A DNA stretch of 64,000 nucleotides from Rhodothermaceae bacterium. GTDB taxonomy: Bacteria; Bacteroidota; Rhodothermia; Rhodothermales; Bin80. The notes beneath the pieces were generated by a model that worked only from the letters and a program-made list of their open reading frames with translations, did not search any database and was not told the origin of the DNA. The DNA lies in contig VXLY01000111.1 in the NCBI GenBank assembly GCA_009841335.1, positions 1,737-65,736 on the forward strand, written 5' to 3'. The position numbers and the translations under genes are program-made. Below, in pieces: positions 1 to 64,000 of this stretch. Numbering within the stretch: the stretch's first letter is position 1; each line of letters opens with the position of its first letter.

Positions 1-45
1 CTCCGTCCTTTCCGGAAATGTGCCCTCACATTTTGTTGTCCGGTC

Positions 46-2661
46 ATGTCCACTCACAGCCATAGAACCTCAGATGTATTCTCCGTTCTATTCCTTTCGA
101 GCCGATCCCTTAAGGGGGTGCTCTCATGCAGATTGTCACATTTTTGTTCTCTGGTAGCGTTTCTGTCTCTGCTTCTACCCGGTCTGGTTCTCGCACAGGT
201 GTCAGAGCATGCGTCGTCCAAGGAAGTGGAATTCGAGAAGGAACGGGGATGGGAGGAGAATATAACTTCAACCAGGGCGGCTCCTTATCAGGATGACAGG
301 ATCCGGGAGGAGCGTTTCCGGCTAGAGTCCGAAGCATTCGGGCTCGTTCATGACAGATTGTGGTCAGAAATGCCTGTGGACAGAATTTCATTGGTGAAAC
401 CGGTCGCACATATGAGCATGAATATTTGTGATCGGACGGCGGTGGTCATGGATGCGATCATAAGTCGAATCTCCGCTACAAATGACTGTTCCGAAGTTAC
501 GAGTACTCAATTGGCGGCCATCACGGATACCCTGGATTTATCCTGGGAAAACATCTCAAGCCTGAAGGCAGGAGATTTTGATGGTCTGGTCTCGCTGACT
601 GGGCTTGATTTGAGAGCTAACGATTTGTCTACGCTCCCCGCCGGCCTCTTTGGTGAACTGACCTCGCTGGCGGGGCTTGTTTTACTGGGCAACAATCTGT
701 CCACACTCCCCGACGGCATCTTTGATGAACTGTCCTCGCTGACTTGGCTTTCGTTGTCCAGCAACGATTTGTTCACGCTCCCTGCCGACCTCTTTGATGA
801 ACTGACCTCGCTGACTGTGCTCTCGTTGTCCAGTAACGATTTGTCTACGCTCCCTGCCGGTATCTTTGATGAATTGACCTCGCTGACTGGGCTCTGGTTG
901 TCCCGCAACGATTTGTCCATGCTCCCCGCCGGCCTCTTTGATGAACTGACCTCACTGACTTGGCTTTGGTTGAGTAACAACGAATTGTCCACGCTCCCCG
1001 TCGGCCTCTTTGATGAAATGAGCTCGCTGGATCTGCTTGACTTGGGTAGCAATCGTCTGTCCACACTACCCGATGGCGTCTTTGATGAATTGGCCTTGTT
1101 GACTGAGCTCGAGTTGTGGCAAAATGATTTGTCCACACTCTCCGCTGGCATCTTTGATAAACTGACCTCACTGACTTGGCTTGGTCTACTGAGCAACGAT
1201 TTGTCCACGCTCCCCGCCGGCCTATTTGATGAACTGACTTCGCTGAGAAGGCTCAATTTGAGGCGAAACGACTTGTCTACGCTCCCCGCTGGCCTCTTTG
1301 ATAAACTGACCTCGCTGACTTGGCTTGATTTGGGGCAAAACGATTTGTCTACGCTTCCAGACGGCCTCTTTGATGAAGTGACCTCGCTGACTTCGCTTAG
1401 TTTAGGGGACAATGATTTGTCCACGCTTCCCGACGGCATTTTTGATAAACTGACTTCGCTGACTGGGCTATTTTTGTACACTAACAATTTGTCCACACTC
1501 CCCACCGGTGTTTTTGATGAACTGACCTCGCTGACTCGGCTTTGGCTGCAGGCCAACGATTTGTCCACGCTGCCCGACGGCCTATTTGATGAACTTACCT
1601 TGCTGACTGAGCTTGGTTTAGAGGACAACGATTTATCCACGCTCCCCGCCGGTCTCTTTGACGAATTGACATCGTTGACTTGGCTTTCGTTGAACAGCAA
1701 CGATTTGTTCACGCTCCCCGCCGGTCTTTTTGATGAACTGACCTCGCTGACTCGGCTTTGGTTGGACGCCAATGATTTGTCCATGCTGCCCGCCGGCCTG
1801 TTTGATGAACTGACGTCGCTGACTTTGCTTGGTTTATCGGACAACGATTTTTCCACGCTGCCCGACGGCCTCTTTGATGAACTGACCGCGCTGACTGAAC
1901 TTAGTTTATCGAATAACGATTTGTCCACTCTCCCCGACGGCCTCTTTGATGAACTTATCGAATTACCCCTGAAAGCTTTCCCATCCTCAATAGGCTTATC
2001 TCTGGAAGCTAACCCCGGTGCCCCGTTCAGTCCGGTAGTCAACGCGGGTGCAGATATGACGGTACAGCCGGGGGCTGCGGTTTCGATTCCAGGCAGTGTC
2101 ACAGGGCCGTGGGGGGATTTTGTTCGGTGGGACTGGATTCAGGTAGACGGCCCTGATTCAGATGTAGCAGTCACGGGGGCGTTGCCCTTGACGGGCGGCG
2201 ACACGGCGATGCCTAGCTTTACGGCGCCCACGGCGGAAGGAGAACTGTACTTTAAGTTGGTAGTGGCTCCCGCGCGTCAGGGACAGCCCACTGAGTACTA
2301 CGGACATGCGTACTCAGCCCCCGATTGGGTTACGGTTACGGTTACGGGTACGCCTACCAACACATCGATGACGCCTTCAGTGGTCGACTTCAATCTGCTT
2401 GGAAATTATCCCAACCCCTTCAATCCGTCCACGACCATTCTACTGGATTTGCCGCAAGTGGCGGTCGTAATTGTCGATCTCTTCAATGTGCTTGGCCAGC
2501 AGGTCCATCGGGAGGAGTTTCCGGCAGTGGCGGCCGGTGCTTCAAAGCCACTGACCCTGGATGTGTCCCACCTGTCCTCCGGGGCATACATCTATCAGGT
2601 CACGGCGCGAATGGGGAAGGACATTCATCGTGCTGGTGGACGCATGACGCTCATCAAATAG
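46..2661 (+). CDS. Secreted leucine-rich-repeat (LRR) protein with Ig-like spacer and T9SS C-terminal sorting domain
   Basis: 871-aa ORF. Signal-like hydrophobic segment LVAFLSLLLPGLVLAQ; an in-frame GTG at 118 would give a more conventional signal peptide. About 20 consecutive 24-aa units LFDELTSLTxLxLxxNDLSTLPxG. The C-terminus (NYPNPFNPSTTI...GAYIYQV...) fits the type-A T9SS CTD pattern. Confidence 0.85.
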   Translation: MSTHSHRTSDVFSVLFLSSRSLKGVLSCRLSHFCSLVAFLSLLLPGLVLAQVSEHASSKEVEFEKERGWEENITSTRAAPYQDDRIREERFRLESEAFGLVHDRLWSEMPVDRISLVKPVAHMSMNICDRTAVVMDAIISRISATNDCSEVTSTQLAAITDTLDLSWENISSLKAGDFDGLVSLTGLDLRANDLSTLPAGLFGELTSLAGLVLLGNNLSTLPDGIFDELSSLTWLSLSSNDLFTLPADLFDELTSLTVLSLSSNDLSTLPAGIFDELTSLTGLWLSRNDLSMLPAGLFDELTSLTWLWLSNNELSTLPVGLFDEMSSLDLLDLGSNRLSTLPDGVFDELALLTELELWQNDLSTLSAGIFDKLTSLTWLGLLSNDLSTLPAGLFDELTSLRRLNLRRNDLSTLPAGLFDKLTSLTWLDLGQNDLSTLPDGLFDEVTSLTSLSLGDNDLSTLPDGIFDKLTSLTGLFLYTNNLSTLPTGVFDELTSLTRLWLQANDLSTLPDGLFDELTLLTELGLEDNDLSTLPAGLFDELTSLTWLSLNSNDLFTLPAGLFDELTSLTRLWLDANDLSMLPAGLFDELTSLTLLGLSDNDFSTLPDGLFDELTALTELSLSNNDLSTLPDGLFDELIELPLKAFPSSIGLSLEANPGAPFSPVVNAGADMTVQPGAAVSIPGSVTGPWGDFVRWDWIQVDGPDSDVAVTGALPLTGGDTAMPSFTAPTAEGELYFKLVVAPARQGQPTEYYGHAYSAPDWVTVTVTGTPTNTSMTPSVVDFNLLGNYPNPFNPSTTILLDLPQVAVVIVDLFNVLGQQVHREEFPAVAAGASKPLTLDVSHLSSGAYIYQVTARMGKDIHRAGGRMTLIK
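560..1965 (+). repeat. Tandem array of about 20 x 72-bp LRR-coding units (boundaries approximate)
   Basis: Strings such as ctctttgatgaactgacctcgctgact and aacgatttgtccacgctccccgccggc recur at 72-nt period, with stretches of 25 nt or more identical between units. Confidence 0.9.
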
Positions 2662-2961
2662 AGCCAATTGTGTGCCTGACAGAATAAGTTTTTAATCATG
2701 GGATATTACGGTGAATCGGATGACTGGGGGCAGGCTGCGTCCTTATTTATGGCTTCTGTCAGGATTTAGCGCATATAGAAGGCGATCATCGCGTAGGCGC
2801 AGTCAGATAGGAGGCGTAGTGATTTTGCGAATTTGAGGGTAATTTCGGTTACGATGAAGAATATTGTCGTTTGGCACAAAATCCTTCATTGGGCGTTCAT
2901 TACAGCCCCGTGGTAAAGGTGGCAACTAAGCGGTTATTGCGTTGCAGTTTGATAAATCACC

Positions 2962-3966
2962 ATGCTGGCTTCACAGGACGTCCTCAGCAGCCGATTAGAG
3001 CAAATTGGATTTATTGATGATCCGGTAGATACAGGACTGGATCTATATGAGGAAATTGAGCGCCTGAAACGAGAAAAGAATGCTGTGCTGTTAGCACATT
3101 ACTATCAGGAGCCGGCGATTCAGGATGTTGCTGATTTTATTGGGGACTCGTTGGGACTCTCTCGCCAAGCAGCAGCAACCGAAGCGGAAATCATTGTGTT
3201 CGCAGGGGTTCATTTCATGGCTGAAACGGCCAAGATACTGAACCCGCACAAGAAGGTGCTACTCCCGGATTTGAATGCGGGATGTTCTCTGGCAGATACC
3301 TGCCCGGCGGATGAGTTTCAAGCCTTTTGTGACGCGCATACCGACCATCTGGTAATGTCCTACATCAACTGCTCTGCTGCCGTAAAGGCCAGGAGTGACA
3401 TTATCTGTACCTCCACTAATGCAGAGCATTTGCTGCGATTGATACCCGAATCCCAGCCGGTCATTTTTGCGCCAGATCGTAATCTGGGTCGCTGGCTTGA
3501 GCGGAAAATCGGACGTAACCTCGTCATTTGGGATGGGGTATGTATTGTACATGAAACGTTCAGCGAACGCAAATTGGTAGCCTTGAAGGTGAAGTTTCCC
3601 GAAGCGCAGATCTTGGCGCACCCAGAGTGCGAAGAGGCAGTTCTTCGACATGCAGACTTTGTAGGTTCAACCAGCGGAATCCGGCGATATGCCCGTGAAG
3701 ATGCAGGGAATTCGTTTATAATTGCAACGGAAGAGGGGATTCTGCACCAGATGCGTAAGGATTCGCCGCACAAGTATTTTATTCCAGCTCCCCCAGAAAG
3801 CGGGTGCAATTGCAGCCAGTGCCCGCATATGCGTCTCAACACACTCGAAAAGCTCTATACGTGCATGCGTTACGAGCTCCCGGAAATCACTATGGAGGAG
3901 TCCATTCGCCGGCGTGCGCTCAAGCCGATTGAGCGCATGATCGAAATGAGCAAGGACGTCTCGTAG
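2962..3966 (+). CDS. nadA: Quinolinate synthase
   Basis: 334 aa. NadA-type N-terminus ([33 protein letters not shown]) and spaced Cys residues for the Fe-S cluster. Confidence 0.93.
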
Positions 3967-3967
3967 G

Positions 3968-5254
3968 TCACAGGTTTACGCGAATACCGACCAAGGGCTC
4001 AAATCTCTTCTGAACCAGGTAGTGAGGGCTGGACTCAATGGGTTCAAAGGTATACCGGGCCTCCGTGTGCAGGAAGAATGCTTTTCTGATGTGTAAGGTG
4101 GTTGCAAACGTGAGTCCACTTTGTTCAGCGAAGGGATTGAAGATGCCTAGGAAGGTACGCTCTCCCAGGCGGTCAACACCGACTTCAAGAATGAAGTAGG
4201 GCCCTCGCTTTACAAAGAGTCTGAAGTGCAATTCGCTGAGAGGTTGAGGGCCAAAGTGCCTGCGCCAGCTGTATTCGACCCAGAACGACTCCCTGATCTG
4301 AAGGGAGAACGCTGTAAGCAGGTCATTTACTCCCCGCGCCTCCCCAAGGGTAATACCTGCGAAGTCATCCTGTGCAAGGTCGTCAAGGTCAGCCCCATTG
4401 CGAATAATTCGGTTGTGTGAGTTGCTTACAGCAAATAGCTGTCCGACATATCCTGGAATAAAGTGACGGCTATTGTAGAAGGCCCCAATTCTGAGATTGA
4501 AGCTTAACAGATCCAGGAAGCCTGCGCTATGCACATCAGCGCCAAAGGCAAGACCGTCTCCGTGTCGTGTGTACCAGGCATAACTTGCATATGGGGCAAA
4601 CACAATTCGGCCTGTCTCAAACACGGCAACCTGCAAATCAATGCTCCAGGCTGTCAGATCGGTACGATTATGGTTGGTGTAATTAATACCAAGCTTACTG
4701 TCATACGGCAGCTCAAGACTTGCTCTTCCCCCAAATACATTGTTCAGGCGAACATCACTACTGAAACCACTGACCTCAACCGGTCCTCCAGTCCAGGCCA
4801 ACTCGGTACCCACAGTACGCATATCCCAGGAAATTGACGAATTATAGTGATTCACGATATGCCCGATACCAAGCCGCATATCTTTAATTGGACCGAGCCG
4901 GACGTACAGATTATCGGTCCGAATACGAGCAAACTGGATGATTCGCAGGAGATCGTATGCTTCGTCCCAGTCTGGGGTATAACGTCCGAGGGGTCCCTGT
5001 CTCATGCTCCCGCGCAGTCTCCCCGCAAAGGGATAGTCAGCAAAATCCCAATTCAACAACACAAGTCCCCTCCATTGGGCACCAATCAACGATACGCCCG
5101 CCAATGCGTTGAACCGGTTTTGCGTTTGCCAGCGTTGGTGCACGAGCTTTTCGGATAGACTATTAATCGCTCCAAAACCGTCCTGCGCACGGCTTTTCGT
5201 AAAAGGGCAGACTACTGACAGGAACAGAAAACTGTACAGACAAATATGCCGCAT
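3968..5254 (-). CDS. Hypothetical secreted/outer-membrane protein (putative beta-barrel)
   Basis: The ORF extends to 5302. The ATG at 5254 gives the signal peptide MRHICLYSFLFLSVVCPFTKSRAQ. Alternating hydrophobic/aromatic composition throughout. No family recognised. Confidence 0.6.
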   Translation of the reverse strand: MRHICLYSFLFLSVVCPFTKSRAQDGFGAINSLSEKLVHQRWQTQNRFNALAGVSLIGAQWRGLVLLNWDFADYPFAGRLRGSMRQGPLGRYTPDWDEAYDLLRIIQFARIRTDNLYVRLGPIKDMRLGIGHIVNHYNSSISWDMRTVGTELAWTGGPVEVSGFSSDVRLNNVFGGRASLELPYDSKLGINYTNHNRTDLTAWSIDLQVAVFETGRIVFAPYASYAWYTRHGDGLAFGADVHSAGFLDLLSFNLRIGAFYNSRHFIPGYVGQLFAVSNSHNRIIRNGADLDDLAQDDFAGITLGEARGVNDLLTAFSLQIRESFWVEYSWRRHFGPQPLSELHFRLFVKRGPYFILEVGVDRLGERTFLGIFNPFAEQSGLTFATTLHIRKAFFLHTEARYTFEPIESSPHYLVQKRFEPLVGIRVNL

Positions 5255-5313
5255 GTTAACTTGAGAGTTAAATCTGCAGGAATCACACTGCTGTGCTCTC
5301 ATACGAGCCGATC

Positions 5314-5958
5314 ATGAGTTTGAGTATACCAAATAGACTCGGACTTTTCTTCCTGGAATCGACATTGTATCCAGGAGAGAAAAAATTTCTGCATGTCTTC
5401 GAAAAACGCTACCGAAAACTGGTGGACAATTGTCTGGCCAGCCATGGGCTGTTTGTAATTGTATGGGAGGATGACAATAAAGTAAAAGAGATTGGTTGCA
5501 TTGCTCGCGTCAAACGTGTGCTGGCGCGCTACGAAGGAGGAGAACTTGATATCGAGGTTGAAGGGATTCGTCGGGTAAAGGTCTATATGATAGACGAGGC
5601 CGCATTTTATCGGCAAGGATACTTGGACCCATATAACGACACGGTTGAAGCGGGAGCATCCCCGGAAGGAGAGCGGCTGATTGCCCAGCATATCAAACTT
5701 CTGGAAATCATTGGCGCAAACATCAATCCCCAGTACTATCAGTCCAATCATCCCTTATCGTGGCTCATTGGACGCAATTGCGGCCTATCGCTTCCTCAGC
5801 GTCAGGATTTACTTGAAATGCAAAGTGAAGCGGATCGTGTGATGTTTTTAATTGACTATCTGTCTGAATTTATTCCCAAGGTTGAACGGAATGCGAAGAA
5901 GCAAATGCACATAATGTCGAATGGCCACGCTAAGGACTTCCTGAACGGAGAACACTAA
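5314..5958 (+). CDS. LON N-terminal (substrate-binding) domain protein
   Basis: LGLFFLESTLYPGEKKFLHVFEKRYRKL matches the Lon N-domain opening motif (PLFPL..PG..L.IFE.RY). The ORF opens at GTG 5293; the ATG at 5314 is preferred. Confidence 0.7.
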   Translation: MSLSIPNRLGLFFLESTLYPGEKKFLHVFEKRYRKLVDNCLASHGLFVIVWEDDNKVKEIGCIARVKRVLARYEGGELDIEVEGIRRVKVYMIDEAAFYRQGYLDPYNDTVEAGASPEGERLIAQHIKLLEIIGANINPQYYQSNHPLSWLIGRNCGLSLPQRQDLLEMQSEADRVMFLIDYLSEFIPKVERNAKKQMHIMSNGHAKDFLNGEH

Positions 5959-5963
5959 ACACG

Positions 5964-6815
5964 ATGCCGCAAATCGGTCCATATACGTTGCATACTGTCG
6001 AATGTGGCCGTTTCAGGTTGGATGGGGGTGCGATGTTTGGTATCATTCCGCGCGTATTGTGGGCAAGCAGAATGCCTCCTGATGACAGAAACAGGATTTC
6101 CATGTGCATGCGATCCCTACTCTTGGAAGGAGACGGACGTGTAATCCTGATTGATAACGGTGCAGGCAACAAGCACGATGCACGGTTCAAGGATATTTTT
6201 GCTCTTGAGGGATGTACTCTGGATGATTCTTTGAAGAAGGCCGGCTTTACTGCAGAAGATGTCACGGATGTAATTTTGACACATCTACACTTTGATCACG
6301 CAGGGGGGAGCACGACTTACGACGGAGGACGGGTTGTACCAAAATTCAAAAACGCAACCTACCATTTACAGCTGGGTCACCTAGAGAGTGCAAGAACCCC
6401 GAATGTCCGTGAACGAGCATCTTTTCTTCCGGATAATTTTGAACCGCTTGCTGCAACTGGACAGCTACTAACACATCAGGGTGAAGGGCAACTTTTTCCT
6501 GGAATTGATCTCGTGGTAGTTAATGGCCATACGACTGCTCAGCAATTGGTCAGGATCAGCGGCAAAGAAGGAATAGTTGTTTTTTGTGCAGATCTGCTGC
6601 CAACAGTTCATCATCTTCGTTCGCCATGGGTTATGGCATATGATGTTAGACCACTGACCACCGTGGCAGAGAAGGCACATTTTCTAGATAATGCCCTCGC
6701 TGAGCAGTGGCAGCTCTTTTTTGAACATGATCCTGAGGTAACGGTGGCAAGTTTGCAGGAAACAGAGAAGGGCATAATAACCAGTTCTCCCAGACGGCTT
6801 GAGGAACTGTTTTGA
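5964..6815 (+). CDS. MBL-fold metallo-hydrolase
   Basis: 283 aa with the HxHxDH motif (THLHFDHAGG) and downstream His/Asp ligands (VNGHT, FCADL). Confidence 0.85.
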   Translation: MPQIGPYTLHTVECGRFRLDGGAMFGIIPRVLWASRMPPDDRNRISMCMRSLLLEGDGRVILIDNGAGNKHDARFKDIFALEGCTLDDSLKKAGFTAEDVTDVILTHLHFDHAGGSTTYDGGRVVPKFKNATYHLQLGHLESARTPNVRERASFLPDNFEPLAATGQLLTHQGEGQLFPGIDLVVVNGHTTAQQLVRISGKEGIVVFCADLLPTVHHLRSPWVMAYDVRPLTTVAEKAHFLDNALAEQWQLFFEHDPEVTVASLQETEKGIITSSPRRLEELF

Positions 6816-6835
6816 GACCAGGATTCTTTGAAACA

Positions 6836-6851
6836 TCCGAAGTTTTTCGGA
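6836..6851 (+). terminator. Weak hairpin after the MBL gene (possible terminator)
   Basis: TCCGAA-gttt-TTCGGA, a perfect 6-bp stem, lies 21 nt after the stop. There is no U-tract, so support is weak. Confidence 0.25.
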
Positions 6852-6954
6852 GTAGACGCGATTCACTTTTCCCAGCGAAAATTCCCATTGCCCAAAGTTA
6901 CCAAGTGTATACGCAGGAACACCTTAGGCTGTAACTGCTCAATAACTTATTAGC

Positions 6955-9900
6955 GTGCAATCTTGGCAATTATCTGGACCAGTGAACCGGGTAAGGATTT
7001 TCGGAACGTTGTATTTGTCAGTACTGGCTGCTATTTGTGCACCGGCTGCTGCGCAAGATGCTACCCTTGAGCTCATAGATTCTACGCTTGGCCGCAGTGT
7101 CTATCAACTGAGTGCAGAATGGGGAGATGCTGAAGTGGATGTAGGTGGGCTCCTGGAGTCCTCGGTGGTCTTGGATCTTCCAGCCCTGGTACAGCCCAGT
7201 GTTCGCGTTTTGGAAGCAGAGTACGATGAGTACTCATTTGAGCCAGTCAAGGGCGTCGGTGAAGAGGCTGCCGTTGTCGTTGGTCTTGGACTATCGCGAA
7301 AGCGGCCGGCTGCCACATTAGTGGCACGTCTTGTAACCTATGATTCAACATCTGCAAAACTGCGGCGCTACAGGCACATGCGAATTGAGGTGATACATCC
7401 GGTTTATCAGCAGGTGCCCACCAGCTACGAGACCTCGGATAACCCACACCTCGATGTTAGTCGAAGTGTGCTCGCGGATGGGCAGTTTTTTAAGCTTGCA
7501 GTTTCAGAGACAGGGGTATATCGGATTGATCGCACTTTTCTTGAATCTTTACCAGGGCTGGATACGCCAGTTGGCAGTATAGATCCAGATCAAGTCAGGA
7601 TATTTGGTAATGGAGGGGCACCGGTCCCCGCCCTTAACAGTGCGCCCAGGATTGCGGATTTAGCAGAAAATCAGGTATTTGTGCAGGGGGGTGGGGACGG
7701 TAGTTTTGATGCCGCTGATGCGGTCTGGTTCTATGCCCAGGGTCCGAGTGGATGGCAAAGTAGGCAGCTAACAGGCTTCAGGGGCAGACCAATTCTAGAT
7801 CCGAGCGGAGAACCCGTACGCGAGTGGTCCCATTATGTGCATCCGTTTGATTCAACGAACTATTACTTTTTGAGCATTGGGAGTTCGACAAGCGAAACCT
7901 ATCTGCAGGAAGATTATCCTGATGCCGCAGACACAGTTCTGCTCTCCGAAATCACGGGACGCTACTTTGTAGATCTGGACGAGTACTTGTGGGGGCGGGA
8001 AGGGGGCCATTCCGGTCATACCTGGGTCAGTGCGCTTATACCTGGACCTGGGCCGGGACGTACGGTATTCGAAAACTTTCAGCTTCCCGGGCTGACCGGA
8101 GGTACATTGCATTATCAAATCCGAGCAGCTATTCAAAGCAATCCTGCCGCGACCCTGCATTACAGAGGGGATAACAGCACGTTGCACAGTGTTAACTACG
8201 GAGCCAGTTCGGGACTTTCTACATCTATAATTGCACGGTCGGGGATTGCGGATTTCACGCAAACGGTTACCGCTGGTCAGCAGATCAGCCTCACAGTTGA
8301 TCTGGATGACCAAGCCGGTGGCCCCCTGGCGGCTTTGGATTGGGTTCGGATATTTTATCCCAAAACACTCCAGGCAGATCAGCAACCCGTGAGATTTCAT
8401 ACACCATTAGCTGAAGCAGGGACGTTCACATTTGTGCTTCGCGGCTTTTCTTCCCCGCCATTTGTACTGGATATAACCCAACCTGGGGATTATCGCTGGC
8501 TGGGTCTTAGTTCGCGGGGGGGCGAGTATTGGGCACAGGTGACGGCCGCGTCAGCGGATGAGCCCCGGGAGTTGATCGCCTTCACGTCTAATCAAGTTCG
8601 GACTCTGGATGCCACCGAAGCATGTGGTCCTGAATGCAGGGTTACTCCGCAGAACCTCCATGGCATTCAGGCGTGGCCCGACTTTGTGATTATCACTCCC
8701 AATCAGTTTATTCAGCAGTCAAATGCGTTGGCCGATCGTCGTCGTGCAGAAGGACTAACGGTTGAAGTGGTTGATGTACAACAGATTTATAATGAGTTTT
8801 CGGGGGGACTGCAGGATGTGCGTGGCATCAGGGATTACCTGAAGTTTCTTTATGACCGCAGCCCAGATGAAGAACGCCTGTTGCGGTATGTGCTTCTTTT
8901 TGGTGACGGCCACTTTGACTACCGAAATCTTGATGCTTCCGCCACGTTCCCGAATCATATTCCTCCATTCGAGACAGAGGATTCCTGGGACCCCGAACGG
9001 TCCTACACATCAGACGATTACTACGGGCTGCTCGATGATAATGAAGGGTTATGGCCTTATATCCAGAAAACTTTCCAGGACCCATATGCCCACTTGAACG
9101 AGCGCGTAGATTTAGGGATTGGGCGCTTTACGGTACATACCGAAGAAGAAGCTCAATTGATGATTGATAAAATTGTGCACTATGAAAGCCCGAACACATA
9201 TGGTCAATGGCGAAACCGATACCTGTTTCTGGCAGATGATGGTCCAACGGGAATATCTGGCACACAAAATGACAAGGACCTTCATACACAAAATACCGAT
9301 GTGGTTGCAGTTGCAGTGGCGAAGCTTGCGCCAGATGTAAACCAGCGTAAAGTGTATGCACTTTCGTACACCAGAGAATTCCTCAACACCTGGCGCGTTC
9401 CGAAAGCGCGCCAAGATCTGCTATTAGCGATTGATGAGGGCGTTCTCGTTGTGAACTATAGTGGTCATGGAGGCGAGCGGTCGCTTGCGCAGGAAAATCT
9501 TTTTACTGTTGAGGACTCCAGATCCCTCCAGAATTATGATAGACTGCCGATATTCATTACCGCAACCTGTTCCTTCGGTCGATGGGATTTGGGAAATGAG
9601 CAGACCGGTGCAGAAGAGTTGCTTCTAAATCGAAATGGTGGGGCGATTGCCCTCCTGACAACGGTACGTCAAGTATACACTTCCGGGACTGCGACCACAC
9701 TTAATGTTGGACTGAATGTGGCCCTGAACGAAGAGCTCTTTAAACGGGAAGCCGATCAGTTGTTACCTCGGATTGGAGATGCGCTTCGTCGAACCAAGAA
9801 CAGACGTGTGGGCTACGAGGGTAACAACCGCAAATTCAATCTTCTGGGAGATCCTACATTGCGGCCTGGCTTACCCGCCAGTCGTGCCGTTGTTACGCAT

Positions 9901-10974
9901 ATAAACGACAATCAGATTTCCACGGCCACAGGGCAGATGCGTGCACTGGAACGGATTGAGCTGAAGGGGGAAATCCAACGGTCTGACGGTTCATTAGATA
10001 CTTCCTTTGATGGTGCGGCGTCGCTCACGGTTTTTGATGCGCTGAGGCACGTGCCAATTCCTCCAGAGATGTTTCGCCATATGCCGCAGCGTTACTATGA
10101 AGTTCGAGAAGATCTGATCTGGCGGGGCAGGACTCGCGTGACCGATGGACGCTTTGTGGCACGATTTGTCGTTCCAAAGGATATCTCGTATGCAAATCGG
10201 CCCGGAAGGGTTACCCTCTACGCACAAAGTGCGGCTGAGCATGTAAATGGGCATTCTGAGCGCTTTATTGTCGGCGGCACCTCGGACGATGCCACAAATG
10301 ATGTGGACGGCCCACAGATCGAACTTTATCTGGGAGATGAATCGTTCACCAGTGGCGGCTTGGCTCCCGTGCAACCGCAAGTATTCGCCCGCATATATGA
10401 TGAAAGCGGCATCAATACAGTGGGTGCAGGAGTTGGACACGAAATGTTACTCGTACTCGACGAAAATGAGGTGGAAGCAATCAACATTGGCAACCTCTAT
10501 GAAAGTGATGAGGATTCATTTCAACGGGGATCTGTTTCTTATTCTTTTGACGAGGCGCTGACGCCCGGTCCACACACACTTAGTCTTCGTGCTTGGGATG
10601 TGCTGAACAATTCCGGCGAAGCATCCTTAGATTTTCTTGTAACGGATACCGAAGAGTTAGTGATCAGAAATGTTTTCAACTATCCAAACCCTACGACCGG
10701 GGCAACCCGATTCGTTTTTGAGCACAACCAAATACCCGGTACGCCAGTTAAGGTACATGTGCGGGTTTATACTTTAGCGGGACGTCCCGTGCGGACTTTG
10801 GAATCAGAAGAGTTGTTATCTGCAGGACCAATGCAAATTTCCTGGGATGGACTGGACGACGATTATGCAAGACTCGCCCCTGGCGTGTACTTGTATAGGC
10901 TTCGGGCTGAAACAGCAGGTGACGAAGTGCAGCACGTTGCCGAGATTATAGAAAAACTGGCCGTTGTTCGTTAA
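6955..10974 (+). CDS. porU: T9SS sortase PorU (C25 gingipain-like peptidase family)
   Basis: 1339 aa with a GTG start and signal peptide. Gingipain-type catalytic dyad contexts VNYSGHGG (His codon 9466..9468) and FITATCSFG (Cys codon 9568..9570). C-terminal T9SS CTD (FNYPNPTTG...GVYLYRLRAE). Immediately upstream of porV, as in known T9SS loci. Confidence 0.88.
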   Translation: MQSWQLSGPVNRVRIFGTLYLSVLAAICAPAAAQDATLELIDSTLGRSVYQLSAEWGDAEVDVGGLLESSVVLDLPALVQPSVRVLEAEYDEYSFEPVKGVGEEAAVVVGLGLSRKRPAATLVARLVTYDSTSAKLRRYRHMRIEVIHPVYQQVPTSYETSDNPHLDVSRSVLADGQFFKLAVSETGVYRIDRTFLESLPGLDTPVGSIDPDQVRIFGNGGAPVPALNSAPRIADLAENQVFVQGGGDGSFDAADAVWFYAQGPSGWQSRQLTGFRGRPILDPSGEPVREWSHYVHPFDSTNYYFLSIGSSTSETYLQEDYPDAADTVLLSEITGRYFVDLDEYLWGREGGHSGHTWVSALIPGPGPGRTVFENFQLPGLTGGTLHYQIRAAIQSNPAATLHYRGDNSTLHSVNYGASSGLSTSIIARSGIADFTQTVTAGQQISLTVDLDDQAGGPLAALDWVRIFYPKTLQADQQPVRFHTPLAEAGTFTFVLRGFSSPPFVLDITQPGDYRWLGLSSRGGEYWAQVTAASADEPRELIAFTSNQVRTLDATEACGPECRVTPQNLHGIQAWPDFVIITPNQFIQQSNALADRRRAEGLTVEVVDVQQIYNEFSGGLQDVRGIRDYLKFLYDRSPDEERLLRYVLLFGDGHFDYRNLDASATFPNHIPPFETEDSWDPERSYTSDDYYGLLDDNEGLWPYIQKTFQDPYAHLNERVDLGIGRFTVHTEEEAQLMIDKIVHYESPNTYGQWRNRYLFLADDGPTGISGTQNDKDLHTQNTDVVAVAVAKLAPDVNQRKVYALSYTREFLNTWRVPKARQDLLLAIDEGVLVVNYSGHGGERSLAQENLFTVEDSRSLQNYDRLPIFITATCSFGRWDLGNEQTGAEELLLNRNGGAIALLTTVRQVYTSGTATTLNVGLNVALNEELFKREADQLLPRIGDALRRTKNRRVGYEGNNRKFNLLGDPTLRPGLPASRAVVTHINDNQISTATGQMRALERIELKGEIQRSDGSLDTSFDGAASLTVFDALRHVPIPPEMFRHMPQRYYEVREDLIWRGRTRVTDGRFVARFVVPKDISYANRPGRVTLYAQSAAEHVNGHSERFIVGGTSDDATNDVDGPQIELYLGDESFTSGGLAPVQPQVFARIYDESGINTVGAGVGHEMLLVLDENEVEAINIGNLYESDEDSFQRGSVSYSFDEALTPGPHTLSLRAWDVLNNSGEASLDFLVTDTEELVIRNVFNYPNPTTGATRFVFEHNQIPGTPVKVHVRVYTLAGRPVRTLESEELLSAGPMQISWDGLDDDYARLAPGVYLYRLRAETAGDEVQHVAEIIEKLAVVR

Positions 10975-11020
10975 AGGCCACAAACATGTGTACAACCTAA
11001 CCCTTGCAAAACCAGATAGT

Positions 11021-12208
11021 ATGAAGAGTCAGATTTTCAAACACATCACCATTTCGTCGCTTTTGATCTTCATGATCATTGGTGGCATTGTCAGGGATGC
11101 ATCGGCCCAGATTGGCGCATCCGCTGTTGTATTTCTCATGATTGAACCCGACAGCAGGGCGGCAGGTATGGGGAATGCAGGTGTAGCCATTGCCGACAAT
11201 GCAAATGCCTTGTTTTGGAATCCTGCAGGGTTAGCCGATCAGGTTGGAACTGAGGTTGCACTGACGCACAGTAATTGGTTGCCAGAGCTGAGCAGTGATC
11301 TATTTTTTGAGTACCTGGTCGCCAAGCATCATATCAATAATTGGGGCACAATCGGGGCGCATGTAACATTTTTGAACCTTGGTGAGCATGAACACCGTGA
11401 TGCACTGAATCAAGAACTAGGTACTTTTCGATCATACGACCTGTCTGTCGGAGTCTCGTATGGGTTCAAGGTTTCTGAGCATTTTTCACTGGGTACCGGT
11501 GTGCGTTGGATCCGGTCTAACCTTGCCAGTGTCAATGTAGGTGCGCAGCAGTCTCAGCCGGGTGTATCGGTCGGTGTGGACTTGGCAGCTATGCTCAAGG
11601 CGCCCCAATTTTCACTTGGGCCTATTGCCACGCAGTACAATATTGGGGTTAATCTCACCAACATGGGTCCCAAGATCCAGTACTCTGACAGTGAGCAGGC
11701 TGACCCGATCCCCACCTTACTTCGTGTAGGTCATGCAATTACATTTGAATTTGACGAATACAACAAGATCACTCTGGCCAACGATGCTTCAAAAATTCTC
11801 GTGCGTCAGCGGGTTGAGGAGGTATGTATTGACGTTAATGATCCTGAGACCTGTGCTCCGCAATACTCCACAGATCCGTTCTATCGCGCGATCTTCACTT
11901 CCTGGACCCCCATTGAAGTTCTGAGTTCAGCGGTCAACGATGATGAACAGGAGTTCACGAACCTGTCAGTCATTGACCAGCTCTTGATTTCCGTTGGTTT
12001 CGAGTACTGGTACAATAATCTGTTCGCAGCGCGTGGAGGATATTTCTATGAGAATCCCTACAATGGTGACCGGAAATTCCTAACCTTTGGAGCAGGAATC
12101 CGCTACAATATCGTGGGGGTTGATTTTTCGTATGTATATGCCTTGGAGGAAAACCATCCTTTGGCCAATACAATGCGTTTTTCGCTACTCCTCAACTTTG
12201 CACGCTAA
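11021..12208 (+). CDS. porV: T9SS outer-membrane shuttle protein PorV (PorV/PorQ family)
   Basis: The ORF opens at 10964. The ATG at 11021 gives a signal peptide. N-terminal signature DSRAAGMGNAGVAIADNANALFWNPAGLA. Size is that of a beta-barrel protein (about 395 aa). Adjacent to porU. Confidence 0.88.
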   Translation: MKSQIFKHITISSLLIFMIIGGIVRDASAQIGASAVVFLMIEPDSRAAGMGNAGVAIADNANALFWNPAGLADQVGTEVALTHSNWLPELSSDLFFEYLVAKHHINNWGTIGAHVTFLNLGEHEHRDALNQELGTFRSYDLSVGVSYGFKVSEHFSLGTGVRWIRSNLASVNVGAQQSQPGVSVGVDLAAMLKAPQFSLGPIATQYNIGVNLTNMGPKIQYSDSEQADPIPTLLRVGHAITFEFDEYNKITLANDASKILVRQRVEEVCIDVNDPETCAPQYSTDPFYRAIFTSWTPIEVLSSAVNDDEQEFTNLSVIDQLLISVGFEYWYNNLFAARGGYFYENPYNGDRKFLTFGAGIRYNIVGVDFSYVYALEENHPLANTMRFSLLLNFAR

Positions 12209-12230
12209 CCCGGATCGAGGTTGCAGTACA

Positions 12231-15125
12231 ATGAGGCAGCTGACTGTCACGGCAGCGGCCTGCCTATTGCTGCTGACCGGAGCAAATGCTCAAACGGTTA
12301 AGCCAGCTGCACCATACTACGACTTGGTCGCGCTCCGGGTAGAGTTTGTGCCGGATACGTCCAGTTTTACTACTGGTGACGGAACGTTCTCGGGATTGAG
12401 ACTTCCCGTTGAACCAAAGGTCGATCCGCTCCCTCATGATGCGGCCTATTTCGAGGCCCATCTGGCTTTTCTGGAACACTATATCCTCACAGCCAGTGCT
12501 GGCAGAACCAGGATTGTGACGCATCTCATCCCTGAGGTTGTGCGGCTGGATAGTCCAATGGCAACCTATAGTCCGGTCGGATTAGACTCAGACAGTAAGT
12601 CGGAGCGATCGAAATTGGCAAACCTGGTCCGTGATGCCTGGACAAAGGCAGATGTGGAGAGTACATTTGATCCAATGCGATTCTCGAACAAGGGGAATAT
12701 TGTGTTCGTCCTGTTCCATGCGGGGGTAGGACGTGATATTGAGCTGGTCGGCACGACGCTGGACAAGACACCCCAGGACCTCCCTTCACTCTTCATGGGG
12801 ACCAATACGTTGGCAGACCTTGGTATTAGCGGACTCAAATTCAAAGGGTTGCCGGTAGACCATTCGCTTATCATTCCCCGCACGGAAACCCGCCCGGGCG
12901 TAAATCCCTTTACGGATGAGCCCTACCTGCTGGAACTGTCAATTAATGGATTGTTGGCAGCAAGCTTCATTAGTTATCTAGGGGTTCCCGACCTGTTCAA
13001 TACCGATACCGGGGAGTCAGTGATTGGTCCGTTTGGTGTGATGGATCCATTGGGTATTTTTGCGTATCGCGGACTGTTTCCACCACTACCCAGTGCCTGG
13101 ACCCGCGCAGCACTCGGGTGGGCGATCCCGGAAGACATTCATGATCCCGGTACATACGATCTGGCAGCCGGAGAAATTGCCAGGATAGAGATATCAGAGG
13201 CTGAGTATTTTCTGTTGGAAAACCGTGTACGCACTCCCGACGATACAGGGCTCACGCTACACATATTCAACGAGGGGAAAATCTCAACTCAGCGGTTCCC
13301 TGCGACCAGCGATGATTTTGACCGATTCAATGTGGGGGCATTTCAGGGTGGTGTGGTTACACGGGCAAGCTCATACGATTTTGCGCTGCCAGGCCGTGAT
13401 GCCGATAATCAGCAATACAATGGAGGGATCCTCATCTGGCACATTGATGAGCGTCAGTTTTCCCGCGCGGTCAACAATGATCCAGACGCGTTGGCTGTTG
13501 ATATTGAGGAAGCCGACGGGGCACAGGATATTGGCTTTGACGGTAACATCGGCTCTCCGTTTGATTTTTATTTCAGCGACAATCCTTCAAGTGTAGCCTT
13601 GCCCTCCGGGCTCACCATCAGTCTCTATGATAATCGGTTTGGCCCCGACACGACACCAGACAGCAGGACAAACGAAGGCGGGAACAGCTTCTTAACGTTC
13701 GACAATTTTTCGGCGTCCGGCCCGAACATGTCTTTTTCGGTCCAGAAGGATGCGGGCGAACATGTGACCGATGCAGGAATGGTTGAACTGGGATCAGAAA
13801 CTACTCAAGAAGGCAGCGTTGGGATAGCAGCCGGTCGAAGAGTAGTGTTTACCGGTACGGAGCTCATTGTACCAGGGGCTGACCGGGTGAATGCTCTGGC
13901 ACGGCCGGCCTACAGTGCACAGGGCATGGCCGTGGTCGACGATCAGGATGGCGGCATTGCATTCAGAGAATATGAATTAATCGGGGAGCAACTGATGGCA
14001 AGACGGTCGGTAACTCTTCCCGCAGAACTCCCGATGGCAGGACCAGTGGTGTATCATGACAATGCTCATTATGCCCACTTCACCGGACCAGACCGATCAC
14101 AAGTGTTTCGGATAGCTTCTGGTGTAGATAGATATGATATTGATGACGGCGGGCTGGGGGTGATTGCGACTGATGAAGGAGTTTACTTCGTTGGACAGTC
14201 ACAAGCCGGGCTGATTGGCGAAGCTTCAACATGGACGTACACGCTGGACAGTGATGCAGGCTACCCGGTAATGGGACGGGATCGTACCGGGCTATGGGGA
14301 GCAATTCCGCTTTCCACGGCCCTAGTTGTACTGGAACCCGATGGTGAAACCAGACGGATTTCGGCCTCAGCCTACGTCGGAGGCGCAGTTTTTTCATCAT
14401 TGCTCGCTATTGCAGATCTAGATCAGAACGGTGTTCTTGATTTGATTACAACTGCAGGTAATAGGGTCGTTGCATTCTCTCAGGGAGGTGCATTGCTTCC
14501 ACCTTTTCCCATAGAGATCGGAGCTCCTGCCACCAGCGCTCCACTGATCTATCAATCGGACGATGCGATCATCATTGTTGTATCTGCCGCTGATGGGAAT
14601 ATTTATGCATTCGACCTCGACCAGAAGGGGCGAGTCATTCCCGGGTTCCCCTTATCGGCTGGGCGTGCAATCAAAGCTACTTCACTCATTTTGAGTGATA
14701 CACTGAGCGTAGTTACCGAATCAGGTATTCTGAGAAACTACAAGCTGAATAATATCGGTCGGGCGCTCTGGGCACAGCAGCACGGTACCGGACAAAATGC
14801 GAGCTTTGTGGCATTGCCTACAAAACAAGCTGAGACTGCGCCGCTGTTGAACGCAGCGGAGACTTATAATTGGCCTAATCCAATCCGGGATGGGCACACG
14901 TTTTTTCGGTGTCTGACAAGTGAAGCTTCGCAAATATCCGTCACGGTGGTGGACGCGGCGGGGTCTTTGGTGGGCTCGTTAGATTTTGCCACTTCGGCAG
15001 GCGTCCCACATGAAGTTCCCTGGAAAACCAGTGCCGCGAGCGGCATATACTTCGCGCGGGTAGAAGCCACCTCTGTTTCTGGACGGACGGACTCACATCT
15101 GATTAAACTCGCGATCATTCGATGA
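12231..15125 (+). CDS. T9SS cargo: M6 (immune inhibitor A)-like domain with degenerate zinc site, beta-propeller-like region and T9SS CTD
   Basis: The ATG at 12231 gives the signal peptide MRQLTVTAAACLLLLTGANAQ. LAASFISYLGVPDLF aligns with the M6 motif HEFGHDLGLPDLY. GGILIWHIDE is present. FG-GAP/BamB-like repeats occur (DLDQNGVLDLITT, GNIYAFDLDQKGRVIPGFP). The C-terminus YNWPNPIRDG...GIYFARVEA is a T9SS CTD. Confidence 0.75.
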   Translation: MRQLTVTAAACLLLLTGANAQTVKPAAPYYDLVALRVEFVPDTSSFTTGDGTFSGLRLPVEPKVDPLPHDAAYFEAHLAFLEHYILTASAGRTRIVTHLIPEVVRLDSPMATYSPVGLDSDSKSERSKLANLVRDAWTKADVESTFDPMRFSNKGNIVFVLFHAGVGRDIELVGTTLDKTPQDLPSLFMGTNTLADLGISGLKFKGLPVDHSLIIPRTETRPGVNPFTDEPYLLELSINGLLAASFISYLGVPDLFNTDTGESVIGPFGVMDPLGIFAYRGLFPPLPSAWTRAALGWAIPEDIHDPGTYDLAAGEIARIEISEAEYFLLENRVRTPDDTGLTLHIFNEGKISTQRFPATSDDFDRFNVGAFQGGVVTRASSYDFALPGRDADNQQYNGGILIWHIDERQFSRAVNNDPDALAVDIEEADGAQDIGFDGNIGSPFDFYFSDNPSSVALPSGLTISLYDNRFGPDTTPDSRTNEGGNSFLTFDNFSASGPNMSFSVQKDAGEHVTDAGMVELGSETTQEGSVGIAAGRRVVFTGTELIVPGADRVNALARPAYSAQGMAVVDDQDGGIAFREYELIGEQLMARRSVTLPAELPMAGPVVYHDNAHYAHFTGPDRSQVFRIASGVDRYDIDDGGLGVIATDEGVYFVGQSQAGLIGEASTWTYTLDSDAGYPVMGRDRTGLWGAIPLSTALVVLEPDGETRRISASAYVGGAVFSSLLAIADLDQNGVLDLITTAGNRVVAFSQGGALLPPFPIEIGAPATSAPLIYQSDDAIIIVVSAADGNIYAFDLDQKGRVIPGFPLSAGRAIKATSLILSDTLSVVTESGILRNYKLNNIGRALWAQQHGTGQNASFVALPTKQAETAPLLNAAETYNWPNPIRDGHTFFRCLTSEASQISVTVVDAAGSLVGSLDFATSAGVPHEVPWKTSAASGIYFARVEATSVSGRTDSHLIKLAIIR

Positions 15126-18100
15126 AGCGAGTCCTCTCTGTTCTTGCTGCGGTGATGTTGGTTGCCGGTACAAATGCTCAGGTTTCTCCGTCTCTTCTAG
15201 ATTTTAGCCGCCCAGCGCTTGATTGGTACCAAATAGAGACGGATCACTTTGTCATACTGTTCCACATGGATGAATCGGGGCAGGGAGCAAGTCGGTCGGC
15301 TCAGGTGGCAGCGCGCGTAGCCGAAGAAGTCTACGGACCCATAACAAGCCTGTATGAGCATGAACCAGACGGCAAGGTGCATATAATCCTCAAAGACTAC
15401 GAGGATTACTCAAACGGCGCAGCGTACTTTTTTGACAATAAGATTGAGATCTGGGCACCCGCGCTAAATTCTCCCTTGCGAGGGGCACATGACTGGATGC
15501 GCAATGTGATCACACACGAGTTCATCCATATCGTTCAGGTTCAGGCAGCAATGAAGTCTCCGCGAAGATGGCCCTTGGGGTATCTCCAGGTTCTGGATTA
15601 CGAAGATGTACGCCGTCCCGATGTCTTGTATGGATATCCCAATGTGATTGTCAGTTATCCGGTTATTGGTTTGAACAACCCGGCTTGGTTTGCGGAAGGG
15701 ACTGCACAGTATCAACATGATCACTTACACTACGACCGTTGGGATTCGCATAGGGACATGTTGCTGCGAACCCGTGTTCTGGAGGGAAAGGCGCTCAGTC
15801 TGACTGAGCTTGGCAGCTTCTATTCCAAGAGCAGTTTGATGCGTGAGGGGGTGTATAATCATGGGTTCGCATTCACGCTGTATTTGGCACGTGTGTATGG
15901 AGTGGAGGTGTTGGCCCAGATTAGTGACTACCTGCGCAGTTGGCGTATATGGCGCGTTGAGGAAGCCATTGAGCAAGCAACCGGTGTACCGGGGCAGGAA
16001 GTTTATGAGTCGTGGCTTCAGGAACTCAATCGCTCCTATGTACAGGCCGTATCTCCCATTAAGGAGTCTCTCGCGGAAGGAACATTGGTTGAGCCAGAAG
16101 GCTTCGCCAATTATTTCCCGCGGTTCTCACCGGATGGATTGAAGTTGGCCTATATATCCAATAAGGGTGAACATTTTGGTCGCACCAGCCTGTACGTACA
16201 AGACTTAAGCAGCGGTTCGGTGGTTGCCCACGATCTGGGAGAGGCCTTCGGCGACTACATCTGTTCACTAGGTCATCGTATAAAGTCCAATGTGACCGGC
16301 GCTGCTGCCTGGCGCCCGGATGGTCAGGCACTCGCATATGCCCGGCAGCGTGTAACCTCAGAGGGTTTTCTATACACAGATCTTCATTTGATTGATTTAG
16401 ATACGGAAAAATCCTCTCCACTGACGCGTGATGCACGTGCCTCCCAACCTGCGTGGGATTCCACAGGGACAAGAATTATGTACGTCACCTCCGATGATGG
16501 AAGCAGTAATCTGCAATTGCTGAACCTAGAAACAGGCGAGGGCAGACCAATCACGCGGTTTGCAAACGGAACCCAGGTAACCTCTCCGGTATGGCACGGT
16601 GAATGGATTTATTTTGCGCGACTCGATCCCGGTGCTCATGGTAACGATTTGTGGCGGGTCAAGGCAGACGGATCAGAACTGGCCCCCGTTCTGCAGACTT
16701 CGGCGGATGAGCGATCACCGGCGATAGCCAATGGCATGCTGTACTATGCTTCTGATGAGAGTGGGATCTACAATATCTATCGGTTTAAGCCGGACGGTTC
16801 GGAGCAACTGACTCAGGTCATCGGCGGAGCTTTCATGCCGGATGTCAGTGAAGATGGGAGGATCGCTTATGCCACATATAGATGGGATGGATACAAAATC
16901 GCCATTCTAGAGTATCCAGCAACAATTGAATCCACAATCCAATATGCGCCACCGGAATTCATCACAAAAACTGCCGCGCCTACTGCGTCGGAGAATGACG
17001 GGGATATAAGGGCTATTGATCCAGAAGTGCTTTCAAGTACATTGGACAGGGAACCAGCTTTGGGGACGGATTCTTTACAGGTATCGCGCTATGGTGCCAA
17101 CTTTACAAGTTTCAGCTTCTCACCGGTTGTCCGACTGGATCAATACGTAGAGCGTCGGCTCGAGGGGCGTGTTCGTGGCAGGGCAGAAACCTTTTGGAGG
17201 AACCTGAAATTCGGCACTTACGTCTCTTCCCGGGAGATGCTGGAGGGCATGAGCCTGTTCGGAGGATTGCTCGTAGGTCCAGGATCACACCAGGACGGCC
17301 AAATTATTGCTCCGGCCAATATACTGGCACTTGAACGGGATGTATTTCTTCAATTCAATTACTCCCGGGGTTTTGGGTTCTTGCCTGGACGTTGGTCGCC
17401 GCAGATAGCAATCGAGCTGTATAATATTCAGCGTCAGGTAGAGAACGGGCTGTCTATTGATGAGCACCCTTGTACTGCATGCTTACCTGAGTCCACCAAT
17501 GCCGACCTTACTTATGGTCTCTGGGAGGGAAATATATATTTGCGCAGCAAGATTAACCGCAGCACAGTACTTGAAGCTGGATACCGGTACAGCCCGTATC
17601 GTGTTACAACAAACCGTTTCTATTCAAAAGAGCTTACAGATTGGATACCCAGTACCTCGTCACGCTACTTTATTGGCCGCAGCTATATGGCGGGCGCCTA
17701 CTTTGAGGCACGGCGTTCTCATCGTGAGTCGGACATAATGCGCACAGGCTTGAGCATTGCGGCTACGTATGAACGCGAAACCGGTGAATTGCTGAGGCAA
17801 TTTGATGTGGAAGAAGGGCAATTGGTACCTGTCTATGATACCGACGTACTCCACCGGATGCGCGTTAATTTAGAGGGAGGAATCCGGCTACCTGGCCAAG
17901 TTCGTGGCACTTCACATGGCCTGAGTATTCGGGTGCAAGCCTCAACGCTATTCGGCAAGAATACAGATTCGTTTTATTTTGACTATGTCGGTGGCCTGTC
18001 CGGCGCACGCGGCTATCCGTTTTATGCACTGGGTGGGACAGAAACACTATGGGTGCAGGCTGCATGGACCTTGCCATTGATTCCTGATATTCGGCGTCAG

Positions 18101-18382
18101 ATCGGACCGGTTTATTTGGATAAGGTCTTCATGCGCCTTTATGCTGATGGGGCAAGGGTCCAACCGGCAAGCCAGGCGATCCGCAAAGATATGGGGGCTG
18201 AACTTCGCCTGATGATGGGAAGCTACTATTTACTACCAACGGCATTGTTTGTCAGTGCGACTTATGGCATGGATGCATTTGAGGTTGAGCTGGATGATGT
18301 GTTCGTTACTTCGCAGCCGAGCGTAGATTATGGTAAGGAGCTTCAATGGCACTTTGGGTTACTTTTTGGGTTTGACCTGTAG
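15122..18382 (+). CDS. Zincin (Peptidase_MA-like HExxH) / PD40 TolB-like propeller / Omp85-like beta-barrel fusion protein
   Basis: The start overlaps the upstream stop (ATGA). Signal peptide MKRVLSVLAAVMLVAGTNAQ. HEFIH at 15515..15529 followed by FAEGTAQY. PD40-like repeats (FSPDGLKLAYISN, WRPDGQALAYAR, DSTGTRIMYVTSDDGSSNLQLLNLETGE). C-terminal VGGLSGARGYPFYALGGTE...LYADGARV...WHFGLLFGFDL resembles the Omp85 loop-6 RGF/Y region and terminal strands. Confidence 0.75.
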   Translation: MKRVLSVLAAVMLVAGTNAQVSPSLLDFSRPALDWYQIETDHFVILFHMDESGQGASRSAQVAARVAEEVYGPITSLYEHEPDGKVHIILKDYEDYSNGAAYFFDNKIEIWAPALNSPLRGAHDWMRNVITHEFIHIVQVQAAMKSPRRWPLGYLQVLDYEDVRRPDVLYGYPNVIVSYPVIGLNNPAWFAEGTAQYQHDHLHYDRWDSHRDMLLRTRVLEGKALSLTELGSFYSKSSLMREGVYNHGFAFTLYLARVYGVEVLAQISDYLRSWRIWRVEEAIEQATGVPGQEVYESWLQELNRSYVQAVSPIKESLAEGTLVEPEGFANYFPRFSPDGLKLAYISNKGEHFGRTSLYVQDLSSGSVVAHDLGEAFGDYICSLGHRIKSNVTGAAAWRPDGQALAYARQRVTSEGFLYTDLHLIDLDTEKSSPLTRDARASQPAWDSTGTRIMYVTSDDGSSNLQLLNLETGEGRPITRFANGTQVTSPVWHGEWIYFARLDPGAHGNDLWRVKADGSELAPVLQTSADERSPAIANGMLYYASDESGIYNIYRFKPDGSEQLTQVIGGAFMPDVSEDGRIAYATYRWDGYKIAILEYPATIESTIQYAPPEFITKTAAPTASENDGDIRAIDPEVLSSTLDREPALGTDSLQVSRYGANFTSFSFSPVVRLDQYVERRLEGRVRGRAETFWRNLKFGTYVSSREMLEGMSLFGGLLVGPGSHQDGQIIAPANILALERDVFLQFNYSRGFGFLPGRWSPQIAIELYNIQRQVENGLSIDEHPCTACLPESTNADLTYGLWEGNIYLRSKINRSTVLEAGYRYSPYRVTTNRFYSKELTDWIPSTSSRYFIGRSYMAGAYFEARRSHRESDIMRTGLSIAATYERETGELLRQFDVEEGQLVPVYDTDVLHRMRVNLEGGIRLPGQVRGTSHGLSIRVQASTLFGKNTDSFYFDYVGGLSGARGYPFYALGGTETLWVQAAWTLPLIPDIRRQIGPVYLDKVFMRLYADGARVQPASQAIRKDMGAELRLMMGSYYLLPTALFVSATYGMDAFEVELDDVFVTSQPSVDYGKELQWHFGLLFGFDL

Positions 18383-18400
18383 CGATATCCTTGGATTTCC

Positions 18401-19039
18401 ATGACGCCTGTTGTGATCTTTTGCTTACTCTTTATTGCAATCAGTATTGGATTGCTTTATCTGGTCCTGCGAAAGAACCCATACCCGGTTCCGCGCGGAG
18501 GTATACAGTGGATGGTCACCATCATGTGTACGTTGCTCGTTTGCCTTTCTGGATTCGTGATTGCGCTTGAATGGAGTTTTTCCGAGCATTCTGATATCAC
18601 CTCCACCCCAGAGCAGGTAGAGCCCTTTGTATTTCGATTGGTTTCCAATCAGGAAGCGGTGAACATAAGCGATTTTAATGGGAGTGTGGTGCTCTTGAAT
18701 TTCTGGGCCACGTGGTGTCAGCCCTGCATTACTGAACTACCCGAGCTTGATGCACTGCAGGAAGCTTATGGGGATATAGGCCTGGTTGTTGTAACTCTGT
18801 CAGACGAAGACTTGGAAGAGCTGCAGTTATATGATGATTTGCTGCCCGAAAAAACGGTATCTGGTTATGTAGCTCCTGAGGAATTGCCGGAATATTTCAG
18901 ACACGAACTTCAATCCGGTCGGCCGATCACGTATGTGATTGATGGGAGAGGAATGATTCGGGAACGCCTTCTGGGAGCGGGGACATTTGAATATTTCGAG
19001 GGTCTTGTCACACCGTGGCTGGCTGAACTCCAATCGTAG
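18401..19039 (+). CDS. TlpA-family membrane-anchored thiol:disulfide oxidoreductase
   Basis: Two N-terminal TM segments. Thioredoxin-fold motif NFWATWCQPC. Confidence 0.85.
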   Translation: MTPVVIFCLLFIAISIGLLYLVLRKNPYPVPRGGIQWMVTIMCTLLVCLSGFVIALEWSFSEHSDITSTPEQVEPFVFRLVSNQEAVNISDFNGSVVLLNFWATWCQPCITELPELDALQEAYGDIGLVVVTLSDEDLEELQLYDDLLPEKTVSGYVAPEELPEYFRHELQSGRPITYVIDGRGMIRERLLGAGTFEYFEGLVTPWLAELQS

Positions 19040-19042
19040 CGC

Positions 19043-19993
19043 ATGCGGTGTACTGCACTCGTCCTTGGCCTTCTCGTCTTCATTCCGAATGTTCAGGCGC
19101 AGCCTACTGCCGATAGCCTGGAAGCATTGTTTTCAAGCTCCCGTCGCAGCACTCCACTTGCCTTTGGCATGTCTGCGGTGGTTCCTGGTCTAGGCCAAGC
19201 TTATAATCGTCATTGGATCAAGGGGGCAGTTGCGGTAGCAGGAGAGGCCGCGGTGCTCTTGCTATATACTTCTTGGCGCCGACAGGGTGTGGATGGACGG
19301 GACGCCTATCAAATGGATGCTCACATGTACTGGAGTCCGATTAAGTATGCATACTGGCTTAATGATTATGCTCAGTACTTGAACCGACTGCCGGATGGGC
19401 GTCCAGTAACGGCTCCGCCGGTGAATATTTCACAGGCGCTTTTGAGCATTGACCTGACACAGCCAGACGCGTGGTCAGATTCGGAACGGCTGGCGGTGCG
19501 AAAACTTTTCCAGGAGATTCAATTGCTTGAACGTGACAGCTATCACGGAGATACAGGAGCAGTTTTTTCGCACGTTCTTCCATTTTTTGGAGAACAGCAG
19601 TACTATGAACTTGTGGGCAAGTACTTTCAGTTCGCTCCGGGTTGGGAAGATTACGTTGCTATTGTCAGAGATGGCCGTGTAACCTGGATTGACGAGAATG
19701 GAGATTTTATTCAATCTATTGAGCCGGAAGCGACCGGCCCGGGCGGGACAAAACCAAATGTATCCGCCAGGTTCTATCAATACGCAGAGGATCATGCTGA
19801 CGCAAATACATACTTGCGTCGAGCTTCCCGAATTACGACTCTGCTCATTGTAAATCACGTACTCGCTGCTGTGGATGCGGCAATATTTGCGCGGCTGCAC
19901 AACCGTCGTATGCAACTTAGTCTTGGGCTGGTGAAAGATATTCAGGGACGAACTCTCGTGGCTCCGCAAGTGAGATTCCACCTGAATAAATGA
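19043..19993 (+). CDS. DUF5683-like secreted/membrane protein
   Basis: Signal peptide MRCTALVLGLLVFIPNVQAQ. VVPGLGQAYNRHWIKGA resembles the DUF5683 signature recalled from Bacteroidota proteins. Confidence 0.6.
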   Translation: MRCTALVLGLLVFIPNVQAQPTADSLEALFSSSRRSTPLAFGMSAVVPGLGQAYNRHWIKGAVAVAGEAAVLLLYTSWRRQGVDGRDAYQMDAHMYWSPIKYAYWLNDYAQYLNRLPDGRPVTAPPVNISQALLSIDLTQPDAWSDSERLAVRKLFQEIQLLERDSYHGDTGAVFSHVLPFFGEQQYYELVGKYFQFAPGWEDYVAIVRDGRVTWIDENGDFIQSIEPEATGPGGTKPNVSARFYQYAEDHADANTYLRRASRITTLLIVNHVLAAVDAAIFARLHNRRMQLSLGLVKDIQGRTLVAPQVRFHLNK

Positions 19994-20097
19994 ATGCCTT
20001 GATCGTTAAATTGGCACTTCATGCGTTTTGAAGCTCTTCGCGGCATCCCAATCTCTAGTCGTATATTGAAACTCCAACTCAAAAAATTATCGCAATC

Positions 20098-21453
20098 ATG
20101 AATTGGTATAAGCAGTTGCATGTATGGATCATCCTAGGCCTTGTATTCGGATTAGGTTATGGAATTCTTTCTGCAGCAATGGGGTGGGGGGCGTTCACCC
20201 AGGCATGGATAAGTCCCTTTGGCGACATCTTTCTGAACGCATTGTTCATGATTGCAGTGCCGCTCGTACTGGGGTCAATCATAACCGGTGTGGCCTCGCT
20301 TTCAGATACGCGCAAACTGGCCCGGATAGGTGGTAAAACAATCCTGATCTATGTCAGCACAACGATTGCTGCTCTGATCATTGGGCTGCTTTTGGTCAAT
20401 ATCATCCGACCGGGAGATACGGTTCCGGAAGAGGTACGTATGGATCTGCAGGAAGGGTACAGTGATATGGCGGAGGAGCGCCAAGAGAGTGCTGCTTCAG
20501 CTCAAGAACGCGGCCCATTGCAGGCGTTTGTAGACATGGTGCCCCGCAATATCGCAGCAGCTGCCTCTAATAACCGAAACATGCTGCAAGTGGTGATGAT
20601 CGCGGTACTGTTTGGGATCGCACTTCTACTTGTTCCAAAGGAGAAAGCCCAGCCTATGTTGGGTTTCTTCGAGAGTCTGACGGCGGTGGTTATCAAGATT
20701 GTGGAGATCATAATGTGGATTGCTCCTCTGGGAGTGTTCGCGCTCCTTGCGGATACGGTCAGTTTGATTTCGGGGGACAATCTGAGCGAGTTGTGGAGTT
20801 TGCTGGGGGCGCTTGGGTTTTACATGCTTGTCGTGCTGGCCGGACTTCTTGTGCATGTCGCCGTAACGTATGGGTCCATCCTGAAATTCCTGACACCGAT
20901 GTCCCTCAAGAAATTCATTATGGGGATAGCGCCTGCGCAGCTTGTTGCATTCAGCACGTCATCGAGCGGTGCAACGCTTCCGGTCACAATGGATCGCGTC
21001 GAGAACAACCTTGGCGTCAGCGAGGAGGTTTCTTCATTTGTACTTCCGCTTGGTGCCACGATCAATATGGATGGTACTGCGCTCTATCAGGCGGTAGCAG
21101 CGGTGTTCATTGCGCAGACACTTGGAATTGCACTTGGCTTTATGGACCAATTGGAGATCATACTTCTGGCTCTACTTGCTTCAATTGGCACTGCAGCGGT
21201 CCCCAGCGCGGGTATCATCATGTTGATCATCATATTGCAGTCAGTGGGTGTTCCTGCAGCAGGTATAGCATTGATCCTTGGTGTTGATCGCATTCTGGAT
21301 ATGTGCCGGACGGTATGCAATATAACGGGAGATGCAACCGTCGCTACCTTGGTTGCTTCCTCGGAGGGGCAGCTTGGTGAGGTCAGCGAAACGCCGGCTC
21401 CCATTGGATTTGTCGCTACTCCGGATGCATCTTCGGAGGAGCACCCTGAATAA
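20098..21453 (+). CDS. Dicarboxylate/amino acid:cation symporter (DAACS, GltP-like)
   Basis: 451 aa, polytopic. DAACS motifs STSSSGATLP, PLGATINMDGTALYQ and CNITGDA. Confidence 0.9.
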   Translation: MNWYKQLHVWIILGLVFGLGYGILSAAMGWGAFTQAWISPFGDIFLNALFMIAVPLVLGSIITGVASLSDTRKLARIGGKTILIYVSTTIAALIIGLLLVNIIRPGDTVPEEVRMDLQEGYSDMAEERQESAASAQERGPLQAFVDMVPRNIAAAASNNRNMLQVVMIAVLFGIALLLVPKEKAQPMLGFFESLTAVVIKIVEIIMWIAPLGVFALLADTVSLISGDNLSELWSLLGALGFYMLVVLAGLLVHVAVTYGSILKFLTPMSLKKFIMGIAPAQLVAFSTSSSGATLPVTMDRVENNLGVSEEVSSFVLPLGATINMDGTALYQAVAAVFIAQTLGIALGFMDQLEIILLALLASIGTAAVPSAGIIMLIIILQSVGVPAAGIALILGVDRILDMCRTVCNITGDATVATLVASSEGQLGEVSETPAPIGFVATPDASSEEHPE

Positions 21454-21472
21454 TAGGTTAGTAGCCAAAGGG

Positions 21473-21546
21473 TACGCCCGAGAGGATTCGAACCTCTGGC
21501 CTTCTGCTCCGGAGGCAGACGCTCTATCCAACTGAGCTACGGGCGC
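21473..21546 (-). tRNA. tRNA-Arg (anticodon CCG)
   Basis: The reverse complement GCGCCCGTAGCTCAGTTGGATAGAGCGTCTGCCTCCGGAGCAGAAGGCCAGAGGTTCGAATCCTCTCGGGCGTA folds as a cloverleaf: 7-bp acceptor stem, D arm GCTC/GAGC, anticodon loop CTCCGGA, T arm AGAGG-TTCGAAT-CCTCT. CCA is not encoded. Confidence 0.93.
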
Positions 21547-21585
21547 GTTGTATCCTCTAATGTATGAACTGCCATAAACGTTTCC

Positions 21586-22527
21586 ATGGTAGACCTCTCA
21601 TTCAAAACAAATGACGACCGGATAGATGCTGTAGTCCCGCCGGGACGAAGCGGTTTGAATGTTTTTGACGGCATCACAGGTAGCTGGCCCTCCGGCGCAG
21701 CTCTGGCACTGTGGGTATTTGTTGGTTTGTTGGCCTACCTGTTCATAGGTAATATCGCTTCCACTTTTCTTCTCGCGTTGAATGGTGTTGGACTTCAAGA
21801 TATTTTGAGTGGTCAGCAGGACATATTCGCCGAGAATGGAAATGCATTTTTAGGAGGCAATGCAATTGGGTTGGCCTTGGGGCTAGGCAGCGTTGCACTG
21901 CTTGCAAGTTGGCTGGACTCCTCTCGCCCCCTGCGCTATCTCCGGCTTAAATCCTGCAATGCGGCTGATGTCGCACTGTCGCTGGCGGGCCTTATTTGTC
22001 TGCTTCCGGCGGTACTCGGCCTCGGCATCCTGAATGAAAAAATTCCCTTACCTGATGTTCTTATGCAGCTGGAAGAACAACAAATGGAATTAATTGAATG
22101 GTTTACCGGGGAGGGAGGGAATTTTGCCCTGAATATGGTATATGTTGTTGCAGCCCCGGCTCTTTTTGAAGAGATGTTTTTTCGAGGATATGTCCAGAGG
22201 CGGGCAGAGCGGGGATTGGGTGTGGCCGCGGGCATTATCCTTACGGGAGTCATCTTCGGCGTGTTTCATTTGCGTCTTACCCAAGTACTTCCACTAATTT
22301 TGTTGGGGTGTTATTTGGCATATGTAACCTGGCGCACAGGCAGTTTATGGATTGCTGTAGTTCTGCATTTTTTCAATAATGGGCTTGCACTATCTTTATC
22401 AAAATGGGGACCGAAATCGGTTGCGGATCCGGAGGCTGTTCCATGGTTGTTGATTATAGGAGGTACGATTCTTTTTGCAGCCTGTATCCTGACAATTCAT
22501 CGTCGCAATGAAAAAGAGCATCGCTGA
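21586..22527 (+). CDS. CPBP-family intramembrane glutamic endopeptidase (CAAX protease/Abi family)
   Basis: Polytopic protein with the three CPBP motifs EEMFFRGY, FGVFH and HFFNN. Confidence 0.85.
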   Translation: MVDLSFKTNDDRIDAVVPPGRSGLNVFDGITGSWPSGAALALWVFVGLLAYLFIGNIASTFLLALNGVGLQDILSGQQDIFAENGNAFLGGNAIGLALGLGSVALLASWLDSSRPLRYLRLKSCNAADVALSLAGLICLLPAVLGLGILNEKIPLPDVLMQLEEQQMELIEWFTGEGGNFALNMVYVVAAPALFEEMFFRGYVQRRAERGLGVAAGIILTGVIFGVFHLRLTQVLPLILLGCYLAYVTWRTGSLWIAVVLHFFNNGLALSLSKWGPKSVADPEAVPWLLIIGGTILFAACILTIHRRNEKEHR

Positions 22528-22774
22528 CTGGGAGGAAGTATTCTTATGCAGCACTGACTATGAGGCTGATCTGGTTCGTGCACGTTTGGAGGATGCCGGC
22601 ATTTTTTCCGTGCTGTTAAATCAGCGGTGCCATGCTTTCAATCTAACACAGGGGTCATTGGCAAAAGTACATGTGCTGGTTCCAAAATCCTTGAAAGCAG
22701 AGGCATTGGCGCTGCTTTCAGCAGAAGCGCTTACCGACGAAGAGTTGACCGAGGCGGCTTTTTCTGGTAAATAG
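22508..22774 (+). CDS. DUF2007-like small protein (putative signal-transducing fold)
   Basis: 88 aa. Pattern YEADLVRARLEDAGI...VLVP. Overlaps the CPBP gene by 20 nt. Confidence 0.55.
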   Translation: MKKSIADWEEVFLCSTDYEADLVRARLEDAGIFSVLLNQRCHAFNLTQGSLAKVHVLVPKSLKAEALALLSAEALTDEELTEAAFSGK

Positions 22775-22791
22775 ATCCTACGCTGCGTGCA

Positions 22792-23601
22792 ATGTCACAG
22801 CTATTGACTCGCCTTTTCACTGCTACAATTGGTGCCTCCCTGCTGGTTGGCTCTGCTTGGCTTGGAGCGTGGTACTTCGGCATTGCCGTGATGATAATTG
22901 CCCTTTTGGGGCAACTTGAACTGTATCAGCTCTATGAGCGCTCCGGCGTTCGAGCGTGGATCCTTACGGGCTTATTGGTAGGTGCAGGCTTATCCTTACG
23001 AGCATTGATACCGAATATCTTTCTTCTCACCGCGGTGCCTGTGGTGGGGCTTGTGTTGTGGTGCACCTTCACGAAAAGCGAGCAGCCGCTAACGCGCCTG
23101 GGAGCAACACTCTCGGGTGCAGTCTATCCAACTGCTTTACTGGCGTTTCTGACAGACCTGCGTGTGGTTCCGGGATATAGTGAACAAGAAGCATTGATAT
23201 TGACGGTCACAGTGCTTGTATTGGTGTGGGCAAGTGATGTATTCGCCTTTTTTACAGGATCGTTTTTTGGCAGGCATGCATTGGCACCTACGATTTCTCC
23301 TGGGAAGACCTGGGAAGGGTTTCTTGGCGGGATTGGGGGAGCACTCTTGGCTGTAGGTGTACTCAATCTGACACTAGATATGCCTTTGGCAACAATTCAC
23401 ATCGTGATTCTGGCGCTCGTATGCACCCTTTCCGGTGCTGTTGGCGATTTGGCGGAGAGTCGTTTCAAGCGTGTAGCTGGCGTGAAGGACTCGGGGATTA
23501 TTCTGCCAGGGCACGGGGGGATGCTTGATCGGTTTGATGGCATTATTGTCGCTGCTCCGTTATCCTATATGTACATAATCTTCGTTGTTAACTGGTTCTG
23601 A
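22792..23601 (+). CDS. cdsA: Phosphatidate cytidylyltransferase
   Basis: CdsA signature SRFKRVAGVKDSGIILPGHGGMLDRFD plus SPGKTWEG. Confidence 0.93.
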   Translation: MSQLLTRLFTATIGASLLVGSAWLGAWYFGIAVMIIALLGQLELYQLYERSGVRAWILTGLLVGAGLSLRALIPNIFLLTAVPVVGLVLWCTFTKSEQPLTRLGATLSGAVYPTALLAFLTDLRVVPGYSEQEALILTVTVLVLVWASDVFAFFTGSFFGRHALAPTISPGKTWEGFLGGIGGALLAVGVLNLTLDMPLATIHIVILALVCTLSGAVGDLAESRFKRVAGVKDSGIILPGHGGMLDRFDGIIVAAPLSYMYIIFVVNWF

Positions 23602-23603
23602 AA

Positions 23604-23807
23604 ATGGGACTCTTATTTGGACGGAAAACACAACCACGCAAATTCGACTATACGCCGCGCTATTACGATCCGCGCAAAGACGACAGTCTCAAGCGGCGTA
23701 TGCGAATTCAGAGTCGTGTTCGTCGCAGGCGCAGCCCGATTGCACTCTATTACCTAGCTGCACTTTTGCTCACGGCGTTGTATATCTACAACGCTCTCGG
23801 ACGATAG
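23604..23807 (+). CDS. Small basic single-pass membrane protein (hypothetical)
   Basis: 67 aa, starting 3 nt after cdsA. Arg/Lys-rich N-terminus (FDYTPRYYDPRKDD...RRRRS) followed by one TM helix (IALYYLAALLLTALYIY). Confidence 0.5.
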   Translation: MGLLFGRKTQPRKFDYTPRYYDPRKDDSLKRRMRIQSRVRRRRSPIALYYLAALLLTALYIYNALGR

Positions 23808-23817
23808 CAGGACCCAT

Positions 23818-25608
23818 ATGAAGCGTGCTGTGCAGATCAGGCAGATGCCGATCGAATTGGCCAACAAGATCGCGGCCGGAGAAGTGGTTCAGCGTCCTGC
23901 ATCGGCCGCAAAAGAATTGCTCGAGAACGCCATTGACGCGGGTGCCTCGGAAATCTCTCTTTCGGTCAAAGCGGCGGGTAGTAGCTTGGTTCAGGTAACC
24001 GACAATGGTGCAGGCATGGGCCCCGAAGACGCTGTCCAGTGCTTTGAGCGTCATGCGACCAGCAAGATCACGAGCGCAGAAGATCTGGAGAACATCCAGA
24101 CGCTTGGATTCAGGGGAGAAGCCTTGGCCTCAATCGCTGCTATCGCACAAGTATCTCTGAGAACAAAGAGGGCAGAGGATGAGCAGGGGGTTTGCGTACG
24201 TATCGAGGGGGGGCAAGTACTTGAGGATGCCCCGTGTGCTGCAGCCGTTGGCACCACTATAGCAGTTCGCAATCTGTTTTTCAATGTTCCGGCGCGTAGG
24301 AGCTTTTTAAAGGCGCCATCAACAGAGTTTCGTCATCTCTCGAACGCCTTTGTTGCTCAGGCGCTGGCTAATCCGTGGATCACTTTCAAGTTAGTCCATA
24401 ACCAGCATGAGGTGTACCGGTTGCCGGGTTCGCGCGCAGAGGAGTTCTCAGATGCGTTGCGGGAGCGCGTTCGTGCTGTACTAGGTACGGAAGTCAGCCA
24501 GCATCTCGTGCTGGTTAACGAATCCATGAGCTATATCTCCGCAGTGGGATTTTTAGCACACCCGGAACATGCCAAGAAATCTCGCAAGGATCAATACTTG
24601 TTTGTAAATGACCGTCCGATAAAGAGTCCCAGTTTGAATCATGCAATCCGGTCCGCATATGACACACTTCTTCCAGAGGGACGTCATCCCGCTTATGTTT
24701 TGTTTCTGAACCTTTCCCCAAAGCATGTCGATGTGAACGTGCATCCTGCAAAGACAGAGGTTCGCTTTGATGACGACCGTGGTGTGTACAATTTTGTGCA
24801 GGCGATATCTCGGCGGGCCCTAGGAATTGCCGATTTGATCCCTCAATATCCAAGTGGTGCATCATCGTTGAGTTTTCAAAGGGGGGCGAACGATACATCA
24901 ACGAGTTGGAAGCCGCCGCCTCGCGCAGATGAGTTACCACCAGTTCAGGGAGAGCAGTCGACAATCGTGTACGATATTGAGCGTAGCAGGGCGCCGTCAG
25001 GGGCAACGCTGGATATGGAAGGGTTTTTATGGCAGTTACAGGACCACTATATCCTGACCCAGCTACACAATGGAATATTGGTTGTTGATCAGCGGGCTGC
25101 TCATCAGCGCATTTTGTTTGAACGTGCCCTGGCGGATTTGCAGGCTGGGATAGGGCTGTCACAACAGCTCCTGTTTCCCCAACTGATATGTCTCAATCAG
25201 GGGGACTGCGAACTTCTGCGCGAACTTAGTCCACTTGCTATGGCACTTGGGTTTGATTATTCAATCTCCGAAAACCGCACGGTAACGGTCAGGGGGGTAC
25301 CCTCAGACCTGCAAGCCGGCGCAGAAAAGAAAATCCTGCAGTCCGTACTTGATGAATACAAGTCCAACAGTGAGCTAAAACATCTTTCCATTCAGGATAA
25401 TATGGCTCGCAGCATAGCCGTACGCGGTGCCATATCTCCCGGGGTTAAGCTGAATGAAGAGGAGATGCGAACAATGATTGATCGACTCTTCCAGTGCGAA
25501 GATCCCTATCGAACCCCCAGCGGAAAACCAACACTGATCCGATTGACATATGATGAACTGAAGCAGCGGTTCAATCGGCGAGTTGTAGATCATGAAGAAT
25601 CTGATTGA
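23818..25608 (+). CDS. mutL: DNA mismatch repair protein MutL
   Basis: GHKL ATPase motifs (IAAGEVVQRPASAAKELLENAIDAG, DNGAGM, GFRGEAL) and a C-terminal dimerisation domain. Confidence 0.95.
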   Translation: MKRAVQIRQMPIELANKIAAGEVVQRPASAAKELLENAIDAGASEISLSVKAAGSSLVQVTDNGAGMGPEDAVQCFERHATSKITSAEDLENIQTLGFRGEALASIAAIAQVSLRTKRAEDEQGVCVRIEGGQVLEDAPCAAAVGTTIAVRNLFFNVPARRSFLKAPSTEFRHLSNAFVAQALANPWITFKLVHNQHEVYRLPGSRAEEFSDALRERVRAVLGTEVSQHLVLVNESMSYISAVGFLAHPEHAKKSRKDQYLFVNDRPIKSPSLNHAIRSAYDTLLPEGRHPAYVLFLNLSPKHVDVNVHPAKTEVRFDDDRGVYNFVQAISRRALGIADLIPQYPSGASSLSFQRGANDTSTSWKPPPRADELPPVQGEQSTIVYDIERSRAPSGATLDMEGFLWQLQDHYILTQLHNGILVVDQRAAHQRILFERALADLQAGIGLSQQLLFPQLICLNQGDCELLRELSPLAMALGFDYSISENRTVTVRGVPSDLQAGAEKKILQSVLDEYKSNSELKHLSIQDNMARSIAVRGAISPGVKLNEEEMRTMIDRLFQCEDPYRTPSGKPTLIRLTYDELKQRFNRRVVDHEESD

Positions 25609-26947
25609 CACATTCCGTGATCGCGTAGCATCCTATATGAAGAGCTCGGCTCAAGTGAGCCTGGACGAGCGTATACTCGTTGGGGTAAGTGGGGGCGTGG
25701 ATTCTGTTGTGTTGCTGGATGTTCTGGGAATATTGGGGTATGAGTGTGAGGTGGTTCACATCAATTATCATTTACGTGAACAGGAATCTGTCGCAGACGA
25801 AACGCTTGTTCGTCAGCTGTCTCAGCAACGGGAGTTAAACCTTCAGGTGAAGCACGTTTCCGCTCGCACCCATGCCGCTGGTACTGGATGCTCGGTCCAG
25901 ATGATAGCCCGTGATCTTCGATACGCGGCTTTTGCTGAGGTAGCTTTGCAGCAAGGCATATCTACGGTAGCTGTGGCACATCACATGGATGACCAGGCGG
26001 AGTCGTTGTTGCTAAACCTTAACCGGGGAACGGGCCCAGAAGGGCTTGCTGCGATGCGTCCTGTCCGGCCGTTGACAGAACAGATCAACTTGGTGCGCCC
26101 GCTTCTGGGGGAGAGTAGGGCATCTATCCAAGCTTATGCAATCGCCAGGAACTTGAAATGGCGGGAGGATCGCTCCAATAAAGACACGAAGTATCTGCGC
26201 TCCCGGCTACGCGCAAGCGTTATGCCAAATCTGAATGCCGAAACGCTCGCACGGAGTGCTAAGCTTGTTGCTGAATGGGTTGATGAGGTGATCCGCCCAA
26301 TGATCGACAAGAGTTTTTCTGATGCTGCAAGTGGGCAGTCACTGTCAATCGCATATCTGGCGCAACTACCAAATGTGCTCGCCAGGCGACTGGTAATTGA
26401 AGCGCTCCGCAAGTGGTTACCAGGATCACCCGCAAATGAGGCGCTCGCCGAAAGGATTCTGGGGCTGGTAAATTCGCAGACTGGAAAGCAAATTGAGGTA
26501 GGCGCGGGAGTGATCTGGCGGGATCGAGCCTATCTCGTGTTTAGTGCTGAGGCCAAGCAAGAAAGGACAGAAGAGATGGAACTGCTTTCTGAATCTGTAG
26601 CAGTAGCTGTTCCAGGTGGACACGTTCGACTCTATCTTACACAGGAGGAACCCTCAAGTCTTTCTGATCCAGAAGGTGTTTGGCTTGATGCAGAAAAACT
26701 GGAATTGCCGCTTACGGTTCGCCGCTGGCTTGCGGGTGATCGAATGCGCCCCCTAGGTATGCAGGGCACAAAAAAGATCAGTGATCTGTTGACGGATGAC
26801 GCTGTACCTGCGCAGGAGCGCGGTTCTGTATCTGTAGTATGTAGTGGTTCGACGATTGCGTGGGTCGTCGGACGTAGAATGGCGCACGAATTTCGCGTAA
26901 CCCCTTCAACTCAACAGTATGCCAGACTCTTCTACGAGCAAAACTGA
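25592..26947 (+). CDS. tilS: tRNA(Ile)-lysidine synthase
   Basis: PP-loop GVSGGVDS, AHHMDDQAE. Upstream of hpt, the classic tilS-hpt pairing. Confidence 0.92.
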   Translation: MKNLIDTFRDRVASYMKSSAQVSLDERILVGVSGGVDSVVLLDVLGILGYECEVVHINYHLREQESVADETLVRQLSQQRELNLQVKHVSARTHAAGTGCSVQMIARDLRYAAFAEVALQQGISTVAVAHHMDDQAESLLLNLNRGTGPEGLAAMRPVRPLTEQINLVRPLLGESRASIQAYAIARNLKWREDRSNKDTKYLRSRLRASVMPNLNAETLARSAKLVAEWVDEVIRPMIDKSFSDAASGQSLSIAYLAQLPNVLARRLVIEALRKWLPGSPANEALAERILGLVNSQTGKQIEVGAGVIWRDRAYLVFSAEAKQERTEEMELLSESVAVAVPGGHVRLYLTQEEPSSLSDPEGVWLDAEKLELPLTVRRWLAGDRMRPLGMQGTKKISDLLTDDAVPAQERGSVSVVCSGSTIAWVVGRRMAHEFRVTPSTQQYARLFYEQN

Positions 26948-27476
26948 GATCGTACATGGCCATCGTTTGAGACTGTTCAAGGATTCAGAGACTATCCAAA
27001 CGCGTGTCCGGGAGATTGGCACTGCCCTGACACAGTCTCACTCTGGAAAGCGCCCGATTGTGCTAGGTCTCATGCATGGTGCCTTTGTATTTGTGGCTGA
27101 TCTTGTACGAGTTATGGACTTGCCCTGTACGGTGGATTTTTGGCGCCTTTCTTCTTACGGGGCAGATACCAAGAGCAGTCAGTCCGTTCGTGAGCTCATG
27201 TCACCAACCGTAAGACTCTGCGACCGACATGTGATTCTGGTTGATGACATCGTGGATAGCGGCCGAACGCTAACCCACGCACTTCATAGGCTTGCTGAGC
27301 ATTCACCTCTGTCAATCACTGTGGTTGCCTTGTTGCAAAATGAAGCGAGCTCTGTCGCAGTTGATCACGTAGGTTTTGTTTCCGGGGAAGACTACATCGT
27401 GGGTTACGGTCTAGATGTTGGATATGAGCTGCGGGGACTGCCCTCACTCTACTATCTCGAGAACAGTCGAGTGTAG
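26919..27476 (+). CDS. hpt: Hypoxanthine phosphoribosyltransferase
   Basis: PRPP-binding motif VILVDDIVDSGRTL. GYGLD near the C-terminus. 29-nt overlap with tilS. Confidence 0.9.
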   Translation: MPDSSTSKTEIVHGHRLRLFKDSETIQTRVREIGTALTQSHSGKRPIVLGLMHGAFVFVADLVRVMDLPCTVDFWRLSSYGADTKSSQSVRELMSPTVRLCDRHVILVDDIVDSGRTLTHALHRLAEHSPLSITVVALLQNEASSVAVDHVGFVSGEDYIVGYGLDVGYELRGLPSLYYLENSRV

Positions 27477-27559
27477 GAGGATCTTGCAAATTATCAGTAG
27501 AAAGATGAATGGCGATACGTAACGTAATTCCCGGAAAAGGCCGACTAGAACGAGGAGAG

Positions 27560-28768
27560 ATGCTTAGAATCGAGTTACTATTGGCGGGATTGATAGCGCT
27601 CATTCTTACGGGTTGTGACACCGAGCAGCTCACAACTGCACCGGAAGAACTCAAGGAGGAGAGCGACTATGGTGTCATATTGGGGGCCTTCTCCGAGCTT
27701 CATGGCATTGGTGCGTCAGCTCTCGCCATCATGAAGGATGGCAATGTCGTCTATGAGGGTGTGAGCGGTTTCATGGATGCCGGGCACAAAACGTCTATAG
27801 TTCCAAGTGTGATGATGCGAGTCGCAAGCGTATCCAAACCCATCACAGCCGCTGCCATTCGTCAGCTAGTTGCCGATGGGATACTAGCGTTGGATGAGCG
27901 AGCCTTCGATCTTGGACAGCCGGAAGGCGGATTGCTTGCTTTGCAGCCATTTCCGTCGCTCGGTGATTCTCTGCTAATGAATATCACAGTCGAACACCTT
28001 CTCCTTCATGAAGCCGGTTGGGACAGGGATAGCTCGGCGGATTGGGTATTTCGAGAAATTGAGATAGCAGGGATAATGTCAATTCCCAGTCCACCTGGAC
28101 GGGAGAATACAGTCCGCTATGTTTTAGGCCAGCCGTTACAATTTGATCCTGGTTCTGAAACTGCCTATTCCAATGTCGGATATCTAGTCTTGGGGCTGAT
28201 AATCGAAAAGGTGTCGGGAAAAGACTATCTTACCTATGTGCGCGAGAAAATCTTCGCCCCCCTTGGTATTTCCGCAGAGGACGTAATTCAGGCCCGTACG
28301 TTTCCCCAGGACCGTAGTATAAGGGAACCATGGTACGATGCTTCAGGATTGGCTTGCAATGTGTTTGATCCAGATGGACAATCTGTAAGGTGGCCGGATG
28401 GAGGGTGGGATGCTGAGGCCAAGCTCGCTGAGGCTGGACTGGTCACCACAACGAGGGCTCTGCTTGAATTTGCTGACGAGTACGTGGTGTTTGGTCCCAG
28501 TATCGGTAGCCAACGAAGCAGTCGGGAGGGAAGTGATTGGTGGAGCTGGCACGGGGGAACCTTGCCTGGAACCAATTCGCTGGTGTACCAGAGTGGAGAC
28601 GGGGTCAACTACGTCATTCTCTTTAATCGTCGCGCCATCGGAATCGACCGATTTGTCTACGTCAAGCAGTTCATGGACTTTCTGAACACACGCCTAATGC
28701 TGCCAAGTTCGGCAGCCCCATCCGAGATGTATGGAGACGCTTCAACTGGTCAGTATTTTGCCGAATAG
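27560..28768 (+). CDS. Serine hydrolase (class C beta-lactamase/PBP family) lipoprotein
   Basis: S-x-x-K motif ASVSKP. YSNVGY motif. Lipobox LILTGC when started at ATG 27560; the ORF opens at 27509. Confidence 0.8.
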   Translation: MLRIELLLAGLIALILTGCDTEQLTTAPEELKEESDYGVILGAFSELHGIGASALAIMKDGNVVYEGVSGFMDAGHKTSIVPSVMMRVASVSKPITAAAIRQLVADGILALDERAFDLGQPEGGLLALQPFPSLGDSLLMNITVEHLLLHEAGWDRDSSADWVFREIEIAGIMSIPSPPGRENTVRYVLGQPLQFDPGSETAYSNVGYLVLGLIIEKVSGKDYLTYVREKIFAPLGISAEDVIQARTFPQDRSIREPWYDASGLACNVFDPDGQSVRWPDGGWDAEAKLAEAGLVTTTRALLEFADEYVVFGPSIGSQRSSREGSDWWSWHGGTLPGTNSLVYQSGDGVNYVILFNRRAIGIDRFVYVKQFMDFLNTRLMLPSSAAPSEMYGDASTGQYFAE

Positions 28769-29020
28769 GAGATACGAAAGCCCAAGATCTTCGAAGCGAA
28801 AATAACAAGATTTCCAGGATTCCTGCAATCAGCCTGCATAGTGAAACAAGGTGATTATTTACCTGCGTACCATCAGCACCGACCACAATCCAGGTCATGT
28901 GGGTCATGTAGGTCCAACCTATCAGGAAAAAGCGCTTTCCACGTTGTACACGTTAAAAATAGTTGATAATGGGGCATGTGGAGGTTATGTTGTAGCTTGT
29001 GTGAGTCACGTAACAAATCG

Positions 29021-29977
29021 ATGAAAATGAGCCATAGTTTTAGCCGCAGAAGCTTTTTGAAAACCACAGCGCTGGCTGCCAGTACGCTGGTAATTCCTCG
29101 CGGTGTATTGTCCGTGCCTTCAACCGTAAAGGTTGGTGCGATTTCATACAGCTTTCGTCAGATTCCCGGCAGTGCAGAGGAAATTCTTGGGTACATGCAA
29201 ACTCTTGGACTTGATACGGTGGAGTTAATGGGGGGACCGGCGGAAGCGTATGCAGGAGCTCCAGACGCGGGCCCTAGACCACGCCATCCCGAATCTATGA
29301 CCCAGGAGGAAAGGTCTAACTATGTGGCCGCTAGGACGGCGGCACAACAGGAAACGCAGAAATGGCGCCGCAGCGCTTCCATGGATAAGTTTGCTGAGTT
29401 GGGAGATATGTACAGAGATGGGGGTGTAGATGTGGATATTTTGAAATTGGGCAGCGCAAATTGGTTTGAGGAGGACATAGATTACGCCTACAGGGCAGCA
29501 AAAGCGATCGGTGCACGCGGAATTTCTTTTGAAATCTCAGCGCTCTCATCCGAGAGAATGGCACCATTCGCTACAAAGCACGGCCTTCTCAACGGCATGC
29601 ACAATCATTTACAGGTAGCCAACGAGAATTTTGACTTTGACGAGTACCTCTCCCATTCGCCGAACAATATGCTGAACCTGGACATCGGGCACTATGTCGC
29701 TGCGCTTGGGACTTCCCCTATTCCCGTGATCAAGAAATATCACAACCGAATTAGCCACTTACATCTAAAGGACCGCAAATCCCCCGAAAATGGACAGGAT
29801 AATGTCGCATGGGGAACGGGAGATACGCCGATTGACGAAGTTTTACGCCTGTTGCGGGACGAGAATTACCCAATCCCGGCTATGATTGAACTGGAATACC
29901 CGATTCCAGAAGATTCCAGTGTTATGGAAGAAATGGCTAAGTGTGTTGACTACTGCCGTGAGGCTTTGGAGTCATAG
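29021..29977 (+). CDS. Xylose-isomerase-like TIM-barrel protein (sugar phosphate isomerase/epimerase family) with Tat signal
   Basis: Twin-arginine signal SRRSFLKTTALAAS from ATG 29021. HLHLKD and IELEYP motifs typical of AP_endonuc_2/XI-like barrels. Confidence 0.75.
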   Translation: MKMSHSFSRRSFLKTTALAASTLVIPRGVLSVPSTVKVGAISYSFRQIPGSAEEILGYMQTLGLDTVELMGGPAEAYAGAPDAGPRPRHPESMTQEERSNYVAARTAAQQETQKWRRSASMDKFAELGDMYRDGGVDVDILKLGSANWFEEDIDYAYRAAKAIGARGISFEISALSSERMAPFATKHGLLNGMHNHLQVANENFDFDEYLSHSPNNMLNLDIGHYVAALGTSPIPVIKKYHNRISHLHLKDRKSPENGQDNVAWGTGDTPIDEVLRLLRDENYPIPAMIELEYPIPEDSSVMEEMAKCVDYCREALES

Positions 29978-31246
29978 TGGCAGGTTGGCTTCCTTCAAGT
30001 GGCAGAGGTACGGTTTTTCAGTGAAGTGCAAGAGTGCTTGAATCGCAGCTAGATCAGCTTGATTGTCAAGTTCTCGGAGTTGTCCCCTCGAGTCCAGGAT
30101 GCGCACGCCCCCTTCATCCGGTTCATAAGCGGCATGTCTCGACTTATCTACTTTTAGGTAGTACGAATGTGCGTCGGGAGTGGTGATCCCAATTTTCTCC
30201 AGTGTCTCACTTACTCGATCCTTCCACAGAGCACGTAATTCCCGTGTAGGTTCTTCGGTGAGGAATGTACATCGAAACAGATCTCGATTGATGATACGCT
30301 GCGATAAATCCGCAAGTATAGGATCCGAGCTTCGACACCATTGCTTCAGGCTGCAGATTACTTCGGCATCATCCAAGCTCAGGAACCGATCCAGAACCTC
30401 ATCTTCCGAGAGTCTAGATGCATCAACTTTACGTTCAAGGAACCAGCGCAATGCTGATGAAATGCCAGATACAGCTTCATCTTTGCAGGCGTCGATCAAG
30501 TCCCGTGCACGGCGGATTGCGCCGCGGAGCACAAAATCAGCTGCAACCACCGTCTTGTGCAGATAAACCTGCCAGTACATTAATCGTCGGGCTATCAGCA
30601 CGTTTTCGACTGCGTAAATCCCCTTCGACTCAATTGCAAGGCAGGATCCTTTTCCTCCATCCTTCGGGTAAACACACAGTGTGCGCAGAATACGCTCGAT
30701 ACCGATTCTACCTTCAACCACCCCAGTAAAATGAGAATCCCTGCATAAGTAGTCCAAACGATCCATATCCAGTTGACTCGAAATCAAGTCGCAGAAGAAT
30801 GAACGTTCATAGGTTCCGGCCAGCATCTGGATTGCCAGGTCGAGCGGCGGACCAATCCGTGCTTCGAGCCTACGCATGAGGGCTAAACTTATTTTCTCAT
30901 GCGGTGTATCGCAAACCAGATCATACTCTAGCGTATGGGAATACGGCCCATGACCAATGTCGTGCAGCAGGATGGCGGCCATAGCTGCCAGTCTTTCATC
31001 TTCTGTGATGGGAGTTCCTTTGGCAGCTAAACTGTCCAGGGCATCGGACATTAGTGCCAGTGCACCCACGGCGTGCGGAAAACGACTATGTTCAGCAGCA
31101 GGGAAAACAATTAGTCCTAGACCCAATTGTTTGATACGCCTGAGTCGCTGAACCTCGCGCGATTCAAGCAATGGCTGAATTATCTTTCGGGGTACCCGGA
31201 TGAAACCGTGAACAGGATCCGAAAGGACTATGGCATTGCGTATCAT
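29972..31246 (-). CDS. HD-domain phosphohydrolase (COG1078/SAMHD1-like dNTPase family)
   Basis: 424 aa. RFPHAVG...LLHDIGHGPYSH...DMDRLDYLCRD, the HD...D pattern of SAMHD1/EF1143-type enzymes. Confidence 0.8.
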   Translation of the reverse strand: MIRNAIVLSDPVHGFIRVPRKIIQPLLESREVQRLRRIKQLGLGLIVFPAAEHSRFPHAVGALALMSDALDSLAAKGTPITEDERLAAMAAILLHDIGHGPYSHTLEYDLVCDTPHEKISLALMRRLEARIGPPLDLAIQMLAGTYERSFFCDLISSQLDMDRLDYLCRDSHFTGVVEGRIGIERILRTLCVYPKDGGKGSCLAIESKGIYAVENVLIARRLMYWQVYLHKTVVAADFVLRGAIRRARDLIDACKDEAVSGISSALRWFLERKVDASRLSEDEVLDRFLSLDDAEVICSLKQWCRSSDPILADLSQRIINRDLFRCTFLTEEPTRELRALWKDRVSETLEKIGITTPDAHSYYLKVDKSRHAAYEPDEGGVRILDSRGQLRELDNQADLAAIQALLHFTEKPYLCHLKEANLPL

Positions 31247-31343
31247 TGCAGGTTGGGGCGATTCCTCGACTCGTCACCGAATGAGAGCGCACGCTGCTGT
31301 AATTTGACCTTCCAAAGTGAAAATACTAAGCAGATAACTACTG

Positions 31344-32756
31344 ATGAGGGTTGCACTACCCGTGTGCATTGAAGTAAGCCAAGACTACTGGCCAAAGGCG
31401 AAGTACGCCATCCGGATGTTACTTGAGCCGCTTGGTTTGGGTCCGATTTTCAAGCCTCGAAGTGAGCTGGACAGTCATGGTTTGTACTATGGACATAGTC
31501 CTATAGGTCTCCCTTCAGCGATAATTGTATTACCCATGGCACATAGTGCGGAAGGATTCTATGATGATTTTACTCCCATAGATGTGACTTCTGTGTGTTG
31601 GAGGAAGCATGCTGATTTTAATGTTCCAATTCTTTTCTCTTCAGAGTCGGGAGATGACCTTGTTGCATCGGCTTTTTATTGGCTCTCGGGTTGGCAGGAA
31701 TTCACCGTACAGGCCCGTGATCAGCATGGCCGGTTCCCTCATAAATCGTCACTTCAGGCGATACTTGAAGTGACGCGACTTCCTGTCGCAGATTGCTATC
31801 GGACGATGTTGAAAGCGCGTTTAGAAGGTGCAGGGATTAATACGGATCTGCGGAAATGGGCCGGGAGGGATTGGGCGTTTTGTCCGACGATTGACGTTGA
31901 CTATCTTCGACACTGGCGCATTGGAATGATTCTTCGGGAGAAAGTTGAATATTTTCTGTTGAATCGTCGAAAAGTCGGTGTACGTGAGCGCTGGCGTCGG
32001 CTGTTCAAGTTTACCCATAGTTACTTTAGCCGGGGCGATGCATTCAAGATTGCCTTGCGTAACATGTATCAAGCGATTCGGGCTTATGGTAATGCCACAA
32101 TTTTTTTGAAAGCTGCAGCCCACGGTCCGAATGATGTAAGTTATCAACTGGATCAACCTTTTCTTCGTAACCTGTTCGTTGATCTCACTTCTGATGGGTT
32201 TGAGATTGGCCTTCATCCAAGCTATCACGCACATACTCATATTGCTTATGTGCGCAGTGAGCGCCGCGCTCTTACTGAGGTTACTGGAACAGATCCCTTA
32301 AGTGTTAGGCAGCATTTTTTGCGCTACGAACCAGCGATAACCCCACACATCCAGGAAGGAGTCGGTTTTAGAATTGATTCGTCGCTTGGTTTTGCGGAAT
32401 GCTCCGGCTTCAGGAACGGCACCTGTATGCCATTTCTGAGGTTTGATCCTGTAGGGAACAGGGTGATGGATATTTGGGAAATGCCGCTCTTGTTTATGGA
32501 TGGAGCATTGTTTAATAGACAAAAATACGGGACGGCTGAAGCCATTCAGGATAGTATGGAACTCCTCAAGCTATGTCAAATGTTTGGTGGGGTTGCCGTT
32601 GGTCTTTGGCACAATGTCATCGGCGAAGAATTAGATTATCCAGGATGGGGCGAGCACTTTGAGAAGACATTGGGGTGGGGCGGCTCAAATGGAGCATATA
32701 TTGCCTCCTTGCAAGATGCGCTTGGCGCATGGACGGGTTACCCACTTGGCAACTAG
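31344..32756 (+). CDS. Hypothetical protein, possible polysaccharide-deacetylase-like C-terminal domain
   Basis: 470-aa ORF with coding-like composition. Segments TIDVDYL, GLHPSYHA and RQHFLRY are loosely reminiscent of the CE4-type Asp/His pattern. No firm family call. Confidence 0.55.
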   Translation: MRVALPVCIEVSQDYWPKAKYAIRMLLEPLGLGPIFKPRSELDSHGLYYGHSPIGLPSAIIVLPMAHSAEGFYDDFTPIDVTSVCWRKHADFNVPILFSSESGDDLVASAFYWLSGWQEFTVQARDQHGRFPHKSSLQAILEVTRLPVADCYRTMLKARLEGAGINTDLRKWAGRDWAFCPTIDVDYLRHWRIGMILREKVEYFLLNRRKVGVRERWRRLFKFTHSYFSRGDAFKIALRNMYQAIRAYGNATIFLKAAAHGPNDVSYQLDQPFLRNLFVDLTSDGFEIGLHPSYHAHTHIAYVRSERRALTEVTGTDPLSVRQHFLRYEPAITPHIQEGVGFRIDSSLGFAECSGFRNGTCMPFLRFDPVGNRVMDIWEMPLLFMDGALFNRQKYGTAEAIQDSMELLKLCQMFGGVAVGLWHNVIGEELDYPGWGEHFEKTLGWGGSNGAYIASLQDALGAWTGYPLGN

Positions 32757-32801
32757 TGGAAGATGTGTCACGGTGTGAACGATAATTATTTACTGTGACT
32801 C

Positions 32802-35372
32802 ATGTCAGGAAGGAGAAAGGGTCAGACGCCGCTCATGCGGCAGTATTTCCGGATTAAAGCGGAACATCCGGACACGCTCCTGTTGTTTCGGATGGGCGAC
32901 TTCTACGAGACGTTTGAAGAAGATGCCCTCAAAGCAAGTGACGTGTTGGGTATTGTGCTTACAAAACGAGCGAATGGTGCCGCGAAGAGTGTGCCGCTCG
33001 CGGGATTCCCTCATCACGCGCTCGAAAATCACCTCCCAAAACTGATCGAGGCAGGACTCAGGGTTGCGATTTGCGAGCAACTTGAGGACCCAAAATCAAC
33101 GCGGTCTCTGGTCAAGCGGGGCGTGACCGAAATCGTTACGCCCGGGGTATCCCTTCGGGATCAGATGCTGTCTCCAAAACAGGCAAACTATCTGGTGGCA
33201 GTACACTTTGGGAAGAAGCGGGTGGTAGGAGTAGCTTATGCAGATGCATCCACTGGAGAGTTCCTGCTCACAGAGGTTGATCAGTCCAGACTGGATGATC
33301 TGTTACAGAGTATCGAACCGGCAGAACTCCTTGTTAACAAAGCTACACAAGAGTCTGTACGCGCATTCCGTGATCGAGGCTACATTGTTACCCCCCGTGA
33401 GGATTGGGTGTTTGATTGGGATTTTGCCAACACTACGCTGCTTGAACACTTTGGCACTCACTCTTTGAAAGGCTTTGGGATTTCAGGATTTACGGAGGGG
33501 GTTGTTGCTGCCGGTGCGGTACTCCACTACCTGATCGAAACACAAAAGGGTAAACCAGAGCATATACGTCGGATTCAGCAGCAGATGGATGAGGGGTACA
33601 TGCTCCTCGATCCACAGACGCGCCGTAATCTTGAACTAGTGCCCCCGCTGCACGGAGACCGTAACGGTCCCACGATGGTTGAGCTTCTGGATCAAACCTG
33701 CACTGCTATGGGGGCAAGACTCCTGAGGCGGTGGCTCTTTCAACCATTACGTGATGTTGCACGCATCAATCGTAGACTAGATGCTGTTGAGACGCTGGTA
33801 CGCAATACAGAGGTTCGAGAAAATCTACAGTACGGTCTCAAACAAATCTGCGATATTGAGCGGGTAGTCGCCAGGATATGTACGCAACGAGCTACTCCCC
33901 GGGAGCTGTTGGCACTCGCTTTAGCACTGCGGCAAGTGCCCGAGTTGGTCGAGAATTTACAATCGACCGACTGCAAAGCACTGGATGAATTATCTCGACG
34001 ACTGAACCCCTGTGATGATATTGAATCTGCAATCAGCCAAGCCATTGACGGCTCTTCTGAGCATATATTTCGACGGGGTTACAGCGAAGAACTCGATAGA
34101 TTATGCGAGATTTCCAGTTCGGGAAAAGGATTTATTGAGGCACTTCAGAGGCGTGAAAGTGAACGGACAGGTATTCCCTCTCTCAAAGTAGGCTACAACA
34201 AAATATTTGGATACTACCTGGAGATAACGAATGCACATCGAGATAAGGTACCACCTGAATATGTTCGGAAGCAGACGTTGGTTAACGCAGAGCGATATAT
34301 CACCAATGAGTTGAAGGAATATGAGGAAAGTGTAATTGGGGCACAGGAGCGGATCCTTGTTCTCGAAAACGAACTCCTCAGATCTCTTAGAGCGGATTTG
34401 GCAAAATCATCCAGGGAACTCCAGCAGCTGGGGGCAATGATAGCAGTTCTGGATTGTTTGGTTGGCTTTGCGGAAGTAGCAGTTCGTGACGGGTATGTGA
34501 GGCCAAGTATCGATAACACCAGGTTGCTCAGAATAGTGCATGGCAGACATCCGATTGTAGAACAGCAGGATCCTGCTGCCTTCGTTCCGAACTCAGTAGA
34601 GCTTGATCCTGATAAGTATCAGATATTCATCATTACGGGGCCCAATATGGCGGGCAAGAGTGTGATTTTACGCCAGGTGGGTTTAATCGTCTTGATGGCG
34701 CAGGCGGGAAGCTTCGTGCCTGCAAAATCAGCTACCATCGGTATTGTTGATCGCATATTTACCCGCGTTGGGGCATCAGATAACTTGGCTTCGGGTGAGA
34801 GCACTTTTCTGGTTGAAATGAATGAGGCAGCCAACATTCTCAATAATGCCACCCGAAATTCGCTGATTCTCCTGGATGAGATCGGACGGGGAACCAGTAC
34901 TTTTGATGGTCTCTCAATTGCGTGGGCGCTGGTTGAATACCTGCACGAAAATGAGTCAATTGCTGCCCGAACACTTTTTGCAACTCACTATCATGAACTC
35001 AATACGCTTGAGGAGCGTCTTGAAAGGGTTAAAAACTATAAGGTTCATGTTCAGGAGCATGACGGCAAGATTGTTTTTCTCCACAAGTTGATCCGTGGGG
35101 CGGCAGATCATTCTTATGGTATCGAGGTGGCCCGTATGGCTGGATTGCCCCCGAAATTGCTGGGCAGAGCAAGTAAAATTCTGGATGAGCTGGAATCCCA
35201 GGAACCTGTGGAGAAAGACAATGTGCCGAAAATGGAAGCTATTCAGATGACGCTTTTTGATCAAGCAGAATCCGATGAGGTACGCGACAAACTACGGGAG
35301 ATAGATATCAACGGAATTACGCCGCTGCAGGCGTTATCCATTTTAGCAGAGTTAAAGGATCTTTCTGACTAG
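32802..35372 (+). CDS. mutS: DNA mismatch repair protein MutS
   Basis: N-terminal TPLMRQYF...FYETF mismatch-binding motif. Walker A GPNMAGKS. DEIGRGTSTFDG. TFFATHYHEL-like ATHYHEL. Confidence 0.96.
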   Translation: MSGRRKGQTPLMRQYFRIKAEHPDTLLLFRMGDFYETFEEDALKASDVLGIVLTKRANGAAKSVPLAGFPHHALENHLPKLIEAGLRVAICEQLEDPKSTRSLVKRGVTEIVTPGVSLRDQMLSPKQANYLVAVHFGKKRVVGVAYADASTGEFLLTEVDQSRLDDLLQSIEPAELLVNKATQESVRAFRDRGYIVTPREDWVFDWDFANTTLLEHFGTHSLKGFGISGFTEGVVAAGAVLHYLIETQKGKPEHIRRIQQQMDEGYMLLDPQTRRNLELVPPLHGDRNGPTMVELLDQTCTAMGARLLRRWLFQPLRDVARINRRLDAVETLVRNTEVRENLQYGLKQICDIERVVARICTQRATPRELLALALALRQVPELVENLQSTDCKALDELSRRLNPCDDIESAISQAIDGSSEHIFRRGYSEELDRLCEISSSGKGFIEALQRRESERTGIPSLKVGYNKIFGYYLEITNAHRDKVPPEYVRKQTLVNAERYITNELKEYEESVIGAQERILVLENELLRSLRADLAKSSRELQQLGAMIAVLDCLVGFAEVAVRDGYVRPSIDNTRLLRIVHGRHPIVEQQDPAAFVPNSVELDPDKYQIFIITGPNMAGKSVILRQVGLIVLMAQAGSFVPAKSATIGIVDRIFTRVGASDNLASGESTFLVEMNEAANILNNATRNSLILLDEIGRGTSTFDGLSIAWALVEYLHENESIAARTLFATHYHELNTLEERLERVKNYKVHVQEHDGKIVFLHKLIRGAADHSYGIEVARMAGLPPKLLGRASKILDELESQEPVEKDNVPKMEAIQMTLFDQAESDEVRDKLREIDINGITPLQALSILAELKDLSD

Positions 35373-35387
35373 ATCTGAGGAACGAGC

Positions 35388-36656
35388 ATGAAAATACTAA
35401 TTGTAGGGAGTGGTGGGCGTGAGCATGCTTTGGCATGGGCCGTACGAGGAGCTGGCAGGTTATTTATAGCCCCGGGCAATGCGGGGACAACGGAATTCGG
35501 AGAAAATGTCGATATCAAGACGACAGATACGGAAGGTTTAGTTTCGTTTTCTCAAAGAGAAAACATTGACCTGGTTGTTGTCGGTCCAGAGGTACCTCTT
35601 GCAGGTGGACTAGCCGATGCCTTAGGCCAAGCCGGGATAGCCTGTTTTGGCCCGTCGGCAGTAGCCGCCGAAATTGAAAGCAGCAAGGCGTTTGCTAAAG
35701 CATTTATGCAGCGCCATAATGTGCCAACCGCCCAATGGCAGGCCTTTCTTCCAGATCAGATTGAGAAGGCTAAGGCTTATGCACAAACATTAGGAAGATG
35801 CGTTGTCAAGGCTTCTGGACTAGCTGCGGGGAAGGGGGCAATCATGTGCGAGGACCAGGCCAGTTCCGATCGTGCATTACATGATTTACTGGCGATGGGC
35901 CGTCTGGGAGACGCGGGCAGGGAGGTCGTAGTTGAAGAATGGATGGAGGGTGAAGAGGCAAGTGTATTTGCTCTTACAGATGGTGATGATTATCAAGTAT
36001 TAGATCCAGCCCAAGATCATAAACGCGCATTTGATAATGATCTCGGTCCAAATACAGGAGGCATGGGCGCATATGCTCCGGCTCCGGTAATGACCACAAA
36101 CTTGATCGATGAAGTTTGCGGCTCAATCATTGAGCCGACACTCGAGGGCATGGCATACGAGGGTAGACGTTATACGGGCTGCCTCTACGCTGGTCTTATG
36201 ATCACAGAACAGGGACCCAAGGTTGTCGAATTCAACTGCCGTTTTGGGGATCCCGAGACGCAGGTTGTGCTACCCTTGATGGGGGCAGATCCCATAGAAG
36301 TACTCCTGCGAGCAGCTAACGGAGGTATCGGAAATTTGCGACTGACCAAACAATCACTTGCGGCTGCATGTGTGGTACTGGCCAGTGGCGGGTATCCTGA
36401 TTCGTACAACAAGGGATACCCCATTAGTGGACTGAACGCTGCAAGGGAGATCCCCGGTGCTCTTGTATTTCATGCGGGTACAAAGTCTGATGATCAAAAA
36501 ATCCTTACCGCGGGAGGACGTGTTTTGGGAGTAACCGCGGTGGCGTCCACGTTGAGGGAAGCAGTTAGTCGTGCCTATGAGTCGGCGGATCTCATACAGT
36601 TCGATGGGAAACATATGCGACGGGATATTGGACACAGCGCGCTTGGGCGTCAATAA
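35388..36656 (+). CDS. purD: Phosphoribosylamine-glycine ligase
   Basis: MKILIVGSGGREHALAW, an ATP-grasp core, and GMGAYAP. Confidence 0.95.
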   Translation: MKILIVGSGGREHALAWAVRGAGRLFIAPGNAGTTEFGENVDIKTTDTEGLVSFSQRENIDLVVVGPEVPLAGGLADALGQAGIACFGPSAVAAEIESSKAFAKAFMQRHNVPTAQWQAFLPDQIEKAKAYAQTLGRCVVKASGLAAGKGAIMCEDQASSDRALHDLLAMGRLGDAGREVVVEEWMEGEEASVFALTDGDDYQVLDPAQDHKRAFDNDLGPNTGGMGAYAPAPVMTTNLIDEVCGSIIEPTLEGMAYEGRRYTGCLYAGLMITEQGPKVVEFNCRFGDPETQVVLPLMGADPIEVLLRAANGGIGNLRLTKQSLAAACVVLASGGYPDSYNKGYPISGLNAAREIPGALVFHAGTKSDDQKILTAGGRVLGVTAVASTLREAVSRAYESADLIQFDGKHMRRDIGHSALGRQ

Positions 36657-37534
36657 TGCACCGTCTGTTATCCTTATTGGTTCTATTGGCGACGTTCTCC
36701 GGAATCACGAGCGCCCAGGATACGCTCAGTACCGAATTTGAAGTTGTTGCGCACTTTTCTGAAGCACTGGCGCTTGAAATTGACCCAGAGGGGTTGCTCT
36801 ATGTTGCGACGGTGACAGAGGTAGTCCAACTTGGCCAAGACGGCAGGATACGTGGAAGTCTGGACGGAACGAGCGCAGGAGCATTTGGGGAGGTTTCTGA
36901 TGTTGATCCGGGTAACGGATTGATATGGGTTATTGCAGACGCAGGGAATGGTCATCTCTTGCGGTTTTCTAAAGAACTGCTGCATCTGGAGTCTATTCGA
37001 GTGCCCAGGAGTGTGAACGTTGAGTTGGAGCGATCCCCTCGGCTTGACCTTTACGATGGGCTTAAAACTGCTTTGGGGCGGCCGATATCCATTGCTGTCG
37101 GTTCAACCGGTGCAATGTTTGTCATTGACGCGTCTTCTCAACAGGTGCTTAAATGGGATTCCAGTCGAAGATTAGAGCGGAGGATCGGTGAATTTGGTGC
37201 CGGAGCAGGCGAATTGGTGGAGCCAATCAGTCTTTCAACGGGTACGTCGCTGCTTTATGTGGCAGATCGTGCACTTGGTGTGGTTAAAGTGTACGATTAC
37301 TTTGGTGGGCATGTACGCAACCTGAAAGCAACGCAAGATGTGACAGGTGTCACTGTGGCAGGCCCGGAAGTATGGGTAATCCTGCCCCAAGCTATATGGA
37401 TATATGATAACCAAGGTGCCTTCTTGCGTCAGGTTGTCGTAGAGCTAGACAGTCCACTATTGGCTGCGATACCCGTTTCGGAGCATATTCTTCTCCTGAC
37501 TTCGACACAGCTACTACGGGCCAGAATTGGCTGA
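36656..37534 (+). CDS. Secreted beta-propeller (NHL-repeat-like) protein, hypothetical
   Basis: Signal peptide MHRLLSLLVLLATFSGITSAQ. Repeated ...P.GL.YVA... / LYVADRALGVVKVYD units. The start overlaps the purD stop (TAATG). Confidence 0.6.
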   Translation: MHRLLSLLVLLATFSGITSAQDTLSTEFEVVAHFSEALALEIDPEGLLYVATVTEVVQLGQDGRIRGSLDGTSAGAFGEVSDVDPGNGLIWVIADAGNGHLLRFSKELLHLESIRVPRSVNVELERSPRLDLYDGLKTALGRPISIAVGSTGAMFVIDASSQQVLKWDSSRRLERRIGEFGAGAGELVEPISLSTGTSLLYVADRALGVVKVYDYFGGHVRNLKATQDVTGVTVAGPEVWVILPQAIWIYDNQGAFLRQVVVELDSPLLAAIPVSEHILLLTSTQLLRARIG

Positions 37535-38040
37535 TGTTTAATTATTTGGAACCGAAGTACAGAAGGCTTGAAAACGCCGGAATTACACAGTAATTCATGC
37601 AGTTGGCGTCTCCAGACAATTATTCATCGCCATCTTGAATACCGGTCAATTCATACGATTAATGATTGCATCCCGGACTACTGTCACCGGGTCTCAGGTG
37701 GAAAGATGGTACGAATGTATCAAGTTCAGGGATCGTGGTGGAAGGGTTTTGTGACGAATGCAGGACGAAGGGGCAACCAGTTGACTTTCCGCATCGAATA
37801 TTTTTCCCTAACTTTATCGTTTCTCGGCTTTGAGGTATGCGTTGACTTTCTTTTCAGTGAGAAACATCCTTCTTTCGGTCGGTATTAAGGCATGAGCGCC
37901 ACATCTTTCAATAGAAGGGCGATTGGGGAGTCAATGATTTGTATGACTAGGTATTATGTGGCATAGTACAGATGTAAGGGACATCTTGCCAAGTAAGTGG
38001 TATCATAACAGTTAGGCTAACTTGTTTCAGCTTAAGACTA

Positions 38041-39840
38041 ATGAAATACGACGTCCATACGAAGGTCCAACCAGTTGTGACTGGTGATGCACTTCCGAAA
38101 GTTCGACCAGAACTGACGACCAAAGGCCAGCACATGTCTGGCGCCGAAATTCTGCTCCGGTCCCTAGAGGCCGAGGGGGTCAAGATTGTCTTCGGACATC
38201 CCGGGGGAGCTGTTATCCATGTGTATGATGAGATGCACAGGATAAAACCCCAGTTTGAGCACATCTTAGTTCGGCATGAACAGGGAGGAACACATGCGGC
38301 GGAAGGTTACGCAAAAGCAACAGGAAAGGTGGGGACTGTACTGGTTACCAGTGGGCCTGGTGCTACAAACACCGTCACGGGTATCGCAGACGCTTACATG
38401 GACTCGGTACCGATTGTCGTGTTTACCGGACAAGTTCCCACAGGTCTCATTGGTAACGATGCGTTCCAGGAATGCGATGCTATTGGCATCAGCCGCTCAA
38501 TAACGAAGCATAGTTATCTGGTTCGTGATGTGAGCGACTTGGCACGTACAGTCAAGGAAGCTTACCATATTGCCCGGACGGGGCGACCTGGTCCGGTACT
38601 GGTCGATCTGCCGAAGGATGTTTTGCTGGCCAAAGGCCCCTTCGTGTACCCGGAAACCGTGAATATGCGGGGGTACGCGGTACCTGCAGAGGGGCGAGTG
38701 GAGAAGCTGGAGCGCGCAGCACAGATGATTGAAGAATCGGAACGGCCACTGTTTTATGTCGGAGGTGGGGCCGTTAACAGCGATTCCTCGGAATTATTGA
38801 CAGATATTGCAAGGCATACCGGTATTCCGGTAACGACTACGCTGCATGGACTTGGAGCTTTCCCCGAAGACGATACTCTTGCATTACGAATGCTTGGTAT
38901 GCATGGTACTTGGTGGGCGAACCAAGCGATACAGCACTGTGACTTGATTATTGCTGTGGGTGCGCGGTTCGACGATCGTGTAACCGGGAAGTTGGACTCG
39001 TGGGCGCCTCATGCAAAAGTTATTCACATCGAGATTGATCAGTCGTGTATCTCCAAAAACGTTTTTGCAGATTGCGCTATCCTGGGCAATGTGCGAAATG
39101 TACTTGAACAGCTGCGACCGATGGTCAAGCCGAAGGATACAACCGAATGGCTGAAACAGATTGATGTCTGGCGCCAAGAATGTCCTCTGAAGTACGAACA
39201 GGACGGGAAGTTGCGTGCACAGGGTGTCATCGAAAATCTGCGTGACAAAACCAATGGCGATGCCGTAGTCATCACGGATGTTGGTCAGCATCAAATGTGG
39301 ACCGCGCAGTACTTCCGGTTCCTGCATTCGCGGACACACATTACCAGTGGCGGCCTGGGTACAATGGGATTTGGTATGCCGGCAGCTATGGGAGCTGCTT
39401 TCGGCATGCGTGAAATTGGTTCGTCCAGACCGGTGGTCTGCATAAGTGGTGATGGTGGTTTTGTAATGAATGCCCAGGAAATGAGTGTAGCGGCAGCTCA
39501 TAAGCTTCCACTGAAGCTCGCGGTCATCAACAACCGCTTTCTGGGTATGGTAAGACAATGGCAGGAGCTCTTCCACAAGGAACGGTACAGCCATACTGAT
39601 CTTTCAGATACGAACCCTGATTTCGTGAAACTGGCCGAGGCCAATCATTGCGTCGGCCTCCGTGCAACGACTCCAGAAGAATGTCGACAGATTATTGACG
39701 AGGCATGGAAGGTGACCGACCGACCTGCACTCATGGAATTTCAGGTGGCCAAAGAAGAAATGGTCTTTCCGATGGTGCCCGCTGGTGCGGCAACCGGGGA
39801 AATGATCACCGATAGGATGACACCGAACTCGTTCGTGTAG
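38041..39840 (+). CDS. ilvB: Acetolactate synthase, large (catalytic) subunit
   Basis: GAEILLRSLEAEGV...FGHPGG. ThDP motif GDGGFVMNAQE...NN. An alternative start at ATG 38134 (MSGAEIL) is possible. Confidence 0.93.
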   Translation: MKYDVHTKVQPVVTGDALPKVRPELTTKGQHMSGAEILLRSLEAEGVKIVFGHPGGAVIHVYDEMHRIKPQFEHILVRHEQGGTHAAEGYAKATGKVGTVLVTSGPGATNTVTGIADAYMDSVPIVVFTGQVPTGLIGNDAFQECDAIGISRSITKHSYLVRDVSDLARTVKEAYHIARTGRPGPVLVDLPKDVLLAKGPFVYPETVNMRGYAVPAEGRVEKLERAAQMIEESERPLFYVGGGAVNSDSSELLTDIARHTGIPVTTTLHGLGAFPEDDTLALRMLGMHGTWWANQAIQHCDLIIAVGARFDDRVTGKLDSWAPHAKVIHIEIDQSCISKNVFADCAILGNVRNVLEQLRPMVKPKDTTEWLKQIDVWRQECPLKYEQDGKLRAQGVIENLRDKTNGDAVVITDVGQHQMWTAQYFRFLHSRTHITSGGLGTMGFGMPAAMGAAFGMREIGSSRPVVCISGDGGFVMNAQEMSVAAAHKLPLKLAVINNRFLGMVRQWQELFHKERYSHTDLSDTNPDFVKLAEANHCVGLRATTPEECRQIIDEAWKVTDRPALMEFQVAKEEMVFPMVPAGAATGEMITDRMTPNSFV

Positions 39841-39865
39841 TAATCAAGGCATTGAGAATACGAAG

Positions 39866-40435
39866 ATGATGGCAGACACACTTGTACTGACACCACAGCA
39901 GATTATCCGCAAAAAGGCTGCGGGTGAGCCCATTCAGCCTGACGATAGTGAAATGACGCGAAAGCATACGATCGTGGTTCTCGTAGAGAATTCCATCGGT
40001 GCATTCATACGTGTTATCAATATGTTCTCAGCACGGGGATTCAACATTGACAGTGTTACAGTCGGTCCCACAGAGGATTCAAGTGTTAGCCGGATGAACA
40101 TAGCGACAGTTGGAAACAGCCGTATAATTGCCCAGGTTTTGAGGCAGTTGAGTCGTCTGGTGGACACAATTGAAGTTACCGATCTCACGACAACTGATTA
40201 TGTAGAGCGGGAGTTGTGTCTGCTTAAAGTGTGCTATACGAAGGATTCCCGCTCAGAAATCCTGGATGTAAGTGATATTTTTCGGGGCAAGGTTGTTGAC
40301 ATCACTAAAAAAACAATGACCTTTGAGTTGCGCGGTCCTTCTCAAAAGATTGATGCGTTTATCGACATGATGTTACCACACAATATAGTCGAGGTCGCTC
40401 GAAGTGGTCGCGTAGCTATGCAGCGCGACATATAA
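39866..40435 (+). CDS. ilvN: Acetolactate synthase, small (regulatory) subunit
   Basis: ACT domain HTIVVLVENSIGAFIRVINMFSARGFNIDSVTVGPTED. Directly downstream of ilvB. Confidence 0.92.
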   Translation: MMADTLVLTPQQIIRKKAAGEPIQPDDSEMTRKHTIVVLVENSIGAFIRVINMFSARGFNIDSVTVGPTEDSSVSRMNIATVGNSRIIAQVLRQLSRLVDTIEVTDLTTTDYVERELCLLKVCYTKDSRSEILDVSDIFRGKVVDITKKTMTFELRGPSQKIDAFIDMMLPHNIVEVARSGRVAMQRDI

Positions 40436-40466
40436 TCTGCAATCAACCACATTTATTTGGTAATAC

Positions 40467-41483
40467 ATGAAAGTGCACTACAACGCCGATCCCAGCATTA
40501 TCCTTGGGAGAAAGGTAGCGGTGATCGGATATGGAAGCCAGGGACATGCCCACGCCCTGAATTTACAGGACAGCGGGGCGACTGTCAGAGTTGGTCTACG
40601 AGGCGGGTCGAGATCTGCCGGCAAAGCCCGTGCCAAGGGGCTTGGAGTGATGAGCATCGCAGATGCTGCTGCCTGGGGAGATGTAATCATGATTCTGATC
40701 CCGGATCAGGATCAAAAGCGGGTTTACGAAGCAGAGATTGCCGATTGCATGATACCAGGCAAGGCTTTGGGCTTTGGCCACGGGTTTAATGTGCACTACG
40801 ACCAGATCAAGGCACCGGAAGGCGTGGATGTCTTTATGGTAGCTCCCAAAGGCCCAGGACATCTTGTTCGCCGTACTTTCGAAGAAGGCAAAGGCACCCC
40901 TTGCCTTGTGGCAGTGGCACAGGACGCTACCCGCACAGCCCTTGATCTCGCGATCAGCTACGCTGATGCAATTGGGGGTACACGCGCAGGCGTGATCGAA
41001 ACCAACTTCAAGGACGAAACGGAAACCGACCTCTTTGGAGAGCAGGCAGTCTTGTGTGGAGGATCACAGGCCTTAATTCAGGCAGGATTTGAAACATTGG
41101 TTGAAGCGGGATACCCTGAGGAACTGGCTTACTTTGAGGTGCTCCATGAGCTGAAACTCATTGTAGATCTCTACTATGAGGGGGGGCTTTCGTATATGAA
41201 CTACTCCATCAGTGATACGGCGGAGTATGGTAACTATTCTCGTGGACAGCGTGTTATTGGTCCTCAGGTGAAGGAGGAAATGAGGCGTATCCTTGACGAA
41301 ATTCAATCCGGTGACTTTGCACGTGAATGGATTGCCGAATGCGAAGGAGGGCAGTCAGCATTTCAGGCTTATCGAGATAGAACTGCAGCACACCCGGTAG
41401 AAAAAGTAGGCAAGCGACTGCGTAAGATGATGGCTTGGCTTAGAAAGAGTACCGATACAGTAGAAACTGCCAAGGCAGCTTAA
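40467..41483 (+). CDS. ilvC: Ketol-acid reductoisomerase (class I)
   Basis: 338 aa. [13 protein letters not shown] Rossmann motif. ISDTAEYG. Confidence 0.95.
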
Positions 41484-42559
41484 TGCCCGGATATAAGATT
41501 GCAATGCTCCCGGGTGACGGTATTGGGCCAGAGGTTACCAGGGAAGCGGAAAAGGCTATGGTTGCTGCTGCCCAGGCCTTTGATTTTGAGATTGAACTGG
41601 AACACTGGCCAATAGGTGGCACAGCGCTCGAGAAGTTCGACATGCCTTTCCCCGATGCAACACGAGAGGCCTGTTTAGCTGCCGACGCAATATTTCTAGG
41701 TGCGATCGGTGGTCCTAAATGGGACCACGAAACCGGAGATCGAAGGTGTGAGGCAGCCTTGCTTGCCTTACGTAAGGCCTTGGGGGGATACGCTAACTTG
41801 CGCCCCGTCATCGTACCCGAGAGTCTTGTAGGGGCTTCGCCCTTGCGGCCTGAACGAGTAAGCGGTACGGACCTTCTAATCGTGCGTGAGCTTACTGGCG
41901 GGATCTACTTCGGGGAACCTCGAAGCAGTGCAGACGACATTGCGACAAATTGTATGGTCTATACCAGGAGTGAGATTGAGCGTATTGCAAGAATGGCGTT
42001 CGGCATCGCGGAAAAACGCCGAGGGCATCTCACCTCTGTAGATAAGGCTAATGTTCTTGAGGTATCGCAACTTTGGCGTAGTGTTATAACCGAGATTCAT
42101 GAATCGGAATTCCCAAATGTAGAACTTGAACATCTGTACATAGATAACGCCGCAATTCAGCTTATTCTTAACCCGTCTCATTTTGACGTGATTTTGACCG
42201 GCAACCTGTTTGGAGATATACTCAGTGATCTGGCAGGTACTCTCCCTGGTTCTCTCGGTATTTTGCCCTCGGCGAGTATCGGTGGACTAGTCAACCTGTA
42301 CGAACCCGTTCATGGCAGTGCTCCTGACATAGCCGGCAAGGGATGGGCGAACCCTGCCGGGGCACTGCTTAGTACAGTGATGCTACTCCAGGGGCTGGGG
42401 GAAATGGAAGCTGGATCACGTCTTCAGGGTGGCATTGTTAAGACACTGAGCGAGGCGGTGCTTACTAGAGATCTGGGTGGAACAGCTTCAACTTCAGAAT
42501 TCGCTGATGCAGTGCTTTCGCATGCATTCGAATTAGCTCCGACTGTGCCTGTACGGTAG
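41483..42559 (+). CDS. leuB: 3-isopropylmalate dehydrogenase
   Basis: LPGDGIGPEV, NLFGDILSD, EPVHGSAPDIAGKG. The start overlaps the ilvC stop (TAATG). Confidence 0.95.
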   Translation: MPGYKIAMLPGDGIGPEVTREAEKAMVAAAQAFDFEIELEHWPIGGTALEKFDMPFPDATREACLAADAIFLGAIGGPKWDHETGDRRCEAALLALRKALGGYANLRPVIVPESLVGASPLRPERVSGTDLLIVRELTGGIYFGEPRSSADDIATNCMVYTRSEIERIARMAFGIAEKRRGHLTSVDKANVLEVSQLWRSVITEIHESEFPNVELEHLYIDNAAIQLILNPSHFDVILTGNLFGDILSDLAGTLPGSLGILPSASIGGLVNLYEPVHGSAPDIAGKGWANPAGALLSTVMLLQGLGEMEAGSRLQGGIVKTLSEAVLTRDLGGTASTSEFADAVLSHAFELAPTVPVR

Positions 42560-42576
42560 ACCAACAGATTGGTTAA

Positions 42577-44187
42577 ATGGCTGAGGATAAAGTACTGATA
42601 TTCGAAACTACGTTACGCGACGGCGAACAGGCCCCTGGCGCTTCGATGAATGTCGAGGAAAAGATTCGGATCGCGCAGCAACTTGCCAGACTGAAGGTTG
42701 ATATTATTGAGGCGGGGTTTCCAATTTCTTCGCCTGCGCAGTTTGAAGCGGTGCAACGCATCGGACAGGAAGTGGAGGGTCCAGTGATAGCAGCCCTTGC
42801 ACGGACGATTGAAGCAGACATTGACGCCGCCGGGGAAGCATTGCAAACGAGTGCCAACGCGAGAATTCATACGTTTATTGGCACCAGCGATATTCACTTG
42901 GCGGCAAAGTTTGGAGCTGATAAGTATGGACGAACGATTGAAGCAAAGCGAGAGTCCGTTCTCGAAATGGTTGATCGTGCGGTGCGGCAGGCATGCTCAA
43001 TTACGAGTGATGTTGAGTTCAGTGCAGAAGACGCTGGGCGTACAGATATAACTTATTTGGTAAAAGTGATTGATGTGGCTGTCGCAGCAGGTGCCACGAC
43101 TATCAACATTCCAGATACCACGGGGTACTGCGTCCCCAAGGAGTATGCCGCCCTGTTTGACAACGTACGGCAGCGATGTATGGACATGGACAGCATCATC
43201 CTGTCGGTACATTGTCATGACGATCTGGGGTTGGCGGTCGCAAATTCTCTGGCGGGAGTTCTGGCGGGTGCACGTCAGGTTGAGTGTACAATTAACGGTA
43301 TCGGAGAACGAGCAGGAAACGCCTCACTTGAGGAAATCGTCATGGCGCTCAATGTGCGGAGACAACACTTCGGAACCCATACAGGCGTTGATACTATGCT
43401 GCTCTCAGAAACCAGTAAAATGGTTTCGAGGGCTACCGGATTTCCTGTACCTCCGAACAAGGCGATAGTAGGGTCAAATGCTTTCAGTCATGAAGCCGGT
43501 ATCCACCAGCATGGCGTTCTTAAGAGCCGTGAGACGTATGAAATCATGCGGGCGGAGGATGTGGGGCAAAGCCCTGAGGCCATTCGCCTTGGTCGACATT
43601 CAGGTAGGCACGGACTCTTTAGCCGCCTGGAGAAACTGGGATTTTTTGTGGGGGAGGAGCGCAGAGATAAGCTATATCAGAAATTTGTTGAGCTTGCTGA
43701 CGAGAAGAAAGAGATCTTTGATGAGGACCTCGTAGCGCTGGTACAGGAAGCGAAGGGAGGGGGAGCCTCGGCTCATTACCGCCTGGAGCATTTGTCGATT
43801 ATTTCCGGCACGGGGCGAACAGCAAGGGCCGAAGTTCTGCTGTATCACAGCTCTTCGGATACATCCTGCCGCAAAACAGCAGATGGAGATGGACCTGTTG
43901 CCGCCATTTACAACGCCATTGATATGGCAGCGGGCAGTCATCATGGATTAGTTTCCTACGGTATTCGATCCGTAGGCGAAGGAAAAGATGCAATGGGAGA
44001 AGTAAGCGTCCTGATCAGCGAAAACGGGGCACTCTTCCGAGGCGTGGCACGCCATACTGATGTACTCCAGGCCTCTGCCAACGCGTACATACAAGCGCTT
44101 AATCAGCTGGAGAACTTCAGAGCAAATAACGAGGAAGAGTTCGTATCTGATGGAATCATGCAGTCGTTTGATAGCGACGGAGGGTAA
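42577..44187 (+). CDS. leuA: 2-isopropylmalate synthase
   Basis: IFETTLRDGEQ, HCHDDLGLAVANS, a C-terminal LeuA dimerisation/regulatory domain, 536 aa. Confidence 0.9.
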   Translation: MAEDKVLIFETTLRDGEQAPGASMNVEEKIRIAQQLARLKVDIIEAGFPISSPAQFEAVQRIGQEVEGPVIAALARTIEADIDAAGEALQTSANARIHTFIGTSDIHLAAKFGADKYGRTIEAKRESVLEMVDRAVRQACSITSDVEFSAEDAGRTDITYLVKVIDVAVAAGATTINIPDTTGYCVPKEYAALFDNVRQRCMDMDSIILSVHCHDDLGLAVANSLAGVLAGARQVECTINGIGERAGNASLEEIVMALNVRRQHFGTHTGVDTMLLSETSKMVSRATGFPVPPNKAIVGSNAFSHEAGIHQHGVLKSRETYEIMRAEDVGQSPEAIRLGRHSGRHGLFSRLEKLGFFVGEERRDKLYQKFVELADEKKEIFDEDLVALVQEAKGGGASAHYRLEHLSIISGTGRTARAEVLLYHSSSDTSCRKTADGDGPVAAIYNAIDMAAGSHHGLVSYGIRSVGEGKDAMGEVSVLISENGALFRGVARHTDVLQASANAYIQALNQLENFRANNEEEFVSDGIMQSFDSDGG

Positions 44188-44191
44188 TTAG

Positions 44192-45484
44192 ATGACAATA
44201 ACAGAAAAAGTAATTGCACGACATTGTGGTCGAAGCAGGGTTGTTCCGGGCGAGAGTGTCTGGGTAGATGTGGATATCCTGATGACACATGATGTGTGTG
44301 GTCCGCCAACCATTGATATTTTCAAACGTGAGTTTGGAGAAGATGCAAAGGTCTGGGATCCAGAAAAGCTGGTGATACTACCTGATCACTACATCTTCAC
44401 ACAGAATCATCATGCAAATCGCAATGTTCGGTTGCTAAGGGCTTTTGCGGAAGAACACAATCTGCCTCACTATTATGATGTAGGGACACCGCGCTACAAA
44501 GGTGTTTGCCATATGGCGCTTGCCGAAGAGGGCTTCAATCGTCCGGGGTCATTGCTGATCGGTACCGACAGTCATACATGCACGTCCGGAGCTTTTGGTA
44601 TGTTTTCGACAGGAGTGGGAAATACGGATGCGGCGCTGATCATGGGGACGGGTAAGATCTGGTTGCGCGTACCAGAGACTATGCGCTTCATCTTCGAGGG
44701 TGTATTGCCCCCATACTTGATGGCGAAAGATCTTATTCTCGCCGTGATAGGGGATATCGGTTGTGACGGTGCCACCTACCGAGCCATGGAATTTGATGGA
44801 GAATCAGTGTACTCTCTGTCTATGCAGGAACGAATGACACTGACCAACATGGCCATTGAGGCCGGGGGCAAGAACGGAATTATCGGCCCCGACGAGACAA
44901 CGATTGAATACGTACGCGCTCGTACGGATGCTCCCTTTGAATGTGTTTACAGTGATGAAGATGCACGATTCCATTCTGAATATAGATACGATGTCTCTAC
45001 GCTGGAGCCGGTTGTTGCCAAGCCCCATCGGCCAGACAATCGTGCCAGTGTTGTAGAAGTTGCTGGTATACGTCTGGATCGGGCCTATGTTGGTAGTTGC
45101 ACCGGGGGTAAACTGGAGGATTTCCAGGCAGCAGCTCAGGTCATGAAGGGGCAGGAAGTTGTCATCGATACTTATATCGTGCCTGCGACAACTGAGATTA
45201 GTAATGCTCTTCGTACAACTACGCTTGATGGTACTACCTTGTGGGATGTATTTATTGAGGCCGGATGCAAGATGGGTCAGGCAAGCTGTGCGGCATGCTT
45301 AGGAGGGCCACCAGATACTTTTGGGCGCATGCAGGGCAGTGAGGTGGTTATTTCTACAACCAATCGGAATTTCCCTGGACGTATGGGATCCAAACAGGCC
45401 TCAGTTTACCTCGCATCTCCTCTCACAGTGGCAGCAAGTGCGCTTAACGGTGTGATTACCGATCCACGTGAGGTTTTTGTGTAG
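44192..45484 (+). CDS. leuC: 3-isopropylmalate dehydratase large subunit (short, about 430-aa type)
   Basis: Aconitase-family motifs GTDSHT, VGSCTGG and ACLGG. Followed by the small subunit gene. Confidence 0.92.
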   Translation: MTITEKVIARHCGRSRVVPGESVWVDVDILMTHDVCGPPTIDIFKREFGEDAKVWDPEKLVILPDHYIFTQNHHANRNVRLLRAFAEEHNLPHYYDVGTPRYKGVCHMALAEEGFNRPGSLLIGTDSHTCTSGAFGMFSTGVGNTDAALIMGTGKIWLRVPETMRFIFEGVLPPYLMAKDLILAVIGDIGCDGATYRAMEFDGESVYSLSMQERMTLTNMAIEAGGKNGIIGPDETTIEYVRARTDAPFECVYSDEDARFHSEYRYDVSTLEPVVAKPHRPDNRASVVEVAGIRLDRAYVGSCTGGKLEDFQAAAQVMKGQEVVIDTYIVPATTEISNALRTTTLDGTTLWDVFIEAGCKMGQASCAACLGGPPDTFGRMQGSEVVISTTNRNFPGRMGSKQASVYLASPLTVAASALNGVITDPREVFV

Positions 45485-45502
45485 ACTATAAAATCAAGAG
45501 TT

Positions 45503-46081
45503 ATGGAATCCAATATTCGTGGTCTGGCTTATGTAGTGGGCGACGCGATTGACACTGACCAGATCATTCCCGCGGAGCATCTTGTCTACAGTCTGCAGAA
45601 GCCCGACGAACGACGTTTGTATGGCCGATTTGCCATGAGTGGTGTACCGGTGCAGGTACAGGGACTCCCCGAAGGCCATATACCATTTACTGAACCGGAC
45701 AAGTACGAAAGCAAATTCACTTTTGTTATAGGCGGGACAAATTTTGGATGTGGTTCTTCCCGTGAGCACGCACCATTTGCATTGACCGAAGCGGGGGCAA
45801 AAGTTGTAATAGCCGAGAGTTACGCACGCATATTTTACCGGAATACGATCGATGGCGGCTTTGTTGTTCCTTTTGAAGCTATCGAAAAGATTAATGATCA
45901 AATATGTACGGGGGATGATCTTGAGTTGGATACCCGTTTAGGGCAACTGACCAACCATACCACCGGCAAAGAGTATTTGCTTAAGCCACTTGGAGACGTA
46001 GCAGAAATTCTCAGCGCAGGCAACGTATTTGAATATGCAAGAAAAAACGGCCTGATCGCCTTGTCTGATGAAAAACATTGA
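45503..46081 (+). CDS. leuD: 3-isopropylmalate dehydratase small subunit
   Basis: Swivel-domain motif GTNFGCGSSREHAP. Adjacent to leuC. Confidence 0.9.
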   Translation: MESNIRGLAYVVGDAIDTDQIIPAEHLVYSLQKPDERRLYGRFAMSGVPVQVQGLPEGHIPFTEPDKYESKFTFVIGGTNFGCGSSREHAPFALTEAGAKVVIAESYARIFYRNTIDGGFVVPFEAIEKINDQICTGDDLELDTRLGQLTNHTTGKEYLLKPLGDVAEILSAGNVFEYARKNGLIALSDEKH

Positions 46082-47666
46082 ATTATTTGATACTACTCTT
46101 CGCGATGGTACACAAGGCGAGCATGTAACGTTATCGGTCACTGACAAGGTCCGGATTGCACACAGGCTTGATTCTTTTGGTGTCGGTATCATTGAAGGGG
46201 GCTGGCCTGGATCGAACCCGAAAGATCAGGAATTCTTTGAGTTGGTCAAGAAGGAAAATTGGCAACAGGCAAGCATTTGTGCTTTCGGATCAACCCGTCA
46301 TCCCCGGAATGCTTCAGACCAGGATCCCAATTTACGGGCGATGGTAGCGGCGGGCACTGATACGGTGTCCATATTTGGGAAAAGCTGGCTTCTGCATGTT
46401 CAGCATGCACTCAATGTGTTGCCGGACGAAAACCTGGACATGATTTTCGGATCAGTGGAATGGTTAGCATCACATGACCGCCGGGTGATTTACGATGCGG
46501 AACATTTTTTTGACGGTTACAAGGATGATCCCGAATATGCATTAACCACACTTAACGCCGCTTTGGTGGCTGGTGCGGACGTTCTAGTCTTATGTGACAC
46601 GAATGGGGGTACCATGCCGACAGAGGTTCAGCGAATCACTGAGCAGGTTTGCTCTAAGATTGATAATTGCGTTATAGGTATCCATGCACACAATGACAGC
46701 GGCCTTGGAACAGCAAATACAATTGCTGCCGTGGAGGCGGGAGCACGCCACGTTCAGGGTACGATCAATGGGATTGGTGAGCGCACGGGTAACGCGGACC
46801 TGTGTACCGTTATAGCGTGTCTTCAGCACAAGTTGGGCTATGCTTGTGTCTCTGAGGAGCAGTTGAGTTCACTGGCGGATCTCAGCCAGTTCGTTTACGA
46901 GATATGCAATATGCTGCCGATTGACCGTGCTCCATTTGTTGGTCGCAGTGCCTTTGCACACAAGGGAGGCATACACGTATCCGCAGTCATGAAGAAACCG
47001 CGTGCGTATGAGCATATGGATCCTGAGCTGGTAGGAAACAAGCGACGCGTGCTGGTTTCGGACTTGTCGGGTCAGTCAAACGTGCGTTACAAGGCACAGG
47101 AATTGGGCATACCACTTGATGGGCGCGATGAGGCCCGGCTTGCGGTGCAGCGCATCAAGGAGCTTGAACATCTCGGGTACGAATTTCAGGGGGCGGAAGC
47201 GTCTTTTGAATTACTCTTGCGCACGATACGAGGCGAGAATACGGAGATGTTCAAATTGGATCGTCTTCGGGTACATAGTGAACAAAATGAACATGGATCT
47301 GAGTGGTCGGAGGCTACGGTTGCCATTTTTGTTGACGAACATCGGGAGCTTGCAGTAAGTGAGGGAGTCGGTCCAGTAGACGCTTTGTCGAATGCTCTCA
47401 AAAGAGCGCTCTGTCGTTTTTATCCTCGCTTGGAATCCGTACGGCTTGCAGACTACAAAGTACGTGTCCTAAGGCCGGAAGACGCTACGGCAGCCTCGGT
47501 GCGCGTTTTGATTGAGCACCATGATACTAGTGGTAAGGCTATTTGGCACACGGTAGGAGTTTCGCCCAACATATTGGAAGCCAGCTGGCAGGCGCTGACT
47601 GATGGCGTGCGCTACTACCTCATGAATTCTGAGCCTGCTAAGGCTCTGGAAGCAGCAGAAGCATAG
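46068..47666 (+). CDS. cimA: (R)-citramalate synthase (CimA-type LeuA paralogue)
   Basis: 532 aa. N-terminus LFDTTLRDGTQGEHVTLSVTDKVRIAHRLDSFGVGIIEGGWPGSNPKDQEFF is the pattern I associate with the TIGR00977 citramalate synthase clade, not canonical LeuA. 14-nt overlap with leuD. Confidence 0.75.
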   Translation: MKNIELFDTTLRDGTQGEHVTLSVTDKVRIAHRLDSFGVGIIEGGWPGSNPKDQEFFELVKKENWQQASICAFGSTRHPRNASDQDPNLRAMVAAGTDTVSIFGKSWLLHVQHALNVLPDENLDMIFGSVEWLASHDRRVIYDAEHFFDGYKDDPEYALTTLNAALVAGADVLVLCDTNGGTMPTEVQRITEQVCSKIDNCVIGIHAHNDSGLGTANTIAAVEAGARHVQGTINGIGERTGNADLCTVIACLQHKLGYACVSEEQLSSLADLSQFVYEICNMLPIDRAPFVGRSAFAHKGGIHVSAVMKKPRAYEHMDPELVGNKRRVLVSDLSGQSNVRYKAQELGIPLDGRDEARLAVQRIKELEHLGYEFQGAEASFELLLRTIRGENTEMFKLDRLRVHSEQNEHGSEWSEATVAIFVDEHRELAVSEGVGPVDALSNALKRALCRFYPRLESVRLADYKVRVLRPEDATAASVRVLIEHHDTSGKAIWHTVGVSPNILEASWQALTDGVRYYLMNSEPAKALEAAEA

Positions 47667-47774
47667 CAAATTTACACGCTGCGCCTTGGATGTGAGTGCG
47701 GCTCTGCGAGTCGAAAACTTGGTTAGTATATACTTGCCCCCGCCCTGTGGGATTGGCCTATCGAATGGGGGTGG

Positions 47775-48857
47775 TCAAACCTTGCGCGAGTGTTCAAAAT
47801 ACCCCTTCACCGCAGACTTATAGAAATCAACTGCCCGCATAACTTCAGACGTATCCACGCATTCCTCCGCCGTATGGGATAACTCACTGTGGCCAGGACC
47901 AATCTTTACAGTGGGAACATCTTTCAGAAAAACCCAGTCGCTTGCAGTCGGGGAACCTGCGGGTTCAGTTCCCGGCAGTGCTTCCAAGCAGGCATCAACA
48001 ATGTTTTCATCGGTCTTAGTGGACACCGGTACGATACGATCGCTGTGAACGGTCACCTCTGACGAAACAGCTTCTCTGACTTTGGCAACGATCTCTTCGT
48101 GTGTATAGGACGGTGTACTTCTAATATCCAGATAGATTGTACACTGATCGGGGATAACATTACGGGCCGTCCCTCCTTGGATAGTAGTGACGTTCAAACT
48201 GGTAGGTCCCAGAACAGGGTGAACCCGGTCAAACGTGATCGCAGACAACTGTTGAATATCTCGAACTGTCTGTAGAATAGCGTTTTCTCCAAGGGCATGA
48301 CGTGCAGCATGCGCGCTTTTTCCCTTAGCATCAAGTCGTAATACGAGTAGCCCTTTCTGAGCAATAGTGGGAATCAGGCTGGTTGGCTCGCCAACTAGTG
48401 CAGCCTGAGGGCGAGGTAAATGGTCCTTCAATAATCTCCTCAGCCCATTTTTTTCATAATGGGTTTCCTCACATTCAGTCAAAGCAACAATAACTTGCCC
48501 ATTTTCTGGATGCCAGTTTTCAGCCGCCAACTCTAGTAGAGCAGAAGTCATGGCAGCACCCGATGCCTTGGCATCAGACGCTCCTCTGCCGTAGATACGG
48601 CCGTTCACCTCGGCAGCATCGAATGGAGGATAAGGGTGTCCAGAGGACGGAGGAACTACATCAAGGTGAGACGCCAGGAGCAACTTGTTTGTCCCAGAAC
48701 CTATCCAAAAATAAAGGCTGTTCCCAATCCGTCGGTTTTGAATGCCTGCAGCATCGACATAGGATTGCATATACGCGCATATCTCATCTTCCTCTCCACT
48801 CAATGATGGGAATCTGATCATTGAACACAGCAGGTCCAGCACATTCCTTTCACTCAT
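47775..48857 (-). CDS. M20-family metallohydrolase (ArgE/DapE-like deacylase), last gene of the arg operon
   Basis: 360 aa. M20 motifs LLASHLDVVP and GRGASDAKA. Lies 2 nt downstream of argB. Confidence 0.8.
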   Translation of the reverse strand: MSERNVLDLLCSMIRFPSLSGEEDEICAYMQSYVDAAGIQNRRIGNSLYFWIGSGTNKLLLASHLDVVPPSSGHPYPPFDAAEVNGRIYGRGASDAKASGAAMTSALLELAAENWHPENGQVIVALTECEETHYEKNGLRRLLKDHLPRPQAALVGEPTSLIPTIAQKGLLVLRLDAKGKSAHAARHALGENAILQTVRDIQQLSAITFDRVHPVLGPTSLNVTTIQGGTARNVIPDQCTIYLDIRSTPSYTHEEIVAKVREAVSSEVTVHSDRIVPVSTKTDENIVDACLEALPGTEPAGSPTASDWVFLKDVPTVKIGPGHSELSHTAEECVDTSEVMRAVDFYKSAVKGYFEHSRKV

Positions 48858-48859
48858 TG

Positions 48860-49633
48860 TTAGTCTGTACGGACTGAAGTAGCATTGTGTCTGTGTAGTA
48901 AGTCATCTGCTCCCAGGATCCATACACTGGGAACACCCGAAGCAAGCGCGTCACGCGCGATTCTCAGTTTTACCATCATTCCTCCGGTGATCCAGCCTTG
49001 GTCGATACCGGCAGCCTCGTCGGTAGGCGAACACGTTCGAAGTATTGACTCTGGGTCAGCGGGGTCCTGTAGTACTCCGCCGGTATCTGTTACAAGTAAT
49101 AACTCCTCCGCTTGTGTGGCAATAGCTAGTGCCCCCGCCACTGTATCTGCATTGACGTTGTATCGTTGCCCAGATGCGTCAACGCCGAGTGGAGCTATGA
49201 TCGGAACGAATCCCGCATCGGACACGGTCTCAATCAGGGTTGTGTCTATTGACACTATCTCGCCGACCCATCCAAAGTCGACCATTTCATCGTCAATCAG
49301 CCATGGTTCACGCCGGCGAACATTTAGTATGGAACCATCCACTCCGCTGAGCCCAACTGTTTTAAGTTCACGAGCATTTGCCTCTGCAACCAGCCGTACA
49401 TTAATGGCACCCCGCATGGTCCACTCAGCAATATTTAGGTCCAGATCTCCGGTTACCCGCCGTCCGTTAATGATCCGAGGTGAATGCCCCAAGCGGTTTG
49501 CTAGGATGGAAGACTGTACACCGCCTCCATGGATAATTATGGGCGGACGTTTAATCAATTTGAGCTGATCCCAAAAAGGGTCCAGGTGATCGAGTGTACC
49601 GCCACCAATTTTGATGACGACTGGAGCTCTCAT
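48860..49633 (-). CDS. argB: Acetylglutamate kinase family (N-acylglutamate kinase)
   Basis: VIKIGG...IIIHGGG...NVNADT amino-acid-kinase motifs. Arg operon context. Confidence 0.9.
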   Translation of the reverse strand: MRAPVVIKIGGGTLDHLDPFWDQLKLIKRPPIIIHGGGVQSSILANRLGHSPRIINGRRVTGDLDLNIAEWTMRGAINVRLVAEANARELKTVGLSGVDGSILNVRRREPWLIDDEMVDFGWVGEIVSIDTTLIETVSDAGFVPIIAPLGVDASGQRYNVNADTVAGALAIATQAEELLLVTDTGGVLQDPADPESILRTCSPTDEAAGIDQGWITGGMMVKLRIARDALASGVPSVWILGADDLLHRHNATSVRTD

Positions 49634-50652
49634 AGCAGGTTCCAGGCTCGTTCCAGGATGGCCATTTGTGCGTGCAGCCTAAATTCTGCCTGCAGCAAAT
49701 GAATTGCCTGTGAACTATTAAGTACCGCATCATCAACTACAACCCCGCGGCGCGCGGGCAAACAGTGTAAAAAAACAGCTTTTCCTAGATGCCGTTTGCG
49801 TATCCGCCAGTCCTGGTAGTGATTCCTTAATCCAGCTTCTGCATTAGGATTATCATACCTCATGTTACTACTCCAGGCTTTTGCGTATATCACATCAGCA
49901 CCTTTGCAAGCGACATCCTGATGGTCTGTCTGGGCTATCGACGTTCCATTCTGTGAGGCATATGAGTTGGCAAGTTTCATGATCTCAGGAGTCAGTTCAA
50001 ATCCCTTTGGTCGTGCGATGGTCACTTGCATACCTAGTCGGGCTGCCATCAGAAGGGCGGAGTTGGGAACAGCTTGAGGTAGTGCACGCGGATGCCAGGC
50101 CCATGAAAGGACAAAGCGGCGACCCTTCACCTCATCTCTGAAGTGTTCGTAAATGGTCGCAGCATCAGCCAAGGCTTGGCAGGGGTGATAAAGCGCGGAT
50201 TCCAGGTTGATTACCGGGACAGTAGCGGTTTCCAGAATTTTCTTGAACCGTGACTCGTTCTGATCAAGTGCGTAGTCTGTCCCCGTGGCAAACAAACGAA
50301 CTCCTAAGGCATCATAATACCGCGACAGTACGCCGATCGCCTCCCTAATATGCTCGACGGCCTTACCGTCCATCCGGACACCATCCCTCCATTCCATACC
50401 CCATACGCCAGATCCTGGGATGATGGTTGAGGCGTGAGCACCAAGTCGAGCGGCGGCCACTTCCATGGAAGTGCGTGTACGAAGGGAGGAGTTGAAAAAG
50501 ACAAGTCCGATGCTGCGAAAAGCATCTGGCCTTGGTGGCGGGCTTGGATTCCTATAGTGATATCTCGTACGACTCAACTGCTCGTCCCACGTCGAGTCAC
50601 TTTCAACGTGCCAGTCAAACAGGTGCTTTAGCTTGGGGTCAGGTTTGTACAT
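49630..50652 (-). CDS. argF: N-acyl-L-ornithine carbamoyltransferase (ArgF' type, acetyl- or succinyl-ornithine specific)
   Basis: FFNSSLRTRTS, HPCQALAD and HCLPARRG. Aligns along its length with my recollection of the Xanthomonas AOTCase and Bacteroides SOTCase sequences rather than with classical OTCase. Confidence 0.85.
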   Translation of the reverse strand: MYKPDPKLKHLFDWHVESDSTWDEQLSRTRYHYRNPSPPPRPDAFRSIGLVFFNSSLRTRTSMEVAAARLGAHASTIIPGSGVWGMEWRDGVRMDGKAVEHIREAIGVLSRYYDALGVRLFATGTDYALDQNESRFKKILETATVPVINLESALYHPCQALADAATIYEHFRDEVKGRRFVLSWAWHPRALPQAVPNSALLMAARLGMQVTIARPKGFELTPEIMKLANSYASQNGTSIAQTDHQDVACKGADVIYAKAWSSNMRYDNPNAEAGLRNHYQDWRIRKRHLGKAVFLHCLPARRGVVVDDAVLNSSQAIHLLQAEFRLHAQMAILERAWNLL

Positions 50653-51808
50653 CTTCCACTACATTTCTAAAAGCTTCGGCAAATTCGGCAATTTGTTCTG
50701 CACCTGCAATCAACGGGGGCATGAGGCGCATCACATGAGGATCCGCACTGCTCCCAGCCAACACACCGTGCTCACGGAGAGCGGGCAAGATAGTGCTCAC
50801 CTTGGGTTTAATCCGTACACCAATCAGGCAACCATGCCCTCGCATCTCTAAAGCGAATGGTTGTAAGGCGTCCTTGATGGCGTCAAATATTATTGGGGCC
50901 CTATTCATGAGATTATCCTCACGAATAGACTGGAGCGTAGCCTCAACTGCACTCATGGCAATCATTCCTCCACCAAATGTCGATCCCTGATCACCAAATT
51001 GGATTTCATCCGAAAGAGTTTCACTCAACAATGTCGCACCTACTGGAATACCGGACCCTAAGCTCTTGGCGAGCGTGATCATATCCGGCACAATGCCGAA
51101 TTGCTCGCTTATACTGAAGGTGCCTGTGCGCCCAACACCAGTTTGCACTTCATCAAAAATCAACAGCGTAGAGGTGCTGTCACATAGTTTTCGTAGTCCT
51201 TGGAAGTATTCCACAGGGGCACTCACCATTCCTGCAATACTCTGAACAGGTTCAATGAGTACAGCTGCTATATCGTTGTTGCGGGTCAAAAACGATCCTG
51301 CAGCAGCCAAATCTCCAATTGGCAGAAAATGGGAATTTGCCAGGACTTCTTTGAAAGGAGCTCTGTAGCCTGGATTCCAGGCAGTAGCCAGGCTTCCAAG
51401 GGTGCGCCCGTGGAAGGCGCCAATCATAGAAACCACCTCACTTCGACCAGTGGATTTGCGGGCAATCTTCAAGGCTGTTTCTATTGCCTCCGTGCCCGAG
51501 TTGCAAAAAAATATCCGCTTAAGCGGGGCCATTTCTGCGAGGAGCCGGGCTGCGCGTGCGCGAACATCGCTATAAACAACATTTGAGTAGAATAGTAGTC
51601 GATCACTTTGCTGTTTTATCGCGTCAACTACCCTAGGTGGACAATGGCCGAGCGGCGTAACGCAGTGACCGCCGTAGAAGTCCAGATATCGCTTCCCGTC
51701 ACTATCCCATACATAACACCCGTCACCGCGTACGAGTGCGACGGGCATCTTCTTGTAGGTCGGGATGAGAAATGTATCCTCATCACGTAAAATTGCTTGC
51801 GTATTCAC
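50639..51808 (-). CDS. argD: Acetyl/succinyl-ornithine aminotransferase (class III PLP aminotransferase)
   Basis: CNSGTEA, FDEVQTGVGRTG, LAKSLG (PLP lysine). Arg operon context. Confidence 0.9.
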   Translation of the reverse strand: MNTQAILRDEDTFLIPTYKKMPVALVRGDGCYVWDSDGKRYLDFYGGHCVTPLGHCPPRVVDAIKQQSDRLLFYSNVVYSDVRARAARLLAEMAPLKRIFFCNSGTEAIETALKIARKSTGRSEVVSMIGAFHGRTLGSLATAWNPGYRAPFKEVLANSHFLPIGDLAAAGSFLTRNNDIAAVLIEPVQSIAGMVSAPVEYFQGLRKLCDSTSTLLIFDEVQTGVGRTGTFSISEQFGIVPDMITLAKSLGSGIPVGATLLSETLSDEIQFGDQGSTFGGGMIAMSAVEATLQSIREDNLMNRAPIIFDAIKDALQPFALEMRGHGCLIGVRIKPKVSTILPALREHGVLAGSSADPHVMRLMPPLIAGAEQIAEFAEAFRNVVEDVQT

Positions 51809-52809
51809 TAACTATTAGCCTCCGGGACCAGGCCCGTTTCGTTTGGCCAATTCATTAAAAGATTCATATTTTGTATCGCTTGAGAAGCGGCACCTCGGAG
51901 CATATTATCAAGCGCAAATCCAATCACGAGATGCTCCCCACGCACGATCCATCCTATATCACAGTACGGTGACCCAACGACATACCGTAATTCCGGGAGC
52001 GCATCCGGCCAAAGCCGAATGAGATTGTGATCCCCGTAGGCCTCACTGAACCATCCCGCGATCTCAGCTCTCGATGCAGGTGATTTTAGCTGGACAGTGC
52101 CCCAAATTCCGCGTGTCCATGGCCCAGAAACAGGTACCATTGCCAAGGATATGCCAGGGTTCAAAAACTGAGAGATTTCAAACAAGTGCTGATGATTCAG
52201 CACTTTGTAGGCACGGACATTGCCATCTCTATCAGGAAAATGAGTTGTTGGCTTAGGGCGAATACCTGAGCCGGAGGCCCCCGTAATTGCCGTGATTGAA
52301 GCATTAATCCCCGTACAATTTAGATGCAAAGGCCAAACGGACAGGAGCATACCGGTTGAAAAACAACCTGGATTTGCTATATAGCGTGTAGGGTAGGGGG
52401 CAAAGAGTTCCGGCTGTCCGTAGGAAAATTTCTGGATCAGTTCGGGTACTGGATGTTCTACCTTGAAGAGAGCTTCATAGGTACCTACATTCGAAAACCT
52501 GAAGTCAGAACTCATGTCAATAATATCTCCTGCATATCCCCCGTCAAGTAAGCTCTTTACACTTGCAGCTCCTTTTCCGTGCTCCGCAGCAACAAACACA
52601 ACGTCGAACGAAGTATGGTCGAGTTCTGTTGGGTCAGTGAAGTGGAGGTTATGCTGTCCTCGCAACGCTGGATGCGGGGTATCCAGTGGGGCTCCGGCAT
52701 AGGTCCTGCTTGTCACACAAGCAAGTGATGCACGAGGGTGTTTTAGAAGCAGGTGGATCAATTCACGGCCGACATATCCACCGCCATGCAAGATAGCCGT
52801 ACGTATCAT
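51808..52809 (-). CDS. argC: N-acyl-gamma-glutamyl-phosphate reductase
   Basis: Active-site NPGCFSTG. N-terminal Rossmann GGGYVGRELI. Confidence 0.9.
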   Translation of the reverse strand: MIRTAILHGGGYVGRELIHLLLKHPRASLACVTSRTYAGAPLDTPHPALRGQHNLHFTDPTELDHTSFDVVFVAAEHGKGAASVKSLLDGGYAGDIIDMSSDFRFSNVGTYEALFKVEHPVPELIQKFSYGQPELFAPYPTRYIANPGCFSTGMLLSVWPLHLNCTGINASITAITGASGSGIRPKPTTHFPDRDGNVRAYKVLNHQHLFEISQFLNPGISLAMVPVSGPWTRGIWGTVQLKSPASRAEIAGWFSEAYGDHNLIRLWPDALPELRYVVGSPYCDIGWIVRGEHLVIGFALDNMLRGAASQAIQNMNLLMNWPNETGLVPEANS

Positions 52810-53996
52810 TGTTTCGAGCGCGCCTTGTGTGCTAGATAAGCCTGGAGTCCGTTGAGCATGCAGAAGCTGCGAGCATCACGTCCATCCCAGAGAGCAGTTT
52901 CTTCACCATAGGTTGCAATTCCAGTATCAAACATTGAATACGGACTCTTGCAACCCTGCACGGCAATCATCCCTTTACAGAGTCGTACGGAAACGGAACC
53001 TGTGACAACGTGCTGAGAAGATATCAGAAAAGCCTCAATATCTCGCATGACAGGATCAAAGTGTTGGCCTTCGTGGAGAAGCATTCCATAAAAATCACTC
53101 AGTTGATCCTTATGATACCGCTGCCATTTGGTGAGTACTAATTTTTCCAGTTCTCTGTGTGCAGTAATCAGAATGAGCGGAGCGGGAGCCTCAAAACCTA
53201 TCCGTCCTTTGAGTCCCAGAATAGTATCTCCCACGTGAATATCTCGGCCAATTCCGTGATTTGCACCAATAGTAGCAAGTTCAGTAATCAATTGGACGGG
53301 CTCCATGGTATGCCCATCGAGCGCTGTGGGTAATCCCTCTTCAAATTGAATATGTAATGTGATTCCTGAGTTAGGGGCTTTACTTGGGGGCACAGTATTC
53401 GGGTATGCTTCATCCGGTAATGGATCAATGGTGTCCAGGGTTTCCCGGCCACCGATGGTTATTCCCCAAAGTCCATCATTGATTGAGTATTGGGTGGTTT
53501 TTTCGGGCACGGAGAAACCGCGTTCATGGAGAAACGCAGTGGTATACTGGCGAGTGAGGCCTTCGTCACGAATAGGCGTGATGAGATCCATATCATCGGC
53601 CAGTAACTGGATTACGGAATCAAACCTGAATTGGTCATTTCCGGCCCCTGTCGAGCCATGTGCAATTGCACGCGCACCAATCTGACGAGCAATCCTGACA
53701 ACCTCACGGGCCTGCACTACACGTTCCGCACCAACACAGAGCGGATAGACACCTCCACGCAAGACATTGCCCATGATCAGGAATTTTAGATGATCCTCGT
53801 ATAGGGCCGTGCGGGCATCAATGTGAAAATGCTCTTTTGCTCCCAATTCTCTTGAGCAAGCCTGGAGGACCTCTTTCTCCACAGAGGCACCTGTATCCAC
53901 AGTTACTGTGAATACCTCTTCAGTATATTTCTCACGCAGGTACGGCACACAAAAAGATGTGTCCAGCCCGCCACTGAATGCCAGCACGATTGCCAT
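52806..53996 (-). CDS. argG: Argininosuccinate synthase
   Basis: AFSGGLDTS ATP-pyrophosphatase motif and GSTGAGNDQFRF. The ORF extends to 54053, but the ATG at 53996 (MAIVLAFSGGLDTS) fits the family N-terminus. Confidence 0.93.
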   Translation of the reverse strand: MAIVLAFSGGLDTSFCVPYLREKYTEEVFTVTVDTGASVEKEVLQACSRELGAKEHFHIDARTALYEDHLKFLIMGNVLRGGVYPLCVGAERVVQAREVVRIARQIGARAIAHGSTGAGNDQFRFDSVIQLLADDMDLITPIRDEGLTRQYTTAFLHERGFSVPEKTTQYSINDGLWGITIGGRETLDTIDPLPDEAYPNTVPPSKAPNSGITLHIQFEEGLPTALDGHTMEPVQLITELATIGANHGIGRDIHVGDTILGLKGRIGFEAPAPLILITAHRELEKLVLTKWQRYHKDQLSDFYGMLLHEGQHFDPVMRDIEAFLISSQHVVTGSVSVRLCKGMIAVQGCKSPYSMFDTGIATYGEETALWDGRDARSFCMLNGLQAYLAHKARSKQ

Positions 53997-54404
53997 CTTA
54001 CCAACTATGGAACAACCGCCTTTCAACGCATGCATGCAATCTTGGATCACCAAACTGATCTATCGGGTCGGGAATAGATGTTTATTGCGTGGTGTAAGTT
54101 GGGGAATGTAGCAGAAGAGGATAATATTGTTTAACCGAAATTTTAAATTCGAGACCGATCGTTTTTGGAACAGGATGCTGACAGTTTTGCGTAATATGGA
54201 ACGTTTATATTTGCCATCAGCACCCGGCATTGGTGAAGCTGTTCGGCGAGGAGCGTTCACTTGCTGACTCCAAGGGCCCGTAAATTCAGTTTGAGTTTCA
54301 ACTACGATGGATTACCCCACAGGCTAAATTGGGTTAGATGAGTGCGGACTGAACTGTAGGAGAGGGCTGATTTCCTCATCTCTGACTGACATTTCGTTGC
54401 CACC

Positions 54405-56642
54405 TTGATGTCTTGCAAAGCAGTTGTAAAGAAAGCTATCTGGGCTACCCTTTTCTTGAATGGAGGGATATGGACACATTCGTTCGGAATTCATCAAGAC
54501 AGTTTTAATGGGGGGCAAGAGCAATACGTAGTTTTTGGTCCGTCGTATGACATGCGAATTAGTGCAGAAAATTTCTCATTTTCCATTTGGAAAGATGGAA
54601 ACCGTATTGTTCCGGAGCATGCACGGTCTGGCATTTTCCTTTCGGGAAGCCCAATTGTCTCATCAGAGAGGACTGGGGCAATTGGTAATTCGGAAAGGCA
54701 TTTTCTGATCACCAATGCACGAGGCGAGCAGGCTCAAGTTTCGGTCTCCCTGGAAGAGAATATAGTATCTGTCTCAGTCCTGCCGCTCCTACCGTCAAAG
54801 ACGGACATCTCACTAGCTCTAGGGGGCATGTCAAATGCTCACGGTTTGGGAGACGCAGCTGCATTCAATGAGTCTTTTAATATTGTTGACAACAAACAAG
54901 ATGTGTATCTGATACAAAATGACGGTGCAGGAAGGCGCTGGGTGAGCACGTTCGCAGTTTTTCCTCAGAATGAGATAGCGGGAGTCTTTTTTGGTAAAAG
55001 CAAAAAGACAGTTAAAATTGATGAAGATGAATACCTGATGACGGTCACGAAACAAGGCGAAGCCACGTTCTATTACTTTCTGGGAGATCCGAAGACCATC
55101 TATTCCAACTACAAGAAAGTCCGGGAAGACCAAGGGTATCAAGATGTAAAGCCAAAATTTCGATTGTTCGAGGTAGGCTGGGAATCTTGGGATGCTCTTG
55201 GGTGGAACACCAATCAATTTACGGTTCAGGAAATCCTGCAGAAATTCCATGATAATGGATATCCAATCCGATGGGCGGTCACTGGATCTGGGTTTTGGGT
55301 TGAGGGAGGTACGACTACAAGTTTCGGGAAATGGGGAGAAGAATTCCCAGATGCCTCCGCGCTAAAGGAATGGATGCACTCCAGAGATATTTATTGGATG
55401 ATCGGTTTGCGGACAAACTTCATCCCAGAGGAAGGGCCGTATTATCCTGAAACCAGCGAGCGTGACAGAAATCTGGATGTCAGGTCGTTTATTGGAGATA
55501 AGCTGACCTCCGAGGCGAAAGACAAAGGGTTTTTGGTATTGACGGGCGAAGGTGATGTCATGAATACTACCTCGGACATTTTTCCTATCGTTCCGAGCAA
55601 CTTGTTGAACGGTAATGCTCCAGGTGCCGCACAATGGTTCCAGCGACAGTATTCGAAATGGGAGATTGATGGAATTAAAGAAGATACCATGATGGATATT
55701 GACACCTTAACATATATCTACAATCATCCAATTTCCGAAATCGCAAATCAAGGCGGACATGTGATTGCCCGAAATGGTGAATTCGTGTCTCCGGGTACTC
55801 TATTGCGAATCAATGATACGACCGTTGATGAGTTAGGAGGGAGAATACCCATCAACTATATGCAGTACGCAGCTTCGGGTTTTCCGAATGTCTACTCGGA
55901 TGTCGCGGGGACCCACAATATGCATAACCTGGCAGACATTGACAAGAATATTCGGCATGCTTGGTTACTCTCACTGACATCTGGATTTTCTGTTGGTACT
56001 TTTCCAGACATGTGGCCCGAAGAGAAAAAGGAGATATTTAGGGGTGTCTCGAGATTCCATTTTCAGATAGCTCCTTACATGTACAGCGAGGCATTGAAAG
56101 GATATCAATCTGGCTATCCCACTACACTGACCCCCTTAAGTATTGCTTTCCCAGACGATCAGAGTGCTGTAGATCATAGCAATTATCAGTGGATGATAGG
56201 AGAATCCTTAATGGCGACTCCTTTATTGAAGAACATCATATCAGGTACAATGGACGTATATCTTCCTGAAGGGGACTGGTACCATTGTGGTAGCGGTAAA
56301 AGATATGAAGGGCCTCTCACCTTGAAGGAGTTTGAAACACCTCTGGATGCTCCTCCTTGCTTTATAGGAGGCCAAGGAATAATCGTGCTGAGGGAAGCAG
56401 ATGGTTTGCCATTGAAGGCCAGAGTATACCCTGTTTCCAGAAGGAAAACTTCATTTTCTTTCAACTACCCTGACGGGGTAGCCCAGACTTTGATCAGCTA
56501 CCAGAAGTGGGATAATAATGCAGAATTGGTTGTGATTGATCAAACTCTTGGCGCGGAGATTCCATTTGAAGTAGATGCAGCAAGTGGTAGCATTAGTTTT
56601 GATATCGAGCCTAATCATAATTACGATATAGTAGAACAATAG
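54405..56642 (+). CDS. Glycoside hydrolase family 31-like enzyme
   Basis: 745 aa. WEIDGIKEDTMMD resembles the GH31 nucleophile region (compare YicI ..FKTDFGE). Upstream of the SusC/SusD pair. TTG/ATG start at 54405/54408. No clear signal peptide. Confidence 0.7.
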   Translation: MMSCKAVVKKAIWATLFLNGGIWTHSFGIHQDSFNGGQEQYVVFGPSYDMRISAENFSFSIWKDGNRIVPEHARSGIFLSGSPIVSSERTGAIGNSERHFLITNARGEQAQVSVSLEENIVSVSVLPLLPSKTDISLALGGMSNAHGLGDAAAFNESFNIVDNKQDVYLIQNDGAGRRWVSTFAVFPQNEIAGVFFGKSKKTVKIDEDEYLMTVTKQGEATFYYFLGDPKTIYSNYKKVREDQGYQDVKPKFRLFEVGWESWDALGWNTNQFTVQEILQKFHDNGYPIRWAVTGSGFWVEGGTTTSFGKWGEEFPDASALKEWMHSRDIYWMIGLRTNFIPEEGPYYPETSERDRNLDVRSFIGDKLTSEAKDKGFLVLTGEGDVMNTTSDIFPIVPSNLLNGNAPGAAQWFQRQYSKWEIDGIKEDTMMDIDTLTYIYNHPISEIANQGGHVIARNGEFVSPGTLLRINDTTVDELGGRIPINYMQYAASGFPNVYSDVAGTHNMHNLADIDKNIRHAWLLSLTSGFSVGTFPDMWPEEKKEIFRGVSRFHFQIAPYMYSEALKGYQSGYPTTLTPLSIAFPDDQSAVDHSNYQWMIGESLMATPLLKNIISGTMDVYLPEGDWYHCGSGKRYEGPLTLKEFETPLDAPPCFIGGQGIIVLREADGLPLKARVYPVSRRKTSFSFNYPDGVAQTLISYQKWDNNAELVVIDQTLGAEIPFEVDAASGSISFDIEPNHNYDIVEQ

Positions 56643-57334
56643 GGTGGGGCGAGTTATTCGTCCTGCTTGATGTGGTGTGCCGAACCTAACGAGGCAAGAT
56701 CAGTTCTGCAATACGAATTATGAAAGTGGTTCCGTTATTTGTAGGAATATTGAATGGGTGGTAGCTATGTGGGTTTGAACGTTCTCTGTAAGCACTCAGG
56801 ATAAGATGCACCGGCTTGTGTAATCCACTTCCTTTCTCCTTGGTGGATCACTTTGTGGCAATCTGAGGTGGCTAATAGGGGTATTTAAGGCCGCTACTTT
56901 TTCGGCGAAATGCTCCTCATCGGATTAACGATCCACCAGGGGCACCCAACCAACAATGTTTGCCAAATGGTTGAGGATACCAGCAGTTGTGATTAGAGTG
57001 GCTTCCACACCAATGGACCAACTAGCAGGTCGTATTTTAATTCGTGAATTATCTGGAATTATAGTCTTCGTCTTAGCTTCCCCAACTTTGGCGGATTCAT
57101 CTAGGAGCTTGCGGTATTCTTATCCTGACCAGGTAAATCGGGATTCCGCTTCACAACTCTGGATTTTGGTCTATGCCATTGGTGTAGGGTAAAATCTGAA
57201 ACAATTTGAATTACGTTGGTGTTGACCCCGACAGCCGGAAATCTATTTGTGGGTTTAGCTATCCAAAGACCTTCAAGTGGTATCTCCGCACATGATTTAG
57301 CTCGCAATTCTTTCATAATCAAACCGCAACAATC

Positions 57335-60300
57335 ATGCTTCAAACCTTACTAGGGGGCCGCATTTACGGCCTGTGTACTCTTCTGGTATTGTTTTTGGTT
57401 ACAATTCAGTCTGTACACGCCCAAGACCATACCGTTAGCGGCACAGTCGTGTCCGCACTTGGCAATCAACCTCTACCAGGGGCTACGGTTTTAGAAACCG
57501 GCACGCTTAATGGTACCGCAACTGACATTGACGGACTTTTTACTCTTGAAGTAGGCAATCCTAATGCGTCACTCACGGTTACGTTTGTCGGCTATGTCAG
57601 CCAGACCATTGAGATAGAGGGAAGAAGTGAAATCACCATTTCCCTGGAAGAAGACACTGGCCTGCTTGAAGAGCTCGTTGTAACCGCTGGAGGCATTGAG
57701 CGTAGGGAGCGTGCAGTAGGGTACGCCGTAAGCGAAGTTGGCGGTGAGGATCTGCGGGAGATCAGGGAAAACAATGTAGCCAATGCGCTTGCAGGCAAGG
57801 TCGCCGGCGTCATCGTAACAAAGCCTGCCACAGGACCTGCCGGCTCGAGCCGTGTGATCATACGTGGGGCCTCTTCACTGGGAGAAGACAGTCAGCCACT
57901 CTATGTAGTAGACGGTGTGCCCATTGATAACACCACCTTGGGTAGTGCAGGAATGTGGGGAGGCACTGACGGTGGAGATGGTATCGGATCCATTAACCCC
58001 GACGATATCGAGAAGATGACAGTTCTCAAGGGGCCGGCAGCAGCTGCACTCTATGGCACACGTGCAAAGAATGGTGTGATTTTAATCACGACCAAGAAAG
58101 CTACACCGGGCTCGGGGCTTGGCGTAGAATTTTCAAGTAACACGACATTTGAAAATGTTCTCGTGAATACTGACTGGCAAACCCGATACGGCCAGGGAAC
58201 ACGAGGGGCGAAGCCCTCATCGGAAGATGAAGCTCTTTCGACGGTTGATCAGGCTTGGGGACCGTCACTAGACGGGGCCCAGACAATTAGCTGGGACGGT
58301 ACAAACCAGCCCTACAGTCAGGCTGCTGATGCAGTAAATGCATTCTACAACACGGGAATTACAAGTACGAACAGTTTAGCATTGACAACTGCTACGGCAA
58401 CGAGTTCTCTGCGAATAGGACTTTCGCACCTACAGAACGAGGGAATTAGTCCGAATTCGGGATTGACACGTACTACGCTTTCACTGCGTGGTGGCTCGCA
58501 GTTTGGTTCTCGCCTGAGTGCGGACGCTAAGATTAATCTCGTCCGTGAGTTTGTCAATAACCGCCCCAGACTCAGCGATTCACCAGGGAATGCAAACTAT
58601 TCTGTTTACCAGCTTGCTCCAAATGTGGATGTGGAATCCATGCGATGCCCCCCAGAGGATGAGGCCTGCACAGATCCAGGAACCGACGTAGACGGCCGTG
58701 AATTACATCGCGGTCTGTTCGGTAATATTTATCAACAGAATCCCTATTGGGCAGCCCATCAGTACACCAGCTCCGATGAAGATCGGCGTGCGATTGGATT
58801 TGCATCTTTGACCTTTAAATTTGCTGACGGGATTCATCTAATGGGGCGTTTCGGGGGAGATACCTACACCACCCGGCGAACGGGCATCACCCCTTGGGGA
58901 ACCGCATACAGCCCGCTGGGAGGCCAAAATGAGCAGGAATTTCGTATCACTGAAGTCAATACCGACTTCCTGTTGACTGTAGATCGTGAGTTGACCAGTT
59001 CGATTGCCTTGCAGGCAACTGCTGGTGGTAACATCCTTTACCGGGAGCGCGAGACACTCACGCTCAGCGGTGGAGGTGGTTTCAACGTACCCGGGCTAGA
59101 AGTGGTGACCAATCAAAATACACGGTCACATGGCTATGGGTTCAACGAAAAGCAAATTAACTCACTCTATGGATCCGCTGAGTTGGCGTACAATGATTAC
59201 CTCTTTCTAACATTAACCGCACGAAATGACTGGTCCTCAACGCTGCCAGTGGATAATAACAGCTATTTCTATCCATCCATTAGCGGTAGCTTTGTATTCA
59301 GTGATGCACTAGAGGTACCGGAATGGATCAGCTTCGGTAAGATTCGTGCTTCGTGGGCCGAAGTAGGAGGGGACACAAATCCATATGCGCTTGCACTCAC
59401 CTATGGACTCAGCGGCAGCCATCTTGGCCAGCCGCGCGGGCAAATTGCCCAGGGAACCATTCCACTGGCCGACTTGAAGCCTTCGAGTACAGTGGGAATT
59501 GAGGGAGGTTTTGATATTCGCTTCCTTGACAACCGGTTTGGTTTAGACCTCACTTACTATACACAGAGTGCCACGGATCAGATCCTGTCTACGACAATTT
59601 CGAGCGCATCGGGTTTCGGTAGCCAAGTGATCAATGCAGGTGAGATTTCGAACAAAGGCTTCGAAGTACTTATTACAACGACTCCTGTTCGTCAGGGGGA
59701 CTGGCGCTGGGATCTAGATGTTAATCTTGCAAGAAATACGAACGAGGTCGTAGAGCTCGTGGAGGGCCAGACATCGTTGGTGCTCGGCGAGAGCCGCCAT
59801 CGTGGCAATTATGTGACTGCTGATGTGGAGGAACCGTACGGATCTATCAAGGGCCGCAAATATCTTCGGCAAAATGTACCTGCCGGTGGTTCTGATTGTG
59901 ACGCGACCGGCCCAATCGTACATGATGCTGACGGGCTACCTATGAGGACCTCCGATCTGTGTGTTCTAGGCAATGGCACACCTAAGCTCAGTGGAGGTAT
60001 TCGGAATGGAGTTCGTTGGCGAAATATGTCACTAAACATGCTCCTTGACATGCGTTTTGGTGGTGAACTGTTCTCCGTCACCAACAGTGCAGGGTACGTA
60101 AATGGACTTCACAAGAATACCCTGCAGGGGCGTGATGTAGGCTATATCGTTGGAGATGGTGTAAACCAAGATGGACAACCCAATACAGTTCAAGCCAACC
60201 CGCAGGATTACTTTGGAAGAATTGGTGGTGGAACTATAGGTGAGGAATTTGTCTACGATGCAAGTTTTGTTAAACTTCGTGAGTTGCAGCTTAACTACAA

Positions 60301-60505
60301 CCTGCCATCTCGCCTATTCGCTCGCACTCCGATCAAGTATGCTTCCATTTCACTGGTAGCCCGGAATCTCTGGTTGCTCTACAGTAATGTGGACAACCTT
60401 GATCCAGAATCTCTCTACAACAGTACGAATCGGGGCATTGGCCTTGAACACTCGGGCGTGCCTCAGACACGCAGCATAGGTCTCAACCTTAATGTGCGTC
60501 TGTAG
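57335..60505 (+). CDS. SusC/RagA-family TonB-dependent outer-membrane transporter
   Basis: Signal peptide. CarboxypepD_reg-like domain (VSGTVVSALGNQPLPGATVLE...DGLFTLEV). Plug (GKVAGV...IRGASSL..PLYVVDGVP). About 1050 aa. Followed by a SusD-like gene. Confidence 0.92.
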   Translation: MLQTLLGGRIYGLCTLLVLFLVTIQSVHAQDHTVSGTVVSALGNQPLPGATVLETGTLNGTATDIDGLFTLEVGNPNASLTVTFVGYVSQTIEIEGRSEITISLEEDTGLLEELVVTAGGIERRERAVGYAVSEVGGEDLREIRENNVANALAGKVAGVIVTKPATGPAGSSRVIIRGASSLGEDSQPLYVVDGVPIDNTTLGSAGMWGGTDGGDGIGSINPDDIEKMTVLKGPAAAALYGTRAKNGVILITTKKATPGSGLGVEFSSNTTFENVLVNTDWQTRYGQGTRGAKPSSEDEALSTVDQAWGPSLDGAQTISWDGTNQPYSQAADAVNAFYNTGITSTNSLALTTATATSSLRIGLSHLQNEGISPNSGLTRTTLSLRGGSQFGSRLSADAKINLVREFVNNRPRLSDSPGNANYSVYQLAPNVDVESMRCPPEDEACTDPGTDVDGRELHRGLFGNIYQQNPYWAAHQYTSSDEDRRAIGFASLTFKFADGIHLMGRFGGDTYTTRRTGITPWGTAYSPLGGQNEQEFRITEVNTDFLLTVDRELTSSIALQATAGGNILYRERETLTLSGGGGFNVPGLEVVTNQNTRSHGYGFNEKQINSLYGSAELAYNDYLFLTLTARNDWSSTLPVDNNSYFYPSISGSFVFSDALEVPEWISFGKIRASWAEVGGDTNPYALALTYGLSGSHLGQPRGQIAQGTIPLADLKPSSTVGIEGGFDIRFLDNRFGLDLTYYTQSATDQILSTTISSASGFGSQVINAGEISNKGFEVLITTTPVRQGDWRWDLDVNLARNTNEVVELVEGQTSLVLGESRHRGNYVTADVEEPYGSIKGRKYLRQNVPAGGSDCDATGPIVHDADGLPMRTSDLCVLGNGTPKLSGGIRNGVRWRNMSLNMLLDMRFGGELFSVTNSAGYVNGLHKNTLQGRDVGYIVGDGVNQDGQPNTVQANPQDYFGRIGGGTIGEEFVYDASFVKLRELQLNYNLPSRLFARTPIKYASISLVARNLWLLYSNVDNLDPESLYNSTNRGIGLEHSGVPQTRSIGLNLNVRL

Positions 60506-60542
60506 CCTTAATCACACCCGAAAAACAAACCGGACAATATCC

Positions 60543-62072
60543 ATGATGACTAATATGAAACGACTTCCAGTACTGGCTGCGTTGGTTCTATCTCTTATGA
60601 TTGCCTCTTGTGATTCTGGCTTTGAAGAGATGAACGTGAATCCAACCCAAGCCAGCCAGATCGACCCCAATTTCAAGTTGACCAATATTCAACTTCGAAT
60701 AAGCGGCGAGCGCTACGAGAACTGGCGGACCAATCTGATTTACAGTTCCGTTATGATTCAGCACTTCGCCACCTTACCCGGCTATTGGGCGGGGGATAAG
60801 TATACCTACATCGGGTCGTATTCCGCAGCAATGTGGGATCGATATTACCCCAATATTGCCAGGAACATTGAGGACCTGTTACAGCAAACTGCTGAGGATC
60901 CTGCAGACGCTAATCTCCATCATATCACGCAGGTCGTACGCGTAATCATGTACCATCGACTTACTGATCTCTATGGGGATGTACCATACTCGGAAGCAGG
61001 CAAGGGCTTCCTGGAGGGTATTACACAGCCGAAATACGACGCTCAGTCAACCATTTACCCTGATATGCTGGCTAAACTGGAGGCAGCAGCTACAGGACTC
61101 AATGGCTCCAATCGGTCCTTTGGTTCTGGCGACCTGATATATCAGGGCGATGTGGACCAATGGCGCAAGCTGGCTAACTCACTTATGTTGCGGCTAGGGA
61201 TGCGACTAGTCAAAGTTGACCCCGGTGCGGCACAAAGCTGGGTGCAGAAGGCAATTGCTGGTGGGACAATGGAGAGCAACGACGACATCGCTTACATTCC
61301 ACACAATGATCCCTCAGGCTGGCGGAATGGTAACGGTTCTGTATTTCTCGCAGATAGATCTCCGAGATTGAGCGAGTTCTTCGTTAATTGGATGGTGGGT
61401 CATAGTGACCCGCGTCTGTACGTCTATGGACAGAGTCCCGTTGCTGGCTCAGATCCAGTCGGAATGCCAAACGGACGCATTACCGGTGGATCAGATCCCG
61501 CTAATGGTATCGAAAATCATTCCAGTTGGGTAAGCTGTGACTCAGGGGCCGAGCCGTGTGGAATGGACGTATATATGGTTCCCAACGATGTACTAAAAGG
61601 GCAGGACGATCCAATGTTTTTTATGACATATGCTGAGGTCGAGCTACTCAAAGCTGAAGCAGCGCAGCGTGGCTGGTACAGTGGAGACGCGGCAATGCAC
61701 TATGCAAATGGTGTTCGTGCCGCAATGGAGTACCTGTCAATGTATGGCGCCGCGGGAGATATACCAAGCGATGCGATTGATGCCTATTTGACTGCCAATC
61801 CCTATGATCCTGGAAATGGATTAAAAATGATTAACGAACAGCTGTGGGCAGCTGTGTTGCTGAATGAGTACGAAGCCTTTGCGAACTGGCGTCGTACGGG
61901 TTATCCCGAGCTCGTTCCGGTAAACTATCCGGGCAATGTAACGGGGGGCACGATCCCGCGCCGCTTAAGGTATCGGGAGAATGAAGCTGTTGCTAATCCC
62001 GACAACTACAATGCGGCAATTGCTGCGCAGGGACCCGACGAATTCACAACGCGAGTTTGGTGGGATCGTTAA
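60543..62072 (+). CDS. SusD/RagB-family nutrient-binding lipoprotein
   Basis: The ATG at 60543 gives a lipoprotein signal ending in lipobox LMIASC. TPR-like helical composition. WRRTGYPEL motif. Immediately downstream of the SusC-like gene. Confidence 0.88.
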   Translation: MMTNMKRLPVLAALVLSLMIASCDSGFEEMNVNPTQASQIDPNFKLTNIQLRISGERYENWRTNLIYSSVMIQHFATLPGYWAGDKYTYIGSYSAAMWDRYYPNIARNIEDLLQQTAEDPADANLHHITQVVRVIMYHRLTDLYGDVPYSEAGKGFLEGITQPKYDAQSTIYPDMLAKLEAAATGLNGSNRSFGSGDLIYQGDVDQWRKLANSLMLRLGMRLVKVDPGAAQSWVQKAIAGGTMESNDDIAYIPHNDPSGWRNGNGSVFLADRSPRLSEFFVNWMVGHSDPRLYVYGQSPVAGSDPVGMPNGRITGGSDPANGIENHSSWVSCDSGAEPCGMDVYMVPNDVLKGQDDPMFFMTYAEVELLKAEAAQRGWYSGDAAMHYANGVRAAMEYLSMYGAAGDIPSDAIDAYLTANPYDPGNGLKMINEQLWAAVLLNEYEAFANWRRTGYPELVPVNYPGNVTGGTIPRRLRYRENEAVANPDNYNAAIAAQGPDEFTTRVWWDR

Positions 62073-62137
62073 GTCGTCATTAGGGTAGCCTGTGATTTAT
62101 TCGTCGCACGGCTGTCGATAAAGCTGAATATAGGAAA

Positions 62138-62167
62138 GGGGCTCCGTGTAAGCGGGGCCCCTTTTTT
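62138..62167. terminator. Rho-independent terminator between convergent genes
   Basis: GGGGCTCCG-tgtaag-CGGGGCCCC (9-bp stem with one G-U pair) followed by TTTTTT on the + strand and preceded by AAA. The T-run overlaps the stop codon of the minus-strand GWxTD gene. Confidence 0.8.
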
Positions 62168-63869
62168 ATCTCTCAAAGTCCAGCTCCAAATATCTTGAAA
62201 CCGAAGTTCCTGCAACCTTGTCATTGATCGTCAGTGTGAGCGTGAAAGCTCCTGGAATGGTCCAGCTTTCAATGTCTACTTCTACGAATTCGCGTATAGT
62301 TGAAGATTGACCCTCAGATTCAAAGGAAGCTGTTATCGGTTGCTTTCCCTCACCACTCAATGAATACGAAACTGTGTAGTTGGTGCGATCTTGCTCGTCG
62401 AAATGCAGAAAATATGCTTCAAAGTATAAGGCAAGTGGTGTAGCTGCATTAATGGTTTTACGCATGTAAGGAAGGGCTTCATCGAAGTTATTTGGAGATT
62501 CCAGAAAGAGTGGTTTCAGATCACTGACCTCCAAGGATGTACCGTCTCCTTGAAGAGCCTCCAACGTATCAATCGAGGCAGTCCCTATTGCCCAGACTGT
62601 TCCGGGCTGTGGAGGTACGGAATCGGGAACAGTCCAATGCAGTGACCACTGCATCGCCACAGGTGATATAGAACTGAAATTTGGGATTATCCAGGATTGA
62701 ACAGGGGTTTCTTGAGCGGCACCACGTGGTAAATGGTATCGTCGGATACGAATCTCTTGGGGCTCAAATCCTTCGTCTCGTTTTGATAGTGCCACACTCA
62801 ATATGAAATCGGAGGAGGTGGCTTGTCTCAGTTGTCTAGAACGGCGCGTCATGGTTCGGCTCGGTCGGACTGTGCTAAGATCAACATTCCAGAAAGCCTC
62901 CAGCCGCGTAGAACCGTCCTGTTCCAAAAACCTGATGAACCGTGTCTGCGGCTCAAACTCCACAGCATTGCCGTACACTTGGGTTACGCTGTTTGGGACG
63001 GTTCTTGCCCGGCTTAGTTGATGTTGATCATCTCGTGTCCTTGTATCCTGGACTGCCATTTGTGAGAATTGGTATGGCCGGAGAGGCTCCGAGGTGGGAA
63101 GCGCCGTATAATTCGCGACAGCATCGTACACTGCACCGTAATGGCTGTGCTCCATGGCCAGTTGTCCAAATATATCCTCCATCCATGCGAGTAGTATCGG
63201 GACATTTCTTGGACCTCGAAGATTTAGGGGGATTAGCGCGTCAGGCGTATCAATCCGGAATGGTCTGCGCCGAGATAACTGTACAAAGAGATAATGGGCA
63301 TCATCATGGATATTGCGGTAAACCCATATTTCGTTGCGTGGCAACCGAAATTCCAGTGGTAAGGTCATAAGCCTTGGATTTTGAAGGTTTATGACAGCTT
63401 CTCTCCAAGGTCTGCCGAGCCGTACAAATATGCGCCCCCGGTCATCCACTCCAAGAGGATCCCTTTGATGCGCATACTCACGCTGAGCATGGTAGACCCG
63501 GTACAGATGCTCTTCGACTCTTTCATTGTACAGTGTTGCCGGCAACGGATCCTGCTGATGCCACCAGGATACGATAGCGGTAGCATCATCGGGCGTACCT
63601 TCATCTGAAATGAGTGCTTGTACTGATTGACTGATCGGCGATTCTTCGGGAGTAATGAGGGCTATCCAGTGCAGATGACGTACTAGTGCTTCCTTGTCTA
63701 CAACCTCTGCATCAGCTGCGTCGCCAAGCCAGTCAAGGTATGCAGTAGCAGCTTCCGCATAAAGCTCGACATTTTCTTCAGTAAAGACTCGTGCAATATT
63801 CGCTTCCTGGGCCAATACTGGCCAAACTGCGAGTAATTGAAGTCCAATAATGGAAAGAACACGTATCAT
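62166..63869 (-). CDS. GWxTD-domain protein (degenerate motif), secreted
   Basis: The ATG at 63869 gives the signal peptide MIRVLSIIGLQLLAVWPVLAQ. DPLGVDDRGRIFVRLGRP aligns with the GWxTDRGRIYIRYGxP core of GWxTD proteins. Confidence 0.65.
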   Translation of the reverse strand: MIRVLSIIGLQLLAVWPVLAQEANIARVFTEENVELYAEAATAYLDWLGDAADAEVVDKEALVRHLHWIALITPEESPISQSVQALISDEGTPDDATAIVSWWHQQDPLPATLYNERVEEHLYRVYHAQREYAHQRDPLGVDDRGRIFVRLGRPWREAVINLQNPRLMTLPLEFRLPRNEIWVYRNIHDDAHYLFVQLSRRRPFRIDTPDALIPLNLRGPRNVPILLAWMEDIFGQLAMEHSHYGAVYDAVANYTALPTSEPLRPYQFSQMAVQDTRTRDDQHQLSRARTVPNSVTQVYGNAVEFEPQTRFIRFLEQDGSTRLEAFWNVDLSTVRPSRTMTRRSRQLRQATSSDFILSVALSKRDEGFEPQEIRIRRYHLPRGAAQETPVQSWIIPNFSSISPVAMQWSLHWTVPDSVPPQPGTVWAIGTASIDTLEALQGDGTSLEVSDLKPLFLESPNNFDEALPYMRKTINAATPLALYFEAYFLHFDEQDRTNYTVSYSLSGEGKQPITASFESEGQSSTIREFVEVDIESWTIPGAFTLTLTINDKVAGTSVSRYLELDFER

Positions 63870-64000
63870 CTTCGTTGGACTCGGTAACAATGGGAGCTGG
63901 AAAGGAGCATCTGCATGTTAGAAACCTGTCGAAAAATCGTAATAAGCTCGATAAGTTTGGTCCTACTATTCGGCTGTACACGTGAGCGGCCGTTATTCAC

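Follow-up and report, generated by a model that had tools for sequence, protein, structure and literature searches.

Nearly all knowledge of the outer-membrane end of the T9SS (type IX secretion system) derives from Porphyromonas and Flavobacterium. The attachment complex of Porphyromonas gingivalis comprises PorU, PorV, PorQ, and PorZ. The genes porU and porV are neighbors in Flavobacterium johnsoniae and in Cytophaga hutchinsonii (CHU_3237-3238), and in C. hutchinsonii the pair is followed by three small genes (PMC8564354); PMC5562754 makes no mention of operon structure. The window analyzed here, a 64-kb stretch of DNA from a Rhodothermaceae bacterium (contig VXLY01000111.1), carries porU and porV adjacent and in the same order as in those two species, but it differs from the described pairs in having four more genes after porV and, outside Rhodothermales and Ignavibacteria, in a conserved core that lacks porU. 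The additional genes encode an M6-like inactivated metalloprotease (M6i), a zincin/propeller/barrel protein (gene 4), a TlpA-like oxidoreductase, and a DUF5683-like protein. Our literature searches on this cassette, on DUF5683, on M6-like T9SS proteins, and on the T9SS in Rhodothermales and Ignavibacteria returned nothing relevant.

Gene content and junctions of the cluster

All six open reading frames (ORFs) lie on the + strand of the window, to which every coordinate below refers, in the order porU, porV, M6i, gene 4, the TlpA-like gene, and the DUF5683 gene. The first, porU (6955..10974; 1339 aa), encodes the T9SS C-terminal-signal peptidase/sortase, with a score of 969 bits against NF033707 (cut-off 420) that places it within the sortase family and a Peptidase_C25 (PF01364) domain at E 1e-102. 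The outer-membrane shuttle barrel is encoded by porV (11021..12208; 395 aa when read from its ATG, at position 11021), the product of which exceeded the equivalog cut-off of NF033710 (304 vs 250 bits) and matched Pfam PorV at E 2e-41. PorV copies from distant cassettes scored 183-251 bits against the same cut-off of 250, which makes their orthology less certain; several of them fall below it, at 183-190, and could be paralogs. BamG, another FadL-like barrel and a subunit of BAM (PMC12611786), was rejected as the identity of the cassette porV, the best match always being the PorV family.

The third gene, M6i (12231..15125; 964 aa), encodes a T9SS-dependent member of NF052323 (696 bits, cut-off 600), a family that was matched by 46 of 46 M6i relatives and whose NCBIfam name records cargo status only. 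The protein shares the M6 domain with the M6 peptidases (immune inhibitor A) but differs from them in having an invariant HAGVG (aa 163-167; 12717..12731; H163, G165, and G167 invariant among 46 aligned sequences) where the catalytic HExxH would stand, and HExxH was absent from the whole window protein. Its putative C-terminal T9SS type A sorting domain (aa ~881-964; 14871..15122) reached 19.9 bits against TIGR04183, under the cut-off of 23; the domain was matched at E<=1e-3 by 44 of the 46 relatives, and its YNWPNP...R motif is invariant in the 46 sequences. Judged from its sequence, M6i is a T9SS cargo-type pseudoprotease. A non-catalytic, CTD-bearing propeller protein beside a PorV-family barrel recalls the PorZ-PorQ and PorU-PorV pairings, as these are set out in PMC8545088 and PMC12365241, and a fixed M6i slot between porV and gene 4 is, as far as could be found, apparently undescribed. 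PorZ itself was discarded as an identity for M6i, only the CTD being alignable (NF052228).

Downstream of gene 4, a membrane-anchored TlpA/ResA-like thioredoxin-fold protein (18401..19039; 212 aa) scored above the cut-offs for AhpC-TSA (47.6 bits, cut-off 26) and Redoxin (39.1 bits) and far under the equivalog cut-offs for TlpA (57 bits vs 230) and ResA (59 vs 170). With two N-terminal hydrophobic segments and a WCQPC motif (aa 105-109; 18716-18727), it has the predicted thioredoxin fold, the CxxC, and the membrane anchor found together in TlpA, ResA, and CcmG; unlike them, it stands in a T9SS/Omp85 context instead of one of cytochrome maturation. The last gene (19043..19993) encodes a DUF5683-like membrane protein of 316 aa, whose PF18935 match (37.9 bits, gathering 26.7) covers only aa 40-93, or 54 of the 151 profile positions. 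These NCBIfam and Pfam matches, together with the Foldseek matches of the barrel given below, uphold all six family calls of the first-pass annotation, the zincin/propeller/Omp85 fusion included.

Direct inspection of the ORF junctions reproduced the coordinates and all five gaps of what that annotation had described as six co-directional genes separated by 46 nt or less: from porU to the DUF5683 gene, the gaps are 46, 22, -4, 18, and 3 nt. The negative value is an ATGA (15122..15125) in which the M6i stop codon and the start codon of gene 4 overlap. The reported lack of hairpin terminators between the genes was borne out as well, since no terminator-like site fell inside any of the five gaps and the gap RNAs folded no better than shuffled sequence. 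Over the entire window, terminator-like sites numbered 13 vs 16.2 expected and were not enriched, a sigma-70 promoter scan showed no enrichment either, both scans being uninformative for this window, and the Bacteroidota -7 motif TAnnTTTG occurred at 33 sites vs 28.6 expected, none of them in the five gaps. On one strand, with short or overlapping junctions and no intrinsic terminators in between, the six genes have the sequence features of an operon and probably form a single transcription unit. Neither a shared strand nor tight spacing stands out in this window, in which the + strand carries 33 of 42 genes and 20 of the 29 same-strand junctions outside the cluster are <=46 nt; against this background, the chance of five consecutive junctions of that size is ~0.16. 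The arrangement goes beyond chance only because of its conservation between lineages. The ilv-leu operon (38041-47666) has this pattern of spacing too.

Domain architecture of gene 4

Gene 4 (15122..18382; 1086 aa) is predicted from profiles and models to encode a signal peptide, a gluzincin, a TolB-like beta-propeller, and an Omp85-type barrel. Alignment located a putative zinc-binding/catalytic motif, HEFIH (aa 132-136; 15515..15529), and a candidate third zinc ligand, E192, within AEGTAQ (15695-15697); both are invariant in the gene 4 alignment and conform to the gluzincin (clan MA) pattern. HExxH was present in 100 of 100 full-length representatives of the family, whose homologs number in the thousands, and the W[FL][AS]EG[VTI]AQ motif is kept across phyla; the match to Peptidase_MA_2 was weak (E 0.007, under the gathering score). 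The propeller (aa ~320-600; 16079..16921) matched PD40 at E 2.5e-11 and TolB structures at E 1e-14 by profile and 3e-10 by fold, and its model reached a pLDDT of 80-92. In the full-length model (pLDDT 62.7), the propeller alone was interpretable, and the barrel (aa ~660-1086; 17099..18379) was resolved when the C-terminal domain was modeled separately with a deeper alignment (pLDDT 81.5).

This predicted C-terminal structure has the 16-strand barrel of the Omp85 superfamily. In a Foldseek search of the PDB, the best 50 matches were all BamA, TamA, FhaC, or CdiB, with E values from 6e-8 to 6e-5 and a target-normalized TM-score of up to 0.62, and PGAP labels a homologous C-terminal fragment as a "BamA/TamA family outer membrane protein." Pfam PF01103 was not matched by the window protein (E<=0.01) and gave a precomputed match in only 5 homologs, and profile searches of PDB sequences with the gene 4 alignments recovered propeller matches and none for the zincin or the barrel. 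An RGY motif (aa 963-965; 18008..18016) was placed by alignment and model in the long loop that follows strand 11, where ARGY (aa 962-965) corresponds, by its position in the model, to the (V/I)RG(F/Y) of Omp85 loop 6; that motif was defined for BamA (PMC12611786), and the consensus GGLxGxRGYPFY is common to 50 gene 4 sequences from several phyla. Gene 4 resembles the Omp85 superfamily (BamA, TamA, TpsB/FhaC/CdiB, PlpD) in its predicted barrel fold and loop 6 RGY, but differs in that its N-terminus is a gluzincin plus a TolB-like propeller, with no Pfam or NCBIfam match to POTRA domains and no significant PF01103 match. Between propeller and barrel, aa 600-660 form a weakly conserved linker of ~60 residues that was modeled with low confidence. 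The union of a predicted intact zinc protease and an Omp85 barrel in one protein appears to have no described counterpart.

In P. gingivalis, the T9SS lipoprotein PorE (PG1058) has TPR, carboxypeptidase-regulatory, and OmpA_C domains along with a beta-propeller. Gene 4 is like PorE in its TolB-like propeller and its proposed T9SS association, but lacks the three other domains and carries in addition a zincin and a barrel of the Omp85 type. The identification of gene 4 as PorE or as another named T9SS component was ruled out, as it matched none of the NCBIfam T9SS component models.

The cassette across lineages

We compared 80 Rhodothermales genomes with 80 distant loci, all of them located via gene 4, whose identity was 45-97% within Rhodothermales and about 36-40% for the distant loci. 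The distant lineages were Marinimicrobia, KSB1/Zhuqueibacterota, and Ignavibacteria, and Calditrichota-like loci were placed by ~50% identity to a Calditrichaeota-labelled sequence. In the Rhodothermales genomes, the genes kept the arrangement porU-porV-M6i-gene 4-trx-DUF5683 (trx being the TlpA-like gene) almost invariably. M6i lay directly 5' of gene 4 in 63/63 Rhodothermales and 47/47 distant loci, porV upstream of both in 61/61 and 45/45, and the DUF5683 gene downstream of gene 4 in 66/70 and 71/71; a -4 or -1 nt overlap of the M6i stop with the gene 4 start recurred in most of the close Rhodothermales loci and, among the distant ones, in 44 of 76. Each of the 10 start sites that had been estimated agreed exactly with a database protein. 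By comparison, porU preceded porV in 58/58 Rhodothermales vs 5/33 distant loci, its adjacency being restricted to Rhodothermales and Ignavibacteria-like loci. The genes flanking the cluster in the window (MBL, SDF, and CPBP) were found in 0/80 distant loci; within Rhodothermales, MBL occurred at 24 of 36 loci and SDF followed directly in 32 of 61. Because porV, M6i, gene 4, and DUF5683 persist in the distant loci while all flanking genes change, we regard these four as the conserved unit. The larger operon that the first-pass annotation had drawn around porU-porV therefore stands as a cluster, with its neighborhood conserved in Rhodothermales, Ignavibacteria, KSB1, and Marinimicrobia, but is recentered on porV-M6i-gene 4-DUF5683, with porU as a variable member.

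Other neighbors differ by lineage. In 48 Marinimicrobia-type loci, a BamD/YfiO-like lipoprotein gene lies directly 3' of DUF5683 and is followed by ftsEX; lptFG adjoins the cassette in Ignavibacteria-like loci, two of which also have the sprA translocon gene nearby; and distant gene 4-like proteins of Fibrobacterota are encoded beside a glutaminyl cyclase and are not linked to porV. The BamD-like and lptFG neighbors fit a general role in envelope biogenesis equally well.

The first-pass annotation had also counted the thiol:disulfide oxidoreductase among a new set of T9SS partners, a proposal that did not survive the comparison: the TlpA-like gene was present in 67 of 75 Rhodothermales loci vs 0 of 80 distant loci, and it was dismissed as a general cassette partner. 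The same restriction to Rhodothermales applies to certain gene 4 cysteines, namely C381, within the propeller, and a CT[AS]C motif, which in the window protein is CTAC (aa 784-787; 17471..17482) and was mapped by alignment and model to a long hairpin of the barrel, at its tip; C381 and CT[AS]C were found in 79/79 Rhodothermales sequences and 0/80 others. If the barrel is oriented as in BamA, the hairpin with CTAC would point outward. The gene 4 cysteines are retained at eight Rhodothermales loci that have no adjacent trx gene, and the oxidoreductase/cysteine link is drawn from a single lineage.

Working model and competing explanations

We lean, with some caution, toward one conserved cluster that has an ancient porV-M6i-gene 4-DUF5683 core, carries lineage additions, and works within the T9SS. 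The T9SS link rests on PorV and PorU scores above the equivalog cut-offs, the sorting domain in M6i relatives, and the nearby sprA; from association with these, we infer that gene 4, the DUF5683 protein, and the oxidoreductase may have a T9SS role, and the physical contacts, topology, and substrates of the cassette proteins are proposed in the same spirit. In this model, PorV would act as the outer-membrane shuttle that takes up T9SS cargo, and M6i, a catalytically dead M6 fold with an FG-GAP propeller, would be exported by the T9SS via its type A CTD and remain on PorV as a dedicated surface partner, by analogy with PorU/PorZ on PorV/PorQ in Porphyromonas. Gene 4 would be held in the outer membrane by its Omp85-type barrel, with a zinc protease, presumed active, that would be gated by the TolB-like propeller, most likely face the periplasm, and process or quality-control proteins at the PorV station; the DUF5683 protein may join this module as a small membrane subunit. 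Rhodothermales and Ignavibacteria would have placed porU ahead of this core, and Rhodothermales alone would have added the TlpA-like oxidoreductase after gene 4, where this periplasmic thioredoxin-fold protein may service the lineage-acquired gene 4 cysteines. Weighing against this reading are the three small genes that take the cassette's place after porU-porV in at least C. hutchinsonii, the Fibrobacterota relatives away from porV, the BamD-like and lptFG neighbors, the low PorV scores of several distant copies, and, for the oxidoreductase, the eight loci with cysteines but no adjacent trx.

The cassette could instead be a general module of outer-membrane biogenesis or proteostasis, with T9SS secretion independent of gene 4 and DUF5683, which we consider rather unlikely. 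Gene 4 would then be a BamA/TamA-like Omp85 protein whose periplasmic protease helps to assemble outer-membrane proteins or to clear them, the DUF5683 product would belong to the envelope, and porV would lie alongside through the clustering and co-regulation of envelope genes. The Omp85 fold and RGY motif would suit such a role, as would the BamD/YfiO-like gene and ftsEX of the Marinimicrobia-type loci, the lptFG beside Ignavibacteria-like cassettes, and the Fibrobacterota relatives outside any porV linkage. However, the BamD, Lpt, and FtsEX neighbors are each confined to a single lineage, whereas porV and M6i are adjacent throughout the main clade, and the start/stop coupling of gene 4 is with M6i rather than with BamD; the lack of detectable POTRA domains in gene 4 also speaks against this role.

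It seems improbable, more so than a biogenesis module, that M6i and gene 4 constitute a self-contained surface protease system acting on extracellular proteins, with M6i as an ordinary T9SS cargo, a substrate-binding pseudoenzyme adjacent to porV because it is a major client, and gene 4 as a type Vd-like autotransporter displaying its zincin and propeller via its own barrel. PlpD-type autotransporters consist of an N-terminal enzyme followed by an Omp85 barrel, an architecture that gene 4 resembles; the weakly conserved linker between propeller and barrel, a start/stop overlap that points to a fixed M6i:gene 4 stoichiometry, and a disulfide that Cys381 and the outward-predicted CTAC of Rhodothermales could form on one side would also agree with display. 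Yet gene 4 has no recognized POTRA domain, the N-terminal domains of BamA, TamA, and TpsB lie in the periplasm, as do TolB-like propellers, and both the universal DUF5683 partner and the periplasmic TlpA-like insertion after gene 4 would be left unexplained. We give very little credence to a merely inherited gene order in which neighbors are independently transcribed and have no functional coupling: tight same-strand spacing is indeed the norm in the window, and Rhodothermales synteny is generally high, as the MBL and SDF counts illustrate, but the four core genes keep the same order, often overlapping, at phylum-level distances at which the MBL, SDF, and CPBP flanks are lost altogether.

Returning to the conserved T9SS cluster, a gene set fixed to porV over several phyla amid changing flanks makes a strong guilt-by-association case for missing T9SS components. 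A bolder extension, which we put forward tentatively and hold to be doubtful, is that outside Bacteroidia the T9SS of the FCB group has an unrecognized outer-membrane sub-complex of PorV, M6i, gene 4, and DUF5683, present in Rhodothermales, Ignavibacteria, KSB1, Marinimicrobia, and Calditrichota-like lineages. Such a sub-complex might process and attach cargo as an ancestral or an alternative station, doing the job of PorQ/PorZ in Porphyromonas and, where the cassette lacks porU, that of PorU as well. If the T9SS reading is true, environmentally dominant groups, marine SAR406 and Rhodothermales included, would possess new T9SS parts, type IX secretion would be joined to the Omp85 family with gene 4 as its first T9SS-tied Omp85 protein, and the four genes would offer a concrete target for genetics in cultivable Rhodothermales; if the cassette serves general envelope biogenesis instead, gene 4 would still represent an undescribed Omp85 architecture. 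One cultivable member of Rhodothermales, Roseithermus sacchariphilus, carries the complete cassette.

Layout and identity of the six-gene block

Direct reading of the sequence verified the six co-directional, tightly spaced plus-strand ORFs that the first-pass annotation had joined into one putative operon: porU (6955-10974), porV (11021-12208), the gene for an inactivated M6-like protein (M6i; 12231-15125), gene 4 (15122-18382), the TlpA/ResA-like oxidoreductase gene trx (18401-19039), and the DUF5683 gene (19043-19993). The junction gaps are 46, 22, -4, 18, and 3 nt in order, the -4 junction between M6i and gene 4 being an ATGA stop/start overlap, and the block has 139 nt free upstream and 104 nt downstream. 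The absence of hairpin terminators between the genes was likewise upheld by a hairpin scan, which revealed no terminator-like hairpin inside any of the five gaps; around the block as a whole there was no enrichment (13 found vs 16.2 expected), and the gap RNAs did not fold better than shuffled sequence. Because plus-strand bias (33/42 genes) and tight spacing (46 nt or less at 20 of the 29 other same-strand junctions) prevail in the window, the chance of five tight junctions in a row is about 0.16. The ilv-leu operon (ilvB-ilvN-ilvC-leuB-leuA-leuC; 38041-47666, plus strand; gaps of 31 nt or less), which served as the in-window reference for operon spacing, is spaced like the block. Taken alone, the spacing of the six genes is unremarkable for this genome; it is compatible with an operon and falls short of proof.

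PorU and PorV matched NF033707 (969 bits vs a cut-off of 420) and NF033710 (304 bits vs 250), respectively, and M6i matched NCBIfam NF052323, "T9SS-dependent M6-like inactivated metalloprotease" (696 bits vs 600). Across 46 relatives of M6i, an invariant H-A-G-V-G stands where HExxH is expected, and 44 of them have a T9SS sorting domain of type A. For the trx product, AhpC-TSA/Redoxin matches give a thioredoxin fold; it contains WCQPC, has two hydrophobic stretches at its N-terminus, and scored far under the TlpA and ResA equivalog cut-offs, while the sixth protein cleared the DUF5683 threshold over 54 residues only. The signal peptides of PorU, PorV, M6i, gene 4, and the DUF5683 protein all terminate with Ala, and the next residue is Gln (AAAQ, ASAQ, ANAQ, TNAQ, and VQAQ), in agreement with the Bacteroidetes "Q-rule," whereby an N-terminal Gln is exposed and then cyclised by glutaminyl cyclase. 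The flanking genes (nadA, a lactonase-like MBL gene, a dicarboxylate symporter, a CPBP protease, cdsA, mutL, and tilS) are housekeeping genes unrelated to the block. A perfect 6-bp hairpin without a U-tract (TCCGAA-GTTTT-TTCGGA; 6833-6853, plus strand), 18 nt past the stop of the lactonase-like gene, may act as a weak terminator dividing that gene from porU.

Conservation of the neighbourhood

Comparison with related genomes, the check named alongside the operon proposal, found the neighbourhood conserved at both close and long range, with gene 4 as the entry point to every locus. A gene 4-seeded genome scan returned 80 species, consisting of Rhodothermales or Bacteroidota MAGs plus Roseithermus sacchariphilus, with gene 4 identities of 45 to 97%. 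At Rhodothermales loci long enough for judging, M6i (63/63), porV (61/61), and porU (58/58) were always present, accompanied mostly by trx (67/75) and DUF5683 (66/70), and less regularly by the MBL gene upstream (24/36) and the symporter directly downstream (32/61); order and strand were identical for all of these genes. The tightest junctions were M6i-gene 4 (median 14 nt) and gene 4-trx (median 23 nt). An exhaustive search for gene 4 representatives yielded 409 clusters at E<=1e-30, and scanning metagenomes with distant members as seeds provided 80 non-Rhodothermales loci, which were scored by HMMs built on the Rhodothermales genes. Here M6i (47/47), porV (45/45), and DUF5683 (71/71) were retained throughout, porU was found at 5/33, and trx, MBL, symporter, and CPBP genes at 0/80; NCBIfam confirmed the PorV-family and M6i identities. 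At 44 of 76 distant loci, M6i ends inside the start of gene 4, with an overlap of 4 or 1 nt, and ten estimated start sites were all exact matches to database proteins.

The conserved unit is thus porV-M6i-gene 4-DUF5683, and porU and the oxidoreductase gene are lineage-specific additions. Of the proposed larger operon extending porU-porV, the four-gene porV cassette stood, while porU belongs to it only in Rhodothermales and Ignavibacteria-like loci and trx only in Rhodothermales; the oxidoreductase is accordingly rejected as a T9SS partner in general. The cassette occurs in Candidatus Marinimicrobia/Neomarinimicrobiota (most marine loci checked), KSB1/Zhuqueibacterota, and Ignavibacteria, and some loci have a Calditrichaeota MAG protein (about 50% identity) as their closest labelled relative. 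Only in Rhodothermales and Ignavibacteria-like loci does porU precede it, and the latter also have sprA and lptFG close by. At two such loci (L161, 13771-22748; L166, 14075-23129), lptF and lptG, encoded on the opposite strand, separate the porU-bearing cassette from a downstream sprA, the T9SS translocon gene, so that this lineage shows additional clustering of T9SS genes. L161, from an Ignavibacteriae MAG, also holds an extra 217-aa ORF between M6i and gene 4 (8997-9650), with weak FlgD_ig and CarboxypepD_reg-like matches.

In P. gingivalis and F. johnsoniae, the conserved unit is presumably porU-porV only. The first-pass view that Bacteroidia models hold just this pair agrees with Cytophaga hutchinsonii, in which porU-porV is followed by three small genes, the one directly 3' of porV (chu_3239) being annotated as a small "zinc protease" (PMC8564354), whereas M6i, gene 4, trx, and DUF5683 take that place in the window. 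NCBIfam already designates the M6i family T9SS-dependent; our literature search found no paper on the cassette, DUF5683, or an Omp85-zincin fusion.

Domains and predicted fold of gene 4

The gene 4 product comprises a signal peptide, a helical N-terminal domain, a TolB-like propeller, and a C-terminal long-beta-strand region. The zincin and PD40 parts of the fusion described in the first pass were both recovered: HEFxH (aa 132-136) and E192 are invariant in the helical domain, and the propeller (about aa 320-600) matched Pfam PD40 (E 2.5e-11) and TolB structures (E 1e-14 by profile, 3e-10 by fold). HExxH is kept in 100/100 full-length representatives (29-55% identity), and by its sequence the protease is probably active, unlike M6i. 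As the full-length model (pLDDT 62.7) resolved the C-terminal region too poorly, residues 600-1086 were re-modelled using a 50-sequence, multi-phylum alignment (pLDDT 81.5). In a Foldseek search of this model against the PDB, all of the top 50 matches were Omp85 proteins (best E 6e-8), including BamA of Deinococcus, Flavobacterium, Bacteroides, and E. coli, FhaC, TamA, and CdiB, bearing out the remaining part of the fusion. The barrel is modelled as eleven strands, a long loop, and five strands, and the loop bears a conserved GGLxGxRGYPFY that equals, in position and sequence, the (V/I)RG(F/Y) loop 6 motif of BamA (PMC12611786). A homologous C-terminal fragment is labelled "BamA/TamA family outer membrane protein" by PGAP. 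However, neither Pfam PF01103 nor POTRA was detected in the window's protein, which differs in this from canonical Omp85 members. On predicted structure and motif, the C-terminus is thus assigned an Omp85 fold outside the canonical family.

Interpretation of the cassette and the oxidoreductase

PorV is an undoubted T9SS component and M6i needs the T9SS for export, while gene 4 and DUF5683 are bound to porV and M6i through adjacency and overlap over phylum-level distances. We somewhat favour a co-expressed outer-membrane module at the PorV station, in which M6i would serve PorV as a dedicated partner and gene 4 would act as an Omp85-anchored protease. The main rival, a general envelope-biogenesis module, is possible at lower odds and draws on several contexts. 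In Marinimicrobia-type loci, the gene right after DUF5683 encodes a BamD/YfiO-like TPR lipoprotein (48 of the distant loci; 6978-7862 in L081), with a nadD-like gene, ftsE, ftsX, and grpE downstream, a conserved envelope setting that could indicate a link to the BAM machinery; the lptFG genes in Ignavibacteria point the same way. So does the more distant Fibrobacterota branch of gene 4 (Chitinispirillaceae, Chitinivibrionales, and Fibrobacter), which does not adjoin porV, M6i, or DUF5683; a glutaminyl cyclase gene lies directly 3' of gene 4 in two of three such loci (L163, 13065-13841; L164, 13068-13853). A type Vd-like surface protease pair appears improbable, and plain inherited synteny very improbable.

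Gene 4 carries Cys381 (16262-16264), located in a Rhodothermales-specific insertion of a propeller loop, and a C-T-[AS]-C motif (CTAC in the window, 17471-17482) in 79/79 Rhodothermales sequences and 0/80 others. Since trx shares this lineage restriction, the pattern hints that the TlpA-like protein may service gene 4. The argument is weak: its basis is one lineage, eight Rhodothermales loci retain the three cysteines without an adjacent trx, and by BamA topology the hairpin bearing CTAC, which joins strands 5 and 6 of the model, would face outward. At a non-Rhodothermales locus (L167, 995-1441), the gene immediately upstream of porU encodes an AhpC/TSA-type redoxin of 148 aa that lacks a membrane anchor, a second redox protein beside the cluster whose position may be coincidental.

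Elsewhere in the window, the plus-strand gene at 46-2661 encodes an 871-aa leucine-rich-repeat protein with a type A sorting domain of the T9SS (31.3 bits vs 23 for TIGR04183); this second cargo gene lies some 4 kb upstream of porU. At 57335-62072 (plus strand), the gene for a SusC-like TonB-dependent receptor (CarboxypepD_reg and Plug) overlaps a downstream 526-aa ORF by 14 nt and adjoins a GH31-like gene (54405-56642), and this region looks like a polysaccharide utilisation locus.

Follow-up and report, generated by a model that had tools for sequence, protein, structure and literature searches.

The window analysed here is the whole stretch of 64,000 nucleotides from a Rhodothermaceae bacterium. 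It contains an uninterrupted open reading frame (15122..18382, forward strand), the 1086-aa product of which is referred to as X, together with the following neighbouring genes:

6955..10974, forward strand: porU, type IX secretion system (T9SS) sortase with Peptidase_C25, first in the cluster (NF033707, 969 bits; PF01364, E = 1e-102)
10964..12208, forward strand: porV, T9SS outer-membrane shuttle (NF033710, 304 bits; PF19572, E = 2e-41)
12231..15125, forward strand: M6i, T9SS-dependent M6-like inactivated metalloprotease (NF052323, 695 bits, cut-off 600)
15122..18382, forward strand: X (zincin-propeller-Omp85), directly 3' of M6i
18401..19039, forward strand: membrane-anchored TlpA/ResA-like thioredoxin with WCQPC, downstream of X
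19043..19993, forward strand: DUF5683 protein (PF18935, E = 2e-9)

The spacing from porU to the DUF5683 gene ranges in the window from overlaps to gaps of up to 22 nt. The porV product also has a weak match to the Toluene_X/FadL family. The listed M6i reading frame begins at TTG 12087, and ATG 12231 is the likely start, which yields a signal peptide ending in ANA-Q. M6i contains an M6-like domain, repeats resembling those of a propeller and a sorting domain; its match to the T9SS type-A C-terminal sorting domain (CTD) is weak, and HExxH is absent from its sequence. The ATG of X overlaps the M6i stop codon as ATGA (15122..15125). The original prediction had placed X behind porU-porV, in translational coupling with a T9SS cargo gene, and this arrangement was borne out by the overlap and by the matches to NF052323, NF033707 and NF033710.

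The predicted four-part architecture of X (signal peptide, zincin, propeller and barrel) agreed with the Pfam, NCBIfam and AlphaFold results, and the motifs that had been quoted for it (HEFIH, FAEGTAQY, loop 6 and the C-terminal GLLFGFDL) all sit where they were first described. The features of X are as follows:

15122..15181, forward strand: signal peptide MKRVLSVLAAVMLVAGTNA/Q, with the cleavage site placed from the sequence
15182..16066, forward strand: gluzincin (Peptidase_MA_2-like) domain, aa 21-315, with PF13485 above the cut-off in homologues
15515..15529, forward strand: HEFIH, zinc-binding and catalytic motif (H132, E133, H136; aa 132-136)
15689..15712, forward strand: FAEGTAQY helix, aa 190-197, with E192 as the presumed third zinc ligand
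16067..16912, forward strand: six-bladed TolB/PD40-type beta-propeller, aa 316-597, blades counted from AlphaFold strands
16913..17083, forward strand: variable acidic linker, aa 598-654 (57 aa), a single helix in the AlphaFold model
17084..18379, forward strand: 16-strand Omp85-type beta-barrel, aa 655-1086 (Foldseek, hhalign)
17987..18037, forward strand: loop 6, VGGLSGARGYPFYALGG, aa 956-972, between strands 11 and 12, with RGY at 18008..18016

In the N-terminal part, Q20 is kept in at least 90% of homologues. Peptidase_MA_2 (PF13485) scored 16.6 bits on X itself, below the cut-off of 32.4, and passed this cut-off in the homologues P0142 and P0211 (33.3 and 33.8 bits, respectively). The FAEGTAQY segment resembles WLNEGFA of the M1 peptidases. 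The HExxH motif and glutamate ligand had been predicted to be intact; H132, E133, H136 and E192 are indeed invariant in 44 close homologues (alignment A1), 51 distant homologues (alignment A2) and 80 genomic loci, and the zinc and catalytic residues are still invariant in homologues with overall identity down to 29%. E161, unlike E192, varies (S, Q or D). Among distant homologues, the zincin is the best-conserved domain of X: identity is 46% there, 33% in the propeller and 27% in the barrel. Alignment A2 has 29 invariant columns, of which 22 lie in the zincin. Judged from these alignments, strict purifying selection acts on the zinc and catalytic residues, and the domain is a gluzincin of the M1/Peptidase_MA-like type that is predicted to be active.

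The PD40/TolB repeats were recovered with PD40 (E = 2.5e-11) and TIGR02800 (E = 4.8e-17), the family profile matched TolB PDB chains (E = 6e-20), and Foldseek also gave a match to TolB (E = 7e-10); precomputed Pfam matches of homologues of X include Tricorn_N and Tricorn_2nd. The linker is the least conserved part of X (14–27% identity, 14% among distant homologues), and its lone helix is modelled at low confidence (pLDDT about 42–55). As had been proposed, X lacks a recognisable POTRA domain, with no Pfam POTRA match at E ≤ 1. A gluzincin and a six-bladed TolB-type propeller thus stand in place of POTRA before the 16-strand barrel.

For aa 598-1086 no direct Pfam, NCBIfam or PDB sequence match was obtained. 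AlphaFold modelled full-length X with pLDDT 77 and pTM 0.78, and the barrel with moderate confidence (pLDDT 70). In a Foldseek search with the C-terminal model, the top 50 PDB matches all belonged to the Omp85 superfamily (BamA, TamA, FhaC and Toc75), for example F. johnsoniae BamA (9n2e, E = 1e-6) and D. radiodurans BamA (8xnb, TM 0.59), with TM-scores of 0.25–0.59 and RMSD values of 8–17 Å. The barrel of X also matched that of the distant member P0231 by phmmer (E = 5.7e-10). Close relatives of P0231 exceed the Pfam PF01103 gathering score (26.8–34.2 bits versus 24), and hhalign aligned the X family with these PF01103-passing barrels with 100% probability (E = 2.2e-48). Within loop 6, Y965 is invariant, and the motif reads RGY in Rhodothermales, RSY in Balneolales, KAY in Ignavibacteria and IRGY in P0231. 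Because fold search, transitive profile homology, strand count and the loop-6 RGY all agree, the C-terminus is an Omp85 barrel, as originally proposed, and sequence and model together identify X as a predicted outer-membrane protein of this superfamily.

This architecture has a name. Heinz & Lithgow defined a 'WD40-like Omp85' subfamily in 2014 (PMC4104836), in which an M1/M9-like zincin region is combined with a TolB-like propeller and a POTRA-less Omp85 barrel, as in X. Its members come from Rhodothermus (R. marinus), Salinibacter (S. ruber), Ignavibacterium, Melioribacter, Cytophaga and Anaeromyxobacter, as well as from Sorangium, Myxococcota and Proteobacteria, and the supplement lists several paralogues per genome (PMC4104836). 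The supplementary Phyre2 table gives a BamA/TamA barrel and TolB at about 100% confidence and an aminopeptidase or collagenase at about 99%, whereas the text treats only the propeller, as a BamA+BamB-like fusion. Among later papers, PMC11358297 cites it as an Omp85 subfamily with 'WD40 and peptidase domains', and PMC11116518 calls it 'not well characterized'. X fits it, as judged from shared architecture and lineages. The original statement that no characterised example is known was therefore right in that no member has been characterised, although the architecture itself was already named.

More than 1,800 homologues of X were found, far beyond chance. For gene context, we used the 80 best-scoring loci of at least 512 relatives, and these loci are biased towards orthologues by that choice. 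The gene order is not confined to the source genome: among these best 80 of at least 512 relatives, porU-porV-M6i-X-DUF5683 is kept across Rhodothermales, Balneolales and Ignavibacteria, with PorU present in 54 of 62 loci, PorV in 66 of 68, the M6-like gene in 77 of 80 and DUF5683 downstream of X, as its most constant neighbour, in 71 of 73, and M6i and X overlap by 4 nt in 22 loci and by 1 nt in 7. Among the loci compared, the tlpA-like gene occurs at its position in Rhodothermales only. The distant member P0142 has an identical gene order around it, and the porU-porV-M6i linkage survives to about 30–35% identity in three lineages of class or phylum rank. The genes are closely spaced, and X is a constant member of this porU-porV-M6i-X-(tlpA)-DUF5683 operon in Rhodothermales, Balneolales and Ignavibacteria. 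No T9SS link is mentioned in PMC4104836, and we found no earlier account of this gene context in the literature.

Gene context is what suggests that X is a T9SS-linked insertion, processing or quality-control machine, as had been proposed. The topology and function that we infer for X start from the barrel. Loop 6 joins strands 11 and 12, the position that it has in BamA; with this register, strand 1 would begin on the periplasmic side, which would place the propeller and zincin on that face of the membrane. BamA, TamA and FhaC, the best structural matches, share the 16-strand barrel and a loop 6 with R-G-Y in this position, whereas X lacks POTRA and a direct PF01103 match, and its predicted periplasmic part is an enzyme with a propeller; no partner lipoproteins of X are known. 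In PlpD, a patatin-Omp85 protein, the enzyme domain is likewise N-terminal to the barrel and was shown experimentally to be periplasmic, in agreement with the topology predicted for X, so that the Omp85 scaffold there serves as an anchor in a new role; however, PlpD is a dimeric patatin lipase with one POTRA (PMC11116518). BepA (PMC13655028) is a periplasmic zinc metalloprotease in outer-membrane protein quality control at an Omp85 machine, but it is a separate soluble protein with an M48 fold and a TPR domain that docks on BAM, and the analogy with X is one of function. Tricorn and S9 oligopeptidases also have a PD40/tricorn-type propeller adjoining a peptidase domain, although they are cytosolic or soluble serine peptidases, whereas the peptidase of X is a gluzincin carried by an outer-membrane barrel. 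Their propeller gates substrate access. In the PorQ-PorZ and PorV-PorU attachment complex of the T9SS, an outer-membrane barrel is co-encoded with a cargo-type surface protein, a likeness to X drawn from the genes; PorQ and PorV are FadL-like barrels of 14 strands, whereas that of X is a 16-strand Omp85 barrel.

We consider it somewhat probable that X is a peptidase that faces the periplasm, is tethered to the outer membrane and works with the T9SS sorting module. What speaks against this reading is that PorU acts on the cell surface, where its products are not obviously within reach of a protease in the periplasm. It is rather unlikely that X is instead a general envelope housekeeping peptidase, turning over periplasmic or outer-membrane proteins or peptides with DUF5683, and that its adjacency to porUV reflects envelope co-expression only. 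Such a role would be consistent with P0162, where the X-DUF5683 pair is kept without porUV, with P0231, which has neither beside it, and with the paralogues and the myxococcal and proteobacterial members of the WD40-like subfamily (PMC4104836); however, linkage to porU-porV-M6i down to about 30–35% identity in three lineages, often with start/stop overlap with the cargo gene, is more than incidental adjacency would predict.

The barrel might also be the working part, X then serving as an Omp85 insertase or translocase dedicated either to outer-membrane components of the T9SS or, in the TpsB/TpsA manner, to M6i, with the propeller as a BamB-like scaffold and the zincin as BepA-like quality control. 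The retained Omp85 fold and loop-6 motif, the coupling to M6i, the BamA+BamB fusion idea (PMC4104836) and the action of the zinc protease BepA at BAM (PMC13655028) point in this direction, but we regard it as improbable. X has no POTRA, the domain with which characterised Omp85 proteins of assembly and translocation contact their substrates or partners. Of the folded domains of X, conservation is lowest in the barrel and highest in the zincin, and in loop 6 neither the Arg nor the Gly is constant (KAY, RSY). Moreover, M6i has its own export route, given its T9SS sorting domain and its designation as T9SS-dependent. PorU and cleaved sorting domains reside on the cell surface, and this, together with the 57-aa flexible linker ahead of the barrel, would suit export of the zincin and propeller through or alongside the barrel (type V-like), to act beside PorU on cargo or cleaved sorting domains. 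This appears quite improbable, as some 575 aa of folded protein would need to cross the membrane, and PlpD, the only tested enzyme-Omp85 fusion, keeps its enzyme domain periplasmic, its authors arguing that folded-domain export through an Omp85 barrel is unfavourable (PMC11116518). A C-terminal region that is not an Omp85 barrel, or a zincin that is a decayed relic, is very improbable despite the missing direct matches for aa 598-1086 and the 16.6 bits of Peptidase_MA_2; the fold search, transitive Pfam membership and hhalign (E = 2e-48) back the barrel, and both ideas were refuted by these searches and by the invariant catalytic residues of the best-conserved domain.

For X as a periplasmic peptidase of the sorting module, the barrel would tether the peptidase at the outer membrane beside PorU/PorV, and, as in tricorn and S9 peptidases, the propeller would probably let only peptides or unfolded chains reach the active site. 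The DUF5683 protein may act together with X. Anaeromyxobacter and Sorangium are not known to have a T9SS. Because members of the X family occur away from porUV, its ancestral function would not be T9SS-specific. Within the operon described here, the substrates of X would be T9SS-related polypeptides, which it would process or remove: cargo that has stalled or been mis-targeted, for example, or propeptides or sorting-domain remnants.

We located the gene of X, the 1086-aa zincin-propeller-Omp85 protein, as an intact ORF at 15122..18382 (+) in the window. At 15122..15125 its ATG shares bases with the stop codon of the gene upstream, in line with the ATGA coupling claimed in the original prediction, and all of the motifs quoted there were found at the positions assigned to them. 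The upstream gene encodes a 'T9SS-dependent M6-like inactivated metalloprotease' (hereafter M6i). The motifs and neighbouring genes are as follows.

Motifs of X and genes around it in the window
15515..15529 (+): HEFIH motif of X
15689..15712 (+): FAEGTAQY motif of X
17987..18037 (+): VGGLSGARGYPFYALGG, motif of X
C-terminal end of X: GLLFGFDL
upstream of X: porU (NF033707, 969 bits)
10964..12208, upstream of X: porV (NF033710, 304 bits)
upstream of X: M6i (NCBIfam NF052323, 695 bits, cut-off 600)
18401..19039, downstream of X: membrane-anchored TlpA/ResA-like thioredoxin
19043..19993, downstream of X: DUF5683 protein

The spacing within the six-gene cluster from porU to the DUF5683 gene ranges from overlap to 22 nt, and housekeeping genes come after the DUF5683 gene. 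If the mechanical ORF starts of porV (TTG 10964) and M6i (TTG 12087) are taken, the genes seem to overlap by 11 and 122 nt; internal ATG codons with a signal peptide look more plausible as starts (at about 11021 for PorV and at 12231 for M6i), and M6i likely begins at ATG 12231 rather than at the listed TTG 12087. A scan of 6700..20300 for sigma-70 promoters and terminators detected fewer sites than in shuffled sequence and was uninformative on the operon limits. About 4 kb upstream of porU lies a further T9SS cargo gene (46..2661), whose 871-aa product combines leucine-rich repeats with a T9SS type-A sorting domain (TIGR04183, 31 bits).

One genome per GTDB species was scanned, and at least 512 relatives of X were found. 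We then counted neighbours by tblastn with the window's neighbours, at loci with enough flank, in the best 80 of the at least 512 loci; these 80 show 35–97% identity and belong to Rhodothermales, Balneolales, Ignavibacteria and some MAGs labelled 'Chitinophagales'. Since these 80 have the highest scores, the following fractions hold for the orthologous clade and not for the whole family.

Neighbours of X relatives at the 80 best-scoring loci
PorU neighbour: 54/62 loci
PorV neighbour: 66/68 loci
M6i neighbour: 77/80 loci
DUF5683 downstream of X: 71/73 loci
thioredoxin: 24/73 loci, Rhodothermales only

Overlaps of the M6i stop with the X start measure 4 nt at 22 loci and 1 nt at 7 loci. These results show X to be a fixed member of a T9SS sorting operon: the predicted linkage to porU and porV is kept beyond this genome and is much more conserved than could have been foreseen. 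At six Balneolaceae and Rhodohalobacter loci (L047, L050, L057, L062, L066 and L075), PorV, M6i, X and DUF5683 are present, and no match to PorU was found upstream of PorV within about 10 kb of flank.

Among distant homologues of X, P0142 has the complete porU-porV-cargo-X arrangement, and P0211 and P0269 have a big overlapping gene upstream and DUF5683 downstream. P0162 has DUF5683, lacks porUV, and adjoins a SurA-like gene and a patatin-Omp85 gene; P0231 adjoins neither porUV nor DUF5683. The context of the distant members thus indicates that X and DUF5683 form the core pair, and that the porU-porV-M6i linkage marks a large clade. The DUF5683 gene follows X in the window (19043..19993) and at loci L082, L083, L084 and L085, even where porU and porV are absent, and its product is therefore the tightest partner of X. 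The surroundings of P0162 (L084, 435..19410) hold genes for a SurA/PpiD-like chaperone, an M1 peptidase and a patatin-Omp85 (PlpD-like) protein, and have a flavour of outer-membrane biogenesis.

The N-terminal domain of X had been described as a zincin with an intact HExxH motif and a downstream Glu ligand, and conservation agrees with this description. H132, E133, H136 and E192 do not vary in 44 homologues with 52–90% identity (alignment A1), in 51 distant homologues with a mean column identity of 29% (alignment A2), and in the best 80 of the at least 512 genomic relatives. E161 was considered as the third zinc ligand and rejected, being S, Q or D elsewhere; because E161 varies and E192 is invariant, E192 is the likely third ligand. 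The M1 peptidase motif is WLNEGFA, and the WFAEGTAQY helix in which E192 sits resembles it. Peptidase_MA_2 (PF13485) scored 16.6 bits on X against a gathering cut-off of 32.4, and was above the cut-off in the distant homologues P0142 (33.3 bits) and P0211 (33.8 bits); in the other seven of nine scanned homologues it was weak or below the cut-off, and Peptidase_M9 gave a weak match in P0258 alone of the nine. Precomputed PF13485 annotations exist for many of the 120 homologues listed. PDB profile searches with A1 and A2 gave no match to the zincin domain. In the AlphaFold model, residues 35–314 are thermolysin-like, with a beta sub-domain, the HExxH helix (125–143), the Glu helix (188–197) and a helical bundle. 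The zincin is the most conserved domain of X (identity among distant homologues: zincin 46%, propeller 33%, barrel 27%), and it contains 22 of the 29 invariant columns of the distant-homologue alignment. As far as sequence can tell, the zincin is alive, and, judged by this conservation, the gluzincin of X is selectively maintained.

The full-length AlphaFold model of X, built on the 44 homologues (pLDDT 77, pTM 0.78), contains a propeller of six four-stranded blades at residues 321–596. PD40 matched X in Pfam (E = 2.5e-11). The TolB equivalog TIGR02800 matched with E = 4.8e-17 and 62 bits against a cut-off of 343, with only the propeller part aligned, so that X does not match TolB over its full length, N-terminal domain included. 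Foldseek with the full-length model listed propeller proteins alone (TolB, S9, tricorn). The 57-aa linker that follows (residues 598–654) is the least conserved part of X, with 27% identity and 2 invariant columns among close homologues and 14% identity and none among distant homologues; it is variable in length, acidic and of low pLDDT, and is modelled with a single helix. A hidden POTRA domain in this linker was considered and ruled out, the linker being too short, unconserved and of low confidence. The POTRA Pfam profiles gave no match on X, and the predicted absence of POTRA is thereby upheld.

The C-terminal region was less accessible to sequence searches. No match was obtained on X for PF01103 at E ≤ 1, on nine distant homologues for PF01103 at E ≤ 0.01, or on residues 598–1086 for Pfam and NCBIfam at E ≤ 1; phmmer of X and hmmsearch with the A1 and A2 profiles against the PDB likewise left residues 598–1086 without a match and returned matches to the propeller alone. 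Two AlphaFold models of X each show 16 long strands in residues 665–1081, and the longest loop (945–973), between strand 11 (933–944) and strand 12 (974–987), contains ARGY at residues 962–965. In BamA-type barrels, loop 6 carries (V/I)RG(F/Y) and lies between strands 11 and 12, which is the same position as the RGY loop of X. Y965 is invariant, and other clades have the looser forms RSY or KAY. Barrel matches required a separate C-terminal-only model (residues 598–1086, pLDDT 70), which we compared with the PDB using Foldseek. The top 50 matches were Omp85-superfamily chains alone (E of 1e-6 to 3e-4), including BamA of F. johnsoniae, D. radiodurans, B. thetaiotaomicron, E. coli and P. gingivalis, as well as FhaC, TamA and Toc75; the TM-scores were moderate (0.25–0.59) and the RMSD high, and thus the matches show the fold class and not a close match.

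Transitive homology gave the same answer. An exhaustive phmmer search with the X barrel found 157 cluster representatives; the barrel is at the C-terminus in nearly all full-length ones (about 980–1190 aa), and the remaining matches are shorter sequences or fragments. The distant member P0231 matched the X barrel with E = 5.7e-10 and has a canonical IRGY motif, and its close relatives, named 'BamA/TamA family' by NCBI, pass the Pfam Omp85 gathering score (26.8–34.2 bits vs 24). Compared with hhalign, the X and P0231 families align over 450 columns with 100% probability (E = 2.2e-48). Because these three independent lines (fold, transitive homology and profile-profile comparison) agree, we regard the barrel of X as an Omp85 barrel, as had been read from its loop-6 pattern; the whole reading of zincin, propeller and Omp85 barrel proved right.

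Heinz and Lithgow in 2014 divided the Omp85/TpsB superfamily into subfamilies, including a 'WD40-like' one in which a TolB-like propeller replaces POTRA, reminiscent of a BamA-BamB fusion (PMC4104836). Their supplementary Phyre2 table contains about a hundred members with a BamA or TamA barrel match at ~100% confidence, TolB at ~100%, and a 'best aminopeptidase hit' to M1 peptidases or collagenase G at ~99%; four Rhodothermus marinus proteins, several from Salinibacter ruber, Ignavibacterium and Melioribacter, and others from Cytophaga, Gemmatimonas, Anaeromyxobacter and Sorangium are listed (PMC4104836). The subfamily was later described as having 'WD40 and peptidase domains' (PMC11358297), and was still called not well characterised in 2024 (PMC11116518). 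X shares with it the TolB-like propeller before an Omp85 barrel without POTRA and the aminopeptidase-/collagenase-like N-terminal zincin region. We assign X to this subfamily because architecture and taxa are shared, rather than by direct alignment with listed members such as D0MEQ5 and Q2RZZ9. The architecture is therefore not new (PMC4104836) but has a name and no characterised member, and the original prediction had likewise known of no characterised example.

Literature searches for a link of Omp85, propeller or peptidase to T9SS, and for T9SS gene clusters in Rhodothermales, Ignavibacteria and Balneolales, returned nothing relevant; no Omp85-type protein was found as a T9SS component, and a Fibrobacter paper mentions BamA only. 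To our knowledge, no Omp85-type protein is among the known T9SS components. The novelty of X is its operon context, not its architecture, and while the initial observation is confirmed, its interpretation is partly supported.

HExxH is absent from the M6i sequence, in agreement with its 'inactivated' name. D-x-D-x-x-G-type motifs recur before the sorting domain in the C-terminal half of M6i (12231..15125) and suggest FG-GAP-like propeller repeats; this layout of domain, propeller and sorting domain is loosely reminiscent of PorZ. The DUF5683 protein starts with a signal-like segment, contains a PGLGQAYN region of moderate hydrophobicity and has a single strongly hydrophobic C-terminal helix (residues ~264–285); a literature search for DUF5683 returned an unrelated mention and nothing on the family. 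Directly after the predicted signal cleavage site, a Gln occurs in X (TNA|Q, 15179..15181), M6i (ANA|Q, 12288..12290) and the DUF5683 protein (VQA|Q, 19100..19102), and at least 90% of homologues keep Q20 of X. This pattern fits the Bacteroidetes 'Q-rule' of pyroglutamate N-termini.

X has just three cysteines, C381 (16262..16264) and the pair in C784-T-A-C787 (17471..17482). C381 is on a low-confidence propeller loop beside the nearly invariant H385, and is kept only in Rhodothermales, the lineage with the TlpA-like thioredoxin gene directly after X; loci L019 and L023 have C381 and lack the thioredoxin. The CxxC, in predicted barrel loop 3, is conserved in Rhodothermales and Balneolales and absent in Ignavibacteria. 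The cysteine pattern could reflect redox control or cysteine-switch-like latency.

PD40/tricorn-type propellers beside peptidase domains, as in tricorn and S9, usually filter for unfolded chains or peptides. In our best reading, X would be an outer-membrane-tethered, propeller-gated endopeptidase, which would act at the periplasmic face near PorV and PorU on T9SS-related polypeptides, and the DUF5683 protein would probably work together with it. With loop 6 joining strands 11 and 12, the strand register would set the N-terminal end of strand 1 at the periplasmic face, and the ~575-aa enzyme part would then face the periplasm. PorU acts on the cell surface, which is a weak point of a periplasmic T9SS peptidase. 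Surface display of the enzyme part is less likely; in the patatin-Omp85 protein PlpD the enzyme domain is experimentally periplasmic, and the authors consider it unfavourable for a folded domain to be exported through a barrel of this kind (PMC11116518). BepA at the BAM complex offers a functional analogy for X (PMC13655028).

The chief alternative is that X is a general envelope peptidase which is only co-expressed with porUV. The family occurs outside T9SS contexts, a weak point of the T9SS-peptidase reading that suits this rival, and the conserved porU-porV linkage of the orthologous clade speaks for T9SS. A barrel-centred insertase role, with which the BamA-like fold is compatible, is less likely, the zincin being better conserved than the barrel. 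A TpsA/TpsB-like pairing of M6i with X was rejected, M6i being T9SS-dependent and X lacking POTRA. Returning to the T9SS peptidase, we suggest only tentatively, and as a rather doubtful proposal, that X, M6i and DUF5683 may form an unrecognised accessory module of T9SS sorting and attachment, ancestral to Rhodothermota, Balneolota and Ignavibacteriota, in which the Omp85 barrel would anchor an active zinc peptidase where PorU and PorV sit, so that T9SS cargo or sorting domains are processed or cleared; M6i might instead be docked by the barrel as PorZ is by PorQ.

The WD40/peptidase-bearing Omp85 proteins are one Omp85 subfamily without a known function. The clade of X, nearly invariant in the porU-porV operon of three deep lineages, often coupled translationally to a T9SS cargo-type pseudo-protease and consistently followed by a DUF5683 protein, is a concrete functional lead, and its operon offers Omp85 researchers a testable context for this orphan subfamily. 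X is also a candidate for an additional T9SS component in lineages other than the well-studied Bacteroidia. Should its zincin work on T9SS substrates from the periplasm, this would be a proteolytic step new to current secretion models.
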